Shown: one piece after another, positions 1-64,000 of the stretch | Layout of the letters: each line of letters starts with the position of its first letter | Position numbering within the stretch: the first letter of the stretch is position 1 | Origin: an uncultured Dehalococcoidia bacterium | GTDB taxonomy: Bacteria; Chloroflexota; Dehalococcoidia; Lucifugimonadales; UBA826 | Direction of reading: 5' to 3' | DNA: 64,000 nucleotides | NCBI GenBank assembly: GCA_964409595.1 | Contig: CAYPDR010000018.1 | Coordinates: 56,064 to 120,063 of the forward strand | Made by a program: the position numbers and the translations under genes | The notes under the pieces: generated by a model | What the model was told of the DNA's origin: nothing | Seen by the model: the letters and a program-made list of their open reading frames with translations, nothing else | Database searches by the model: none

Positions 1-161
1 ATTTCGTCGCCTAGAACCTTAAGGTAAAGTGTAACTTGATCTCCGCAAAGAGGATTAAACCCTTCAGCCTTTGATGTAGCGTCGTTCAAAATACCAAAGT
101 TTCGTGGGCGTCGATTGTGATCCATCACTATTTCCTGGTATAAGTCGTGAAGGTCGAACAT
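1..161 (-). CDS. sufU: SufU/IscU-like Fe-S cluster scaffold protein (N-terminal part; continues beyond window start)
   Basis: Reverse-strand translation from ATG at 161: MFDLHDLYQEIVMDHNRRPRNFGILNDATSKAEGFNPLCGDQVTLYLKV..., which matches the typical SufU/NifU-N N-terminus with the NPxCGD motif. It starts 5 nt after the sufD stop. Confidence 0.7.
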   Translation of the reverse strand, partial: MFDLHDLYQEIVMDHNRRPRNFGILNDATSKAEGFNPLCGDQVTLYLKVLGDE

Positions 162-165
162 ATCT

Positions 166-1488
166 TTAGAATTCAAACCTATAACTCGGAAGTGAACTTA
201 GAAAAATATTTTGCAGATATTCTCTTAGACTTTCGATCTCTACTGTTTCTATGATTTCTCCAGCAAAACCATAAATAAGCAACCGGCTAGCAGTTTCTAA
301 ATCGACGCCTCGACTCCTCATGTAGAATACCGTGTCTTCATCTATGTTGCCCGCAGTAGCCCCATGGGCGCACTTTACATCATCCGCATAAATGAACAGG
401 GCTGGCTTACTGTCGACTTCTGCATGTGGCGATAATAAGAGGTTCTTGTCAGATTGAATGGAATCAGTTTTCTGAGCCTCCCTTCTAACTAGAACTGTTC
501 CACCAAAAACCGCACGAGATCTCCCATCTAGAATCCCTTTGTAAAAAAGATTGCTTGTCCCATTAGGCTTAGCATGGTCGATATTAATAAAGTTATCCAT
601 ATGCTGGGAACCAGAAGTAAAATATAATCCTTGCAAATTGCAAGAGCCTCCTTCACCATCAATCAGCACATTTAGGTCATACCTTCCAATATTTGCGCCT
701 TTAAAAAACGATCTTGATTTAAAGCTGGCACCCTCACTTACTTTAACCCGCCCATAACCAATATCAAATGAATCATCACTTTCATCAAGAAGTCTATAAT
801 GACTAACGGAAGCACCTATATCTACAAAAATCTCGGATACGGAATTCGTGAGAGTAGGATCAGTTCCTCCACCAACGTAACTTTCTATGATAGAAGCCGA
901 ACTATTTTGACTGGCTGATATCAGAACCCTAGGATGCGCAACTTGGTTAGACAGCCCGCTGTTAAAAAATATAATGTTGATCGGAGTCGTACTTTCCACA
1001 CCCGACTCAACATTTATGACAATTCCGTCGGTAAGGAAAGAACTATTGAGTGCGGCGAATCCGTCGGAGGATATATCAGTTATAGTCCCGATCTTTCTTC
1101 TTAACTGGTCCGGAGGTTCTTTAAAGTTAGGTTTCCCTTTAATATTAAATATCGAGATTCCTTCAACACTTTGGTCAGAAAATTCCTCCATAAAAATGCC
1201 GTTCACGAAAACAACATTGATCCACGAATCACACCAAGGCGCTGAGGACTGTATTTGAGATAAAGAAATCGACCTGTCCCCTCTGGCTACCTCAAAATCT
1301 AATCTGGCTAACGGAGCCACATTCGTATACTTCCATTTCTCATTACCTTTTCGGGCGGTGGGCAGTCCAACCTCTTCGAAAACGTCCATGGAAGAAGCTC
1401 GAAACCTTTTGACCCATCCTTCAGACTTCTTTTGAAGAGCCTGAAAATCAGTCGCGAATTGGGAATAAGTACTTCGGGTCTGAACCAT
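166..1488 (-). CDS. sufD: Fe-S cluster assembly protein SufD
   Basis: 440-aa ORF directly downstream of sufC, overlapping it by 1 nt. The C-terminal beta-helix region (FYMRSRGVD...LLIYGFA) is typical of SufB/SufD. Confidence 0.85.
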   Translation of the reverse strand: MVQTRSTYSQFATDFQALQKKSEGWVKRFRASSMDVFEEVGLPTARKGNEKWKYTNVAPLARLDFEVARGDRSISLSQIQSSAPWCDSWINVVFVNGIFMEEFSDQSVEGISIFNIKGKPNFKEPPDQLRRKIGTITDISSDGFAALNSSFLTDGIVINVESGVESTTPINIIFFNSGLSNQVAHPRVLISASQNSSASIIESYVGGGTDPTLTNSVSEIFVDIGASVSHYRLLDESDDSFDIGYGRVKVSEGASFKSRSFFKGANIGRYDLNVLIDGEGGSCNLQGLYFTSGSQHMDNFINIDHAKPNGTSNLFYKGILDGRSRAVFGGTVLVRREAQKTDSIQSDKNLLLSPHAEVDSKPALFIYADDVKCAHGATAGNIDEDTVFYMRSRGVDLETASRLLIYGFAGEIIETVEIESLREYLQNIFLSSLPSYRFEF

Positions 1489-2270
1489 TAAGAATCCGCT
1501 CCAGATTCTAGTGACTTCCTGATCCAGTCATACCCTTTCTTTTCTAGTTCGATCGCCAGCTCACCCCCCCCCGATTTTACTATTTTCCCGTCCACTAGAA
1601 CATGGACCTTGTCCGGTGTAATGTAGTCAAGTATTCTTTGATAATGTGTTACAAGCAGAACAGATTTGTTCGGTCCTTTAAAATTGTTGACGCCTTCTGA
1701 CACTATCCTCAGGGCATCAATATCAAGACCTGAGTCTGTCTCGTCCAACATCGCTAGTTCTGGGTCAAGTAGCGCCAATTGTAAAATCTCGTTCCTTTTC
1801 TTCTCTCCCCCCGAGAAACCCTCGTTTACAGAACGCTTAACTAGGTCGGGATCCATCTCGACCAACTTTCTTTTTTCTTCGAGAAGTCTGTCGAAATCTC
1901 GAACCCTCATTTCTTGTTCTCCACGTTCCTTTCGGATTGAATCGACCGCTGACTTCAAAAATTGCCAGGTGCGGACTCCAGGTAGCTCAACCGGGTATTG
2001 GAAAGCTAGAAATATGCCACTCCTAGCACGAATATCTGGTTCTAAACTCACAATGTTTGAGCCTTTATAAAGGATTTCCCCCGAGTCAACCAGATACCCT
2101 GGTCTTCCTGCGATAACATTCGCAAGTGTGCTTTTACCGGACCCGTTCGGCCCCATAATCGCATGGACTTCCCCCAGCCTCACAGTGAGATCGATTCCTT
2201 TGAGGATTTCCGTCTCCTCGACTGAAGCATGGAGATCTCTTATCTCAAGTAAATTTTCATTCTGTGTCAT
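1488..2270 (-). CDS. sufC: Fe-S cluster assembly ATPase SufC
   Basis: Walker [13 protein letters not shown] signature FSGGEKKR and Walker [13 protein letters not shown]. Located between sufB and sufD. Confidence 0.95.
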
Positions 2271-3734
2271 TTACCCAACCGTACCTTCCAAATTAACCCT
2301 AAGAAGTTGTGACGCTTCCATGGCGAATTCGAACGGCAGCTCCTTAAATATTCCCCTGCAGAATCCGTTAATGACCATGTAATTCGCCTCTTCAAGATCA
2401 ATACCTCTTTGTTGTAAATAGAACAGCTGATCATCATTTACTTTGGAAGTTGTCGCCTCGTGCCCCATTTGCGCTGTCGGATTTCTAACTTCAATATACG
2501 GAACTGTGTGAGCTCCACATTGATCTCCTATAAGAAGAGAATCACATTGAGTAAAGTTCCTAGAATTATCAGCATTCGGAAGAATGGAAACTTGTCCTCT
2601 GTAAGTGTTTTCAGCCTTGCCCGCTGATATACCCTTGGCGATGATAGTACTCCTTGTGTTTTTGCCAATGTGTATCATCTTGGTCCCAGTATCGGCTTGT
2701 TGGTAGTTATTTACCAACGCAACAGAATAAAACTCACCTGTTGAATTATCTCCCTGGAGTATTACACTCGGATACTTCCAAGTGATAGCAGAACCAGTTT
2801 CTACTTGGGTCCATGATATTTTGGAGCTCTCCCCCCGCGCAGCTCCTCGCTTCGTAACGAAGTTGTAAACGCCTCCATTCCCATCTTTATCTCCTGGATA
2901 CCAATTTTGCAGAGTTGAGTACTTGATTTCAGCACCTTTTAACGCAACGAGTTCAACGACAGCTGCATGCAACTGGTGTGTCTTTCGCATAGGAGCAGTA
3001 CAGCCTTCTAGGTAGCTGACGTAGCTTCCTTCATCCGCAATGATGAGGGTTCTCTCGAACTGTCCTGAGTCAACTGCGTTGATTCTGAAATACGTCATCA
3101 GCTCAATAGGGCATCTAACTCCCGGGGGCACGTAGCAGAATGACCCGTCACTAAATACTGCCGAATTCAGTGTGGCATAGAAGTTATCACTATATGGGAC
3201 AACGGAACCCAGATATTTCTCCACCAATTCAGGATACTTTTGGACAGCTTCACTGATAGGACAAAAAATCACACCTGCTTCTTCAAGCATGTCTTGATAA
3301 GTAGTAGCTACTGAAACACTATCTAGAACAGCATCCACGGCGACACCGCTAAGTTTTTTTTGTTCCTCCAACGGTATGCCTAGCTTTTCGAAAGCTTCTA
3401 ATAGTTCGGGGTCGATTTCATCCAAACTCTTTGGCGCGTCATCTTTCGATTTCGGAGCTGCATAATAGATAATGTCTTGAAAATCAATGTCGTCGAATTT
3501 TACTTTTGCCCATTTGGGAGTCGCGTCATCCCCTTGACTTTGCCAATGCCTAAACGCTTTAAGACGCCAATCCAGTAACCACTGAGGCTCATTTTTCTTG
3601 CTTGATATGAAGCGGACTATGCCTTCATTAAGCCCCTTGGGAGCAACTTCCGATTCTATATCAAAATCAAACCCCCATTTGTATTGTTTATCCTCAACTC
3701 CTGTCTGACGGGAGATGACTCTCTGTTCCGGCAT
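2271..3734 (-). CDS. sufB: Fe-S cluster assembly protein SufB
   Basis: 487 aa with conserved SufB blocks ([28 protein letters not shown]). GGAGG lies 10 nt upstream of the ATG. Confidence 0.95.
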
Positions 3735-4091
3735 ATCTTAAGAGCCTCCATTTTCGACATCTTTCATTTCGAGATACGAATCTAGTCAACTATCAAACCC
3801 ATTTGGTCGAGATTTGAGCAACCTTGAAGTAGCTTCCCAAAAAAGGTTGTTGAGTTATTCAGTCAACAATCAGGTTAAAATATAACATCGGCAATACTTT
3901 CGGGTCAAAGATAAAAATACGGAATGTAGTCACAAATCGTACACGATTATCCAGCAACGCTCCGTTTAGCCTCAAAACACCAACCAGAGCTATTAATAGA
4001 GCATTCACCACGAGATCAACTTGGGTCGTAGGGGCTATGACATTCAGGGTACTTCACACTCGGATAGCATGAGAACGTTCTCGACGACAAG

Positions 4092-4568
4092 CTACCCTAA
4101 AATTTGCACAATAATTTCCCGATGTTCTAGTTGGGTTGCCTTCTCTCCATCAAGTTCCACTATGAAGACCCTCTGCCATTCCCCGAGCGCCATGACACTG
4201 TCAATCACTGGAATTGATTCACTCGATCCCAAAGTTAGGTGCTGGCAGTGCGAATGGCCATTCGGGCACTCATTATCGTGCATATGCACAGTTCGCACGT
4301 CAAAGTCGTTGTGCTGATACTCGCCTTTACTTGAAGCGATCCCTTCCAACAGCCTTTTGAAATCTTCTATGAGAAGAGGTTCGTTTTCTTGAATAACTAT
4401 TGCAGCCGTTGTGTGTCGTGAGAAAACAACCGCAATACCATTTACGATCCCGGAAGCGACTACGCACTCGGCTATCTCTTCCGTTATGTCAATGAATTCC
4501 GGTGACTTCGATGTCTTGACTGTGAGGGTGTAAGAACGAGCTTTCATATCTACTTCAGAAACATTCAT
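4092..4568 (-). CDS. YjbQ/UPF0047 family protein (secondary thiamine-phosphate synthase-like)
   Basis: 158 aa. The SRHTTAAIVIQENE and NGHSHCQH motifs are typical of the YjbQ family. Confidence 0.8.
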   Translation of the reverse strand: MNVSEVDMKARSYTLTVKTSKSPEFIDITEEIAECVVASGIVNGIAVVFSRHTTAAIVIQENEPLLIEDFKRLLEGIASSKGEYQHNDFDVRTVHMHDNECPNGHSHCQHLTLGSSESIPVIDSVMALGEWQRVFIVELDGEKATQLEHREIIVQILG

Positions 4569-4769
4569 ATATTAGAAACCTCTAGCAACAACTGATATAG
4601 GTATAGGCGGGGGGAATCTAGACCTCACAATTCAGGAAACTTCTGCTATGTTAACCATTCTAACCGTTTTTGTTCATCTGTTCACCATTGAACTCTATTT
4701 GCAAATGTACAAAACAAATTGTAGTACAACATTCACCCACTATATTTCTCTGAACCAATTAACTGAGTT

Positions 4770-5525
4770 TCATGGTAAAACTAACGAATGAAGCCTGGAT
4801 ATCACTTGCTCAATTTTCCTTTTTGCCCTTCTTCGTCTAGAAAGGAATATCAAATACGGCATAACATTTTGAGGTAATAATGCTGCCTTAATTCGCTGCG
4901 ATCGGGTCATTGATTCCAGTCTGCCAGAAAAGGTTGAAACAGTATTTGATCTGGGATTATTTATACTTCGCAGAATCGCAAAGGGAACCCCGTATCTATT
5001 GCAAGCTTCGGCCACTAAAGTCCCATCACGTTCAATTAATAATGAGTCAAATTCCTCTCCCAGCCAAAGCTTCATGTTTTTGTTAGTCACAAATTCTGGA
5101 GCCGAGACGGCTCTGCCTCTAGGATAGGATCTTTTATTGTCATCATGATTTAGGTTATCGAATAGTGCTTGCAACGAACGACTTGAAGGCACATCGATAG
5201 GGCTGCCCGATCCTTTCGACCAGAGAGCCATAGGTCCATTTAGACTTATGATCTCCTCGCAAAGTATGACAGCTCCCACACTTACGGAAAAATCTAATGA
5301 AGTTCCAAAGCCAATTGATATTACAAAATTGGGCGAGTACTCACTAATCAATCTTTCCGTCGCCGTCAAAGTACTTTCTCCTGAGGCACCTGTGACAACG
5401 ACCATATCTTCCAGAAGTGGAGACATGTAGCTTGCAAAAGAACCGAAGTTTGAGATTGCTTTGAATCCGTTTCTCCGTAGGAACGGCTTAACTATGCCCT
5501 TTTCTGGTACCAAAATGCCTTTCAA
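4770..5525 (-). CDS. PNP_UDP_1 (nucleoside phosphorylase/MTAN-like) superfamily protein; possibly MqnB/HpnG-like
   Basis: The pattern VVVTGASGES...ISIGFGTSL...VGAVILCEE...VPFAILRSINNP resembles the MTAN/futalosine-hydrolase fold. The specific function is not resolvable from sequence alone. Confidence 0.5.
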   Translation of the reverse strand: MKGILVPEKGIVKPFLRRNGFKAISNFGSFASYMSPLLEDMVVVTGASGESTLTATERLISEYSPNFVISIGFGTSLDFSVSVGAVILCEEIISLNGPMALWSKGSGSPIDVPSSRSLQALFDNLNHDDNKRSYPRGRAVSAPEFVTNKNMKLWLGEEFDSLLIERDGTLVAEACNRYGVPFAILRSINNPRSNTVSTFSGRLESMTRSQRIKAALLPQNVMPYLIFLSRRRRAKRKIEQVISRLHSLVLP

Positions 5526-5577
5526 GACTACCTACCACATGCAGAGCTGTTTGTATCAATCACATCTTTCCATATAG

Positions 5578-6627
5578 TCAAAATTCTCGGTTAGCTAGAA
5601 AATGGGCGAGTTCGGTGAAATCATCCATCGCTTCTCTGCTCAATCGTGCTTGTCCCAACGCGTCTAATGCCTTATCGCAAAATTCTTCCGCTAAGCCTTG
5701 TGAATACTCCCTGCTCCGAACATCTTCCATGATTTCCAGTACTAGTTCCACATCCCCATCTCCTAATTCGTTCTTAGAATACACTTCTTTTAAAGTTTTT
5801 TTTGACACCCCTTGCGCTTCTGACATTGCATACACAAGAGGTAACGAGTTCTTTTTACGCCTAATATCGGATCCTACTGGTTTTCCAGTCAGATGTTCTT
5901 TACCCCAGGTACCCAAAATATCGTCTCTAATTTGAAATACGTGCCCTAGCGATCGCCCTGACCGGTGAAACATACTGACCACCTCGTCGTCTGCTTCTCC
6001 AATTATTGCTCCAAGGTGGATCGAACACCTTATTAAGGCCCCAGTCTTTCTAGCTATCATATTCATATATTGACGCAAACTTATGCTGGATTTCCCTTCG
6101 AAGGAGATATCCATATACTGACCTTCGATCATATCTAAACACGCTTCAGTTAGCAGCTCCACCTGTTTAACTGTCGTGCCAACGTGGATCTCCCCATAAG
6201 CCTCCAAGGACCTGTCCGCAACCATTCTAAGCACATCTCCAGCAACCAAAGCTTTAGGTACTCCCCAAACAGACCAAAGAGTAGGCCTGTGATGTCTGAT
6301 CTCATCAAAATCCTGTATTTCGTCGTGGATCAACGAAAAGTTGTGTATAAGCTCCAGAGATACAGCGGTTGGCATTGCATTTGTTGCCTTTCCACCTACA
6401 GATTCGCAGGCAAATAAGCATAATGAAGGGCGTAGCGCCTTTCCAGCTATACTTTCAACAGGTTTTCCTGTTTTATCTGCCCATCCCAAGCAATATCGCA
6501 GCATGTCATAAACTAAGATTGATTGATCAGAAATACTTATTTTCAGAGCCGCGGAAATTTCGTCCCTATACCTGTCCAATATTCTAGGGACGGCTGGAGA
6601 TATTTGAACTTTACGATCGTCTGCCAA
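5578..6627 (-). CDS. Polyprenyl diphosphate synthase (trans-isoprenyl diphosphate synthase family)
   Basis: First Asp-rich motif region LIHDEIQDFDEIRHHRPT and second motif FQIRDDILGTWG, similar to the actinobacterial Ids type. 349 aa. Confidence 0.85.
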   Translation of the reverse strand: MADDRKVQISPAVPRILDRYRDEISAALKISISDQSILVYDMLRYCLGWADKTGKPVESIAGKALRPSLCLFACESVGGKATNAMPTAVSLELIHNFSLIHDEIQDFDEIRHHRPTLWSVWGVPKALVAGDVLRMVADRSLEAYGEIHVGTTVKQVELLTEACLDMIEGQYMDISFEGKSSISLRQYMNMIARKTGALIRCSIHLGAIIGEADDEVVSMFHRSGRSLGHVFQIRDDILGTWGKEHLTGKPVGSDIRRKKNSLPLVYAMSEAQGVSKKTLKEVYSKNELGDGDVELVLEIMEDVRSREYSQGLAEEFCDKALDALGQARLSREAMDDFTELAHFLANREF

Positions 6628-6954
6628 TTTTTAAATACTCCCCCACGTGATCAAACCGGACTTCCATTATCTGATTTTCACTTCTACGCTTGGAAAATTT
6701 TATACTACTGACAATAGTTCTCTCTTCCTACTATTAGGCAATTTCAGAACGTTAACCACATATGAGATTCTCATAGGATCCTCACTCTCTGACTGAGATA
6801 CAAACACGCCAGTCGTTTTCACCTCTATTGTGCGTTTTTTCACTTGCTAGGAATACTGAGAATATGCTATATTTCGCCCGATAGAATAGGGGCGATTCAG
6901 GTCCAGATTAGCTGGACCACGTCCTCAAAATACTCGCAAGTATCGGCGGGAAGA

Positions 6955-7350
6955 ATGCTCGACGAATATTTCAGACAATACGGTGTGATTGCCATTTTCG
7001 CTGCGCTGGCAGTGGCCGTCCCGACAAGCATGTTAATTATCTCGTGGTTCTTATCAGTCGTAAAAATCAAACCTAATAATCCCTCCCCCGTAAAAAACAG
7101 CATTTACGAGTGCGGCTTTGAGACTATTACTGACCGTTGGAACAACTTCAACTTTCGTTACTACAGCATCGCACTCCTATTCGTCATATTCGATGTGGAA
7201 GTCGTTTTTTTGTTCCCATGGGCAGCTAGCTTCGGAACATTATCAGCAGAATTTGGATTTTTTGTGCTCGCCGAAATGGCAGTTTTTATAGGAATACTTT
7301 TGCTTGGGTGGTTATACGCATGGAAAAAAGGATCCCTAGAATGGAGTTGA
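6955..7350 (+). CDS. nuoA: NADH-quinone oxidoreductase subunit A
   Basis: The ORF track opens at TTG 6844. The NuoA-like sequence (three TM helices, YECGFE motif) begins at ATG 6955, preceded by GGCGGGAAG. Confidence 0.85.
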
Positions 7351-7973
7351 ATGAACAAGCCTTGAATGAAGATTCCTTGTTAGAAATCCCACTTCACGAC
7401 ACTACATGGGAACTCGATCTCCGTGAAGGTGAATATGTCAATCATCTGAAGTCCACCCACACAGAGTCCCTTGCTGAACCTATTATCGAAGTACCTGACG
7501 ACCTCCAAAGAAACATCGCAGTGACTTCCGTAGACGCCCTGATAGGTTGGGGCAGAAAATCGGCTGTTTGGCCGCTTTCATTTGGACTGGCATGCTGCGC
7601 TTTCGAAATGATGGCGAGCGCCATGTCCCGTTTTGACATATCTAGATTCGGAATGGAAGTGTTCAGGCCCTCTCCCAGACAAGCAGACCTCATGATTATC
7701 GCCGGGACAGTAACTTGGAAAATGGCTCCGGCAATAGAGAGGGTATATGAGCAAATGGCAGAACCTAGGTGGGTAATCTCGATGGGGGTCTGCGCAACCA
7801 GTGGTGGTCCCTACTATGGGTCCTATAGCGTCGTTCCAGGCGTAAACCACATCATTCCTGTTGATGTGTATGTACCAGGCTGCCCCCCTCGCCCGGACGC
7901 TCTTTTGTACGGCATCATGCAGTTACATGAAAAAATTAAACGATATTCTTTGAAGAATCGGAACCTATCTTGA
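7341..7973 (+). CDS. nuoB: NADH-quinone oxidoreductase subunit B
   Basis: Contains [20 protein letters not shown] and VPGCPPRP (the N2 cluster cysteines). ATG 7341 overlaps the nuoA stop; the ORF track opens at 7308. Confidence 0.9.
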
Positions 7974-8419
7974 CAAGGTTCTTGGACGGTGAGGCTTTAG
8001 CAAAAGCCATTGAAGAGCGAACTCCCGGATCTGTGATTAAAAGATCCGAATCAGGAATCTGGGTAAAACCAGTTAAAATCCTAGATGTGTGTAGAATCCT
8101 AAAAGACCCGTCTGGCTTAGATTTCTCTTATCTAACCTCCATAACAGCCATAGATTACGTGGAACATTTTGAACTTATTTATCATTTGCTTTCTATGAGA
8201 AACAACTATGGAGCCGTCGTGAAAACACTCTGCCCTGGCAGGAATGAACCCTCTCTACCCTCCGTAACAGGCGTATGGCAGGGAGCAGATCTGCAGGAGC
8301 GGGAAATCTGGGATCTGATGGGCATTAAATTTGAAGGTCACCCAAATTTGAAACGAATTCTACTTTGGGAAGGATTTGATGGACATCCACTCAGAAAAGA
8401 TTATCTGGATATCCAGTGA
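7970..8419 (+). CDS. nuoC: NADH-quinone oxidoreductase subunit C
   Basis: 149 aa containing [23 protein letters not shown]. Its TTG start overlaps the nuoB stop. Confidence 0.85.
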
Positions 8420-9522
8420 CTAATATACGTACCGAACCGGTTACTATAAATCTTGGACCACAGCATCCCAGTACCCATGGTGTTTTCAGATTACGTGTCA
8501 CATTTGATGGAGAAGAAATCATCGATGTTGAACCTGTATTCGGTTATCTTCATCGAGGCACTGAGAAATTAGCGGAATCGAGAAATTACGTACAGATAGT
8601 TACGCTGACGGACCGAATGGATTATGTTGCCAGCATGTCCAATAACCTTGCCTATGTTCGGACGGTGGAAAAATTGGCGAATATAGAGGTGCCAGAGCGA
8701 GCTCAATACATAAGGGTTATAAGCGCAGAACTGCAGCGAATAGCCAGTCATTTAATGGCCACTGGGTTCCTGCTGAATGACCTAGGGGCACTAGCAACTC
8801 CATTGATATATTGCTTCCGAGAGCGGGAAAGAATTCTGGACCTATTTGAAATGCTTTGCGGAGCAAGAATCACTTTGAGTTATATGCGCCCAGGCGGGGT
8901 ATTTCAAGACGCGCCTAGGGAATTTTGGGAATCACTGGACACCGTAATTGGAGACTTGCCGAACTATCTGGACGAACTCGAAACCTTAATCACATCTAAT
9001 GAGATAGTTTTGGCCAGAACGAGGGGTGTGGGTCTCTTGTCAGACGCTCAAGCCATAGACGCTTCGGTATCGGGGCCAAATCTGAGGGCATCCGGAGTTA
9101 AGTGGGATTTGAGAAAAGCAGATCCATACGAGATATATGACAGGATCAAGTTCAACACGCCTATTGGAAGTCTTGGTGACACCTTCGACCGATATTACGT
9201 CAGATTGTTGGAAATGAGAGAAAGCGTCCGTATTATATCTCAGTGTGTTGAACAAATTGAAGAAGGTCCGATACGAACCAATACGCCATTCTTCGTGAGG
9301 CCGCCTAAAGGGGAAGCATATTGTTCTGTAGAGGGGCCCAAAGGAGAATTGGGTTTCTATATGGTTAGTGATGGCAGCATCGCCCCCTACAGATGCAAAG
9401 TGCGAGCACCATCATTTCTCAATCTCACTCCACTGAGAGACATGCTCAAGGGTTGGAAAATGGGTGATCTTATCATCATACTGGGATCGATTGACATAGT
9501 GCTCGGTGAGGTAGATCGCTAA
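8416..9522 (+). CDS. nuoD: NADH-quinone oxidoreductase subunit D
   Basis: Contains [22 protein letters not shown] and the C-terminal GEVDR. 368 aa. Confidence 0.95.
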
Positions 9523-10739
9523 TGTCATTGGATGGGCTGATAGACTTCTATGTGATGGATCAATTTTTTGAATCTATTTTTGAATCTCTTGGCATGGGTT
9601 CAGAAACTGCCGGTATAGCAGCATTCCTAAGCGCCGGCATTACCATTTCCTTCATCGTAATCAACGTGATGATACTTTCAACAGCATTTTATACGTGGTT
9701 TGAGAGGCGTATATTGGGCAGATTTCAGGTCAGACGTGGACCAAACAGACACGGGCCTTTTGGCATCCTCCAACCTTTCGCAGACGTCTTGAAACTAATA
9801 ATGAAAGAAGACACCATCCCGGACGAAGCAGATAAGCCTGTCATGACTTTAGCACCGATAGCTTTGGTGGCACCCACTCTTCTTATTATCACAGTGATAC
9901 CGCTTTCAGAAGACTCTTTTCTGGGCAGTCTAAATATCGGGATACTATTTATAGTTGGTGTAACCTCAGTAAATTCCATAGCGATATTTATGGCTGGGTG
10001 GGGATCTAGAAATAAATATGCTGTTCTAGGTTCGATGAGAGGCGCTGCAATGTTAATAAGTTACGAAATCCCCATGGCTCTCGGCATAACCAGCGTCCTC
10101 CTTCTATCTGGTTCACTTGCAATGACCGAAATAATGAAAAGCCAACAGATTTGGTTTATCGCTGTGATGCCCATGGGATTCCTAGTATTTATGGCTGCCG
10201 CCACTGCTGAAATGAGCCGAACTCCTTTTGATCAGATAGAAGCGGAATCTGAACTTGGATCCGGATATAACACGGAATTCAGCGGTATTAAGTTCGCGAT
10301 CCTATTCCTGGCTGAGTTTATGGCACCGATTGTTACTGCTGCTGTCGTGACAACACTTTTCCTGGGCGGAACCAAAGGATTTGATCCCATACCTGGCCAA
10401 GTATGGTTCGCTACCAAAGCACTTATAGTCATATTTGTTCTGCTGTGGTTTAGAGCAACCTGGCCACGCCTTAGAGTTGATCAAATAATGGGGTTCGCAT
10501 GGAAAGGTCTTTTCGGACTAGGAATATTAAACATTTTCTTGGTAGCAACTGAAGTTTTTATACTGAGCATGAATGATGGCAAAATAACCGTCTCAGATAT
10601 GTTGATAATGGCTGGTGTTAACTGGCTAACAACAGCAGTGACTCTGGTCACTATAATGCACTTCCTGGGTAAAAAGAAATTCTATAGGCCGGAACCGATA
10701 CCTTCACCGTTAGCAAATATGGGAATAGAGGCAGACTGA
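9522..10739 (+). CDS. nuoH: NADH-quinone oxidoreductase subunit H
   Basis: Contains ERRILGRFQVRRGPNRHGPFGILQPFAD and is polytopic. Its start overlaps the nuoD stop, so nuoE, nuoF and nuoG cannot lie between them. Confidence 0.95.
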   Translation: MSLDGLIDFYVMDQFFESIFESLGMGSETAGIAAFLSAGITISFIVINVMILSTAFYTWFERRILGRFQVRRGPNRHGPFGILQPFADVLKLIMKEDTIPDEADKPVMTLAPIALVAPTLLIITVIPLSEDSFLGSLNIGILFIVGVTSVNSIAIFMAGWGSRNKYAVLGSMRGAAMLISYEIPMALGITSVLLLSGSLAMTEIMKSQQIWFIAVMPMGFLVFMAAATAEMSRTPFDQIEAESELGSGYNTEFSGIKFAILFLAEFMAPIVTAAVVTTLFLGGTKGFDPIPGQVWFATKALIVIFVLLWFRATWPRLRVDQIMGFAWKGLFGLGILNIFLVATEVFILSMNDGKITVSDMLIMAGVNWLTTAVTLVTIMHFLGKKKFYRPEPIPSPLANMGIEAD

Positions 10740-10741
10740 AC

Positions 10742-11413
10742 ATGTACGGACTTGGAGTAATAAGCGGATTAGGCGTCACTATGAAAAATTTCATATTGCC
10801 GCAGCGACAATTCAACATTCATCAATATCCTAATAGAAAGGCCAGTCCGAGAGATTTAGCAAAACTAGAGAACAAAAACACTCTTTATTTCATGCTGACC
10901 AGACCGAATAGAACCATCAAATCACTAATCGGACTGGAAACTATTCAGGAAAAATTGCCACAACATGATCGTTTCAGAGGCGAGGAATTTGCATGGTATG
11001 ACCAGAGATGCACAGGATGCGCCAGCTGCGCGAAATACTGCCCGTTGGGAATTATAAAAATTGTGACTGACACTAGCGGAGCCAACTTGCAAGAAGGGCA
11101 AAGCTACGATATAGAAGTATTCGATATTGATATCGGGCGCTGCATGTTCTGTGGATTGTGCGTAGAAGCCTGCCCTTACGACGCTCTCCATATGGGAAGT
11201 GGGTTTGAAGAGGGAAAATACTCACGTAACGAACTTGTTATAGATGTTAACCAATTAAAAAAAGCCGAGAAAAAACCCAGTACATGGTTCAGGCCCCAAC
11301 TATCTGATCGGGGGCACGATCCTATAGGAGGAGATCAGGCAGCGTGGGATGAAGTCGGCAGACATGAGAAACCTTCGCTCGGGGATCAGGAGGAAAGGTG
11401 GGCTAAAAGATGA
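10742..11413 (+). CDS. nuoI: NADH-quinone oxidoreductase subunit I (2x[4Fe-4S])
   Basis: Contains CTGCASCAKYCP and CMFCGLCVEACP. At 223 aa it is longer than typical because of N- and C-terminal extensions. Confidence 0.9.
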   Translation: MYGLGVISGLGVTMKNFILPQRQFNIHQYPNRKASPRDLAKLENKNTLYFMLTRPNRTIKSLIGLETIQEKLPQHDRFRGEEFAWYDQRCTGCASCAKYCPLGIIKIVTDTSGANLQEGQSYDIEVFDIDIGRCMFCGLCVEACPYDALHMGSGFEEGKYSRNELVIDVNQLKKAEKKPSTWFRPQLSDRGHDPIGGDQAAWDEVGRHEKPSLGDQEERWAKR

Positions 11414-11958
11414 CCCCGACAAGCGCTGCTGAAAATGCTTTGATTACAGAAATTATTTTCTGGATTATCGCCCTATCGACCGTAGTCTCTGCTATAGCAG
11501 TAGTTCAGATAAAAGACCTGTTTAGAGCGGCATTGTTTTTGATTGTGACTCTCCTGGGAGTAGCGGGAATGTTTATATTATTGCGGGCTGAATTTCTCGC
11601 CGGCGTTCAATTGATGATATATGTGGGGGCCATTTCCGTCCTGATAATTTTCGCGATACTTATGACAAGGGACATAGATGAGGGTAGTCCTTCGCACTCT
11701 TTCAGAATACCTGTGGCATTAATTTCCGTAATATTTATGGGCCTCGCAATCTATGTGGTGTCCAACACAGACTGGAATCTGTTAAGCCCACAGGCTTTGC
11801 CCGAAGATCAAATGGGTGATGTTCAGACGATTCTGTCAAATGGAATACCCAACCTCGCGAGCATGTTATTAAGAGATTTCGTACTAGCGTTCGAAGCGGT
11901 CTCACTGCTGCTACTAGCAGCAGTGCTAGGAGCGTTAGCATTAGTGAGAGGCCGGTAA
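11410..11958 (+). CDS. nuoJ: NADH-quinone oxidoreductase subunit J
   Basis: 182-aa membrane protein containing AGVQLMIYVGAISVL. The position in the operon fits nuoJ. Confidence 0.85.
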   Translation: MTPTSAAENALITEIIFWIIALSTVVSAIAVVQIKDLFRAALFLIVTLLGVAGMFILLRAEFLAGVQLMIYVGAISVLIIFAILMTRDIDEGSPSHSFRIPVALISVIFMGLAIYVVSNTDWNLLSPQALPEDQMGDVQTILSNGIPNLASMLLRDFVLAFEAVSLLLLAAVLGALALVRGR

Positions 11959-11961
11959 CAG

Positions 11962-12312
11962 ATGACATTGGAACGGTTTCTAATAATAGGCGCTATTTTG
12001 TTCGCTATTGGACTTTACGGTGCGCTTTCCAAAAGACATGCCATTGCAGTGTTAATGTCCCTGGAGCTAATGTTCAATGGGGTAAACTTGACAGCTGTTG
12101 CCCTATCTCGGTATACGATTCCAGCAGCATTATCGCAAAGCCAATATGCGATAGATAACGCGGCGCGTTTTATCCTAACAGGCCAAATATTCACTATCTT
12201 CATTATAACCGTAGCAGCAGCTGAGATTGCTCTTGGCCTTGCAATAATTATCGCAATATATCGATCTAGGCAAACCGTTCTTGTAACAGAAGCCTCAGAC
12301 TTAAGAAAGTAG
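11962..12312 (+). CDS. nuoK: NADH-quinone oxidoreductase subunit K
   Basis: 116 aa with three TM helices and LMSLELMFNGVNL...AAAEIALGLAI. Confidence 0.9.
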   Translation: MTLERFLIIGAILFAIGLYGALSKRHAIAVLMSLELMFNGVNLTAVALSRYTIPAALSQSQYAIDNAARFILTGQIFTIFIITVAAAEIALGLAIIIAIYRSRQTVLVTEASDLRK

Positions 12313-12321
12313 AATTTTATA

Positions 12322-12516
12322 ATGTGGACTGAGTACAAAATAACTCCGAACTTAGTGACCGCCGAAATGTGGAAGGACACTTTTGAGAGCGAGGGATTGC
12401 CAACAAAAATCTTGCCAGTCAAAGATATTATCTCGTGGGGGGAAAGGGTCACCTTCAGAATTTTTGTGCCTAAAGGCCGCGAACATGTGGCTGACGAAAT
12501 CCTAAGGAAACTTTAG
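12322..12516 (+). CDS. Small DUF2007-like (putative signal-transducing, PII-like fold) protein embedded in the nuo operon
   Basis: 64 aa. The pattern VTAEMWKDTFESEGLPTKI...VTFRIFVPKGREHVADEIL resembles DUF2007. It lies 9 nt after nuoK and 3 nt before nuoL. Confidence 0.55.
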   Translation: MWTEYKITPNLVTAEMWKDTFESEGLPTKILPVKDIISWGERVTFRIFVPKGREHVADEILRKL

Positions 12517-12519
12517 GCC

Positions 12520-14550
12520 ATGATTAATGAAACGCTCATATGGCTGATATTTTTTCTGCCTTTGGTATCTTTTGCCACTATATCGCTAATTATCAGACCG
12601 TTTCTAAATCAATATTCATTTATCTCTGGGCCTATTGCCATAGCCTCAATAGGGGCAGCGTTCATAATCTCGCTGCTTGCTCTTATAGAAGTCGCGAATG
12701 ACAGCAAGCACCTTGTGTTCGGAACTCATGAGTGGTTGACGATCGGAAATTTTAGAATGACCGTCGGCATATTTATGGACCCATTGACAGCCATTATGTT
12801 GGTAATCGTCACCGGAGTAAGTTTGTTGGTCCAAATCTATTCGATTGGCTATATGAAACCACCTGAAACACACAGTCTCAATGAAAATCCACCGCCCAAA
12901 AGCAAGGAGATTCCATACGAGCTAGGACAACCTGTATACGCCAGATATTTCGCTTACATGTCGTTGTTTACGGCCTCCATGCTCGGATTAGTGATGGCGG
13001 CTAACGTGATTCAACTATTTGTGTTCTGGGAGCTCGTGGGACTCTGTTCTTATTTGCTGATCGGGTTCTGGTTTCATCGACCGGCGGCGGCGGCGGCGGC
13101 CAAAAAAGCTTTCATAGTAACCAGAGTTGGTGATTTTGGTTTTCTTCTAGCGCTGATGTATCTATTCGCAAAGACCGCCACATCTGAGGATGGCCTAAAT
13201 TATTTGGAAATAGAGACAATCAACGTTCACCTTCCTGGTCTGTTGACCCCTTTGTCGCTAACATTAATTGTTTCCGGATTGTTTGTTGGAGCTATAGGAA
13301 AGTCGGGGCAGTTCCCTTTGCATACGTGGCTTCCAGACGCAATGGAGGGTCCCACCCCAGTCAGCGCCCTAATACACGCCGCAACAATGGTAACAGCTGG
13401 AGTCTTTTTGGTCGGTAGATTTTTCCCGATTTTTGAGGCCTCCCCCGACGCAATGACGTTGGTTGCTCTTATAGGAGGTGGAACCGCTGTCTTCGCGGCA
13501 ACATTGGGGCTGGTATCGAACGATATCAAACGTGTTCTGGCCTACTCCACAGTGAGCCAATTGGGGTACATGATGTTAGCTCTGGGAACCGGTGCATACG
13601 GAGCAGCCATTTTTCATCTTTTCACTCATGCTTTCTTTAAAGGCCTGCTGTTTCTCGGTTCTGGAAGCATCAACCATGCAACAGGCACTTTCGACATGCG
13701 ATTCATGGGCGGACTCCGTAAGAAGATGCCGGTCACTTACTATACATTCCTAATTGGAAGCCTTAGTCTAGCCGGAATATTCCCATTGGCCGGGTTTTGG
13801 AGCAAGGACGAAATACTCCTGAACGCGTTGGATAGCGGAATAAACGGAGGAAGCCTCACAAGCTTATTGGTGTTCATTCTAGGAATCACCGCGGTCTTCT
13901 TGACAGCCTTCTATATGTTCAGGGCATTGTTTATGACATTTGAAGGTGAATTTAGGGGCGGCTCTGATAAAGATCCCGAGTCGAAGGCACACGGTCCAGT
14001 CCATCTGGCTGAACCACCGTACACAATGTTGGTCCCCATGGTTATACTAGCCGTCCCTGCCATAGCAATAGGGTTTATCGCCAACTCTCCTTTCCAATTA
14101 GTAGGACTGAATGCTCACTGGATGTCCCATTTCCTTGATCCCAGTTGGCATGGGGCCGATTTCAACATAATTCTGGCAGTTGGCTCTTCCCTCATAGCCT
14201 TTCTGGGAATTCTCTTGGCTTTCCTTATGTATAAACCCAATCCGTCCATATCCCCATCTGCCCTTGGAGATGCGTTCAAACCTTTATACATTTTGCTACA
14301 CAGGAAATACTACTTTGATGAATTATATGAAAGGGTCCTGGTGAAAAGAATTTATTACAGGGGAATTGCCTTAGTTTCAGATATATTCGATAGAGAATTC
14401 GTGGATCGCATTGCGAATACTATCGGATGGCTCGGAGCCAACTTCGGCAGTGTGTTAAGACAAATCCAGAATGGTCAACTTCAGACATATGCAACAGCGA
14501 CGTCGATTGGCATCATCGTAATCGCCGCCATACTCATATTCGGTAACTAA
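12520..14550 (+). CDS. nuoL: NADH-quinone oxidoreductase subunit L
   Basis: 676-aa antiporter-like subunit containing WLPDAMEGPTPVSALIHAATMV and a C-terminal lateral helix region. Confidence 0.95.
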   Translation: MINETLIWLIFFLPLVSFATISLIIRPFLNQYSFISGPIAIASIGAAFIISLLALIEVANDSKHLVFGTHEWLTIGNFRMTVGIFMDPLTAIMLVIVTGVSLLVQIYSIGYMKPPETHSLNENPPPKSKEIPYELGQPVYARYFAYMSLFTASMLGLVMAANVIQLFVFWELVGLCSYLLIGFWFHRPAAAAAAKKAFIVTRVGDFGFLLALMYLFAKTATSEDGLNYLEIETINVHLPGLLTPLSLTLIVSGLFVGAIGKSGQFPLHTWLPDAMEGPTPVSALIHAATMVTAGVFLVGRFFPIFEASPDAMTLVALIGGGTAVFAATLGLVSNDIKRVLAYSTVSQLGYMMLALGTGAYGAAIFHLFTHAFFKGLLFLGSGSINHATGTFDMRFMGGLRKKMPVTYYTFLIGSLSLAGIFPLAGFWSKDEILLNALDSGINGGSLTSLLVFILGITAVFLTAFYMFRALFMTFEGEFRGGSDKDPESKAHGPVHLAEPPYTMLVPMVILAVPAIAIGFIANSPFQLVGLNAHWMSHFLDPSWHGADFNIILAVGSSLIAFLGILLAFLMYKPNPSISPSALGDAFKPLYILLHRKYYFDELYERVLVKRIYYRGIALVSDIFDREFVDRIANTIGWLGANFGSVLRQIQNGQLQTYATATSIGIIVIAAILIFGN

Positions 14551-14552
14551 CT

Positions 14553-16046
14553 ATGATAGTAGAAGAATTCAACTGGGTTTTAAGCATAGCGGTTTTTTTG
14601 CCCGTAGTTGGCGCAATTATCACGTTGTCGTTTCTGTCCGGTAAAGCCGCCAGAAGCTTCGCGGTAATAATAACCCTAACTGAACTCCTGATCACATCTT
14701 ACATATTTTTAGCTTACCGAAACGGTCCCGGCGGCTATCAAATGGCAGATCGCATAACCGGGTGGATCCCGATCGACTCCTTCAAAGTGGATTATTACCT
14801 TGCAGTCGACGGAATCAGTGCACCTCTTGTGCTCCTTTCAGGAATTCTAGGAATTGTCGCCGTATTTGCATCCTGGAATGTTACGCACAGAATGAAAGAA
14901 CATTTCATGTGGTTGCTGGCCCTGCAGGGGGCCGTTATCGGAGTATTCACCTCTCTAGATTTTTTCTTGTTCTTCCTGTTCTGGGAATTAGAACTCATCC
15001 CCATGTTTTTCTTGATATCCATATGGGGCAGTGGCAGAAAAGAATACTCCGCAATGAAATTCCTAATTTTCACTATATTGGGAAGTGCATTCATGTTGTT
15101 AGGAATTCTGGTACTGTACTTCTCCCTAGGAACTTTCGACATGACACAGATGCATGAAAAGCTAGAACATGCAACCCTCATTTTGCCTGCGTCGGTATTA
15201 TTTTTTCTGACTATCATCGGCTTCGCCGTGAAATTGCCGGTCTTCCCTTTCCACACATGGCTTCCCGACGCCCATACAGATGCTCCGACAGCTGCGAGTG
15301 TTATGCTGGCCGGTGTACTTTTAAAAATGGGAGGATATGGGATGTTACGGGTGTCGGCTTCCATATTCCCCGACCAACTCATTGAATTTTCGTGGCTTCT
15401 GGCCTCACTGGGAGTGATAAACATTATCTATGGTGCAGCAATAACAATTCGTCAAACTGATTTGAAGCGGCTCATAGCATACAGCAGCATAAGTCACATG
15501 GGTTTTGTACTGCTCGGTCTTGCATCCACCAACGGATCCGAAGTTGTTCTTGGTATGACAGGAGCAGCCTTACAAATGTTCACTCATGGGACAATTACAG
15601 CTCTTCTTTTCCTAACTGTAGGATACATATATGAAAGGTCACACACCAGGCATATCCCTGATTTAGGTGGCCTAGCTGGGAGGATGCCTTTCCTTGCAAC
15701 TGCACTACTCATAGCTGGTCTAGCCTCTCTCGGACTCCCAGGAACCAGTGGATTCGTAGCTGAGATAACAGTTTTTCTCGGAATTTTCCCCGCCTGGAAA
15801 CTTTTTGCCATCATCGGGGCTAGCGTAGTGATTTTGACGGCAGGGTACATACTATGGATGATTCAAAGATCGATATTCGGTCCGAGACCAACCCATCATG
15901 ACAATCTTACAGACGCAACTTTACCCGAGATGATCCCTATAGCGATTTTGGTGGTGAGTATCATAGGTTTGGGCATATACCCAGAGTTTGTTTCCAATAT
16001 TTTCAGTGAGGGTATATTGATGCTCCCACCGGAGATTGTAAATTAA
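14553..16046 (+). CDS. nuoM: NADH-quinone oxidoreductase subunit M
   Basis: 497 aa containing FHTWLPDAHTDAPTAASVMLAGVLLKMGGYG. Confidence 0.95.
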   Translation: MIVEEFNWVLSIAVFLPVVGAIITLSFLSGKAARSFAVIITLTELLITSYIFLAYRNGPGGYQMADRITGWIPIDSFKVDYYLAVDGISAPLVLLSGILGIVAVFASWNVTHRMKEHFMWLLALQGAVIGVFTSLDFFLFFLFWELELIPMFFLISIWGSGRKEYSAMKFLIFTILGSAFMLLGILVLYFSLGTFDMTQMHEKLEHATLILPASVLFFLTIIGFAVKLPVFPFHTWLPDAHTDAPTAASVMLAGVLLKMGGYGMLRVSASIFPDQLIEFSWLLASLGVINIIYGAAITIRQTDLKRLIAYSSISHMGFVLLGLASTNGSEVVLGMTGAALQMFTHGTITALLFLTVGYIYERSHTRHIPDLGGLAGRMPFLATALLIAGLASLGLPGTSGFVAEITVFLGIFPAWKLFAIIGASVVILTAGYILWMIQRSIFGPRPTHHDNLTDATLPEMIPIAILVVSIIGLGIYPEFVSNIFSEGILMLPPEIVN

Positions 16047-16047
16047 G

Positions 16048-17520
16048 ATGACCTTTCATGACCTGTACCTACTTTCTCCTGAGCTGAGTGTCGCTCTACT
16101 CGCTGCTATTGTGATTACCACGGACCTTTTATTCAAGAACAAAAGAATACTGCCTTTTGTAACAGTGGTTGGTCTAATAGTTCCTTTATTTTTCAGCGTG
16201 CATCTAAGTGGAACTACTGTACAGGACGGATTCTTTGGAGTGCTCAGGGTAGACAGTTTCAGCCTCTTCTTTAAATACCTTGTGCTGGCAGCTACAGCAA
16301 TAGTGGTGATCTCCTCAAACGAATATGCGAAGAGATTTGGAAACCACCAAGGCGAATATTACTCACTGATCTTGTTCTCATCTGTAGGGATGATGCTACT
16401 GGCTTCTACGACGGAATTGATAACTATGTACATAGCTCTCGAACTAGCTGCCTTACCAACAGCAGCACTTGCGGCTTTCATAAGAGAATCGCGATCAGCT
16501 GAGTCAGGTATGAAATTCTTAATATTAAGCGCGATAAGCTCTGCGATATTACTTTATGGAATGGTTCTTGTTTATGGATTCACGGGATCTAGCCAACTGG
16601 ATCAAATTGCGGCTAACATCACAGAGCTTGGTGTTAACTCAAGTCCCGCCTTAATATTAGGCTTAGTTCTTATAACCGCTGGTTTTGGATTCAAAATTTC
16701 CGCAGTTCCCTTCCAGATGTGGGCCCCAGATGTCTATGAAGGAACCCCAACTCCCATAACAGGATTTCTTTCCGTCGCCAGCAAAGCTGCTGGATTTGCA
16801 GTCATATTGAGGGTGTTTTACACAGCCTTTGGAGTTGATTCGTTTAACATGGATTGGGCCAACTTGATAGCAATCCTTAGCGCTCTATCCATGTCAGTAG
16901 GTAACCTAATAGCTATTAGGCAAGAGAATATAAAGAGAATGCTAGCGTACAGTACGATAGCTCAGGCTGGCTACCTGATGGTAGGCTTGGCGTCTGTTAC
17001 AGCCCTTCAGGGTTCCGCAGGTTTTGGAGCAGATAAAGCCGGTCCTTCGGGCGTGCTTTTCTACTTGGCCGGCTACGCAATGACTAATTTGACAGCATTC
17101 TCAGTAATCATCGCCATATCTAACAAAACCAACAGCGATATGATCGACTCATTCGCCGGATTGGTCAAAAAGTCACCTTTAATGGCAGCAGCGATGACAC
17201 TATCTATGATATCTCTAATAGGAATACCGCCAACTGTGGGATTCATGGCTAAGATCTATATCTTTGGAGCTGCAATGGACACAGGTTTATGGTGGCTGGC
17301 AACGATCGGTGTTATCAATAGCGTTATTTCGGCATACTACTACCTAAGGGTGGTGAAAGTGATGTTTATTTCTGAGGCCACGGAATCATTACCATTACGG
17401 CCAGATGTGGGAGCTGCGTCTGCTGCTATGGTAGCTATGATAGCCACTCTAGTTTTTGGTTTATACCCAGCGCCTATAATAAACTTTGCGTATAGAGCAG
17501 TTAGCACCATTATCAGTTAA
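16048..17520 (+). CDS. nuoN: NADH-quinone oxidoreductase subunit N
   Basis: 490 aa containing FQMWAPDVYEGTPTPITGF. It is the last gene of the operon. Confidence 0.95.
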   Translation: MTFHDLYLLSPELSVALLAAIVITTDLLFKNKRILPFVTVVGLIVPLFFSVHLSGTTVQDGFFGVLRVDSFSLFFKYLVLAATAIVVISSNEYAKRFGNHQGEYYSLILFSSVGMMLLASTTELITMYIALELAALPTAALAAFIRESRSAESGMKFLILSAISSAILLYGMVLVYGFTGSSQLDQIAANITELGVNSSPALILGLVLITAGFGFKISAVPFQMWAPDVYEGTPTPITGFLSVASKAAGFAVILRVFYTAFGVDSFNMDWANLIAILSALSMSVGNLIAIRQENIKRMLAYSTIAQAGYLMVGLASVTALQGSAGFGADKAGPSGVLFYLAGYAMTNLTAFSVIIAISNKTNSDMIDSFAGLVKKSPLMAAAMTLSMISLIGIPPTVGFMAKIYIFGAAMDTGLWWLATIGVINSVISAYYYLRVVKVMFISEATESLPLRPDVGAASAAMVAMIATLVFGLYPAPIINFAYRAVSTIIS

Positions 17521-17564
17521 TCTAGAGCTCAAGAGCAGAAGAAAAGTCAGCTGATTAGTAGAAT

Positions 17565-17589
17565 GGTAAACTAGAGCGCTTCGTTTACC
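17565..17589 (+). terminator. Possible stem-loop terminator after nuoN
   Basis: GGTAAAC-N11-GTTTACC forms a 7-bp perfect stem 45 nt after the nuoN stop. The U-tract is only weak and distal (..AGAGTTTT). Confidence 0.3.
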
Positions 17590-17631
17590 TTCCACAGAGT
17601 TTTACTATTGATATCCTATCCGGTGTAAATC

Positions 17632-18525
17632 ATGAATGACGGAAGTCGAATAGCCTTCATACATAATTCCAGGGTGCCAGAGACAGAGGTGAAGGCTAAA
17701 GAGTTAGTCACATCATTAAACTTGATGAATAGGGCTTGGATTTCTTCTGCGGGAGAACTTTCTAAAAGATCTGTAGACCTGGAAACTACTGACCTTGTCG
17801 TGGTTGTCGGTGGCGATGGCACCATTCTCAGAGCAGTGAGGTCCATAAGTCCTTATGAAGCACCTATAGTCGGCATAAACATGGGCAAGGTCGGCTTTAT
17901 GGCAGAACTGACCCCAAAGGAGGCAAAAGAACGTCTGCCAGAATTTATCGACTACACCAATCACGCCAATAGCCACATTCGAGTGGAAAAACGAATGATG
18001 CTGGAAGCTAGTATCGTCTCACCAGGGAGTACTAAACCAAATTTGTCTATTCATGCACTCAACGATATAACTGTAGGTACAAGCCAAGTATCTAAACTCG
18101 TGGAATTAGAAGCTTCTGTTAACAATGTACACCTCACGAAGTTCCGCGCAGATGCAATCATAATATCGACCGCGACGGGTAGTACAGGGTATGCTCTTTC
18201 CGCTGGTGGGCCAATAGTATTCCCAGAAGCTCAGATGATGATGCTTCAACCAGTAGCGGCACATACAGGACTTCGAGACGGACTCATTCTAGCGCCAGAT
18301 TCTGTGGTAGACCTAAAAGCTTCAGATGGATACCAAGCTTCAATCAGCGCAGATGGGTTCGTTGATTCTAAATTAGGACCGGGAGAGAAGGTAGAAATTA
18401 AGAAGAGTCCATACACCGCAAAATTCCTTAGATCTCACCAGCCTGATTTTTTCTTCACCGCTTTGAACATGCGATTAGGATCAGCATACAGATCCCAGCG
18501 GCCCCCCGAAGACTCAGGAGTATAA
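17632..18525 (+). CDS. nadK: NAD kinase
   Basis: Contains GGDGTILRA and STATGSTGYALSAGGPIV. Confidence 0.9.
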   Translation: MNDGSRIAFIHNSRVPETEVKAKELVTSLNLMNRAWISSAGELSKRSVDLETTDLVVVVGGDGTILRAVRSISPYEAPIVGINMGKVGFMAELTPKEAKERLPEFIDYTNHANSHIRVEKRMMLEASIVSPGSTKPNLSIHALNDITVGTSQVSKLVELEASVNNVHLTKFRADAIIISTATGSTGYALSAGGPIVFPEAQMMMLQPVAAHTGLRDGLILAPDSVVDLKASDGYQASISADGFVDSKLGPGEKVEIKKSPYTAKFLRSHQPDFFFTALNMRLGSAYRSQRPPEDSGV

Positions 18526-18527
18526 AA

Positions 18528-19067
18528 GTGAAGGAACACCCTCTGGATTACCGAACCATTCGATCAGAATTGAAGTATGAAGGTGTGATAGTGGATGTCA
18601 AGTTAGACAGGATTATCTTGGAGTCTGGTAAAGAGGTCTTTCGGGAAGTTGTAACCCACAAACCAGCTGTCGCTATTGCACCTTTAGATGATGATGGTAA
18701 CGTCCTTCTCGTAAGACAGTACAGGCACCCCGCAAGAGAAAAACTACTTGAAGTTCCAGCTGGACTCATAGAAGAAGGCGAGGAACCGGACGTTGCTGCA
18801 ATGCGTGAACTACAGGAGGAAGTCGGATTCGCATCTAACAACCTCCGATTGCTAGGTGGTTTTTGGTCCAGCCCAGGTTTTACAGATGAATATATGTATT
18901 GCTACTTAGCAAGCAACCTAATGAAAAGGGAGCTTCCGGGGGATGATGACGAGGAAATCACAACAGAACGGATACCTTTGGAAGAGGTTCATAAACTTAT
19001 CAAACTAGGGGAAATACAAGACGCCAAAACAATCGCATTACTTTTGATGATCGTTGACGTTTTCTAA
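18528..19067 (+). CDS. NUDIX hydrolase (ADP-ribose pyrophosphatase-like)
   Basis: Nudix box GLIEEGEEPDVAAMRELQEEVG. The GTG start lies 2 nt after the nadK stop. Confidence 0.85.
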   Translation: MKEHPLDYRTIRSELKYEGVIVDVKLDRIILESGKEVFREVVTHKPAVAIAPLDDDGNVLLVRQYRHPAREKLLEVPAGLIEEGEEPDVAAMRELQEEVGFASNNLRLLGGFWSSPGFTDEYMYCYLASNLMKRELPGDDDEEITTERIPLEEVHKLIKLGEIQDAKTIALLLMIVDVF

Positions 19068-19096
19068 TCAGCCACCATCCGCAAAGGAAATCATAT

Positions 19097-20455
19097 ATGC
19101 CGATACTTGATGACATGCTAATCCAAACAGAGGGTTTAGAAGAGGAACTAGTTGAACTTGAACAAGCTCTGGTCCGTATTCCATCTGTTAACACGGGATT
19201 CATGCCCACCGGTAACGAGACACCAGTATGTGCTTATATCCAGAATTGGTTGGCTAAAGATGATATCCAATCCGAAATCCTCGAGTCAGCTCCTAACAGA
19301 GGAAACATCATAGCCAAACTGGAAGGTGCATCAGGGGATGCGGGTCTTCTTTTTATGTCTCACACAGATGTAGTACCAGTAGAAGACTCAAATAAGTGGA
19401 CCTTCCCTCCGTTTAGCGCAGAAGTGCATAACGGCAGGGTTTATGGCAGAGGTGCTTCCGACTGCAAAGGATTGCTTACAGCTCAATTGATGGCAATGCG
19501 AATCTTAAAAAGAAACAGAATACAACTTCGTGATGGGTTGACATTGATATCGGGCGCAGACGAAGAACACGGCGGCAGATATGGTTTCGGTTGGCTGGCG
19601 GAAAATCATCCCGAGACTTTAAACGCACCGTTGGCAGTTAACGAAGGCGGAGGGACACCTATTGAAGCTGCGGGAGCCATGACATACATACTTGGCGTGG
19701 GTGAAAAAGGCCGTCTCCAAGTCGAGATTGACATAAAAGGTATTAGTTCTCATGCATCTGTTCCATGGCAAGGAACTAATGCACTCTATAGGCTTTCTGC
19801 ACTTTTGGAAAGGATCAAGGAATACGAGCCAGAGAGGGACACCTCCACGGGCTTATTCGAACACCTTTCTACCTTCGCCATTGAACATAAACCATCCCCA
19901 GACAACATAGATGACATCATCTTAGAACAGGAAGAAAAGAACCCTAGACTTGCCTCTATGCTAAAAGCATTATCCCGCATGACTATAACGCCTACAATGA
20001 TCAATGGGGGCATAAAGTCTAACAGCGTCCCAGAGCAGATCAGGCTAACTTGCGATGTCCGAACGCTTCCTCATCAAGACGAAACTTATTTACGAGTTGA
20101 ACTAGATAAAATAATCGACGGAATACAAGGAATTAACTATACAATCGACTACATGGCGGTTCCCAATTCGTCAGACTTCGAAACAGAATTAAAGAACAGC
20201 TTACAGATAGCGACAAGTAGAGCATTGGATAGAGATGACGTTCAATTTGTCCCTGCGATAAGTAACGGGTTTACGGACTCTAGGTTTACTAGACCTCTAG
20301 GAATAACTACTTACGGGTTCTCAGGATCACACCCAGATGACGACCCGATGCTAAGCAGAGCTCATGGCACCGATGAATCCATAGGTATAAAAAGCCTGGT
20401 CAGTGGAACAAAGATAATGCTCCACCTTGCTTATGATCTTCTTGCCGAAAAATAA
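19097..20455 (+). CDS. M20 family metallopeptidase (ArgE/DapE/CPG2-like)
   Basis: Contains MSHTDVVP, GRGASDCKG and ADEEHGG. 452 aa. Confidence 0.8.
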   Translation: MPILDDMLIQTEGLEEELVELEQALVRIPSVNTGFMPTGNETPVCAYIQNWLAKDDIQSEILESAPNRGNIIAKLEGASGDAGLLFMSHTDVVPVEDSNKWTFPPFSAEVHNGRVYGRGASDCKGLLTAQLMAMRILKRNRIQLRDGLTLISGADEEHGGRYGFGWLAENHPETLNAPLAVNEGGGTPIEAAGAMTYILGVGEKGRLQVEIDIKGISSHASVPWQGTNALYRLSALLERIKEYEPERDTSTGLFEHLSTFAIEHKPSPDNIDDIILEQEEKNPRLASMLKALSRMTITPTMINGGIKSNSVPEQIRLTCDVRTLPHQDETYLRVELDKIIDGIQGINYTIDYMAVPNSSDFETELKNSLQIATSRALDRDDVQFVPAISNGFTDSRFTRPLGITTYGFSGSHPDDDPMLSRAHGTDESIGIKSLVSGTKIMLHLAYDLLAEK

Positions 20456-20480
20456 CTATTCTTTGTTCAAACGCCAAACT

Positions 20481-21635
20481 TCATACATTAAATTGTTCTC
20501 CTCTATATTTCAGTACATCGTCGTTTAGAGTACACCCTATTCCTGGAGAATCTTCAAGAATTATCTTGCCGGCTTCAATCCTCTCAAACGGACATACCAA
20601 CTCACATCTCCAATCTACTTCGTCGATTGCGTGCTCTAAAGGCAAGGCACCTCCCGCAGCTGCCGTGACGTGGGCCGACGCTGCCAGCGATATAGGTCCT
20701 GATGGGCTATGGAGAGAGTACGCACCCCCAATCTCGAGGGCTTTCCGCGCCGATTTTACTGCCTCTGCTACCCCACCGCAATATTTTATATCCGGCATAA
20801 TGACATTCAAGGAACCATTTTTCAACAAGGACGAAAAAGAGAGTTCGCCGTAAACAGATTCTCCCCCAGCTACCGGCATTGAAACTTTCTTCAACACTTT
20901 GGATAGTTTCTCAGGTTCATCGTTTGGATCAAGAGGTTCCTCAAACCAGCCTATATTCAATCTATGCAACTCTTCCGACACCAAATAGGCGCTATGTTCT
21001 TCAAATCGGGCATGACAGTCGATCAATATGACTAACTTTTCACCCATAGCTTTCCTGATAGCTTTAATCCTATCAATACCAGGCCGAGCATTCTCCAATA
21101 TTGTTTCTCTGGAGTCATTGGAATGCACCTCGTCAAAGGGAGCACATTTAATCATGTCAAACCCCTGATTAACAGCAGCTTCCGCTGCACGAACAAAATC
21201 TGATGGTTCCCTGCCGGTATTGAACAAACCTCTATTGATATTTCCGTATATAGGCACAGATTCGCTAAATTGACCTTTTAGGTTTTTAGCGAGTGTCTCA
21301 CTGTTTTGTAGTGATTCCAATTGAGAAATTGCGGTCCTTACAGCACTAACCGCCGCAGCCAGTGTCGTCCGTCCATCAATGCATTTTTTGATTCCTAACA
21401 GACCTGTTAGACAATTTTCACCACGGACACTCCGAGATACAATTCTGTCAAAAATATCCTGGATACCTCGCGCAACTTCTAACGATTGTTTTCCCTTGGT
21501 GAATTCGACCACTGTTTCAAAACCATCAATGTCTTTGACAGTGAGAAAATACCACGACGTTTGCGGTGTCGCAGCGACACTGCAAAATCTAAATTCGCTA
21601 AAAGTTACTGGCAATATGAAACTCCTTGTTACCAC
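20481..21635 (-). CDS. Enolase superfamily enzyme (mandelate racemase/muconate lactonizing family)
   Basis: Contains KCAPFDE, LIDCHARFE, WFEEPL and PDIKYCGG, the metal-ligand and barrel motifs. Confidence 0.8.
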   Translation of the reverse strand: MVTRSFILPVTFSEFRFCSVAATPQTSWYFLTVKDIDGFETVVEFTKGKQSLEVARGIQDIFDRIVSRSVRGENCLTGLLGIKKCIDGRTTLAAAVSAVRTAISQLESLQNSETLAKNLKGQFSESVPIYGNINRGLFNTGREPSDFVRAAEAAVNQGFDMIKCAPFDEVHSNDSRETILENARPGIDRIKAIRKAMGEKLVILIDCHARFEEHSAYLVSEELHRLNIGWFEEPLDPNDEPEKLSKVLKKVSMPVAGGESVYGELSFSSLLKNGSLNVIMPDIKYCGGVAEAVKSARKALEIGGAYSLHSPSGPISLAASAHVTAAAGGALPLEHAIDEVDWRCELVCPFERIEAGKIILEDSPGIGCTLNDDVLKYRGEQFNV

Positions 21636-21780
21636 TTCGTCGCGAATAGCCTCAGTTTTACCTACCTGGACGAAAAGTAATCTGCTATAAATCTCATTGT
21701 TCTGGAGGCAGAGGAATGTCAGCTGGAATCAACAACAACAGAAGCGATCACTTCTGAAATACCTTTCTAGAAGAGTCCAT

Positions 21781-22080
21781 CTACATAATGTGCAGTTTCA
21801 TCCTCGCGGAATCTGTAATAACTATTGAATCAATTATTTCGTCTGTCCAACCCGATTGTAGAGCGTTAGAAAAGCCGGGCTCCTCAAACATTTTTGAATA
21901 AAAGGCAGTTGTTGGAAAATAATCTAATTTTGTTCTACCCGCACCCGGGTCTCCTCCAGAAGTCATCCAAACGGCTGGAATACCCTGCTTCTCTGCCTCC
22001 ACAATAGAGTCAACCACGCGTCTTGTAGTTGGGCCTCCTTACAAGCGCCCCTATTGTTCTTGACACGAAAAAAACTCCAT
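21781..22080 (-). pseudogene. Remnant of a luciferase-like (LLM, probably F420/FMN-dependent) oxidoreductase
   Basis: The reverse strand reads MEFFSCQEQ*GRL*GGPTTRRVVDSIVEAEKQGIPAVWMTSGG... joined directly to a C-terminal-like YSKMFEEPGF...IVITDS segment. There are two in-frame stops and most of the TIM barrel is missing. Confidence 0.4.
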
Positions 22081-22328
22081 ACGTCAACGTTACTACTAAA
22101 CTGTCTCCAAGACGCACAATTTGAAGCGAATGTGACCACCTTTACAGCCAGTCCTCATCCGCTAAAGTATAACACCACGACACTTTACTCTCCTTCGCCT
22201 TCCACCACCGAGCACTTTATTTAGACAGACGAAAAACCACAACATATGTAGATATATGCTTTCCTATTTGGAATATATTGTGCAAAATGGTACACTCCCA
22301 CAAAATTCGGATCGTAGGGAGAGCTAAT

Positions 22329-23213
22329 ATGAATGGATTGATAGTCCACGAAACTCCTCCGTCGAATCTTCGTACCATGGTAGTAGCATTTGCCGGATGG
22401 CCAGATGCTGCTGAAGCTGCGACCAGAGCCGTTAGATACATGGTCAGAAAATTGCCAACGAAAAAGATTGTAGAAATAGATCCCGAAAATTATTACGACT
22501 TCACGGTTACGCGCCCGCAAACAAGAATGAACAGGAAACAAGAAAGAATTCTAAAATGGCCGTGTAACGAGTTTTATAGTTACGTGCCCGAGGGCAACCC
22601 AGAAAACGGTGTACTCCTATATGTGGGCACCGAACCAAATCTCAAGTGGAGAACTTTTTCAGAAGCGGTCCTGCAGGTTGCTGACATGGCTGGTGTCGAA
22701 CTGGTGATTTCTCTGGGGGCACTTCTTGATGCCGTCCCACATACAAGGGATGTTCGTATAACAGGACGAGCAAGTAGTAAAGAACTCACTAAAAAAGCCC
22801 AGTGGCTTGGTATAAAAAATTCTGGATATCAAGGTCCTACAGGTATACATTCTGCCTTTGCCGACGCATGTTTAACAAGAGAAATTCCTCATGCAAACAT
22901 CTGGGGCCATTGCCCCCACTACGTGCAAACGTCTCCTAACCCCATTGCTAGTTACGCCCTACTGGAAAGGTTGAAAGTACTCGTAGATATAGACCTAGAC
23001 ATGAGCGAGCTTCAACTGGCAGGGGAAGCCTTCAGAGAAGAAGTTTCCAAGGCAATTGCAGCCCAACCGGATGTTCGATCATACGTTGCGAAATTAGAAA
23101 GTCAGTACGATGAAGCTCGTACTGAAAAAGACGAAATGCCCACCGGAAGTGACATGGTAGATGAGATTGAAGAATTTCTCAGGAGTCAGTCAGGCGGACA
23201 AGAGGCCCCCTAG
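22329..23213 (+). CDS. PAC2 (proteasome assembly chaperone 2-like) family protein
   Basis: VVAFAGWPDAAEAATRA...LYVGTEPNLKW...ISLGALLDAVPHTR...GYQGPTGI is typical of bacterial PAC2. ATG 22329 is preceded by GGGAGAG; the ORF track opens at 22278. Confidence 0.75.
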   Translation: MNGLIVHETPPSNLRTMVVAFAGWPDAAEAATRAVRYMVRKLPTKKIVEIDPENYYDFTVTRPQTRMNRKQERILKWPCNEFYSYVPEGNPENGVLLYVGTEPNLKWRTFSEAVLQVADMAGVELVISLGALLDAVPHTRDVRITGRASSKELTKKAQWLGIKNSGYQGPTGIHSAFADACLTREIPHANIWGHCPHYVQTSPNPIASYALLERLKVLVDIDLDMSELQLAGEAFREEVSKAIAAQPDVRSYVAKLESQYDEARTEKDEMPTGSDMVDEIEEFLRSQSGGQEAP

Positions 23214-23251
23214 ACTCCACACTTATCTCAGGTAACGATTGGAAAACGGCA

Positions 23252-23599
23252 TTGTCAGACCTAATAATCAACCCAGACTACTACAGGGAATTGTTTTCAC
23301 GTTGGACCAAGAACACAGAAATGCTGCCAGACTTTCCGCTGGAAGTAGGCGAGCGTCTGGTCGCGCTTCACTTTGTTATGATGGCTTTCAAAGAAGGCGT
23401 GGATTATAGCGAGGAAGACATTAATGAAGGTATCAGAGATCGGAACCTTTTCTCTATAGACCATGTCCAGATACGCCTGAATTTAATACATCACGGCTTC
23501 CTCAATCAAATTAGAGAAGGTCAGGAAACTTCCTACCGTTCCTCAAAATCGTTTCTAGACCAAGCTAACTGGGACCCTTCCATACCCGGTGCATCTTAA
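23252..23599 (+). CDS. DUF2087-like domain protein
   Basis: 115 aa with a TTG start. The pattern DYSEEDINEGI...DHVQIRLNLIHHGFLNQ...Y resembles DUF2087. Confidence 0.5.
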   Translation: MSDLIINPDYYRELFSRWTKNTEMLPDFPLEVGERLVALHFVMMAFKEGVDYSEEDINEGIRDRNLFSIDHVQIRLNLIHHGFLNQIREGQETSYRSSKSFLDQANWDPSIPGAS

Positions 23600-23616
23600 G
23601 CAAGAGAGACCTGGTA

Positions 23617-24531
23617 ATGACTAATAAAAAGCTTCCAAAAACACACACTGAGTTTCCAAAGAAAAAAATGATCCGCCTGAGATCGTTGTCATTTCACTAC
23701 CGAGATTGGGGTGGTGAAGGACAGTCTTTCATACTTCTTCATGGTCTGGCCTCTAATTGCCGCATATGGGATTTGATTGCTCCCATCTTGTCAAAGGATT
23801 ACGCCGTGATCGCAATAGATCAGCGAGGACATGGTAGGTCAGATAAACCGGACGAAGGCTACGACTTCAAATCTGTGGGAGAAGATCTTGCGCAATTCAT
23901 CAAAGTCATGAAACTAAAACGTCCTATAGTAGTCGGGCACTCATGGGGTGGAAGTGTTGCCATCTCTGCTGCTGTTGCCCATCCGGGTATTATCGGCGGG
24001 CTCTGCCTTGTCGATGGAGGATTAATAGAAATTTCCAGAACACCAGGAAACACTTTGGAACTAGCATTACAACATATGGCACCACCAGTCTGGACAGGTA
24101 TCACGGAAACATCTTTCAGACAACGAATGAAAAACCGCGACTGGGGTGAACGTGATCGGACTTCGCAGGCCGCGTCTCTTAGTGAAATAGTGTTCGCGAA
24201 TCTCGTGGTCTCCAACGACGGACTAGTATCGGCACGTTTGAGCAGAGCTAACCATTTGAAAATTGTCCGGGCATTCTGGGAACATAGACCTAGCACGTTC
24301 TTTCACAAGGTTAAGTGCCCTACATTCTTGCTCCCAGCGCGCGGGAAAAACCACGATAGGCAACGAGACAAAATTCGAGAAGAAATGGTGAGACTGGCTC
24401 AAGGCAACATTCCAACTTGTGAAACCATCTGGCTAGAGAACAGCATTCACGACGTCCCACTTCAGAGGCCTGAACTTGTGGCTCGGTTAATAAAGGAGCA
24501 GGTAAAGAAGGGTTTCTTTAACAGTCCTTAG
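23617..24531 (+). CDS. Alpha/beta hydrolase
   Basis: Contains HGLASNCRIWD, the nucleophile elbow GHSWGG and the C-terminal His region NSIHDVP. Confidence 0.85.
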   Translation: MTNKKLPKTHTEFPKKKMIRLRSLSFHYRDWGGEGQSFILLHGLASNCRIWDLIAPILSKDYAVIAIDQRGHGRSDKPDEGYDFKSVGEDLAQFIKVMKLKRPIVVGHSWGGSVAISAAVAHPGIIGGLCLVDGGLIEISRTPGNTLELALQHMAPPVWTGITETSFRQRMKNRDWGERDRTSQAASLSEIVFANLVVSNDGLVSARLSRANHLKIVRAFWEHRPSTFFHKVKCPTFLLPARGKNHDRQRDKIREEMVRLAQGNIPTCETIWLENSIHDVPLQRPELVARLIKEQVKKGFFNSP

Positions 24532-24542
24532 CTGAAAGCGAT

Positions 24543-24794
24543 TTAAGCAGCTGAAGTTGGATACGCGAGAAAATAATAGGGAACGTTCCATGTACCGAGG
24601 CGACCCATATCAATTACAGCTTTGCGAGCATAAGTTCGTTTGACAATTCCTAAAGCCCCGGTCGTAGGCCCTCCATTAACTGTGCCAAAGTACAAAACTC
24701 TCTGCCCCGGATCCAATCCTCTCGAACCCATCACAGGATAATTAGCCTTCAGATCCCTTATTCCACGAAATGAGAGTTGGATAGTCTTTTCCAT
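24543..24794 (-). CDS. Hypothetical 83-aa protein, candidate SOS (LexA)-regulated gene
   Basis: ATG 24794 is preceded by AAGGAAGGA at a 5-nt spacing. I recognise no family motif. Its promoter carries a LexA-type box (see the next features). Confidence 0.6.
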   Translation of the reverse strand: MEKTIQLSFRGIRDLKANYPVMGSRGLDPGQRVLYFGTVNGGPTTGALGIVKRTYARKAVIDMGRLGTWNVPYYFLAYPTSAA

Positions 24795-24834
24795 ATGAAT
24801 CCTTCCTTAAACCTGGCGACTACATTTATAGAAC

Positions 24835-24863
24835 ATTTTAGAACAGAACAAGTGTTCTGTCAA
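24835..24863 (-). promoter_or_regulatory. Sigma70-type promoter TTGACA-N17-TAAAAT for the 83-aa ORF
   Basis: The minus strand reads TTGACAgaacacttgttctgttcTAAAAT. The -35 element is at 24863..24858 and the -10 element at 24840..24835, about 40 nt upstream of the ATG. Confidence 0.5.
24845..24858. promoter_or_regulatory. Cheo-box-like LexA operator AGAACAAGTGTTCT (GAAC-N4-GTTC)
   Basis: A perfect 14-bp palindromic core lies inside the promoter spacer. Additional direct AGAACA copies start at 24830 and 24840. Confidence 0.5.
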
Positions 24864-24972
24864 ATCGCAAAATACATGTATCTTGAACAGAGGTGCTACA
24901 ATCGTGTCAACTCGTTAACAACTGCAACCCCAGTCTTTAAGAAGCAATTGAAGTATTACTGTGATGGGATAA

Positions 24973-25728
24973 ATGGCAGGCAGACTTACAAATAAAGTGA
25001 TTTTGATTACTGGAGCTGGGCATGGGCAAGGCGAATATGAAGCCAACTTATTTGCCAGCAATGGGGCTAGCGTCGTCCTCGGGGATATAGACCAAGAAGC
25101 ATGTGAACGGGCAGCACAGAACATTGTTAGCAGGGGAGATAAGGCACTTCCTGTCAAATTGGACGTGACATCTGAATCAGAATGGGAAAGTGCTATCAAC
25201 CTTGCGGTTACACATTTCAATAGTCTTCATGTTCTCGTAAACAACGCAGGTGTTTATAGTCGAGTACCAATAGAAAAAACTTCTTCAGACGAATTTAGCA
25301 GAATACTCGATGTGAATCTCAAGGGGATTTTTCTTGGAACGAAACATGCTATACCAGCAATGAGAACATCGGGCGGGGGATCCATTATAAATATATCTTC
25401 GACAGCTGGGCTTGTTGGAAACCTGAGTGGAGGAGCATATGGCGCTTCGAAAGGAGGGGTTAGATCATTCACGAAGTTCACAGCGATACAATGTGCAAAA
25501 TATGGAATTAGGGCTAATTCAGTTCATCCAGGACCCATCGAAACCGATATGATAGCCGATAACATTTCCACTCCGGAAGGACGCGCGGCGTCGGAATCTA
25601 GAATCCCAATGGGTAGAATTGGTAAAATCTACGACGTGGCGATGGGCGTGTTGTTCTTAGCTTCGGACGAATCATCCTACATGACTGGATCAGAGCTAGT
25701 GATCGACGGTGGCTTGACTGCTCAATAA
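24973..25728 (+). CDS. SDR family oxidoreductase
   Basis: Contains TGAGHGQG, NNAG and the catalytic YGASKGG. 251 aa. Confidence 0.9.
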   Translation: MAGRLTNKVILITGAGHGQGEYEANLFASNGASVVLGDIDQEACERAAQNIVSRGDKALPVKLDVTSESEWESAINLAVTHFNSLHVLVNNAGVYSRVPIEKTSSDEFSRILDVNLKGIFLGTKHAIPAMRTSGGGSIINISSTAGLVGNLSGGAYGASKGGVRSFTKFTAIQCAKYGIRANSVHPGPIETDMIADNISTPEGRAASESRIPMGRIGKIYDVAMGVLFLASDESSYMTGSELVIDGGLTAQ

Positions 25729-25745
25729 ATCAGCTGAAGGCACTG

Positions 25746-26453
25746 ATGGATTGCAAACCGTTACCATTCGAAAACAATAGGGGGCCTGTCTTCTAAATTA
25801 CTAGGCAGTAACCCTGACGCATTACTACCTGACTTTGAAGGCACTTTATCTAAGCTTGGGCGCGATCCACGAGACGCCAAAACAGATTACACCTGCTTAG
25901 CGTCACTCACCAAATTATCTAGTTTACTTCCATTAGTTAGTGGGAATCATTTCTGGCAGGAATTCAGAGGATCTCAAAGAACGAGTCGGACTAGACGATC
26001 TGATTTATGTCGGCGATCACAGTGCAGAATATCTATAGAAAGAGACATACTCCGTGGAAAACCGGGAACTCTTGACCATAACTACTCCCACTGCAGATCA
26101 TCAAAGACACTGGAAACGGCTCCTCATGTATGCAAGCTAAATATTTTTGGGTCACGAGATCCTAGAAATTGGGATGTCACAAAGGATTCGATCTCCGTAA
26201 GATTCCAAAGAAAACCCACCTTAAATCCGCTGTTTATATAGGTGATGACACTACGGATATAGATGCGTTCTCAGAGTTAAAGTCAAGCAGGTCTGGAGGA
26301 AATCTAAATGGCTTATCACCGGTGGTGGTTCCACCAAATTCAAATCTGAAAATTGACAAATCGGCGGACATATCCCTTGAAGATCTACCTGGCGTCCGAT
26401 CTTTTCTTTCGTGGCTCACTAAGATCTGTCGAGGGGGCTTTCATCCACATTAG
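25746..26453 (+). pseudogene. otsB: Decayed trehalose-phosphatase-like (OtsB, HAD-IIB) gene
   Basis: HAD motifs are spread over three frames: LLPDFEGTL (from 25831), GIISGRNSEDLKERVGLDDLIYVGDHSAEYL* (25943-26038) and KG...VYIGDDTTDIDAF (ORF 26169-26453). The middle section of the gene is shortened. Confidence 0.6.
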
Positions 26454-26551
26454 CCCTTCCTATAACTTGACATATATTTTTATGCTTTGCTAGCCTGACC
26501 TAAAGTGTATGACCTTTCTAAAAGTTTAAATGTCTCTCTTTCCTTTTATGA

Positions 26552-27940
26552 ATGGAGAACAGGGCTTCTTTATCTACTGTGGATCGTTTAATGTCTTCCT
26601 ATAAATCGATAATATTGGCAGCGGGTAATGGCACCAGAATGAACTCCGCCGTCCCAAAGGTTCTTCATAAAATATGTGGACGTGAAATGCTGAACATGGT
26701 TTTAGATGCTTCAAATTCAGCCAGCATGGAATCTTCCGTAACCGTGGTGCCTTCTAACCACAGTGAATTTGAGTCAGTTGTTGGGAAAAGAACTCAGTTT
26801 GCGGTTCAAGAAATTCCAAAAGGAACTGGACATGCTATCCTCCAGGCGAAACATCTCGCTGATGATGTTGACAATATCATTGTACTGAGTGGCGACGTTC
26901 CTCTTATCCAAGGCACCACAATAACTCACATGACCGAGATTCATGATTCTAGTCAGGCGGCTGTCACACTCCTAACTTCGACTCTTATACCCACTGAAGG
27001 AATGGGTAGGGTGGTCAGGGACAAGTCAAACAATATCCAAGGCATTGTGGAAGAAAAGGAAGCCTCGTCTGATGAATTAAATATTAAAGAAGTTAACTGC
27101 GGAGTCTATTGCTTTCGAGCACCATGGGTGTGGAAAGCTCTTGAATCACTAAAACCTTCGGGAGACGGGGAATTTTATTTAACCGATCTTGTAGCCCTCG
27201 CCTCAATTAATGGCTTGCCAATAGCATCAGTTGAAACAGAAAACTGTCACGAAACCCGAGGCGTTAATAATCGTATACAACTTTCTGAACTTGAGTCAGA
27301 AGTTAGAAGACGTATTCTTAACAAATGTATGATTAACGGAGTTACCATCATAGACCCTATCAATACCTACATAGACCAGCAAGTAGAAATCGGGCAAGAT
27401 ACTGTGATACACCCCAACAGTTTTATAAAGAGCGGAACCCACATAGGGACTACATGTTCAATCGGTCCTGGAACTACTCTCATCAATTCTGTAGTGGGCA
27501 GTAACTGCGAAATAACAGCGTCAATCGTCGAAAAATCGACGCTGTCAGATGGAGTTAGCGTGGGACCTTTTAGCCATATCAGGGAGGGAAGTCTTTTAAC
27601 AAAAGACGTTTATGTCGGAAACTATTGTGAGATCAAGAACAGCCGGATTGGTAGTGGAACAAAATGCGGTCATTTTAGTTACATTGGTGACGCTGATGTA
27701 GGTGATAACGCCAACATAGGAGCCGGAACAATAACATGTAACTATGACGGTGAAAATAAACACCGCACGGTTATTGGCAATAATACTTTTATCGGGTCTA
27801 ACACAATGTTGGTTGCCCCTGTTCAAATAGGAGATAACTCGGTTACGGGCGCTGGCTCAGTCGTAACCAAAAACATCCCCACAAATTCGAGAGCTATAGG
27901 CGCTCCTGCGCGAATATTTCAAGGAGGAGGACGATCATAG
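26552..27940 (+). CDS. glmU: Bifunctional UDP-N-acetylglucosamine pyrophosphorylase / GlcN-1-P acetyltransferase
   Basis: Contains LAAGNGTRMNS..PKVLH and C-terminal left-handed beta-helix hexapeptide repeats. The true start may be the internal ATG at 26591. Confidence 0.9.
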   Translation: MENRASLSTVDRLMSSYKSIILAAGNGTRMNSAVPKVLHKICGREMLNMVLDASNSASMESSVTVVPSNHSEFESVVGKRTQFAVQEIPKGTGHAILQAKHLADDVDNIIVLSGDVPLIQGTTITHMTEIHDSSQAAVTLLTSTLIPTEGMGRVVRDKSNNIQGIVEEKEASSDELNIKEVNCGVYCFRAPWVWKALESLKPSGDGEFYLTDLVALASINGLPIASVETENCHETRGVNNRIQLSELESEVRRRILNKCMINGVTIIDPINTYIDQQVEIGQDTVIHPNSFIKSGTHIGTTCSIGPGTTLINSVVGSNCEITASIVEKSTLSDGVSVGPFSHIREGSLLTKDVYVGNYCEIKNSRIGSGTKCGHFSYIGDADVGDNANIGAGTITCNYDGENKHRTVIGNNTFIGSNTMLVAPVQIGDNSVTGAGSVVTKNIPTNSRAIGAPARIFQGGGRS

Positions 27941-28005
27941 ACCCTGTAATACTGCTAATAGTCTTTGGGATTTTATTTGCCTCTATCGGATTTATACAAT
28001 CCGCG

Positions 28006-29187
28006 TTGGCCTCCATAACTAGGGAAACCGTATTCGTATGGAGAAACGAGAACAGGAGAGGAAGTGAAAAACTAGAAAGCCTATTTCGAAAGGCTGATCA
28101 ATCCGTTTCAGCCTTTTCAATACTGAAAGCCTTAACTCTGTCGGGAACATTGGTTTCAGCATTGGTTACAGCAAATGTCCAGTTCTCTAACGAAGATTAC
28201 TCAGAGTTTACTAACATCCTGATCGTGACCATATGCTCGTTATTGGCCCTTGGAATAATTGAAACCATAACACGCACTTTAGCAAGACCAAACGGACCAA
28301 GTATTGCCGTCTCTTTATACGGATTCGCAGCATTCATAGGCGCGATATTAAGCCCTGTCACTCGATCACAAGAAAGAATTATGGAAATAGGCTCTTCATC
28401 CAGCTCAGAAGAAGACCAAGGAACAACCAGTGGTGCAGGTAGCATAGCCATGCGATTAGATGACGAAGGAGAACCTTTAGAGGAACATGAAGTGCGAATG
28501 ATTCGAGGAGTATTCCAACTGGACAAAACAATCGTTCGCGAAATCATGATCCCTCGAGTAGATATGCAAAGCGCCGAAGTTACTACAAGTTTGGATGATG
28601 TTGCAGACACTATGTTGAAAGCTGGTCATAGCAAGATACCGGTGTATAGAGAAGAATTAGATAACATAGAGGGGATAGCTCATTCTATGGATGTCTTGCG
28701 CTTTCTCTCCGATGCCAGTAGCACCAGAGCCGCGGATCTATCCCGATACTTACGACCTGTCTTGTACGTACCCGAATCAAAGACCCTAGAAGATCTCCTA
28801 ACAGAATTTCAAGAAAAGCGAATGCAAATGGCGATAGTTATCGACGAGTACGGAGGTGTCTCCGGACTGGTCACAGTTGAAGACCTCGTCGAAGAGATCG
28901 TAGGCGAATTACACGATGAATTCGACACTAGTACTAGTGAGCCAAAAGTGAAGAAAATCAACGAGTCAGAATTTCTGATGGACGCTGGTGTTTCAATAGA
29001 TGATTTGACCGAAACACTTCGTATCTCGTTTGAAGGCGATGGCTTTGACACCATCGGAGGATTCGTCCTCCACCAGCTTGGACGAATACCAAGTGCCGGT
29101 GACACGGTTGAATATAACGGAATACGTATAGAGGTGATCTCAAAAGTTGGTAGGAGATTAAAGTCAATTAGAGTCCGAAGAGTTTAG
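28006..29187 (+). CDS. CNNM/DUF21-CBS-CorC_HlyC family protein (hemolysin-like / Mg/Co efflux-type)
   Basis: Contains a CBS pair and the C-terminal CorC_HlyC region (GGFVLHQLGRIPSAGD). The first TM helix and the conserved SALASITR motif continue in frame upstream of TTG 28006, so the real start is probably near 27934-27952. Confidence 0.8.
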   Translation: MASITRETVFVWRNENRRGSEKLESLFRKADQSVSAFSILKALTLSGTLVSALVTANVQFSNEDYSEFTNILIVTICSLLALGIIETITRTLARPNGPSIAVSLYGFAAFIGAILSPVTRSQERIMEIGSSSSSEEDQGTTSGAGSIAMRLDDEGEPLEEHEVRMIRGVFQLDKTIVREIMIPRVDMQSAEVTTSLDDVADTMLKAGHSKIPVYREELDNIEGIAHSMDVLRFLSDASSTRAADLSRYLRPVLYVPESKTLEDLLTEFQEKRMQMAIVIDEYGGVSGLVTVEDLVEEIVGELHDEFDTSTSEPKVKKINESEFLMDAGVSIDDLTETLRISFEGDGFDTIGGFVLHQLGRIPSAGDTVEYNGIRIEVISKVGRRLKSIRVRRV

Positions 29188-29362
29188 GTGTTCGCCAATG
29201 CATTCGCAACTTCAATTTCACGACACGTTCCACATTTAACACACCAGGCATTTCCCCTAATCCAATGACTGTCGCCCGAGACACATGTAAGCCAAAAAAG
29301 TGAGACCCTTTACCTTTAGGCGGTAATAATAGCTGCTCTTAGCCCACATTTACTCGGTTACT

Positions 29363-29388
29363 ATATCGGCTGCAGCCCGATATTTTTG
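29363..29388 (+). terminator. Rho-independent terminator candidate (plus strand)
   Basis: ATATCGG-loop-CCGATAT followed by TTTTT. It lies 175 nt after the CNNM stop. Confidence 0.45.
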
Positions 29389-29411
29389 GATTTTCGAAAA
29401 GACCAGAAAAC

Positions 29412-29446
29412 AAACAAGGTCCCCATCTGTCACGGGAACCTTGTTT
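29412..29446 (-). terminator. Rho-independent terminator candidate for the collagen-like gene
   Basis: The minus strand reads AAACAAGGTTCCC-gtgacagat-GGGGACCTTGTTT followed by GTTTTCT. It lies 48 nt after the stop at 29494. Confidence 0.45.
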
Positions 29447-29493
29447 ATAACGCTACCTTAAACTAAGCAGCCCTAAATAAAAAAGTATGTAGT

Positions 29494-30330
29494 TTACTTC
29501 GTAGCTATTAAGAGCGGAGCCGTCGCTTCTGAATTGGATGAACCAGAGGCCATTATTGTGTAGACACCGTCCTCGAGGTCCACCTTCGCCTCTATTACAA
29601 ATGCTCCGTCAGCATTGGCCTGTCCGCCGGCTAATATCTTGCCGCCGGCCAATATACTAACCATCTCCTCGCTTTCAAATCCTGCTCCATATATCGTGGT
29701 GGTGCCGCCAGACTCCGCGGGCGAGGCAGCTAGACTAGACGAGGGCGATGCACTCGGACTCGAGTTAGCCACCACTAAGACTGGAACGCTGGCCTTGCTC
29801 CCTTCGGAGCCCTGAGCGTATATCGTGGACATGCCACCCGCTCGAGCGACTATAGCCGAGTTAGTACTCACATTATCGAAAGCGACCTCAAATGCTCCTG
29901 CACTATTCGCAGTAACTTGAGCCCCGCTACCTCCACCAATAATTGGTGTAAGAGTAGCATCTATCTTCAGCTGCAATATGACCGATTCGTCAGGTTCAAA
30001 TCCTCCGCCACGTATAGTGACCGGATCAGACATAGTAATCGCGTCGCTGCTAACTTCAAGGCTAGCCTTTGCTGCAGGCCCAGGTGCGGGTGCTCCCGCT
30101 GGTCCTTCCGGCCCCTGTGCGCCAGGTGCACCGGGAGCACCGGGATTACCAGGATTGCCTGGAAGTCCAGGTTCACCTTGTGGTCCTGCGGCACCGGGAG
30201 CACCGGGATTACCAGGATTGCCTGGAAGTCCAGGTTTACCCGGATCACCCTGACAGGCTACCAACGCAAATATTAATGCTGAGAAAACCAGGGTAGTTAT
30301 CATACCCCGCCTACTGAAAAGCTTTCTCAT
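29494..30330 (-). CDS. Collagen-like triple-helix-repeat lipoprotein with two tandem Ig-like C-terminal domains
   Basis: Signal peptide with lipobox LVAC, immediately followed by 18 uninterrupted Gly-X-Y triplets ([19 protein letters not shown]...). Two domains of about 90 aa then share the pattern G(G/A)GFE..E.V......AN..GAF. Confidence 0.8.
30128..30236. repeat. 63-bp tandem duplication inside the collagen-like region
   Basis: The 46-nt identical block gcaccgggagcaccgggattaccaggattgcctggaagtccaggtt occurs at 30128-30173 and 30191-30236. Confidence 0.85.
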
Positions 30331-30697
30331 TTGACCCCCTCTTCTGTAATGGAGAATCCAGATTTAGTTTTTTTCTATCCAAAAAGCACAGCGGCTACAC
30401 AGCGCAAATCTACTGTTGCAACCAACGGTGCATCTCAGGGCTCATGATATTAATCCCAAGAAGGGAATGTCAAGGCTTTTGAGCACCCACTTTAGCTACT
30501 TAACTAGTCTTCCAATCTATGCACTACATAGCTAGAGGGTCTAGAGAGACACAACGCAACCAAAAGTGTAGAGGAACTAGGCAGAATAATCAACAGGAAT
30601 TGATCGTCCCTCTTCCATAGGAGTATTTAGTTAGAGAATGGACCCCGAAGAACTTCGAAGGAACATCTAAGATTAGGAGCCAACAGAACTGTCAGCA

Positions 30698-31944
30698 TTG
30701 AGTGCCCATCGATCATCTTGGATTCTTCTAGCAATATTCGCCGGCCTCAGTGTTCCTTCATTTACCCTAGCATTAGGAAACATACATCTTGATCCGCTGC
30801 TAGCGGCTTTCATATTTGGGCTAGGCATAGTTGGAGGAGCTTTTCTTATATCCCCTCGGAGGGGGCAGAAGCAGCTCAAGTAGACATGTCAATCTCATTT
30901 GCTATCGCAATGCTTACCTTGATCGCGATACTCCCAGAATATGCCGTCGAAGCAGTTTTGGCGTGTGGTGCAGGCCAATCATACCTGGAAGCGTCCGCGG
31001 CGGGACATGTGTTCGGTGCAGGTAACGCGATTACAGATGAAATGGAGCGGGTGGCAGCGAACATAACAGGAGCTAACAGATTACATATTGGTCTTGGGTG
31101 GTCTGCTGTAATAATAATATTTTGGCTTAAGAGACGCTCTAACCTGAATATTAAAGACACGATGGAATTAGAGATAATAATGCTAATAATAGCAACTCTA
31201 GTCACATTTTTAATATTTTTTATGCAACAGGTTCATGTTGTGGTGGCGGTCGCTCTAATTGCACTCTACCTCGTATATCTGTGGATAAGCTCTACTAAGG
31301 AACCAGAAGAACCTGAACTTATGGGTCCTTCCCTAGCTATTGGTGAACAATCCAAACTAGTAAGGCGTCTGCTGGTCATTTCACTTTTTATTTATTCTGC
31401 GATCGTAATTATTGTTGCCGCACACCCATTCGTCAAAGCAGTTGTCGAAAGCGGTCTAGAGCTCGGAATAGACGAATTTATCCTGATTCAATGGATAGCA
31501 CCTCTAGCGTCTGAATCACCTGAAATAATCATAGCGGTATTATTTAGCCCGAGGGCTGACGCAATTGCAGGCCTCACGACACTGATATCCGCCGAGGTTA
31601 ATAAATTAACCTTACTTATGGGTGGCCTGGTAGGTGTATTTAGCATTTCTGCTGGGGACTTGTTAAATTTCCCACTAAATCATATGCAGTCTGTTGAATT
31701 TCTGTTAACCGCAGCCGTATCAGTTTTGGGAGTCATCTTTGTTATGAGCCGAGTTATTAATTGGCAAGCAAGCCTGACACTCCTAGCACTTTTTATGGCG
31801 CATTTACCCTTCACGGACTCATCAGAGACTTTATTTCTCTTACATATATCTCGCCCTCGCCGCAGGGTATGGAATTTTCTATTTATACCAGTGGTGATCC
31901 GGAAAACTTTCTACCTAGAACTACTGGCCTACCGCTCAGACTAA
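30698..31944 (+). pseudogene. CaCA-superfamily (Na+/Ca2+ exchanger-like) membrane protein, frameshifted
   Basis: ORF 30698-30883 (..GLGIVGGAFLISP) and ORF 30886-31944 (in-frame upstream ..EGAEAAQVDMSISFAIAMLTLIAILPEYAVEAV, then LASESPEIIIA) form one gene split by a 1-nt frame change near CCCC/GGGGG at 30852-30865. A second shift is likely near 31825-31840. Confidence 0.55.
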
Positions 31945-31989
31945 ATAATTTTATGACATAGTCAGTCGAAGTATGTATCCTACTCCTAC

Positions 31990-32064
31990 GCCCCTGTAGC
32001 TCAGCGGATAGAGCACTGGCCTCCGGAGCCAGGTGCGCGGGTTCGAGTCCCGCCGGGGGTACCA
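31990..32064 (+). tRNA. tRNA-Arg (anticodon CCG), CCA encoded
   Basis: The cloverleaf was folded by hand: acceptor GCCCCTG/CGGGGGT, D arm GCTC-AGCGGATA-GAGC, anticodon arm CTGGC-CTCCGGA-GCCAG, T arm GCGGG-TTCGAGT-CCCGC, then ACCA. Confidence 0.9.
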
Positions 32065-32103
32065 GTTCTTCTTCAATAATCAACCTGGAGGCCAAGTTTT
32101 TTC

Positions 32104-32979
32104 CTACTCGGCCCATTTATGCACCTGTTGAAGTAAGTTAGGCATCCCTAAGTCATTACAAAGTGCAGGGAATAGCTCTCTGTCGGCCCCCAACCATTCC
32201 AGTTCATTGACACTCTGTGGAATACATAAATCCAACCTCAATGTCGCCAACATCTTATACAGATCTGCCTCTTCTCTATGACATTCAAGACTACTACTCA
32301 GACCTGTGGCTCCTCTAACATTTACATCCCAGAGCCGGTAGTCTCTGGGAATGCATTCGATGGAATCATAGCGAGCTAAAATAATAGAACTAGACTTGGC
32401 GCCCCACTTTGGAATCCCCGGAATGCCGTCTGACGAATCACCCATGAGTCCCAGATAATCTGGGATAGAGGAAGGCCCTACGCCGAACTTGTCTATAACT
32501 CCATCTTCATCAAGTACTAATCTTTTTCTTCTATCCAAGCAAACTATCTCAGCACCTCTTACCACTTGGGACAAATCCTTGTCCGGAGAACATATGACAA
32601 CCTGAGTCACTCTAGAGTCCTTGGAGTAATGAATCGCTGCAGACCCTAGCAAATCATCTGCTTCGAATTCGGTCACTGGCCAGCACGTTATACCAAGAGA
32701 TCCAATTGCTCTTTCTGCAAGGGCAAATTGAACTGCAAGCTCTGGAGGCGTTTCTGAGCCGTCTTTATATTCAGGGAAGATATTGTTCCGGAAGGATTTG
32801 ACCTCACTGTCGAAAGCTACCCCGACATGAGAGACTTCTCCATGTTTCAACAAGGAAAGAACTGATTGGATCAAACCTCGGACTGCCGCCACCGGCATTC
32901 CATCAGGTGCTGTTCTAGGTGGTTGACTGAAATGGGATCTGAAGAGCTCGTATGTACCGTCTAGCAAATGTATTTTCAA
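32104..32979 (-). CDS. 5'-3' exonuclease (FEN / Pol I N-terminal domain-like)
   Basis: Contains LLDGTYELFR...AFD...FRN..FPEYK and the H3TH region GDSSDGIPGIPKWGAKSS. Confidence 0.85.
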   Translation of the reverse strand: MKIHLLDGTYELFRSHFSQPPRTAPDGMPVAAVRGLIQSVLSLLKHGEVSHVGVAFDSEVKSFRNNIFPEYKDGSETPPELAVQFALAERAIGSLGITCWPVTEFEADDLLGSAAIHYSKDSRVTQVVICSPDKDLSQVVRGAEIVCLDRRKRLVLDEDGVIDKFGVGPSSIPDYLGLMGDSSDGIPGIPKWGAKSSSIILARYDSIECIPRDYRLWDVNVRGATGLSSSLECHREEADLYKMLATLRLDLCIPQSVNELEWLGADRELFPALCNDLGMPNLLQQVHKWAE

Positions 32980-33020
32980 TGCTTCTTATTCCTCAACTGC
33001 GAACAAAGAAAGGCACCCAC

Positions 33021-34037
33021 CTAGAACCAGTTATCCTTATCTACTACATTTATCAACCTATCTCCTCTAGCAAATCTTTTACAGTTCTCTACAAGCAGTT
33101 CCGTTCTCCTATTTGCGAGATATGGCCCTTCCCCGGCTACGTGAGGAGTAATCATCACACCCGGTGCACCCCATAAAGGATCGTCCGAAGGAAGGGGTTC
33201 CGTTTGGAATACATCCAGCGCCGCTCCCGCAAGATGCCCACTCACTAGTGCCCGGTTAAGATCCTTTAGTACCACTGTAGCTCCGCGCCCTATATTTATA
33301 AAAAAAGATCGGTTTTTCATACGTGAGAAAAAGTTGGCGTTAAAATACCCTTGAGTAGCTGGAGTTTCAGGAACAGTTGAAACAACAAAATCTGCCCTAG
33401 GGATAAGAGCGTCAATGCCATCTGGCGAATACAATTCGTCTACCCCATCTGGCTTGCTTTTCACTCGAGGGTCTGTTGCAACAACTGTCAAGCCAAAGGC
33501 CTTGCATAACCTTGCTGTTTCCCCACCTATACCTCCCACACCTACGATCAGTATCGTTGAATCAGGTAAATGTACCACTGGATAAACCGGTCTACGCCAT
33601 TCTTTACCGATCTGATGGGGCAAATAGTTGTTGAGGCCCCTTGCAAAAGCAAGTACGAACGCCAAGATATGAGAACTAATATGATCGTTAAAAATATCTC
33701 GAGCGTTGGTAACCACAACATCGCTCTTAATAAGCGCCTCGTGGTACCACCCATGAGGAGGACCAGCTAGGGGACAAGCGAGCCATTTAAGATTCCTAGC
33801 ATACCCAAAAATCTCGGTGTCAATGTTTCCAAAGGCTGCATCGGCGTCCGCAATTTCCTTTATCGCTTCACCAAAAGATGTAGCAACTCTAACGTCTATA
33901 CCTGTAATTTCTTTTCTCAGAACTTCCGGCCATTTACATATATTTTCTTCAGGATGCCCAGGGGATTTCGGCCAGTCAGGCGCATATAGAAGCAGTTTAA
34001 AGGTCATAACGGGAAATACCTCTAATGGATCGTTCAA
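33021..34037 (-). CDS. D-isomer-specific 2-hydroxyacid dehydrogenase family protein
   Basis: Contains the Rossmann motif VGVGGIGGETARL, then INIGRG and the catalytic MITPHVAG. Confidence 0.85.
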   Translation of the reverse strand: MNDPLEVFPVMTFKLLLYAPDWPKSPGHPEENICKWPEVLRKEITGIDVRVATSFGEAIKEIADADAAFGNIDTEIFGYARNLKWLACPLAGPPHGWYHEALIKSDVVVTNARDIFNDHISSHILAFVLAFARGLNNYLPHQIGKEWRRPVYPVVHLPDSTILIVGVGGIGGETARLCKAFGLTVVATDPRVKSKPDGVDELYSPDGIDALIPRADFVVSTVPETPATQGYFNANFFSRMKNRSFFINIGRGATVVLKDLNRALVSGHLAGAALDVFQTEPLPSDDPLWGAPGVMITPHVAGEGPYLANRRTELLVENCKRFARGDRLINVVDKDNWF

Positions 34038-34112
34038 AAAGCAAAATCGGAACAGTCACAGCGTAAAGGAACCATGTTAGCATGCAATTTTTTATTGAAT
34101 ATGACATCCATA

Positions 34113-35060
34113 CTAACGGGTCCTCGGATTAAGAACATCGTTGAGGGCATCCCCAAGTAGATTCCAACAAAGAACTAACGACCACGCGACCAAACCTGGA
34201 GCCAATAACATCCAGGGCACCACTCGAAGAGCGCTTAAACTCCCTGCCTCATAGAGCATCGTTCCTAAACTAGGTCTGGGGGGTTGGATTCCCAGTCCTA
34301 GCCAGCTGAGGATTATCTCAGTACCCACCAATGCTCCCATACCCATTGAAACAGTCACCACAATCGGTCCGATCGCATTTGGTAGAAGGTGAACAAATAA
34401 GATTCTCCCGATCGACGCTCCAGTAGCACGAGCTGCCTCCACATACTGCGTTTCTTTCAGTGAAAGCACTTGCCCTCTCACAAGGCGAGCCATTCCTATC
34501 CAGCTAAAAGAGACTAGGGCAAGAGACACCACTAGGTAGTCAGCTATACCAGTTTTAACGATACCGTCAAGAAAAGTATTATCTTCAACCCACCTGACCC
34601 ATTCCAGGATTCTCATCCGTAGAGTCGCCGCCAAAAGTATCACCAAAAGAATGTCCGGAAACGATGAAAACACTTCCCCTACTCTCATAATTATGGAGTC
34701 GACACGGCCACCAAAATATCCGGAAAGGAGCCCCATTGAAACACCGATCACCAATCCGCCAGTTGCCATGGTCACGAAGGTTATAACAACCGTATTTTGT
34801 ATTCCCCAAAGAACCCTCGAAAAAACATCTCTCCCTTTTAGGTCTGTACCAGCCCAATGCTTGAAGCTTGGACTCTCCCTGATAGCAGTGTAGTCTTGAT
34901 AATTGTATTCATACGGAGAAATCCAAGGCGCTGCCAAACCAGACACGTATATCATCGTCAATATGCTTATGCAAACTACTGCCAGCTTTTTTCGCCACAG
35001 CCTTAAAAAGGCACGATGCAAGTGTCCTCGGTCGTAAGGCGTTAGATCTTGGCCCGTCAA
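34113..35060 (-). CDS. ABC transporter permease (DppC/OppC-type)
   Basis: BPD_transp_1 domain with the EAA-loop region YVEAARATGAS and an N-terminal OppC-like helix. Confidence 0.9.
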   Translation of the reverse strand: MTGQDLTPYDRGHLHRAFLRLWRKKLAVVCISILTMIYVSGLAAPWISPYEYNYQDYTAIRESPSFKHWAGTDLKGRDVFSRVLWGIQNTVVITFVTMATGGLVIGVSMGLLSGYFGGRVDSIIMRVGEVFSSFPDILLVILLAATLRMRILEWVRWVEDNTFLDGIVKTGIADYLVVSLALVSFSWIGMARLVRGQVLSLKETQYVEAARATGASIGRILFVHLLPNAIGPIVVTVSMGMGALVGTEIILSWLGLGIQPPRPSLGTMLYEAGSLSALRVVPWMLLAPGLVAWSLVLCWNLLGDALNDVLNPRTR

Positions 35061-35061
35061 A

Positions 35062-35991
35062 TCAAGTAAGCCTTATACGTGGGTCTATAAAACTGTAAGT
35101 GATGTCAGCGAGAAGATTCGCTAAAACAAATGCTGTGGAGAGTATCAAGGTAAACGCCATGATTACTGGGTAGTCCCGGCTGAAAATTGACTTGATCGCG
35201 AAATCTCCTACCCCGGGAATCCCAAGTAACCGTTCAGTTATGAAACCTGTCGTCAGCATACCGGCAAGCGAAAACGAGAGAACTGTTACTATGGGAATTA
35301 GCGCGTTTCTCAAAATATGCCGGTAGTCTACACTTAGAGGGTGTATACCTTTAGAGTGAGCAGTCCTCACAAAATCTTGCCCCATTACATCCAACGTGCT
35401 AGCCCTCATGAGCCTTGCGAGCCCGGCCACCCCCGGAACTCCCATAGTGATAGCTGGCACTATTATCCTGGCGTCAAGGATACCCCCCCATCCAGAACAA
35501 GGTACCCAATGGAGTTTCAAACATAGACCCCAGAGTACTAGAGGTATACTCACCATGATCGGCACGGACATCAAAAGAAGACTGAGAGTTATTGTGGCAG
35601 GATCCAACCAAGTCCCCTGCTTGTGAGCTATCCAAAATCCTAGAGGTAGGCCAACGGAGAGACTAACCACCATCGCCGCAGCATTTACTTGAAATGACAC
35701 CCACATTTTTGAAACTAATAGAGAACTTACTGACCTCCCACGAAATACAAGGCTCTCACCAAAGTCTCCCTGGACAGCATTCCACATGTATTCCGTGTAT
35801 TGCACCATGATCGGTCGGTCAAGACCTAACGCCTCTCTAAGACGAGCTGCAACAACCGGGTCGTATTTAGCCCCCATCATAACTTGGACAGGGTCTCCAG
35901 GACCGTAGGTACCAAGCGTAAAAGTAATCGATGAGACCGCTATGAGCAGAAATGGCAGCCACAATATACGTCTAAGGACATATTTAGCCAT
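35062..35991 (-). CDS. ABC transporter permease (DppB/OppB-type)
   Basis: MAKYVLRRILWLP... and DFVRTAHSKG are typical of DppB. 309 aa. Confidence 0.9.
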   Translation of the reverse strand: MAKYVLRRILWLPFLLIAVSSITFTLGTYGPGDPVQVMMGAKYDPVVAARLREALGLDRPIMVQYTEYMWNAVQGDFGESLVFRGRSVSSLLVSKMWVSFQVNAAAMVVSLSVGLPLGFWIAHKQGTWLDPATITLSLLLMSVPIMVSIPLVLWGLCLKLHWVPCSGWGGILDARIIVPAITMGVPGVAGLARLMRASTLDVMGQDFVRTAHSKGIHPLSVDYRHILRNALIPIVTVLSFSLAGMLTTGFITERLLGIPGVGDFAIKSIFSRDYPVIMAFTLILSTAFVLANLLADITYSFIDPRIRLT

Positions 35992-36059
35992 CTAGCAACC
36001 TGCCTGACCCGTCCAACAATAAGGCCCAAGAGGATAGAAAATGATGCACGGTGGTATAG

Positions 36060-37868
36060 TCATTCCTCTATGTAAACATGTCTCATCTTGGGGACTATCA
36101 TGGGGGTAATCTCGTACCCTTTCACATATGGTTTTATCAACACATGTCTTTCTCCAGCAAACCACAATGGAAGCCATGGTGCATCGCTTACAATCATATT
36201 CTCTGCTTTTTTATATAAATTCATCCGCCTGACAACATCCGTTTCAATCCTTGCTTCTTCCAATAACCCATCAACTGCACTGTTTGAATAAGCACCGTTA
36301 TTGTTATCGCTTCTCGTATGAAAAAGTATGTCCAAAAAGTCTTGTGGGTCTGGGTAATCAGCCTCCCACCCTAAACCCCCAAATGCTTGGAACCTCTGCC
36401 TATCTAAGTCTGCTAAATACGTGGCCCATTCCACCTGTTGTATTTCTACTTCCACTGCCAAATTCTGTTCCCACATATTTATTATTACTTCAAGATCAAG
36501 GTTAGGGGTACCACCGGTACCAGGTATCGTTATAACGATACGTGGTCTAGTTGTAGGATCAGCATACTTTGACTCTGACAAGAGTTTCTTCGCTAGCACC
36601 ACATCATGCCTCAGCCCCTCAATATCTTCAGAATGTCCTGGGAATCCAGGAGGAAGAATTCCGTAGGCGGGAACCACCAAACCAGCAAGAACTTCTTCCG
36701 CGATCAGTTCTTTATCAACAGCGTGGTTTAATGCCTGTCGGAATTTTGGATCATCAAATGGAGGTTCCTTTGTGTTAAAACCAATGTATGAAATAGAAAA
36801 GCTGGGATTAGCAACCACAAGATCGGAATTAAGGGGGTCCTGTGGATCCTTAATCCTCTCCAAATCAAAAAGGCTGATGCCCGTCAGGTCGATTTCATCG
36901 TTTTCATACATAGCCATGGAGGAACCACCAGCTAGGTTCATCTGTATTTTGTCCAACTTCGCAGGTCCCAAGTGGTATTGGTCATGGCGCTCTAAGATCA
37001 ATCTCTCTCCTATCTTGTAATCCACCATTTTGAATGGGCCTGTTCCATTCGGTGAATCTGTCCAGCTTCTTCCTCCTGACTCCACATTTTCCCTATCGAC
37101 TACAAAAGCAGTAGGATAGGTTAACTTCTGAAGAAAATAGGCCTTAGGCTCGTCAATAATTATCTGGATGGTTTTGCTATCGATAGCTTTGACACCGCTT
37201 ATAGAAGTAGCATTGCCTTCTAGAACATCATTCACCCCGACTATATCGCCTAGGTACGTCTCGGCAACGGGGGAGGCAGTATCTGGGTTAACTGCTCTAT
37301 CCAAAGACCACTTAAAATCTTGAGCCGTTACCTGTTTCCCATTGTGAAACACAGCACCATCTCTTATCTTGAAAGTGTATGTGAGAGCATCAGGTGATAT
37401 ATCCCAACTTTCGGCCAGGTCAGGAATCAAATTAAGCGACGTGTCGAAAGACACAAGACCTCCAAATATCTCCACAACAACACCCGCAGATGTGGTATCA
37501 GAAGTAAGATGAGGGTCAAGGGTCGGCGGGTCAGACCAAAGTCTATTAAAAACACCTCCCGACAAACCTAGATCTTCAGGAACTGCAGTAGAAGAGGCTT
37601 TAGGAACAGGAGTTGATACGTCAGCCAAGGTCACGGGCCCAGGTTTTGTGTCTCGTTTTGTGTCTCTAGCTTGTTGAGAGCCCGATGACACATCCATCGA
37701 TGACTTAGGAGTGGGCGTTTCTCTTCTCTCAATATCCAGGGCCGCTGGCTCATCCACAGTTATTGGCTCGCCGCCACCACAAGACACCAAAAAAGAGCCA
37801 AATAAGAGCGCCGCAATGACCAGCAAAACAAAGGAAGGATACATTCTCTCATTTATTAAATTCATCAT
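36060..37868 (-). CDS. ABC transporter substrate-binding lipoprotein, family 5 (peptide/nickel type)
   Basis: Lipobox LVSCGG, a low-complexity linker of about 85 aa, then an SBP_bac_5 body (DPH...SWD.SPD..TYTFKIR). Confidence 0.9.
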   Translation of the reverse strand: MMNLINERMYPSFVLLVIAALLFGSFLVSCGGGEPITVDEPAALDIERRETPTPKSSMDVSSGSQQARDTKRDTKPGPVTLADVSTPVPKASSTAVPEDLGLSGGVFNRLWSDPPTLDPHLTSDTTSAGVVVEIFGGLVSFDTSLNLIPDLAESWDISPDALTYTFKIRDGAVFHNGKQVTAQDFKWSLDRAVNPDTASPVAETYLGDIVGVNDVLEGNATSISGVKAIDSKTIQIIIDEPKAYFLQKLTYPTAFVVDRENVESGGRSWTDSPNGTGPFKMVDYKIGERLILERHDQYHLGPAKLDKIQMNLAGGSSMAMYENDEIDLTGISLFDLERIKDPQDPLNSDLVVANPSFSISYIGFNTKEPPFDDPKFRQALNHAVDKELIAEEVLAGLVVPAYGILPPGFPGHSEDIEGLRHDVVLAKKLLSESKYADPTTRPRIVITIPGTGGTPNLDLEVIINMWEQNLAVEVEIQQVEWATYLADLDRQRFQAFGGLGWEADYPDPQDFLDILFHTRSDNNNGAYSNSAVDGLLEEARIETDVVRRMNLYKKAENMIVSDAPWLPLWFAGERHVLIKPYVKGYEITPMIVPKMRHVYIEE

Positions 37869-37911
37869 TTATTCTCTATAAAGCTCATTAACTAATACTT
37901 TTTGATCGTGA

Positions 37912-39016
37912 CTACCGATTATCACCCACTAAGGAAGTCAAATAGGCGGTGATGAACTCATCTATTCCACCATCAAGAACAGCGCCCGTCCTAGAGGTTT
38001 CTACACCGGTACGGTGATCTTTGACCATCTGATAGGGATGAAGTACATAGCTTCGAATCTGATTACCCCATTCTGCCGAGACATATTCACCTTTGAGTTC
38101 AGACATTTCGTCTTCTTTTCTTTTTCTTTCGAGCTCGACAAGTCTGGACGTCAAAATTCTCATAGCTATCTCCCGGTTCTGGTGTTGAGATCGTTCATTT
38201 TGGCAAGAAACTACGATGTTTGTTGGGAGATGCGTTATTCTCACAGCGGTCGAATTCTTTTGGACATTCTGTCCTCCATGTCCTCCGGCTCTAAACACAT
38301 CCACTCGCAAGTCATCTTGATTTACTTCCACGTCGATTCCTTCCTCTACCTTAGGAAGAACTTCTGCCAATGCAAAGGATGTGTGCCTGGCATGATCGTT
38401 ATCAAAAGGTGAAATGCGAACCAGGCGATGAACTCCCTTCTCCGCCTTGAGAAAACCATACGCAAAATCACCTGTCACTTGTAATACAGCACTTTTGATT
38501 CCTGCCTCCTCGCCATACGAAGTGTCCAAAATTTCACTCTTAAACCCTTTTCTTTCAGCCCACCTAACGTACATGCGCATGAGCTTAGAGGCCCAGTCCT
38601 GGGAGTCAATCCCACCCGCCCCTGCGTGTAGCGCTAATATCGCGTCCCTTTGATCATATTCGCCCGATAGAGTTAGCTGGAACTCCATCCCGGATAAATC
38701 GTTTGCAATTTCGCCAGCCTCATCTGCAATCCCGGAGATAATGTCTTCATCTCCGTCAATTAGCGCTAGTTCAAACAGTTCAAGAGCGGACTCTGCTTTA
38801 TCTCTAATAGACTTCCAACTTTCAACCTGTGTACTGAGTAGTGCGAGCTCCTTCATTGTTTGCTGTGCAGATAATGGAGAATTCCAAAAACCTTCCGAAG
38901 AGGCCGTTTTTTCCAATTGTTCTATATCCTTTTCCTTGGTAGGTAGGTCAAAGCCGCACCATTATTTGTGAAATTCTTTCTACCATTTCTACCAGAGAGC
39001 CCTTTAAATCCTGCAT
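37912..39016 (-). CDS. prfB: Peptide chain release factor 2 with programmed +1 frameshift
   Basis: ATG 39016 opens a 22-codon frame ending in CTT TGA C (38953-38947). The +1 frame continues DLPTKEKDIEQLEKTASSEGFW... and includes the SPF and GGQ (GGHGGQNV) motifs. Confidence 0.9.
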
Positions 39017-39261
39017 AATTTTCTCTCTACTTCATATATGTAACGCAATTGAGTTGAATTCAGTTCGAAATAGTGTTCCAAGAAAGTATATCAAGCATTC
39101 ATTTATCTACGAACCTAAATCAGGAAAGTAGTTATCGATCCAGATCAATTAAAATTGATTTGTAGAATTCTATAAAGGATCCACCATCACACATGATCGG
39201 ATATTAACATCATACTTAAGTGAAGATTCGAGTCTTTCCAAGAAATGAGGAGCACCACTCA

Positions 39262-40830
39262 ATGCTAGACATACTAATACATGACGGAATTATCATAGAC
39301 GGCACTGGAAACCCTGGATATCGTGGGGCTATCGCCATCCAAGGGGACGAGATCAATATCATTAGGGAAGATCCATCATCCATAGAATCTGCAAGACGTA
39401 TCGACGCATCTGGAAAAATCATTTCACCTGGGTTTATAGACATGCACGCCCATTCCGGATTGGTAATGCTTTCTGAACCAGAACACGAACCGAAGGTTAG
39501 ACAAGGAATAACGACCGAACTAATAGGAGTCGACGGTAACTCCTACGCGCCATTCCGTAACCATAAAGATTTTTTACGATTCGTTGAGATTAATTCCGGG
39601 TTGGATGGAAATCCTTCTCTAACTTCCAATTGGTCAACTGTCGAGCAATACCTCAACCTGTTTGACGGAAAAGGGGCAGTAAATGTCGCTTATCTAGTAG
39701 GTAATTCTCCCCTGAGGATCGATGCGATCGGATGGGAGGACACACCTGCCACAAAAAAAGACATTGCCAACATGAAGGCCATGATACGCGAATCTATGGA
39801 AGAAGGAGCATTTGGCATGTCAACAGGCTTAGATTACCCTCCAGGTGGTTACGCCTCTACGGATGAATTAGTCGAATTATCCCACCAAGTAAACGATCTG
39901 GGCGGTATTTATCATACCCATGTTAGATATAGGTTAGGTGATGGTTTTCTCGACCCATTTCGAGAGGCAGTCGAAATCGGTGCAAGGAGCGATGTTCCAG
40001 TACATATAACTCATTTTTACCAACCAGCCCCTCTTAGGGGGGGGGGAAATCGCCTTTTAGAATATGTGGAATCCGTTTCAGAAAATGGACAAGACATTAC
40101 GTTCGATAGCTATCCCTATGTTTATGGAAGCACTCGCATTTTAATAGTATTCCCTGATTGGGCGCACGATGGTGGTCCAGAGGAAATCCGCAAAATACTC
40201 GCCTCTGAAAAAAACCGGCAAAGGTTGAGGGAGGAGGTGGTCCCTAGAGCAACTTCGTGGCACGAAATGTGGCTTACATATTTTAAAAGGCCCGAAAATC
40301 ATCAATTTGAAGGAAAGTCAGTCGCCCAAATATCGGAGATATTAAATATGCACCCTGTAGACGCTCTTTGCGAGCTCCTATTGGCTGAAGATCTCCAAAT
40401 CTGCTACGTGGCGATGGGGCTAAACGCCAACACTTTACCTGCCTTCGTGTCCCATCCGCTTTCAATGGTTGGTAGTGACGCAGTTTTATTGGGCGACTTC
40501 CCTAGCCCTCGAACTTACGGTTGTTTCCCAATCATTTTGGCTGAATACGTACGAGAGGAGAGACAACTATCGCTTCCCGATGCGATTCGAAAAATGACTT
40601 CCTTCCCGGCGCAAAGACTGGGGCTGCCTGACAGAGGGATTCTAAGAAACGGTATGAAGGCTGACATTACAATTTTCGACCCTAATGAAGTTTCCGCACC
40701 AGCAACGAGAACTGACCCTAAACAATTTCCTATAGGAATTAACTATGTAATCGTTAATGGAACAATCGTGATCGATGACAACACACACACCGGGGCCCTT
40801 CCAGGAAAAGCCCTTAGAAGAGGTAAGTAG
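39262..40830 (+). CDS. N-acyl-D-amino-acid deacylase (D-aminoacylase) family amidohydrolase
   Basis: Contains IIDGTGNPGYRG...ASGKIISPGFIDMHAHS. ATG 39262 is preceded by GAGGAG; the ORF track opens at GTG 39220. Confidence 0.8.
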   Translation: MLDILIHDGIIIDGTGNPGYRGAIAIQGDEINIIREDPSSIESARRIDASGKIISPGFIDMHAHSGLVMLSEPEHEPKVRQGITTELIGVDGNSYAPFRNHKDFLRFVEINSGLDGNPSLTSNWSTVEQYLNLFDGKGAVNVAYLVGNSPLRIDAIGWEDTPATKKDIANMKAMIRESMEEGAFGMSTGLDYPPGGYASTDELVELSHQVNDLGGIYHTHVRYRLGDGFLDPFREAVEIGARSDVPVHITHFYQPAPLRGGGNRLLEYVESVSENGQDITFDSYPYVYGSTRILIVFPDWAHDGGPEEIRKILASEKNRQRLREEVVPRATSWHEMWLTYFKRPENHQFEGKSVAQISEILNMHPVDALCELLLAEDLQICYVAMGLNANTLPAFVSHPLSMVGSDAVLLGDFPSPRTYGCFPIILAEYVREERQLSLPDAIRKMTSFPAQRLGLPDRGILRNGMKADITIFDPNEVSAPATRTDPKQFPIGINYVIVNGTIVIDDNTHTGALPGKALRRGK

Positions 40831-40841
40831 AAGAGCTTCTA

Positions 40842-43175
40842 TCAAGGCATAAGCAACTGGTTAGACACCGCAATCGAATCGACTTTTCTTTCTGTATATG
40901 CCATGTGGATAGCTTCGACATTAGCCCAACTTTCAGCTTGGTCTGAGTAATGAACACTTCCTGGGTGTCCGGAAGAACCTAAAGGCACTATCCACCTAGA
41001 ATTATCCCAATCTGAAAGGTCAAAAACATATCTCGCAACTGATGTCGAGGTTACATCGAATGGATCGACATGAGCAAAGGCACCAGCTTGAGGAGTGTCT
41101 CCATCGCCCGCTATCCCAAAAGAAGGGGGATTCAAGTATGCAGATAGTTCTGGAAAAATAGAAGAAAGGGGATGCTGAGGATTGATCCGGTGAACCCTGC
41201 TCCATTGCCAGAACGCCATATCGTGCCCAAACATCTCTCGAAGCAATTTAAGACCAGCAATGAAGGCTTCTTCCACAACCTCTTCCCACAATTCTCCTTC
41301 CTGAAGTAACTCAGTGTTTCCCCGCACCACGTGCGACACTAGACGTGATCCAAGCTGGCTCACGTGCCTCGGAGCACCCCTACCCCCAGACACCATAGCT
41401 TCATCTGCAAGGCCACCGAAAAGGTTTTGCATAATTCGCTCATGTAGCTTGATCCGAAATGCGGAAAAAATGGTGGCAGCAACAGAATCTGACTCCATGG
41501 ACCCATTCCATATCTCTAGGACTTTTTGGGCAGTTTTGTCCTCCTCAGAAGTGACCTCTATTTTATTGATGACAGGTAAATAAGCTAAGGCTGGTATCGA
41601 CACCCTTTCTGCGTGCACGCTGAGCATATCTTCGACAGAAGCTTTGGGGAGACCATGAATTCGTTCAACTATCCTTCTTGCCCGATATTCGGGAGCATAT
41701 TCAAGAGCTATGTAGTAAGGATAGTCACTATCAACGATTCGATTGTTGGCAGTCACAATATATCCATTGTTTGGATTTTGAATTCTGGCCAGCTGGGTAA
41801 ATGGTATGTATCCGTCCCATTCGTGTTCTCCGGTCCAACCGGGAACAGGAAGCCAAGCGTTATAAGGTGATCGGATAGGAACCTTACCTCGGTTCAAATA
41901 ACGAATATCACCGTTCACGTCGACGAAAAGATAATTATTACACGGGTCCACCCAATCCCTCATTGCCTCATCCGCGTCGTCAACCGAAGTAGCTTTCATT
42001 TGAGGAATCAGTGATTGAACTCCCAAGTTTGGTTCCACTGTAGAAGTGTACATTAACGCCAATCCCACAGATTCATCGCTACTTTCGCTTATAATGGGGC
42101 CGTGCCTAGTACACTTGACTATAATTATCTCATCATCTCCCCCAGAAACCACAATTCTTTCAGACCTTAATTCAACGTCAACCTTCTCCCCTTTCCATTC
42201 ATATTTAAGCGGGTCTCCGCCATCAAATCGTTCTATGAATAGATCCTGATAATCCGCTCCCGCATGGGTAACAGACCACGCCACATTCCGATTGTGCCCA
42301 AAATGAGGAAACCCAGGAAACCCAGGAAACGAGAGCCCAATCACATCAAAATCAGGACATGTAATCTGGTTTTGGAAGTAACAATTGGGCACGTCCAAAC
42401 CACGATGGGGATCACCTGCCAAAAGAGGCTTCCCGGTTATGGTTCTATTCCCATGAATTGCCCAACTGTTGCTTCCTGCGTCAGGCGATTCTAAAACCTT
42501 TTCTATATACGGAAAACTTTCTTTGAGGTGTTGGTAGCTATCAGCGATGTTCCCAGAAAATTCTGCCAGTGGCGGCACTATCAACAGGTGTCCCTGTTGA
42601 TATCCTTTAAGTAACTCTGAAGCACGTTCAGGACCTAACTCATTCACTAATTGAGCTCTCCAAATCTTGCCCTCAAACACTCCCATCATAATGTGTCTGA
42701 CTTTGAACACAGCTAGTGAATCTTGTTCAGTCCAAAGCTTGGGTTCTGCACCTAATATGGAATACTCTACCGGCAGGTTTTTAGTGGTATTAATAAAAGC
42801 ATTGACACCAGAAGAATAAGACTTAAGCATTTCGCGAGTTTCCGATTTCAAGTTCTCGTAGTCTCTTTTTACAGACTCAGCGATCTGGAACTTTCTCATC
42901 AACCGGTCGCTTTCGATTCCAGGTGCCCCTACAAGTTCTGCCCATCTTCCGTATGCTTTTCTGCGATCAAAATCCATATGCCATAACCTATCCTGAGCAG
43001 TTGCAAAACCCTGTCCAAAAAAAACATCATGTGTATTATTTGCACGCACATGGGGAATTCCATGTGCGTCACGTATGATATTAATTTCGGCTCTCAAACC
43101 AGACACTTTCAACGCCGACCTAGTGTCTGGAAGAGCCGAATGAATTCGTGACTCCGGAAGAAGTTTATTGGTCAT
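40842..43175 (-). CDS. Penicillin acylase family protein (Ntn hydrolase, S45)
   Basis: 777 aa with GIPHV, QDRLWHMD and the autoprocessing site GSNSWA. There is no obvious signal peptide. Confidence 0.85.
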   Translation of the reverse strand: MTNKLLPESRIHSALPDTRSALKVSGLRAEINIIRDAHGIPHVRANNTHDVFFGQGFATAQDRLWHMDFDRRKAYGRWAELVGAPGIESDRLMRKFQIAESVKRDYENLKSETREMLKSYSSGVNAFINTTKNLPVEYSILGAEPKLWTEQDSLAVFKVRHIMMGVFEGKIWRAQLVNELGPERASELLKGYQQGHLLIVPPLAEFSGNIADSYQHLKESFPYIEKVLESPDAGSNSWAIHGNRTITGKPLLAGDPHRGLDVPNCYFQNQITCPDFDVIGLSFPGFPGFPHFGHNRNVAWSVTHAGADYQDLFIERFDGGDPLKYEWKGEKVDVELRSERIVVSGGDDEIIIVKCTRHGPIISESSDESVGLALMYTSTVEPNLGVQSLIPQMKATSVDDADEAMRDWVDPCNNYLFVDVNGDIRYLNRGKVPIRSPYNAWLPVPGWTGEHEWDGYIPFTQLARIQNPNNGYIVTANNRIVDSDYPYYIALEYAPEYRARRIVERIHGLPKASVEDMLSVHAERVSIPALAYLPVINKIEVTSEEDKTAQKVLEIWNGSMESDSVAATIFSAFRIKLHERIMQNLFGGLADEAMVSGGRGAPRHVSQLGSRLVSHVVRGNTELLQEGELWEEVVEEAFIAGLKLLREMFGHDMAFWQWSRVHRINPQHPLSSIFPELSAYLNPPSFGIAGDGDTPQAGAFAHVDPFDVTSTSVARYVFDLSDWDNSRWIVPLGSSGHPGSVHYSDQAESWANVEAIHMAYTERKVDSIAVSNQLLMP

Positions 43176-43231
43176 TTATGACGTTCCTGTCTCCATATAC
43201 AAATTGTTATACCCCTAATGACGAAATTAAA

Positions 43232-45712
43232 TTAGCTGAAGCTAACGGGATCAACATCAATAATCCATCCTTTCGGCATTTTCCTTATCCCCCCGCCCGA
43301 AGTTATCAAATTAACTTTATCTAGAAGAGATCTCGGGTTAGGACCTCTCAAAAGGATCTGCCAACGATAATTGCCACGAACCCTTGATGGATAAGCGGGT
43401 GTCGGCCCAATAACATCGGTATCGAACAAACCCGACTTTCCTTGTTCGATATTTATTAATTGGAATAAATCATTTGCTCTCCGTTCAGAAGTAGCGCTTT
43501 TAGTATGCTGATGCACCAATCTGATCAATTTGCTAAACGGAGGGTAAATATAACGTTTTCTGTATGAGGACTCGGTCTCGAAAAATGAGTCGTAATCTTG
43601 AGTGGCGGCAGCCGCAATTGCGTAATGATGAGGCTGATGGGTCTGCACTATTACCCTCCCCGGCTTCTTTCCTCGTCCCGCTCTGCCCGCAACTTGGCAT
43701 AGAAGTTGGAAAGTTCGTTCTCCGGTACGAAAGTCTGGAACACCGAGTCCAATATCAGCAGAAACCACTCCCACTAGAGTGACTGAAGGTATGTGGTGTC
43801 CTTTGGCAATAAGTTGGGTACCAACTAGTATCTGGGACCCGCCGCTGCGAAACTCCCTCAATATGTTTTCATATTCATTTATATGTTTCGCAGCATCACG
43901 ATCCCATCTAATTACGTTGGCCTCTGGAAACAGTTCCGACACCTTATCACTGACAAGCTGAGTACCAATTCCGTACCTGCTGAGAGAAGGTGTGCCGCAA
44001 GTAGGGCAAGCGACTAGCAAACGTGTGCGCCGCCCGCAATAGTGACATACCAATCTTTCATAATAGGTATGGTAGGTGAGAGCAATGTCGCAGCTTCGAC
44101 ATTGTATTGCATGCCCACAGGCACGGCATTGAGTAAGCGAGGAAGCTCCCCTCCTATTAAGAAATAGGATGACTTGTTCTTCCTTCAAAAGGGTTTCTTC
44201 AATAGCCGTTAGCAGTTCTTCGCTGAATATACCTCCATTTCCACTTCGAAGCTCATCTCTCATATCCACTACAGTTATTGGTGCAAGATTTCCTTCGATG
44301 CTGGTCCGATGCAACCTTGGACTAGGCAGGAATCTTTGGGATAGTTTCGACAGACGGTAACGATTCCTTTTGGCTCTATGAAATGACTCCACATCTGGCG
44401 AGGCCGAGCCGAGTACGACGGCGGCCTTGGTAAGCCCAGCAAGCTGCATTGCTACATCCCGGGCGTGATAGCGTGGGCTGGATTCATTCTGCTTGTAAGT
44501 CCATTCATGCTCTTCGTCGATAATTACCAACCCCAATTCTGGTTGAGGCGCAAATATAGCACTCCTTGAACCGATAACAACACCGTATTGTCCATCTCGT
44601 ATCTTCCACCATTGGTCAAATCGCTCACCCGCTGATAAGCCGCTGTGCATAACAGCGATCTGTTCATTGAAACAAGAACCAAATCTTTCGACGGTTTGGG
44701 GAGTCAGAGCAATTTCAGGAACTAGTACAATGGCTCTTCTCCCCAGATTTAGACAGTGCTGTACAGCCTTCAAATACACCTCAGTCTTACCACTTCCTGT
44801 CACACCATGGATGAGAATGGCCCTCGGATTTTCACTAGGCTTCTCTAGCATATCAACGATGGCCGACAGGGAAAATTCCTGCTCCTTGGTTAACAGAACC
44901 CGGACGTCCGAGTTGTATTCCTTTCCTTCAAGAGGATCCCTAAAAATGCGTTGCTTCTTATATTTTATAAACCCTTTTTCCTCAGCCGCCTTGACTACTG
45001 TGTAACCAAATTGCTTCCTAGCCTCTGTAACGGTTTTAGGACCATGTGCCGAGGCTATTGACTTCACAAGTTCCTTTTGCATTAACGCTCGCTTGAAACC
45101 ATCAATTCTTAGCATGCCTAGTCCAAGGTCAGTAGCATATGGAATAAATTCAAAGCGAGGCCCAACTGACGATTTGGCTTTGACATCTTCCCTAACAAGG
45201 AGATTCATATCTACAAGCCTAGTTATAGCAAATCGAGCGTTTTGCCCAAAATATTTCAACACCTTGTCTAAGTTCACCCTTCCTCGGGAATTAACGTAAG
45301 CAAGGACGTTTTTTTGAAAATCCTTCAGGAGATAGCTATTGTTAATATCAGACGCACTATCTCTAGCCGAAATCCAAGTTATATTTCGACTTTTAACCCC
45401 TAGAGGAATCATTAACGATGATGCTTCGAAAAGAGAACACATATAGTATTCGCTCAACCATCGGGCAAGACGAAGTCTCACTTTATCTAAAAGAGGTTTT
45501 TCTTCAGAGAGATCAAGAATGTCTTTTGTGTTTTCGACTCCCGGTTCGTCTGTTATCGAAAATACAAGTCCATCACGAGTCTGTCGTCCAAACGGAACAG
45601 AAACCAATTGTCCTTCTGACACGCTGATCCTGGGTGGGATCGAATACGTGAACGTGCGATTACTTCCGACAGGGGAATCGACAGCCACTTCCGCAAACTT
45701 CAAGGCACCCAC
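43232..45712 (-). CDS. priA: Primosomal protein N' (replication restart helicase PriA)
   Basis: Contains Walker A GVTGSGKTEVY, DEEH and the Cys-rich zinc region CRACGHAIQCRSCD...CHYCG...CPTCG. Confidence 0.95.
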   Translation of the reverse strand: MGALKFAEVAVDSPVGSNRTFTYSIPPRISVSEGQLVSVPFGRQTRDGLVFSITDEPGVENTKDILDLSEEKPLLDKVRLRLARWLSEYYMCSLFEASSLMIPLGVKSRNITWISARDSASDINNSYLLKDFQKNVLAYVNSRGRVNLDKVLKYFGQNARFAITRLVDMNLLVREDVKAKSSVGPRFEFIPYATDLGLGMLRIDGFKRALMQKELVKSIASAHGPKTVTEARKQFGYTVVKAAEEKGFIKYKKQRIFRDPLEGKEYNSDVRVLLTKEQEFSLSAIVDMLEKPSENPRAILIHGVTGSGKTEVYLKAVQHCLNLGRRAIVLVPEIALTPQTVERFGSCFNEQIAVMHSGLSAGERFDQWWKIRDGQYGVVIGSRSAIFAPQPELGLVIIDEEHEWTYKQNESSPRYHARDVAMQLAGLTKAAVVLGSASPDVESFHRAKRNRYRLSKLSQRFLPSPRLHRTSIEGNLAPITVVDMRDELRSGNGGIFSEELLTAIEETLLKEEQVILFLNRRGASSLTQCRACGHAIQCRSCDIALTYHTYYERLVCHYCGRRTRLLVACPTCGTPSLSRYGIGTQLVSDKVSELFPEANVIRWDRDAAKHINEYENILREFRSGGSQILVGTQLIAKGHHIPSVTLVGVVSADIGLGVPDFRTGERTFQLLCQVAGRAGRGKKPGRVIVQTHQPHHYAIAAAATQDYDSFFETESSYRKRYIYPPFSKLIRLVHQHTKSATSERRANDLFQLINIEQGKSGLFDTDVIGPTPAYPSRVRGNYRWQILLRGPNPRSLLDKVNLITSGGGIRKMPKGWIIDVDPVSFS

Positions 45713-45808
45713 TTACACTGCCCTGATTTCAAATACATTCCAACCTTATTCTGTGGCTAGATGAGACCGTAAGTCTCACAGATTTTGGGGACGCTCAGCG
45801 CTACCGAA

Positions 45809-46168
45809 TTAGTTTCTCCTGTCTTCTTTAATGCGGGCTGATCGTCCCGAACGCTGACGTAAATAGTAGAGCCTAGACCTTCTAACCTTACCGCGCCTTG
45901 ATACGACCACTGACTCAACGTTAGGGGAACCTGTCAGGAATGTCCGCTCTACTCCGACTTGATTCGAGATTCTCCTGACCGTAAAAGTCTCACCCTGACC
46001 GCTACCTCGTCGCCGTATTACAACACCTTCAAATCCTTGAGTTCTAACTCTTTCACCTTCGACTACCTTAACATTGACCCTAACAGTATCGCCGGCTCTG
46101 AATTCTTCAATTTCAGGATTTTTTTGGATTGGAATTAGATTATGGGCATCCATTAAATTTTGTTCCAA
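45809..46168 (-). CDS. rplS: 50S ribosomal protein L19
   Basis: Contains [23 protein letters not shown] and RRSRLYYLR. The true start may be the internal ATG at 46153. Confidence 0.9.
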
Positions 46169-46392
46169 GTGAATCTATTTTAGTTCAAACACCACCTTCA
46201 GGAAACTCGGGCGGCAGCCAATTCTATCGCCATAGCCCCCTATTACGCAATATAAATCCATTTAAGTATCGAGACCACTAGTGGGTCAAACCTAACCAAA
46301 ATTTCAACAATAATGGGTCTTACTCCAAATCTGGTAGTGGAATGAGTAACCAAACTTTGCGTCAAAAACAGAAGAATCGACCTCTGAGGAGC

Positions 46393-46442
46393 TTTGTTTG
46401 TTAGAATGGTTCATTAAGAAAATGACGATTCTACAAACAAAC
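46393..46442. other. Long imperfect inverted repeat (about 15-bp stem, 20-nt loop) upstream of tatA
   Basis: The arm TTTGTTTGTTAGAAT (46393-46407) pairs with ATTCTACAAACAAAC (46428-46442) with one bulged T. Confidence 0.5.
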
Positions 46443-46465
46443 ACTCGAACCTTGGGGGAATATCC

Positions 46466-46681
46466 ATGTCGTTCATGAGGCCTGGACCAATGGAACTTAT
46501 AATAATCCTCGTCGTTGTACTGATTATTTTCGGAGTCGGAAAACTTCCTGAGATTGGCGGAGCTATGGGGAAAGCAATAAGGGAGTTCCGAAACACCCAG
46601 AAAGATGGAGAGGATGATCGCAATCAGGAAACTGCGTCTATATCACCATCAGACAAAGAAGAAAAATCTTCGAAGAAATAG
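46466..46681 (+). CDS. tatA: Twin-arginine translocase subunit TatA/E
   Basis: [33 protein letters not shown] is the TatA signature, including the FG..KLP motif. Confidence 0.85.
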
Positions 46682-46767
46682 CTCCTTCTCGATAGTTACT
46701 TGTTCAGCAGTCGACATGTAGACATTCAGCTACGTTGGTCATATTGACCAGATACGAGATACCGATG

Positions 46768-47520
46768 TCATAGAGAATCTCCTCTACTTCTAATCCGGTA
46801 CCCAAGTTTAGAAAGATGGATACCAACTTCGTACAGAACTATAATCGGCGCAGCAACAAAAGCTTGGTTTATCGGGTCTAAAGTCGGGGTAATAATGGCA
46901 CCAAGTATGAAGGCGATAACAACTGCCCACCTCCTCCTCGCAGACAAGAAATCTGGAGCAACTATTCCCAATCGCGCTAGAAAGAACAAAACTATCGGTA
47001 GCTCAAAAACTATTCCCATCCAAAACAGGAGAGCCAGCATTAGATTGACATAGTTTCCAATCCTGATCATAGGTGTCGCTATTTCGTCACCAAAAGTGAT
47101 AAGAAATTTCACTGCGGGGGGAAACAATATGAAATATCCGAACGCTGCTCCCAGAAGGAAAACGAGGATGGTGATAGGAACAAGCGAATAAAGATACCGT
47201 TTTTCAGTGCGACTTAATCCTGGGGATACGAACATAATTATCTGCCATAGAAGAAACGGGAGTGAACCGAAAAACCCGACGAGTAACGACGCCTTCATCG
47301 CTATGCCAATAAACTCCGTCAAATCTGTATAAACCGGTTTGCTATGCGGAAGTTCGGTAAATTCACCGGCGGGAACCATCAACACGTGAAGTATCTGCTG
47401 ATGAAAAACAAAGGCAATTATCGTGGAAAATATAATTACCCCAGCCGACCATGTCAGCCTTCTCCTCAGTTCAGAAAGATGTTCTCCCAAACTTTGACCT
47501 TCTATACTCAATTTGTTCAT
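46768..47520 (-). CDS. tatC: Twin-arginine translocase subunit TatC
   Basis: 250 aa with six TM helices. The LGEHLSELRRRL N-terminus is typical of TatC. Confidence 0.95.
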   Translation of the reverse strand: MNKLSIEGQSLGEHLSELRRRLTWSAGVIIFSTIIAFVFHQQILHVLMVPAGEFTELPHSKPVYTDLTEFIGIAMKASLLVGFFGSLPFLLWQIIMFVSPGLSRTEKRYLYSLVPITILVFLLGAAFGYFILFPPAVKFLITFGDEIATPMIRIGNYVNLMLALLFWMGIVFELPIVLFFLARLGIVAPDFLSARRRWAVVIAFILGAIITPTLDPINQAFVAAPIIVLYEVGIHLSKLGYRIRSRGDSL

Positions 47521-47906
47521 GTCGAAGTTGGATGGCTAGGCTTATCTTCTTCGCTGTTTTCTGAAGAGAATTTTTCCGTCACAGGATCTGATCTTGCTTC
47601 TTTGAGTGACGACGAGATTTCCTTAAATGGAACAGGTGATTCTGAATCATCTAACTCAGACAATGCACTGCGATCACCCGGTCTATCACCGGTTGAATCG
47701 GCTTGTGCACTTCGCATTTTCCCCGATTTGATTGATAAATTCTCTTCATCATCAAGATTTATATGGGGGATTTCCTCAGCAAGGCGTCTAAGTTGCCCTA
47801 CTAATTTACCTATAGAACGCGCACCGTCCAACATTTTGCCAGGCCCTAAAAAAATAAAGGCGACCAACATGATGACCAACATTTCCAATGTGCCCATTCC
47901 CATCAT
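47517..47906 (-). CDS. tatB: TatB-like twin-arginine translocase subunit
   Basis: N-terminal TM helix plus amphipathic helix with the GP motif (LEMLVIMLVAFIFLGPGKML) and an acidic tail. It overlaps the tatC start. Confidence 0.7.
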   Translation of the reverse strand: MMGMGTLEMLVIMLVAFIFLGPGKMLDGARSIGKLVGQLRRLAEEIPHINLDDEENLSIKSGKMRSAQADSTGDRPGDRSALSELDDSESPVPFKEISSSLKEARSDPVTEKFSSENSEEDKPSHPTST

Positions 47907-48592
47907 TTCGTCTCACCGTTCCGTAAAATTGACCCATCATCGAACAATTTGGATATGTGAACACGAGAGTCAGGAATAGTGCCGCAACAAATCGGATCTA
48001 CCTCTATACCCACCTCGCATAACATCTTCGACAAAAGACATAAAGGAAGTCCAACTGCTCCACTATAACAACCTTCAAATTCACTCACCGGATTAAACCG
48101 GCTGTCTTGGATTGCGTAAGCACCAGCTTTGTCCATAGGGTCCCCAGTAGATATATATTCTGCGACCTCCTCTGGCAAATAATCCCGCATCATTATCAGT
48201 GCAGATGAGGTACGTATCACCGGGTTGACTAACTCTGGAGTTGCCAGAGCAACCGCAGTAACAACACGATGAGCTCGTCCCCTCAACGCGTTTAACATAG
48301 ATTCGGCCATCAGAAGGTCGGCCGGCTTCCCAAAAACGATACCATCAAGAACGACGATTGTATCCGAACCAATAACCAAACGGGATGTAACTTCTTCCCG
48401 CACGACAGAGAGAGCCTTAGAGACCGCCATCCTCCGCGCATAGTCTATGGGGGATTCCTGTTGATGGGGAGGTACTTCTTCAAAAATCGGGGCACATGAA
48501 TTAAAAGGCACGCCTAAACAGGAGATAAGCCGACGTCTCCTCGGTGAGGAGGAGGCGAGAGATATTGGTAATCCGGACATTAAATCGGACAT
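47903..48592 (-). CDS. maf: Maf-like nucleoside triphosphate pyrophosphatase
   Basis: LASSSPRRRRLI...GSDTIVVLDG...GKP...KAGAYAIQ is typical of Maf. Confidence 0.85.
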   Translation of the reverse strand: MSDLMSGLPISLASSSPRRRRLISCLGVPFNSCAPIFEEVPPHQQESPIDYARRMAVSKALSVVREEVTSRLVIGSDTIVVLDGIVFGKPADLLMAESMLNALRGRAHRVVTAVALATPELVNPVIRTSSALIMMRDYLPEEVAEYISTGDPMDKAGAYAIQDSRFNPVSEFEGCYSGAVGLPLCLLSKMLCEVGIEVDPICCGTIPDSRVHISKLFDDGSILRNGETK

Positions 48593-48635
48593 ATATTAGA
48601 ATAAAAACTATCTGAAAGATATATATAAAAAACCC

Positions 48636-49898
48636 TCATGAGCTCATGGAACGATTATATTCACCGGCATAACGTAAATTCGCGACACATTCGATGTGGT
48701 AGGTCTGCGGAAACATGTCCACCGGTTGGATTTCAATTACTTCATACCCTCCCTTGGCAAGTATATCCAGATCTCTAGCTAAACTTGAAGGATCGCATGA
48801 GACATACACAAGTCGACTAGGACGGATCTTTATTACAGCATTAAGGGCTTCAGGATGACATCCTACCCTCGGGGGATCTAGAATAAGAGCATCAACCGAT
48901 ATCCTTAAGCTATTCAGCACGTTCTCAGTCCTGCCCACTATGAACTCCAAGTTGTTAACATCGACTGAGACAGCCTCGCCATCATCCACAGCTGATGAAG
49001 ATTCTTCTATGGCAATCACTTTCCCTGCCCTAGAAGCAAGGATAGAAGCAAATGTACCAACTCCTGCATAGGCATCTACTAAGGTATCTTCTCGATTCAG
49101 AGATAGGTAGTCCCCCACAAGATCTATCATCCACTCTGCTTGTAGGGTGTTAACTTGGAAGAAAGAGGGAGAAGCTATACGGAATTTACGCCCTTTGACT
49201 TTCTCTATATACCATTTTTGACCAGTCTGAAATGGTATATTGGGAGCGTCAAGCGTCGGCTGAATTAACCGGTCTTTTGTGTTTATACCAACTCTAACAG
49301 ACAGGTTGGTTGTCTCACTCACTTTATCTTGCAATTCATCAAGCACATTGTTGATATTCCGGTCCATTATCATGCACTCGTCTATTCTGACAAATCGTCT
49401 AGTAATTCGATTTGAGAATCCCATTTGACCACCAAATCGCACTGTAAATCGGGCATGGTTCCTATATTGAAACTGGGTCGGGGAAGGGTGGGTATTCAAA
49501 ATATTGACCTTCCTTAAAGATTTATATTTGGAAAATCGGTCTAATAAAATCTGTCTTTTCAAATTCAACTGATGCGAGTACTCAATGTGTTGCCATTGGC
49601 AGCCACTACACGGTCCAAAATTAGGGCAAGGAGGTCCCACCCTATATCTCGATGGCTCGATAATTTTGGATACCACACCTGAAACCATCTCTTGTTTGCG
49701 ACGCCTGTACCGATATATGCGGACCCGCGCCAACTCCCCAGGGATGCCTCCAAAAACTCCGATACGCCCTCCCTCAAATTCTGCTAACGTATCGCCAAGC
49801 TCGCCAACAAAACCCAATCGAAGAGTCTGGTATTCCTTGTCTTTATCTGTGGTTCTCAACGGATCGGTCATTAATTTAAGAGGCCTAAACATGTTCAT
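48636..49898 (-). CDS. TRAM-domain 23S rRNA (uracil-C5)-methyltransferase (RlmD/RumA family)
   Basis: Contains the Fe-S cysteines CPNFGPCSGCQWQH, the SAM motif DAYAGVGTF and the catalytic region LDPPRVG...YVSCDP. Confidence 0.85.
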   Translation of the reverse strand: MNMFRPLKLMTDPLRTTDKDKEYQTLRLGFVGELGDTLAEFEGGRIGVFGGIPGELARVRIYRYRRRKQEMVSGVVSKIIEPSRYRVGPPCPNFGPCSGCQWQHIEYSHQLNLKRQILLDRFSKYKSLRKVNILNTHPSPTQFQYRNHARFTVRFGGQMGFSNRITRRFVRIDECMIMDRNINNVLDELQDKVSETTNLSVRVGINTKDRLIQPTLDAPNIPFQTGQKWYIEKVKGRKFRIASPSFFQVNTLQAEWMIDLVGDYLSLNREDTLVDAYAGVGTFASILASRAGKVIAIEESSSAVDDGEAVSVDVNNLEFIVGRTENVLNSLRISVDALILDPPRVGCHPEALNAVIKIRPSRLVYVSCDPSSLARDLDILAKGGYEVIEIQPVDMFPQTYHIECVANLRYAGEYNRSMSS

Positions 49899-50070
49899 AT
49901 ATCGGCAACTAACCAGCGTTATCTTCCATGGTAACCTATGCCGTACAACGGTTGCTCGGCACCCAAGAATACTCTAAATGAACTTTAACCTTAATTAGTT
50001 AGATATCTGTTAAAATCACCTTGTACAAATCGGACATATGTGAGAGCAAGTTCATAGGAAAGACCAAGTT

Positions 50071-50952
50071 ATGACAACGCATAGAAAGCTCCCACAGTGG
50101 CTGAAGGTCAAAATGCCTGGTGGACCAAACTATCAAAAGCTTCAACAACTCATGCGTGAAGGCGGCTTGCACACAGTTTGCGAAGAGGCACGTTGCCCAA
50201 ACATAGGTGAGTGTTGGGAGATTGGCACCGCTACTTTCATGATATTAGGAGACACCTGTACGAGGGCTTGTACTTATTGCGCCGTAAAAACCGGAACGCC
50301 TAGCGGGCTTAATTTAGACGAACCTTCTACGTTGGCAGAGACAGTGGAAAAACTATCACTGAATTATGTAGTTATAACTTCTGTCAACCGAGATGATCTG
50401 CCAGACGGTGGTGCATTTATCTTCGCTGAATGTATCAAGCAGATAAGAAAGAGACTACCTTCATGTAAAATCGAAGTGTTGACACCAGATTTTGAAGGAA
50501 ACTTCAACTCCCTACGGAAGGTGTTGGAGGCTACGCCTGATACTTTTAACCACAACATCGAATCTGTCAGACGAGTGTTCCCCAGAGTAAGAGCAAAGGG
50601 AAACTACGACTTGTCATTGAGGGTTCTGGCGAATGCAAAGCAGCTGTGCCCTGATTTGGTAACTAAGTCAGGCGTTATGGTAGGACTTGGAGAAACTATG
50701 GACGAACTGGTTCACACCATGGAAGATCTCAGGTCAGTAAATTGTGATCTTGTTACTATCGGTCAGTATTTGAGACCGTCCAATAGACACGCACCAATTT
50801 CAAAGTGGTACACACCAAGTGAATTTGAAGAACTTCGTACGATAGGCGAGGATCTTGGGTTCAGTCACGTAGCTTCGGGACCACTTGTTCGCAGCTCATA
50901 CCACGCCGACGAGCAACACAAGGCAGCCTCAATGGTATCCGCATTAAGCTAG
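50071..50952 (+). CDS. lipA: Lipoyl synthase
   Basis: Contains CEEARCPNIGEC and the radical-SAM motif CTRACTYC. 293 aa. Confidence 0.95.
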   Translation: MTTHRKLPQWLKVKMPGGPNYQKLQQLMREGGLHTVCEEARCPNIGECWEIGTATFMILGDTCTRACTYCAVKTGTPSGLNLDEPSTLAETVEKLSLNYVVITSVNRDDLPDGGAFIFAECIKQIRKRLPSCKIEVLTPDFEGNFNSLRKVLEATPDTFNHNIESVRRVFPRVRAKGNYDLSLRVLANAKQLCPDLVTKSGVMVGLGETMDELVHTMEDLRSVNCDLVTIGQYLRPSNRHAPISKWYTPSEFEELRTIGEDLGFSHVASGPLVRSSYHADEQHKAASMVSALS

Positions 50953-51004
50953 CCTAGAATAAAATTTAGCAGTGTTTTTAACTCACTTATAGAACCGCTA
51001 ACTT

Positions 51005-51148
51005 CTAATCGGAAGATGGAAGCTTTCTAGGCTGTTGTAATTCCATATCAGCCTTGTGACACTTTATAATACCCTCGCCTGCCTTAGTACATAGTACGGT
51101 CGTACCGCAAGTATCACATTCATACCTTCTCCCCAGCTGGTTTGCCAT
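51005..51148 (-). CDS. Desulforedoxin-like small metal-binding protein, variant paralog (47 aa)
   Basis: Not in the ORF track because it is under 60 aa. Sequence MANQLGRRYECDTCGTTVLCTKAGEGIIKCHKADMELQQPRKLPSSD; AGGGAG lies 6 nt upstream of the ATG. It has the CxxC motif, but C-H replaces the usual C-C pair. Confidence 0.55.
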   Translation of the reverse strand: MANQLGRRYECDTCGTTVLCTKAGEGIIKCHKADMELQQPRKLPSSD

Positions 51149-51178
51149 TTCCGGCTCCCTTATTGACCTAAAGTTCTG

Positions 51179-51295
51179 TTATTTCTGAACCATTGGCTCA
51201 CTGCAGCATTCTATCGAACCGTCAGCTCCACGAGTTACCACAAATTCTGAGCCACATTTCCCACAAGAGTATCGTTTACCAGTTTCATTAGCCAA
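51179..51295 (-). CDS. Desulforedoxin-like protein (38 aa)
   Basis: Not in the ORF track. The TTG start is preceded by GAGGTGA at a 5-nt spacing. (M)ANETGKRYSCGKCGSEFVVTRGADGSIECCSEPMVQK is colinear with the classical 36-aa desulforedoxin pattern ANE..Y.C..CG......G.G....CC.E.MV. Confidence 0.65.
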   Translation of the reverse strand: MANETGKRYSCGKCGSEFVVTRGADGSIECCSEPMVQK

Positions 51296-51348
51296 GACAA
51301 TCACCTCTTCCCGCATCAAAAGCTTTCCTCTAGGAACTTAGGAAAACG

Positions 51349-51377
51349 ATTATAGAAAAGCGTATTGTCAAGGTCAA
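51349..51377 (-). promoter_or_regulatory. Sigma70-type promoter TTGACC-N17-TATAAT for the desulforedoxin-like pair
   Basis: The minus strand reads TTGACCttgacaatacgcttttcTATAAT, with the -35 element at 51377..51372 and the -10 element at 51354..51349. It lies about 55 nt upstream of the TTG start. Confidence 0.45.
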
Positions 51378-51406
51378 CGAGTGTGATGTCCACCTTTCCT
51401 GCCCTG

Positions 51407-52276
51407 TCATAAAACACCTAGTTCGTCAAGCAGGGCTTGAGCAGATTCGTAGTCCCTTCTACCACCTTTAAACACAGGAGGAACAAGATAAAAAGACTCG
51501 AAACCATTTTCTCTGTGACTTTGAATCGTTTCGAGAGCTATCTCAAAGCCTGACCTTCCCAAGTCTAAGTCTTTCTGCAGCGAATCCGGCACTGCAGCAA
51601 ATGAAATACTACCTCGAACCATCATCTGTATCCCCCACAATACCGGTCGCCCTAAGGAAACTCCAGTATATTCCCTGTATTGCTCTAAAAAGTTCAGGGG
51701 TCTTAGGACATCAAAAGAAGGCTGTGATATGAAAAAATCGGCACCCGCGTTCACTTTTTTTTCAGTAAGAGAAATCTCGCTACCCCATTCACGAGATAAA
51801 TCTATAGCTCCTCCTACGCAAAATTGAGTCGGATTCCGTAAAACACGTTTCTTGAAATCAAGACGATTGTTCATTTCTTTTATCGATTCAATGAACTCTG
51901 TTGAAGAGAAATCATAAACAGATTTTTGGATCTTTCGTTCGGAAGTCTCAAACTTATCACCCATAACCGAAACAATGTTATCTAATCCCAATAGTTGTGC
52001 TCCAAGCAAGATACTTTGCAGAGCATTTTTATTCATGTCACGAGTCGCAAGCATAAAAGCCGCTTCCCGCCCCGTGTTTTCAGAAATCCAATGTGCAGCT
52101 GCCACGGGATTGGTCCTAACAGACTTCCCTGGGCTGTAAGCAACCAAAAACATGTCTGGTGTAAGCGATAATGCCTCAGACATAAGATCTGAGGTACCCC
52201 CCCTGGGAGGGGAAAAGTCACATGCGACAAATGGCCTAGATTTGCAAAGTCTCAAAAGTTCTACAACAGATGCCAT
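51407..52276 (-). CDS. Methylenetetrahydrofolate reductase-like protein (divergent MetF family)
   Basis: The TIM-barrel MTHFR pattern is present: DFSPPRG, VAYSPG, IVSVMGDKF, KKVNAGADFFISQPSFD. It is divergent from E. coli MetF, so cofactor and donor are unclear. Confidence 0.7.
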   Translation of the reverse strand: MASVVELLRLCKSRPFVACDFSPPRGGTSDLMSEALSLTPDMFLVAYSPGKSVRTNPVAAAHWISENTGREAAFMLATRDMNKNALQSILLGAQLLGLDNIVSVMGDKFETSERKIQKSVYDFSSTEFIESIKEMNNRLDFKKRVLRNPTQFCVGGAIDLSREWGSEISLTEKKVNAGADFFISQPSFDVLRPLNFLEQYREYTGVSLGRPVLWGIQMMVRGSISFAAVPDSLQKDLDLGRSGFEIALETIQSHRENGFESFYLVPPVFKGGRRDYESAQALLDELGVL

Positions 52277-52323
52277 AGTCCAAAAGTTTCCTTACGGGAA
52301 TTCCACTTTAATTTACTACTCAT

Positions 52324-52357
52324 CAATAAAAGAAAAGAGCCCCCGGTTGGAGGCTCT
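52324..52357 (-). terminator. Rho-independent terminator after the zinc-ribbon gene
   Basis: The minus strand reads AGAGCC-tccaaccggg-GGCTCT followed by TTTCTTTTATT. It lies 43 nt after the stop at 52400. Confidence 0.5.
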
Positions 52358-52399
52358 AGGTAAGATTTAATGATTTTGCAAAGTTCCCCTTTGGAGCGA

Positions 52400-52897
52400 C
52401 TATTTCCAGCCGAGAATACCCTCCGCGTTAGGACATAACGAAACTCTATGTCCGGCTGTGCATTTATACCGTTCCTCTCGTATTTCTCTTCTTTTGCCGG
52501 ACAAAGAGGATTGGGACATACCACCACCACAAAACGGACAGCCAACCCCAAACACCGCCCGATTCCTAACTCTATAAACCTTTACATGAGTCAGAACTTC
52601 CGTTAGGGCTGGGAACTCGCCGATATATCTCAACACATATCTTGTTCCATTACTAATAATGTTTTTCTTCTCTTGCATGATTTTCGCAGGAGAGGAATAT
52701 TCATAGTCAACGAAACCACAACTTATGCACCCCGCCTCTTCAAAACTAATAGTAAGTTTGGTAGAGCACTTAGGGCAATGAATCTTATTGTCAGGCCTCT
52801 TCTCATCAGTGCTAGGCGCAACAGAGGTCACCCGTCGGGGAGCGATAGGCACTCGAGGCTTCGCCGGAGCAAAAGGATTTGTTGTCTGAATAACCAT
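52400..52897 (-). CDS. Hypothetical protein with two zinc-ribbon-like motifs
   Basis: 165 aa with CPKC-x12-CISC and CPFC-x22-C..H. AGGAGT lies 7 nt upstream of the ATG. I recognise no family. Confidence 0.6.
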   Translation of the reverse strand: MVIQTTNPFAPAKPRVPIAPRRVTSVAPSTDEKRPDNKIHCPKCSTKLTISFEEAGCISCGFVDYEYSSPAKIMQEKKNIISNGTRYVLRYIGEFPALTEVLTHVKVYRVRNRAVFGVGCPFCGGGMSQSSLSGKRREIREERYKCTAGHRVSLCPNAEGILGWK

Positions 52898-53413
52898 TTT
52901 TATACTCCTATTCGTCTCTGGCTCAGAAAGGCACGAGCCTAAACGACCCTACTAAGGCATCGCTGGAGGGGCAGAGGGTTCTTCACTCCAAGCTAACCGT
53001 GTTAACGTAAAGAGCATTTTCTTATACTTGTCAAAAAAATGTCAAGACGTAGTGCGTGACATTTATGATCAATTTGAACAAAATTTATGATTTGTATAAA
53101 ACTTTTGTTCTTATTTAGCCTAGCTCGACCGTATTGGTTGGAATTTTTTTGAACCATCCAGCATTGGGGCGGACTGATGAATCGTACTTTAAGCGACCTA
53201 ATTTATTGTTTAGTAACAGGACAAATAGCAAATTAACTTTTGAATTCACTATTTAGAAAAGTAACGTCTATCAAGAAGAGTTTGCCTGGATCTCCATTGA
53301 CACCAAAGAGGTGCCATTGATAGGGTCTTAGGTGGACATTTCATAACCGCTCTTACTTAATCGTTCATCGACACAAAGGGCGCTCGCAGAGCCACAAGTG
53401 GACGGGAGATAAT

Positions 53414-54214
53414 ATGGCGCTAAACATCATTGTTTGTGCGAAGCAAGTGATTGATCCAGAAATTCCTAGTTCAGCATTTGATGTTGACGGAGATTCCCTC
53501 AAAGTTATCCCAGCTCAGGGAATTCCTCCTGTTGTAAACGGCTTCGACGAGAATGCTGTTGAAGCTGCTCTCAAAATTAAGGAAGCCGAAGAGGGTTCTA
53601 TTGTAACTGTTGTCTCTGTCGGTAACGAATTCACTATGGACGTCATGAAGAAACCGCTGTCCATGGGAGCCGATGGAATGGTATTGGTGCAAGACACAAA
53701 TTGCGACAATCTCGACGCTCTCAGCACCGCAAAAGTTTTAACCCGTGTAATAAATCGGCTAGGACAATATGACTTGATCATATGCGGGCAGCAGGCTTCG
53801 GATTGGGACAATGCTCACGTGCCTTTAGGAATATCTGAAATGCTAAACCTACCCTGCCTCACGGAAGCTCGTGCCATCGAAGTAGGCAAAGCATCCGTCA
53901 CAGTAGACAGTTCCACTTCGGATGGATATGAGGTCTATGAGGCCGCTTTACCGGCACTCATTACGGTCAACAACGAGATCGGCGAACCGAGGTACCCCAC
54001 ATTACGGGGCATCATGCAGGCGAGCAGGAAAAATCCAGAGATGCTCTCTTTATCCGACTTAGAATTAAGTCAAAGTGATCTGAAGCCTCCGATGACACTA
54101 ACTGAACTTTTTGTGCCGACAACTGATCAACAATGTGAAGTCATAGAGGGCGAAGATGAAGTTGACTCTGGCAGGCTTCTAGCAATGCGGCTGAGGGAAG
54201 AAAAAATCATCTAG
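53414..54214 (+). CDS. etfB: Electron transfer flavoprotein subunit beta
   Basis: MALNIIVCAKQVIDPE... and LIICGQQASDWDNAHV are typical of EtfB. Confidence 0.9.
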   Translation: MALNIIVCAKQVIDPEIPSSAFDVDGDSLKVIPAQGIPPVVNGFDENAVEAALKIKEAEEGSIVTVVSVGNEFTMDVMKKPLSMGADGMVLVQDTNCDNLDALSTAKVLTRVINRLGQYDLIICGQQASDWDNAHVPLGISEMLNLPCLTEARAIEVGKASVTVDSSTSDGYEVYEAALPALITVNNEIGEPRYPTLRGIMQASRKNPEMLSLSDLELSQSDLKPPMTLTELFVPTTDQQCEVIEGEDEVDSGRLLAMRLREEKII

Positions 54215-54282
54215 TTAGGAAACCGTTTACCAGTTATTGATAAAGGGGGATTTCTAACCACAGTAATGGAGCGCATCAAAAT

Positions 54283-55275
54283 ATGAGGGAGATACTCATT
54301 CTAGCAGAGTTGGACAACGGCGAACTTCATTCAACAGTAGCTGAGTTGATCTCTGCCGCCAAAAAAGTCGCCCTTGAACTCAACGCCGACGTTTCGGCAG
54401 CCGTTTTTGGAGAAGACGCAGAGAATATTGGTCATAGCGCAATTTCCCTGGGAGCAGACCGAGTCTACACTTCCTCTCACCCTCTCCTTTCGAAAGGCAC
54501 AGCCGACGCTCATGTTTACGCACTCGCCCAAATTTGCCGTGATGTAACCCCAACAGCTGTGTTAACGGCAAAGACCCCGCTAGGAAGAGTCGTGGGCCCA
54601 CGTTTAGCTTATCGACTGGGTTATGGGGTAGCCCAAGATTGCATGGATCTTTCCGCAGATGCTCAAACAGAGAAAATTACTGTGACTAGACCTGTATATG
54701 GTGGAAATGCTGTAGCGAGATTCACTTTCACGCATAGTGAAAACCAAGTAGCTGTCATCAGAGTGAAGGTGTTTCCACCCTCTGATTATGACCAATCAAG
54801 AGTTGGCGAAATACGGTCTTTGGAAATATCGATCGACGAAAAAGAAATAAAGTCCAATCTTGTCGAAAGCGTCAAAGAAGAATCCGAAGGTGTGAAACTT
54901 GAAGATGCCACAGTTATCATTGGAGGAGGACGGGGTCTAGGGGGACCAGAACCGTTTGAGCAACTAGAAGAACTAGCTAAACTTTTCAACGGTGCTGTCG
55001 GAGCATCAAGAGCAGTTTGTGATGCTGGGTGGCTAGATCATTCCTTTCAAATAGGTTTGACTGGCAAAACTGTTACTCCAGATGTATACATTACTGTCGG
55101 TATATCAGGAGCTAGCCAACACATGGCCGGTTGTTCATCTTCGAAAAATATTATTGCGATCAACAAAGATGGTGATGCCAATATATTCAAGGAGGCCTCC
55201 TTCGGCGTAGTGGGAGACTGGGAAAAGGTTCTTCCATCTTTTACGGCAACCGTTAGAGAATTATTGAGTTCGTAG
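54283..55275 (+). CDS. etfA: Electron transfer flavoprotein subunit alpha
   Basis: Contains the C-terminal FAD-binding region GASRAVCDAGW...QIGLTGKTVTPDVYITVGISGASQHMAG. Confidence 0.9.
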   Translation: MREILILAELDNGELHSTVAELISAAKKVALELNADVSAAVFGEDAENIGHSAISLGADRVYTSSHPLLSKGTADAHVYALAQICRDVTPTAVLTAKTPLGRVVGPRLAYRLGYGVAQDCMDLSADAQTEKITVTRPVYGGNAVARFTFTHSENQVAVIRVKVFPPSDYDQSRVGEIRSLEISIDEKEIKSNLVESVKEESEGVKLEDATVIIGGGRGLGGPEPFEQLEELAKLFNGAVGASRAVCDAGWLDHSFQIGLTGKTVTPDVYITVGISGASQHMAGCSSSKNIIAINKDGDANIFKEASFGVVGDWEKVLPSFTATVRELLSS

Positions 55276-55422
55276 TTGTTAGAGTCATTTCGCAAAGAAT
55301 ACAGACAGTGTCCCCGACTCTTTAAATCGCAGCGATGTTGCGTATAACCTGGAAAGGTTTAGTTAGATTGAACGGATGTTGTGCTTGTCCCAAATTGGGA
55401 TCAAAATTAAGGTTGGGAAATA

Positions 55423-55869
55423 TTGACTGGTAACAATTTTTTTGACGACTTGGATGAAGTGAAACGAAGCATCTTGGAATCGAATGTGATCTCCATTTTT
55501 TTCCCGTATTTTCGGAAAACCATCCTAATAGACACCAGAAGCAGTGAAACTATAGGGCCAGATATTATGCTCACTGATATGGTTAATAGCCCACAAGAAC
55601 GCATTCGCAGCATGGAACACCTGCGGCCAGGATTGCCAGAACTAGACAAAATGATTCTGGTGCCCTGGGTACGCTACGTAGGCACCCTTGTAGATAGTGG
55701 GATTTGGGGAGCAATCATAAAACGACTTGAAGATTGCAACTTGAAAAACGCAACTGATCACGGAAACCAGGTACTTAACGAACTCAAAACTTTGGAGAAC
55801 CGCGAACTGGCCGCAGTTGTCAATGGCCACGAATATCAGACCATTTGGTCAAGAATAGCAACCGAGTAG
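55423..55869 (+). CDS. Hypothetical protein
   Basis: 148-aa ORF with a TTG start and no recognisable motif. Supported only by length and its same-strand position after etfA. Confidence 0.4.
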   Translation: MTGNNFFDDLDEVKRSILESNVISIFFPYFRKTILIDTRSSETIGPDIMLTDMVNSPQERIRSMEHLRPGLPELDKMILVPWVRYVGTLVDSGIWGAIIKRLEDCNLKNATDHGNQVLNELKTLENRELAAVVNGHEYQTIWSRIATE

Positions 55870-55946
55870 AAAAAATATATGGCATTAGCCCTCGAACGAA
55901 GAATTGTCATCAAATTTACCAGGGCAAAAAGAGGTAGACGGATAAC

Positions 55947-57977
55947 TTAATTTCTGGATCCGGCCCTCTCAACAAGTTCTTCATTGTCCGTCACCGCAAT
56001 GTCTACCAGATGCTTCGGGGTCTCCTCATATCTGCTAAATTCCATCGAGAACGTGCCTAAACCTTGCGTCAGTGACCTCAGTGTCGTTGCGTAATCCAAC
56101 ATCTCGGCATGTGGCACATCTGCTTCGGTAGACGAGTATCCTTCTTCCGCGGAAGCCATACCTGATATGCGGCCCCTCCTAGAGTTAAGATCTCCTATGA
56201 TGTCGCCTGTGTATTCATCAGGCACTTTAACGACAACTTTCATTACGGGTTCTAGCAATACAGGTTGCGCGCGTTCCATCCCCACAGAAAGAGCTCGACC
56301 CGCAGCGATCTCAAAGGATACACCTGATGAATCAACGCTATGAAAACTACCATCCACTAGAGTGGCTTTCAGGTCAGTCACGGGAAATCCCCCAACTGTT
56401 CCGGTAGCTAGTGCTGCTCTTATTCCCTTCTCTACCGACGGAATATATTCACGAGGAACAGAACCACCGACAACTCTGCTTTCGAATTCAAATCCATCTC
56501 CATTACTAAGCGGTTGTAACTCGAGAATAACGTGTCCGTACTGACCGGCTCCGCCAGATTGCTTCTTATGCTTAAATTCAGCGGAAGTAGGCGTTGAAAT
56601 AGTCTCTCTATAAGGAACACGCGGTCTCTCCAAGTCCACTCTTAATCCAAATTTTCTCTCCATTTTCTCCGCACAAACTTCCAAGTGGGTATCACCTAAA
56701 CCACTCATTATGATTTCCGAGGTATCTTTTTCACGAGCGACAGTTACACTTGGATCCTCTTCTGTGATTCTCGCCAAGGAGCTTGTCAATTTATCTATAT
56801 CTGATTTTGTTTTAGGGAAGACGGCGCGAGTATAAATAGCCGATGGGAATTCAAGCCCAGACATCTCATTTGTCACTCCCTGAATCCCAAGTGTGTGACC
56901 TGTTAGAACACTATCCAATTTTGAAACAGCCCCAATATCTCCTGCTAAAATATATTCTGCCGGGACTTGATCCTTTCCTTGCGGTACATACACTTGCCCA
57001 ATACGTTCAGATTGATTGGCGGAAATGTTCCACACCTGCGAATCACTAGAAATCTTGCCTGACTGAACCCGAAAGTAAGAAAGCTTCCCTACAAAAGGAT
57101 CCGCGGTAGTTTTAAACACATAAGCGGACTGCTCTTCTTCACCAGCCTTTCCTGACGGATCACCAGGAGGTGGCAGGAAATCGACTATACTATTAAGAAC
57201 TTCCAATATCCCCGCACCGCTAGGCGCCGAACCGAACATAACCGGTATCAAGTCACCATTCATCACACCATTACCCAAACCAGTTAACAACTCGTCACTA
57301 GTCAGTTCTTCTCCTTCCAAATATTTTTCGGCCAATTGGTCGTCACACTCTGCCGCTGCTTCCATCAAACGTTCTCTAGCAATCGCTACTTCGCTTTCAT
57401 AATCAGATGGAACTGACACGAGGGGGTCCAGTAGATTTAGAACACCACTGAAGTTTGATTCAGAGCCAAGAGGGATCTGTATAGGGACACACTCTCTCCC
57501 AAAATTATCTTGTATGGATTCCATCGCTCGAGAAAAACTAGTGTTCTCACGATCCATCTTACTAACAAATATGATCCTTGGTAGTCCGTGACTTCGTGCT
57601 AAGGCCCATAACTGCTTCGTACCCACTTCCACGCCAGAATTGCCTGATACAACCATAAGAGCTGAATCGGCGGCACGTATACCCGACACAACCTCACCCC
57701 TAAAGTCAGCAAGACCGGGAGTATCGATCAAATTTATTTTTGTGCCTTTCCATTCAAGATTCAAGAGAGAAGTTTGTACACTGTTTCCCCGTTTTATCTC
57801 TTCTTCCTCGTAGTCAGATACTGTGTTTCCTGACTCAACAGTACCCATCCTAGTAATTAATCCCTTTTCATATAACATGGCCTCAGCCAGCGTAGTTTTC
57901 CCGGCACCGCTGTGAGAGAGAAGTACACAATTTCGAAGTTGTTCTCTTGATTCCATATTCATTCGGCTTATATCCAT
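55947..57977 (-). CDS. Elongation factor G paralog (EF-G2-like GTPase)
   Basis: Contains G1 SHSGAGKTT, G3 DTPGLADF and G4 SKMD, with the five-domain EF-G length (676 aa). It is not located in a str operon context. Confidence 0.9.
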   Translation of the reverse strand: MDISRMNMESREQLRNCVLLSHSGAGKTTLAEAMLYEKGLITRMGTVESGNTVSDYEEEEIKRGNSVQTSLLNLEWKGTKINLIDTPGLADFRGEVVSGIRAADSALMVVSGNSGVEVGTKQLWALARSHGLPRIIFVSKMDRENTSFSRAMESIQDNFGRECVPIQIPLGSESNFSGVLNLLDPLVSVPSDYESEVAIARERLMEAAAECDDQLAEKYLEGEELTSDELLTGLGNGVMNGDLIPVMFGSAPSGAGILEVLNSIVDFLPPPGDPSGKAGEEEQSAYVFKTTADPFVGKLSYFRVQSGKISSDSQVWNISANQSERIGQVYVPQGKDQVPAEYILAGDIGAVSKLDSVLTGHTLGIQGVTNEMSGLEFPSAIYTRAVFPKTKSDIDKLTSSLARITEEDPSVTVAREKDTSEIIMSGLGDTHLEVCAEKMERKFGLRVDLERPRVPYRETISTPTSAEFKHKKQSGGAGQYGHVILELQPLSNGDGFEFESRVVGGSVPREYIPSVEKGIRAALATGTVGGFPVTDLKATLVDGSFHSVDSSGVSFEIAAGRALSVGMERAQPVLLEPVMKVVVKVPDEYTGDIIGDLNSRRGRISGMASAEEGYSSTEADVPHAEMLDYATTLRSLTQGLGTFSMEFSRYEETPKHLVDIAVTDNEELVERAGSRN

Positions 57978-58147
57978 TATTTAGATAATTGATGATTTGC
58001 CGCAATTCTAGAAAAAAGTGCTACCACTTGCAAATAGGGCTACGACACCATGAAAAATCTTGACTAGAGAACACTCCAGTCAGTGTAAACTTGATCTATA
58101 ACTGGTCCAACAGAGAGCTTTATCGTAACAAGGATAGGAGTGGAAAA

Positions 58148-58789
58148 ATGCTTGGTTTCCTAGGAGGTACAGGTCCGGAAGGTAGGGGCCTAGCTATGAG
58201 GTTCGCGAAATCAGGGGAACAGGTCTTTATTGGTTCAAGAACCTCTGAGCGGGGAATAGCGGCCGCAAGATCTCTCCAACAGAAGGTTCCCAGTAATATT
58301 CACGGAGGTACCAACGAAGAGGCGGCCGAAAACAGTGAAGTCATTTTCTTGGCAACTCCTTATGAAGGGCTCAAAGCCACTATTAAACCAATTGAAGGCC
58401 ATCTCAGGGGAAAAATCGTCATAACCGTTGTTGCTCCTTTATCTTTTGATAATGGCAAGATTTCGTCGGTACCGCCAAAAGAGGGGTCTGCCGCTGTCCA
58501 AATACAGAACACCATTCCGCAATCTAAAATCGTTGGAGCTTTTCACAACGTAAGTGCATCAGACCTTCTGGTTCCCAATAAGCCCATCGATTGCGATGTC
58601 ATAGTATGTTCCGACGACGATGATGCGAAAGGATATGTTATCAAGCTAGCGGAAAAAATTGAGGGCATAAGAGGCGTAAATGGGGGGGAGCTGGAAAATT
58701 CAAAATATGTCGAAGAAATGACAGCATTATTACTGAACATAAACAAGATTTACAAAGCGCACACTTCTATTAAAATCACCGGGCTGTAA
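58148..58789 (+). CDS. npdG: NADPH-dependent F420 reductase (NpdG/Fno family)
   Basis: MLGFLGGTGPEGRGLAMRFAKSGEQVFIGSR is typical. ATG 58148 is preceded by AGGAGTGG; the ORF track opens at 58091. Confidence 0.8.
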   Translation: MLGFLGGTGPEGRGLAMRFAKSGEQVFIGSRTSERGIAAARSLQQKVPSNIHGGTNEEAAENSEVIFLATPYEGLKATIKPIEGHLRGKIVITVVAPLSFDNGKISSVPPKEGSAAVQIQNTIPQSKIVGAFHNVSASDLLVPNKPIDCDVIVCSDDDDAKGYVIKLAEKIEGIRGVNGGELENSKYVEEMTALLLNINKIYKAHTSIKITGL

Positions 58790-58844
58790 CGACATCGACA
58801 CTATTGGGTCATTCAATACAAACCGCAAACTCATTTACAGACTA

Positions 58845-60146
58845 ATGTCAAATTGGATTAGACCAACAACATCAATTATTTTTTTTTCACTGCCTTTTCT
58901 GATATTTGCCACTTTCGAACTCGCCCCCCTTGTACATGCCCACACTTTGACCCAACAACCTCATGATGAGGTACTGGTCTCTTCGTACGCACATGACATC
59001 AATTTCCCTGAAGAAATATTATTTTCAATCGAAGGCTCTTCCAAAGTCCAATTATTGGAGATTAAATTAGTGCTGCAAATCGGAAACTCTGGGGTTATCA
59101 CTTATCGGTACGTTAAAGTCGATCAAGATATCGAAACCAATGGATTTGAAGGTACCACGACTTTAGCCACGAACGGCCGTTCATACATACCAAGCGGAGT
59201 ATCAATCAAATATTATTTTGAAGTCACGGATGCACAAGAGAACAATTATTACACGCACCCAACAAATTTTACCTATTTGGACCCTCGGTATTCATGGAAA
59301 AGTATGAACATTGATCCTATAACGGTACATTGGCATGGATTTTCTGAAGATGAAGTTTATGAAACTATACAAAGAACCAGAGGACAAGTGAGTCGAATAA
59401 GAGACATCGTAGGAGTTGATGAGGTTCAACCGATTAAAGGGATAATCATTAACACTCCCGGGGAAGCATTAAAAACGTTCCCGCCAGTTAGTGAGGCTGC
59501 CACAAGAGATGGGCTTTATGGAGGATTTGCTTTCAAAGACTACGATTTGTTCATGGTCGGAGGCCTCAATGCCAATAGCATGATTCATGAAACTGTGCAC
59601 CTGATTGTAGGTCAATCCATCGACTCGCCTTTTAGCAAAATTCCCGCTTGGCTCAATGAAGGGTTAGCTATGCACTTTGAATCCCAGACTCCAATCAGAG
59701 CTCATGAAATCACCGAGAGAATTAGAAAAGGTGATCTGCCTTCATTATCTACAATGAAATCTGTGCCTGGTCGCCCAGAAGACGTGCGATTATTTTATGC
59801 TCAGTCTAACGCTATAGTAGAACATATGATGGATAAATTCGGGGAGCATAAGATGCCGGAGCTATTGTCAGAATTAAAGAGTGGGTCAGATATAGAGTCA
59901 TCACTAAAAAAAGTGTATGGCTTAACATCAGTGGAACTACAGGAGGACTGGGAGGAAAATCTTCTTCCAACTTTTAACAGGAAACTTATAGTCGATCCTG
60001 GCACTTTCTGGACTTCGTCCATGTTGGCCGGGGTTTTCATTGTAGCCATCACAATAATGGGCATTAAATGGCTAAGAGGAAAGATTAATGGGACAGATAA
60101 GTCAACATACTATATGAAAAGTAACGGGAGCGGAGACGATTATTAG
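58845..60146 (+). CDS. Membrane-anchored peptidase MA (gluzincin-like) family protein
   Basis: Signal peptide, HExxH (HETVH) followed by LNEGLAMHFE, and a C-terminal TM helix. Confidence 0.65.
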   Translation: MSNWIRPTTSIIFFSLPFLIFATFELAPLVHAHTLTQQPHDEVLVSSYAHDINFPEEILFSIEGSSKVQLLEIKLVLQIGNSGVITYRYVKVDQDIETNGFEGTTTLATNGRSYIPSGVSIKYYFEVTDAQENNYYTHPTNFTYLDPRYSWKSMNIDPITVHWHGFSEDEVYETIQRTRGQVSRIRDIVGVDEVQPIKGIIINTPGEALKTFPPVSEAATRDGLYGGFAFKDYDLFMVGGLNANSMIHETVHLIVGQSIDSPFSKIPAWLNEGLAMHFESQTPIRAHEITERIRKGDLPSLSTMKSVPGRPEDVRLFYAQSNAIVEHMMDKFGEHKMPELLSELKSGSDIESSLKKVYGLTSVELQEDWEENLLPTFNRKLIVDPGTFWTSSMLAGVFIVAITIMGIKWLRGKINGTDKSTYYMKSNGSGDDY

Positions 60147-60342
60147 AATGAGTGAAGGTGAAAAAAGGACAGTGAGAGGAACCAACTCTAAGAAATAATT
60201 AACGTCCGTCCGATAGAGGGATGAGTGGCATCAATGCAAATAGCTTCAATAATAAGACAATGTAAACCCACATATGCAATAGGTTAGACCCGTTACATCA
60301 AACTCAGTATTTATCTACGAAGACCGGCTTTCCAGGCACACA

Positions 60343-61410
60343 TTGGGCCCTGCTCACCCAATGAAACCTATACGCCTCAAATACACCTACGACTTGTTGG
60401 ACGCTTACAAAGCTTTTGAAAACAAAAATAGTAAGCTCCTGGCCGGACGTAGGGCGACAGATAAAGAGATCCTTTCGTACCATTCAACAGAATACTTTCA
60501 AGGGGTTCAATCCCTAGGAAGGGAAGAGAATTCCGTGGATCCAGCGTCATTCAATTTCGACTACGGCGATAATCCCTTTTATAAAGGTATGGACGAAGCT
60601 GCGCTTCTGTCGACGGGATCCACTATGGCGGCAGTCGATATACTCCTATCTGGAAGTGCAACTTCTGCGTTTAATATCTCGGGCGGTCTTCACCATGCGA
60701 TGCCTGACCATGCCTATGGATTCTGTGTATTCAATGATCCAGTGATTGCCATAAACGCATTTCTAGAACAGAACTTGAAAGTCGCTTACGTTGACATAGA
60801 TTGTCATCATGGAGACGGGGTCCAATTAGCATATTATGGCACAGACCGAGTACTCACAATATCGATGCACGAATCTGGATCCTATTTATTCCCAGGCACT
60901 GGATCCACAAGCGAAACAGGAACAGGAGCAGGCAAAGGATATTCAGTCAATATTCCTCTATATCCGTATACTACAGATGAAGACTACATGTGGGCCTTTA
61001 AGGAGACAGTACCTCAAATCGTCGACCAATTCCAACCAGATGTGTTGGTCACGCAATTAGGAATTGACACCCATTTTCTAGATCCGATTACCCATCTCGC
61101 TTTAACAGTGCAAGGGCATGCTGCCATCGTGGAAGAACTAAAAGGAATCAGCCCCGAAATGTGGCTAGCACTAGGTGGAGGAGGATATGATACTCAATCG
61201 GTCGCCCGCGCCTGGACTCTGGATTATGGGATTATATCGGATCAAAAGTTCGATAACATAATCCCAGAACCATATTCATCGCTACATCAAATAAGTACCC
61301 TAAGAGATGAAAATCTCCAAGATATTCCCCCTCATATCAAGTTGGAAACACGAAAGTACGCTGAACTGAGTGTAATGGAAATTCAAAAACTTATATTCAG
61401 ACGAGACTAA
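60343..61410 (+). CDS. Histone deacetylase family / acetoin utilization protein AcuC-like
   Basis: Contains HPMKPIRL, GGLHHAMPDHAYGFCVFND and DIDCHHGDG. The conserved N-terminal strand NSVFIYEDRL lies in frame upstream of the TTG start, just after an in-frame TAG. Confidence 0.85.
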   Translation: MGPAHPMKPIRLKYTYDLLDAYKAFENKNSKLLAGRRATDKEILSYHSTEYFQGVQSLGREENSVDPASFNFDYGDNPFYKGMDEAALLSTGSTMAAVDILLSGSATSAFNISGGLHHAMPDHAYGFCVFNDPVIAINAFLEQNLKVAYVDIDCHHGDGVQLAYYGTDRVLTISMHESGSYLFPGTGSTSETGTGAGKGYSVNIPLYPYTTDEDYMWAFKETVPQIVDQFQPDVLVTQLGIDTHFLDPITHLALTVQGHAAIVEELKGISPEMWLALGGGGYDTQSVARAWTLDYGIISDQKFDNIIPEPYSSLHQISTLRDENLQDIPPHIKLETRKYAELSVMEIQKLIFRRD

Positions 61411-61545
61411 TAGTCAAACGCTATTCAAACTCTCCTTTTTTACCTTTCCGTATACAACTCTGAGATCAAGTTACTGTACTAGAGAACCCTTCAATCGTAA
61501 TATTAGTGTAGGATCGACCAAACAGCGACGAGGCGACGCAGAAAT

Positions 61546-62115
61546 ATGGCCACTCTACCAATTCTAGAAATTCCCCACCCTACGCTCAGGAAACGAGCTA
61601 AGAAAGTCCGAACTGTAGACAACAAAATGTTAAAACTAGCTTATAACATGGTTGATACTATGAAGTCCGCGGGAGGAGTGGGCCTAGCGGCTAATCAAGT
61701 CGGAGAATTGTGGAGAATAATCACTTTGCAGATGCCTGACGAAGAAGAATCCCGGGTTTATTTCAACCCTGAAATTTTACGTAGAGGCGGAACTAGAGAG
61801 GTGGAGGAAGGATGCCTAAGCCTCCCCGGATACAGAGGTATAGTTAATCGGTCAGTCTGGGTTAGATTTAAAGGAACCGATCATACAGATACAACCATTA
61901 AGTTCAAGGCCGACAGTATGCTATCTCAAGCTTTGGAACATGAAATAGACCATTTAAACGGCATCCTATACACAGACCATCTCGCGGAACATGAAAATCT
62001 CTACCGTATAGAAGAAATAAAAGAATCAGATCTAGAAGAAGATGACGAACAATCACAAATTGGAAACTACGACCCTCAAGAGTCTGAATATCCCGCCTCA
62101 CTCAAACTTAAATAG
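61546..62115 (+). CDS. def: Peptide deformylase
   Basis: Contains GVGLAANQVG, EGCLSLPG and HEIDHLNG, with an acidic C-terminal extension. Confidence 0.95.
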   Translation: MATLPILEIPHPTLRKRAKKVRTVDNKMLKLAYNMVDTMKSAGGVGLAANQVGELWRIITLQMPDEEESRVYFNPEILRRGGTREVEEGCLSLPGYRGIVNRSVWVRFKGTDHTDTTIKFKADSMLSQALEHEIDHLNGILYTDHLAEHENLYRIEEIKESDLEEDDEQSQIGNYDPQESEYPASLKLK

Positions 62116-62126
62116 CTCGGTCGTAA

Positions 62127-63665
62127 ATGCTCCAACAAGAACACAGCGGTCAAAACTACATGGTTAAATCGACCTCCATAAGTGTTACGTTTCCCCCCAA
62201 AGCAAGAAAGCTGATAAGTGCCTTGTCAAATAAAAGTGCGGCCACTTATTTCGTTGGAGGAGTGGTTCGAGATTCTCTTTTGGGAATCGACACCGATGAC
62301 ATAGACGTTGCCGTAGGGGGAGATGCACGCAAGATCGCTGTAAATGCAGCGAGGGTGTTAAAAGCGGTCCTCATCGACCTCGATCCCAACAGAGGAATAT
62401 ATAGGATAATTCTCCCTGGAAAGGAATCATTTCAAGCCGACTTTACTACAGCTTCTGAGGGAATAATAGCCGACCTATCTAATAGAGATTTCACGATTAA
62501 TTCTATTGCCATCAATACAAATTCCTTATTTGAAAGTAGCAACGGTTTGGCATTCAACATCGATGATTTAATTGACCCTCACGACGGAGCCATTGACATA
62601 GAAGAGGGAATTTTAAGAGTCGTATCGGAAACGTCTTTTCTCGATGATCCTGCTAGGCTTATCCGTGCCGTCAGATTCATGGGACAACTGGGACTGGCAG
62701 CAACAGATGAAACAGTCAAGAGTCTACGAAATCAGTGCAAGTTGATACAGAATGTAGCCCCGGAAAGAGTACGAGACGAATTCCTGAAAATACTTTCACT
62801 ACCAGACTCCGTTGAAATGCTCAAGTTTATGGACAAGATAGGATTACTCGGAAAAATTATTCCAGAAATCGAAGAAACGAAAAAAGTCGGCCAGCCTAAA
62901 GAACATTACTGGGATGTGTTTAATCACTTAATCGAATGCGTAGGACAACTTGAACGATTGTTTAAATTGAGTGGTCAAGAATCACAGGATATCGGAAAAT
63001 ATACGATAGAGGCCTTTCAGTCCTTTCCAAAATTCGATGAGCATTTCAGTCAGGACGCTGGTGATGGACACTCTAGGCTCACCATTTGCAAATTGGCCTG
63101 CCTTCTTCACGACATATCCAAACCCCAAACAAAATCGATTGATGCTAAAGGAAGAACACGGTTTTTAGGCCATCAAGAACAAGGTGCCAAAATTTCAAGC
63201 AAGATCTTAACTAGGCTTAGAATGAGCCGCCGAGTAGTGTCGCTTGTGACTACTCAAGTCCTTCACCATCTCCGACCTAGCCAAATGGCTCCGGAGGGCA
63301 AATTACCGTCTCAGAAAGCTATATACAGATACTATAGGGACGTAGGTGATGCCTCCATTGACACTCTATTCCTATACTTGGCGGATTACATGTCTGCTAG
63401 GGGACCTAGGTTGAAAGAGAGTGAATGGATCCAACATTGTTCAGTTGTAACGCACATCCTGAACCAAGGTTTCCAAGGGGAAACTTCGAAATTCATGTCA
63501 AGATTGATCGATGGACACGATATAATGGATTGGTTGTCACTTCCGCCAGGCCCGCAGATCGGCCATCTTCTATCGCAGGTAGAGGAGGCTCAAGCGGAAG
63601 GAATAGTTAAGACAAAGGAAGAAGCCTTGCGATTTGTAAGCAAGCGCTCTAAACCGGGGGAATAG
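62127..63665 (+). CDS. cca: CCA-adding enzyme / polyA polymerase family tRNA nucleotidyltransferase with HD domain
   Basis: Contains YFVGGVVRDSLLG..DDIDV and the head-domain motif RDFTINSIA, with a C-terminal HD region (LLHDISKP). Confidence 0.85.
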   Translation: MLQQEHSGQNYMVKSTSISVTFPPKARKLISALSNKSAATYFVGGVVRDSLLGIDTDDIDVAVGGDARKIAVNAARVLKAVLIDLDPNRGIYRIILPGKESFQADFTTASEGIIADLSNRDFTINSIAINTNSLFESSNGLAFNIDDLIDPHDGAIDIEEGILRVVSETSFLDDPARLIRAVRFMGQLGLAATDETVKSLRNQCKLIQNVAPERVRDEFLKILSLPDSVEMLKFMDKIGLLGKIIPEIEETKKVGQPKEHYWDVFNHLIECVGQLERLFKLSGQESQDIGKYTIEAFQSFPKFDEHFSQDAGDGHSRLTICKLACLLHDISKPQTKSIDAKGRTRFLGHQEQGAKISSKILTRLRMSRRVVSLVTTQVLHHLRPSQMAPEGKLPSQKAIYRYYRDVGDASIDTLFLYLADYMSARGPRLKESEWIQHCSVVTHILNQGFQGETSKFMSRLIDGHDIMDWLSLPPGPQIGHLLSQVEEAQAEGIVKTKEEALRFVSKRSKPGE

Positions 63666-63666
63666 A

Positions 63667-64000
63667 TTGCGAAGAAACGCTCGAGTACTGGTCATTATAG
63701 CTATAATAGTTGCGCTTTGTGGAACAGTCCTTGGTATACAGGAAATAAAGGTAAGGGAGTTTCATAGAGGCGGAGATACTCCCCTAGGTTTGAGCTTAGG
63801 CCTAGACCTTCAAGGAGGCAGTCACCTCGTTTATAGAGCATTGCTAACTGACTCCGAAACCGGGGAGGAGTTGGACGTAACCGAAAATCAGATGCAGTCC
63901 CTAAGCAAGACTATCGAAAGACGCATCAACTCCTCAGGTCTCGGCGAACCTATCATACAGATACTCGGAAATAACCGCCTCCTAGTCCAACTTCCTGGTA
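63667..64000 (+). CDS. secD: Protein translocase subunit SecD (N-terminal part; continues beyond window end)
   Basis: The TTG start lies 1 nt after the cca stop. An N-terminal TM helix is followed by LGLDLQGGSHLVY and IERRINSSGLGEP. Confidence 0.85.
   Translation, partial: MRRNARVLVIIAIIVALCGTVLGIQEIKVREFHRGGDTPLGLSLGLDLQGGSHLVYRALLTDSETGEELDVTENQMQSLSKTIERRINSSGLGEPIIQILGNNRLLVQLPG

What the first reader, a model, noticed from the sequence alone, without database searches (positions are those of the whole stretch)
12322..12516. Extra DUF2007-like 64-aa gene wedged between nuoK and nuoL
Seen in sequence: an ATG-initiated ORF lies 9 nt after the nuoK stop and ends 3 nt before the nuoL ATG, so it must be co-transcribed with the membrane-arm genes. 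Its sequence (..LVTAEMWKDTFESEGLPTKILP...VTFRIFVPKGREHVADEILRKL) fits the small ferredoxin-like or PII-like DUF2007 family, described as a putative signal-transducing protein.

Established knowledge: canonical nuo operons have no gene between K and L.

Inference: a lineage-specific accessory subunit, assembly factor or regulator of this complex.
Basis: partly seen in the sequence, partly recalled or inferred. Interest (0 to 1): 0.55.

Follow-up and report, generated by a model that had tools for sequence, protein, structure and literature searches.

The report
Small conserved gene inside complex I operon
A real, strongly conserved 64-residue soluble protein of the uncharacterised DUF2007 family sits between nuoK and nuoL in the respiratory complex I operon of marine SAR202 and related Dehalococcoidia, which makes it a good but unproven candidate for a lineage-specific accessory part of that enzyme.

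Summary
An ATG ORF at 12322-12516 (+) lies 9 nt after the nuoK stop and 3 nt before the nuoL ATG, inside nuoA-B-C-D-H-I-J-K-X-L-M-N, which has no nuoEFG.

It is a real gene. Median dN/dS is 0.13, variation concentrates at third codon positions, and the AlphaFold2 model has pLDDT 92.8 with a beta-alpha-beta-beta-alpha fold.

In a sample chosen by NuoK rather than by X, X follows nuoK in every assessable relative with NuoK at or above about 50% identity. It is absent from all more distant operons, where nuoL follows nuoK directly. X (median 72% identity) is more conserved than NuoJ and NuoL.

The window protein does not hit Pfam PF09413. Divergent relatives, also in nuo operons, pass Pfam's cut-off and align end to end with X (hhalign 99.6%). 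X is therefore a divergent DUF2007 subfamily.

In one lineage the gene sits between nuoI and nuoJ. In five genomes the operon ends after X. The gene has moved or been cut off but has stayed in the operon.

The function is inferred. The most likely role is an accessory subunit on the cytoplasmic side of complex I. Assembly factor and PII-like regulator remain open. I found no paper describing it.

The parts
12322..12516 (+). X: 64-aa soluble DUF2007-family protein, MWTEYKITPNLVTAEMWKDTFESEGLPTKILPVKDIISWGERVTFRIFVPKGREHVADEILRKL. It has no transmembrane segment or signal peptide.
   Evidence: ORF and translation. Homologues. dN/dS 0.13. Fold b1(2-8)-a1(11-23)-b2(29-32)-loop-b3(45-50)-a2(54-63), pLDDT 92.8. 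DUF2007 link.
11962..12312 (+). nuoK (116 aa), immediately upstream of X. It carries a SAR202-type 13-residue insertion in the TM2-TM3 loop.
   Evidence: PF00420 E 2.6e-25; alignment.
12520..14550 (+). nuoL (676 aa), which starts 3 nt after the X stop.
   Evidence: PF00361, PF00662 and PF01010. In relatives the gap from X stop to nuoL start is mostly 0-5 nt.
11410..11958 (+). nuoJ
   Evidence: PF00499 E 1.8e-30.
10742..11413 (+). nuoI (223 aa, longer than usual at the N-terminus)
   Evidence: Fer4 families.
9522..10739 (+). nuoH. It follows nuoD directly, so there is no nuoEFG in the operon.
   Evidence: PF00146 E 8e-105.
8416..9522 (+). nuoD
   Evidence: PF00346 E 3e-93.
7970..8419 (+). nuoC
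   Evidence: PF00329.
7308..7973 (+). nuoB (start codon not verified)
   Evidence: PF01058.
6844..7350 (+). nuoA (mechanical ORF; the true start is probably further downstream)
   Evidence: PF00507 matches residues 65-167.
14553..16046 (+). nuoM
   Evidence: TIGR01972 E 1e-154.
16048..17520 (+). nuoN
   Evidence: TIGR01770 E 3e-124.

Best explanation
X is a small cytoplasmic protein of the DUF2007 family (GlnB/PII-like fold class). It is made together with the membrane-arm subunits of an 11-gene, NuoEFG-less complex I, and it works as a lineage-specific accessory (supernumerary) subunit of that enzyme in SAR202 and related Dehalococcoidia.

Shown:
- It is a real gene under strong purifying selection.
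- It is embedded in, and tightly packed within, the nuo operon across deep divergence.
- It has a compact beta-alpha-beta-beta-alpha fold.
- It is homologous to Pfam-certified DUF2007 proteins.

Inferred:
- It is translated in step with NuoK and NuoL.
- It docks through its conserved helix-1 face (A14-E15-M-W17-K18, E22) and its beta3-helix-2 segment (VP..K/R.HV..E.LRK) onto the cytoplasmic surface of the complex. The likely site is near NuoJ/NuoK and the neighbouring NuoL, where it would stabilise or tune the membrane arm.
- The site is guessed from gene order only. X is always within one gene of nuoJ-nuoK, and it stays with nuoK when nuoL-M-N are encoded elsewhere.
For: Synteny among X-selected loci: all 80 genome loci that extend upstream of X have nuoK directly before X, and about 74 have nuoL directly after it.

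Sample not selected by X (NuoK-selected): X is present in all 29 assessable loci with NuoK at or above about 50% identity, and absent from about 40 more distant operons.

Four divergent subfamilies (34-48% identity to X) are also at the K|L junction: L086, L087, L088, L089, L090, L091, L092.

The gene moved but stayed in the operon. P0199 lies between nuoI and nuoJ on three independent contigs, while its 75%-identical relative P0345 lies at K|L.

In five genomes the operon ends A..K-X and nuoLMN are not within 6 kb.

Spacing: nuoK stop to X start is mostly -1 to 15 nt, and X stop to nuoL start is mostly 0-5 nt.

Constraint: dN/dS is 0.13. X identity has a median of 72% and holds at 64-75% in loci where NuoK has fallen to 40-57%; NuoL is 45-72% and NuoJ 33-73% across the same NuoK-selected loci. 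In the X-selected loci X ranks third, behind NuoB and NuoD.

Precedent: lineage-specific subunits of bacterial complex I are known. These include a response-regulator-fold protein, MSMEG_2064, in mycobacteria and Nqo16 in Thermus (PMC10068793), and three subunits in Paracoccus (PMC8115037).
Against: There is no physical evidence. No solved structure contains a sequence relative, and I found no proteomic or complexome data.

The tools return no multimer models or interface scores, so docking could not be tested.

Supernumerary subunits usually evolve faster than core subunits. X evolves more slowly than its membrane neighbours, which fits a ligand-binding or multi-partner regulator at least as well.

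No feature of NuoK, NuoL or NuoJ was found to co-vary with the presence of X. The NuoK loop insertion is SAR202-specific, not X-specific.

Gene order does not fix the binding site. A site on the peripheral arm is equally allowed.
Confidence: 0.4

Rival explanations
1. Assembly factor. X binds transiently to a membrane-arm intermediate, for example the NuoA-K module before NuoL/M/N join, and is released from the mature enzyme.
For: The operon position lies exactly at the boundary between the A-K genes and the L-M-N genes. X remains with A-K in the five split operons. It is a small soluble protein with no cofactor motif.
Against: Operon-embedded, apparently translationally coupled genes are more typical of stoichiometric parts than of chaperones. 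Sequence conservation is very high. No similarity to any known assembly factor appeared in Pfam or NCBIfam.
Confidence: 0.2
2. PII-like regulator. X senses a small molecule (adenine nucleotide, NAD(P)H or similar) and reversibly binds a cytoplasmic face of complex I to throttle it, for example at the proton-uptake side of an antiporter-like subunit. The model is GlnK plugging AmtB, or SbtB binding SbtA, where the PII-like gene sits next to its membrane target (own knowledge of those systems).
For: DUF2007 homology is established. Foldseek lists PII-like SbtB, PstA, GlnK and PotN among the weak structural matches. X is more conserved than its membrane neighbours, as PII proteins are. The beta2-beta3 loop, at the position of the T-loop, is conserved within each subfamily but differs between them. 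NAD kinase and a Nudix hydrolase follow nuoN.
Against: There is no Pfam hit to PII (P-II, PF00543) or any other GlnB-like family at E<=10. X lacks the fourth strand of PII proteins, and its loop is only about 12 residues. The Foldseek matches all have E >= 0.05. No nucleotide-binding motif was identified. Trimer formation is untested.
Confidence: 0.2
3. Electron-donor adaptor. Because the operon lacks NuoEFG, X could sit on the exposed top of the peripheral arm (NuoI/B/C/D) and help dock ferredoxin or a separately encoded input module. This would be analogous in role, but not in fold, to the small soluble cyanobacterial NDH-1 subunits such as NdhS (own knowledge).
For: Every X-containing operon examined has nuoD followed directly by nuoH, with no nuoEFG. 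One variant places X next to nuoI. No nuoEFG was found among the large ORFs of the window.
Against: In nearly all lineages X lies among membrane-arm genes. It has no similarity to NdhS/O/V folds and no redox motif. Whether these genomes encode NuoEFG elsewhere was not determined.
Confidence: 0.1
4. A passenger gene unrelated to complex I that happens to sit in the operon.
For: Nothing positive supports this, beyond the fact that its function has not been shown.
Against: All of roughly 120 contexts examined lie inside nuo operons, across X identities down to about 34%, and include a change of position within the operon. The gene is under strong purifying selection.
Confidence: 0.05

Closest known systems
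DUF2007 (Pfam PF09413, 'putative prokaryotic signal transducing protein'; solved example 2HFV)
   Same: Length is about 64-66 residues. The order of elements is the same: beta-alpha-beta-loop-beta-alpha. Divergent nuo-embedded relatives pass Pfam's cut-off over the whole model and align end to end with X. 2HFV appears among the Foldseek matches (TM 0.63). UniRef names the L. marina orthologue DUF2007.
   Different: The window protein itself gives no PF09413 hit. This subfamily has its own invariant signature (MW start, AEMWK, VPKGREHVADEILRKL) and a fixed place in the nuo operon. No function or genomic context of this kind is reported for DUF2007; the six papers that mention the name have titles and abstracts unrelated to complex I.
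Lineage-specific supernumerary subunits of bacterial complex I: MSMEG_2064 in mycobacteria, Nqo15/Nqo16 in Thermus, PdNUMM/PdNUYM/PdN7BM in Paracoccus
   Same: These are small soluble proteins restricted to one lineage and associated with the 14-subunit (or smaller) core. One of them has a signalling-type fold (PMC10068793; PMC8115037).
   Different: Those were found in purified or solved complexes, whereas X is only genomically linked. The fold is different. X sits in the middle of the operon, among membrane-arm genes, in a NuoEFG-less operon.
PII-like proteins encoded next to their membrane targets (GlnK-AmtB, SbtB-SbtA)
   Same: They are small alpha/beta proteins of a related fold class, co-transcribed with a membrane protein complex. 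SbtB is among the weak fold matches.
   Different: X lacks the fourth strand and the long T-loop. It has no PII Pfam hit, and no evidence for a trimer or for ligand binding. The analogy is a lead, not a finding.

Membership tests
DUF2007 (PF09413) | The protein itself scores at or above Pfam's gathering cut-off (25.7 bits) against PF09413. | tested here: not met
   There was no Pfam family at E<=1 or E<=10 (member 1), and no NCBIfam family.
DUF2007 (PF09413) | Demonstrable homology to proteins that do pass the cut-off. | tested here: met
   P0192 scores 35.5 bits and P0199 27.5 bits, matching model positions 1-64 and 2-65 of 66. The X profile finds them at E 9.1e-9 and 5.0e-8 in 1.84e9 proteins. 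hhalign of A1 against A4 gives 99.6%, E 1.4e-23, over 64 of 64 columns. Sixteen of 36 family members hit PF09413.
DUF2007 (PF09413) | Fold like the solved member 2HFV. | tested here: inconclusive
PII / GlnB-like signal proteins | Sequence match to a PII-family model. | tested here: not met
   No such Pfam or NCBIfam hit was found for X or for any of the 36 family members.
PII / GlnB-like signal proteins | A beta-alpha-beta-beta-alpha-beta core with a long T-loop, forming trimers that bind nucleotides at subunit interfaces. | tested here: not met
   The model has only three strands and two helices, and a loop of about 12 residues. Oligomeric state and ligand binding cannot be tested with these tools.
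Complex I accessory (supernumerary) subunit | Encoded with the core subunits, and co-occurring with them across the lineage. | tested here: met
   X is present in every assessable operon of the lineage and was never seen outside a nuo operon.
Complex I accessory (supernumerary) subunit | Physically present in the purified or imaged complex. | not testable with these tools
   No PDB chain is related by sequence. No complex I structure or complexome data for Chloroflexota turned up in the PDB sequence search or in the paper searches.
Core complex I subunits NuoA-N | Match to one of the core subunit families. | tested here: not met
   X matches none of them, while all eleven neighbouring genes do.

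The most novel reading that the evidence does not exclude
X is a PII-like sensor that reversibly caps a cytoplasmic proton-entry site or interface of the complex I membrane arm in response to a metabolite. That would be a GlnK-AmtB-type plug applied to a respiratory proton pump. It would also give the DUF2007 family its first function and reveal a direct post-translational switch on bacterial complex I.
Probability: 0.15. Interest if true: 0.75.

Novelty: new member of a known kind. Interest (0 to 1): 0.45.

Why it matters
SAR202 is one of the most abundant bacterial groups in the dark ocean, and its complex I appears to carry an extra, very strongly conserved gene that no annotation explains.

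If X is a subunit or regulator, three things follow. It adds a new fold to the short list of lineage-specific parts of bacterial complex I. It gives a first functional context to a widespread domain of unknown function. It also bears on how NuoEFG-less, 11-gene complexes are built or controlled.

A cultured carrier exists: Ca. Lucifugimonas marina JH545, with the orthologue at NZ_CP046146.1 approximately 1258751-1258942 (locus L071). The question can therefore be tested directly.

Tried and rejected
- **Direct family searches.** Pfam and NCBIfam searches of X gave nothing.
- **PDB sequence search.** The profile search gave only chance-level hits with E >= 0.28.
- **Foldseek against PDB.** Nothing reached E<=1e-3. 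The matches are generic small alpha/beta domains: KH, PrgK ring motif, SPOR, PII-like and 2HFV.
- **Promoter and terminator scans.** These were uninformative, with counts equal to shuffled controls.
- **NuoK insertion as docking site.** I considered the 13-residue NuoK loop insertion as a docking site for X. This was rejected because X-containing operons of other subfamilies have ordinary 102-104 aa NuoK.
- **NuoL length.** It does not separate operons with X from those without.
- **Other ORFs in the K-L gap of X-less operons.** I looked for hidden divergent X genes. None matched the family HMM, even with filters off (E>1). They look like low-complexity repeat translations, plus one ORF that by eye resembles a GxxExxY-type protein.
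- **Minus-strand ORF 12015-12452.** Rejected as a shadow ORF.
- **Artificial NuoK-X fusion model.** Not attempted, because the structure tool reports no inter-chain contacts or error estimates.
- **Literature.** Searches for DUF2007, SAR202 with nuo, and Chloroflexi complex I accessory genes found no description of this gene.

Full report
**Observation**

nuoK occupies 11962-12312 and ends in TAG. Nine bases follow, then an ATG ORF of 64 codons at 12322-12516. Three more bases follow, then the nuoL ATG at 12520.

The three genes share one reading frame. Pfam and NCBIfam identify the surrounding genes as nuoA, B, C, D, H, I, J, K, then X, then nuoL, M, N (6844-17520). An NAD kinase and a Nudix hydrolase follow. 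nuoD is followed directly by nuoH, so the operon lacks nuoEFG. None of the other large ORFs of the window scanned encodes them.

**Is it a gene?**

A 64-codon ORF is not evidence by itself: 77 ORFs of at least 50 aa overlap 3000-22000. This one, however, has 332 database relatives, and the 120 listed are all exactly 64 residues at 70-98% identity. A scan of one genome per species found relatives in 383 genomes.

Across 80 of these loci the median dN/dS is 0.13, and variation sits at third codon positions, with entropy 0.45 / 0.30 / 1.38. That also dismisses the overlapping minus-strand ORF 12015-12452.

AlphaFold2 with a 20-sequence alignment gives pLDDT 92.8 and a compact beta1-alpha1-beta2-loop-beta3-alpha2 domain. 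The sequence has no hydrophobic segment or signal peptide, so the protein should be cytoplasmic.

**Conservation at the junction**

In the 80 X-selected loci, nuoK directly precedes X wherever upstream sequence exists, and nuoL directly follows in about 74. Spacing is tight. The gap from nuoK stop to X start is mostly -1 to 15 nt, and from X stop to nuoL start mostly 0-5 nt.

That sample was chosen by X itself, so I drew a second one with NuoK as the query: 80 metagenome loci with NuoK identity from 83% down to 41%. The results were as follows:
- Every locus with NuoK at or above about 50% identity and enough downstream sequence has X directly after nuoK. That is 29 loci, 27 of them with full-length X.
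- None of about 40 more distant loci has X, even with the family HMM run without filters (E>1).
- In most of those X-less loci nuoL starts within about 0-30 nt of the nuoK stop.

So the gene is universal within a bounded lineage and absent outside it. The few longer K-L gaps in X-less operons contain only repeat-like translations or one ORF that by eye looks like a GxxExxY-type protein.

**Degree of constraint**

In the NuoK-selected sample, X is 64-86% identical to the window protein (median 72%). NuoK is 40-83%, NuoL 45-72% and NuoJ 33-73%. In the more distant relatives X holds at 64-75% while NuoK has dropped to 40-57%.

In the X-selected sample X ranks third in the operon, after NuoB and NuoD. 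That ranking is biased in X's favour.

**Family**

The window protein has no Pfam or NCBIfam hit. An exhaustive profile search of 1.84 billion representatives found only 108 proteins at E<=1e-3, so the family is narrow.

Among its divergent full-length members, 16 of 36 hit PF09413 (DUF2007). P0192 (35.5 bits) and P0199 (27.5 bits) exceed Pfam's cut-off of 25.7 bits across the whole model. Profile-profile comparison of the SAR202 group with these Pfam-certified proteins gives 99.6% probability over all 64 columns. UniRef already labels the Ca. Lucifugimonas marina orthologue as DUF2007.

Foldseek against the PDB gave no significant match. The DUF2007 structure 2HFV (TM 0.63) and PII-like proteins appear among many weak hits.

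I conclude that X is a divergent DUF2007 subfamily that falls below the Pfam model's sensitivity.

**Wider distribution and rearrangements**

At least four further subfamilies, 34-48% identical to X, occur in MAGs labelled Dehalococcoidia or Chloroflexi, in 'bacterium HR25', and on unlabelled metagenome contigs. Each is again at the K|L junction:
- L086 has A-B-C-D-H-I-J-K-X-L-M-N.
- L087 and L088 have A-C-D-H-J-K-X-L-M-N, without nuoB and nuoI in line.
- L090 carries an X with a 60-residue tail.
- L089, L091 and L092 also have X at K|L.

Two rearrangements are informative. P0199 lies between nuoI and nuoJ on three contigs from three sources, whereas its 75%-identical relative P0345 is at K|L. 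And in five genomes the operon ends ...J-K-X, with an oppositely oriented transporter gene and ilv genes following, and no nuoLMN within 6 kb.

The gene has therefore been moved and cut off, yet it has been kept inside the operon, always within one gene of nuoJ-nuoK. No family member was seen outside a nuo operon.

**Mechanism**

What is shown is a tight, ancient genomic and probably translational coupling to an 11-gene complex I, a small soluble signalling-type fold, and unusually strong constraint. Family-wide conserved positions are M1, W2, N10, A14, E15, W17 (invariant), K18, E22, G25, P50, H55 and L61-R62-K63. The beta2-beta3 loop is conserved within each subfamily but differs between them.

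My best reading (0.4) is a stoichiometric accessory subunit docked on the cytoplasmic side, probably near NuoJ/K/L. Lineage-specific subunits with signalling folds have precedent in the mycobacterial enzyme (PMC10068793).

The alternatives are:
- an assembly factor acting at the A-K / L-M-N junction (0.2);
- a PII-like metabolite-responsive regulator in the manner of GlnK-AmtB (0.2), favoured by the slow evolution of X but lacking any PII motif, fourth strand or long T-loop;
- a donor-docking adaptor for a NuoEFG-less enzyme (0.1);
- an unrelated passenger (0.05).

None of these can be separated with the present tools, which give no multimer models or interaction data.

**Novelty**

The DUF2007 label already exists in a public database for one orthologue. 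NCBI records call these proteins 'hypothetical'.

The literature I could search does not mention a gene between nuoK and nuoL in Chloroflexota, or any link between DUF2007 and complex I.

Lineage-specific complex I accessory proteins are a known kind, so this is a new, unvalidated member of that kind. It is of moderate interest, and a cultured organism is available for testing it.

Noticed in passing
window 17632-18525 and 18528-19067: An NAD kinase and a NudE-like Nudix hydrolase follow nuoN on the same strand. nadK follows nuoN in at least 51 of the 80 related loci, so NAD(P)-metabolism genes appear linked to this operon.
   Followed up: partly
window 11962-12312 (NuoK residues about 57-69): SAR202-type NuoK is 116 aa because of a 13-residue insertion (..LSQSQYAIDNAARF..) in the TM2-TM3 loop. 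The insertion is absent from E. coli NuoK and from other X-containing lineages.
   Followed up: partly
window 10742-11413 (nuoI) and 9522-10739 (nuoH): NuoI (223 aa) has about 80 extra N-terminal residues, and NuoH (405 aa) has about 60 extra C-terminal residues beyond the Pfam domains. Both extensions are conserved in length in close SAR202 loci.
   Followed up: no
L026, L049, L062, L063, L070 (X at 6001-6192 in each): The operon ends nuoA..K-X. In L063 an oppositely oriented MFS transporter and ilvB/N/C follow, and nuoL/M/N are not within 6 kb.
   Followed up: partly
L083 2391-2585, L084 2913-3107, L085 2532-2726: A Pfam-certified DUF2007 relative (P0199) lies between nuoI and nuoJ instead of between nuoK and nuoL.
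   Followed up: yes
L087 and L088, about 2900-12100: The gene order is nuoA-C-D-H-J-K-X-L-M-N, with nuoB and nuoI missing from the operon. They are presumably encoded elsewhere.
   Followed up: no
L092 2259-2444: An extra 61-aa 4Fe-4S ferredoxin gene lies between nuoJ and nuoK, in an operon that also has X.
   Followed up: no
L135 2833-3258: In an X-less operon, a 141-aa ORF lies between nuoK and nuoL. By eye it resembles a GxxExxY-type protein and it is not an X homologue. It looks like an unrelated insertion.
   Followed up: no
protein P0177 (89 aa): This ORF joins the C-terminal end of NuoK directly to the N-terminus of X, with no stop codon. It is either a natural fusion or a sequencing error.
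   Followed up: no
proteins P0176 (L090 5424-5789) and P0180: These X homologues carry a Pro/Gly/Ala-rich C-terminal extension of about 60 residues.
   Followed up: no
window 2271-3734, 4770-5525, 5578-6627 (all minus strand): Upstream of the operon and divergent from it are SufB, a nucleosidase with weak similarity to futalosine hydrolase, and a polyprenyl diphosphate synthase. The last two are possibly related to quinone synthesis.
   Followed up: no
cluster member HJO57843.1 and L077: X orthologues on short contigs are labelled Nitrospinaceae and Thermoflexus. These are probably mis-binned Dehalococcoidia fragments.
   Followed up: no
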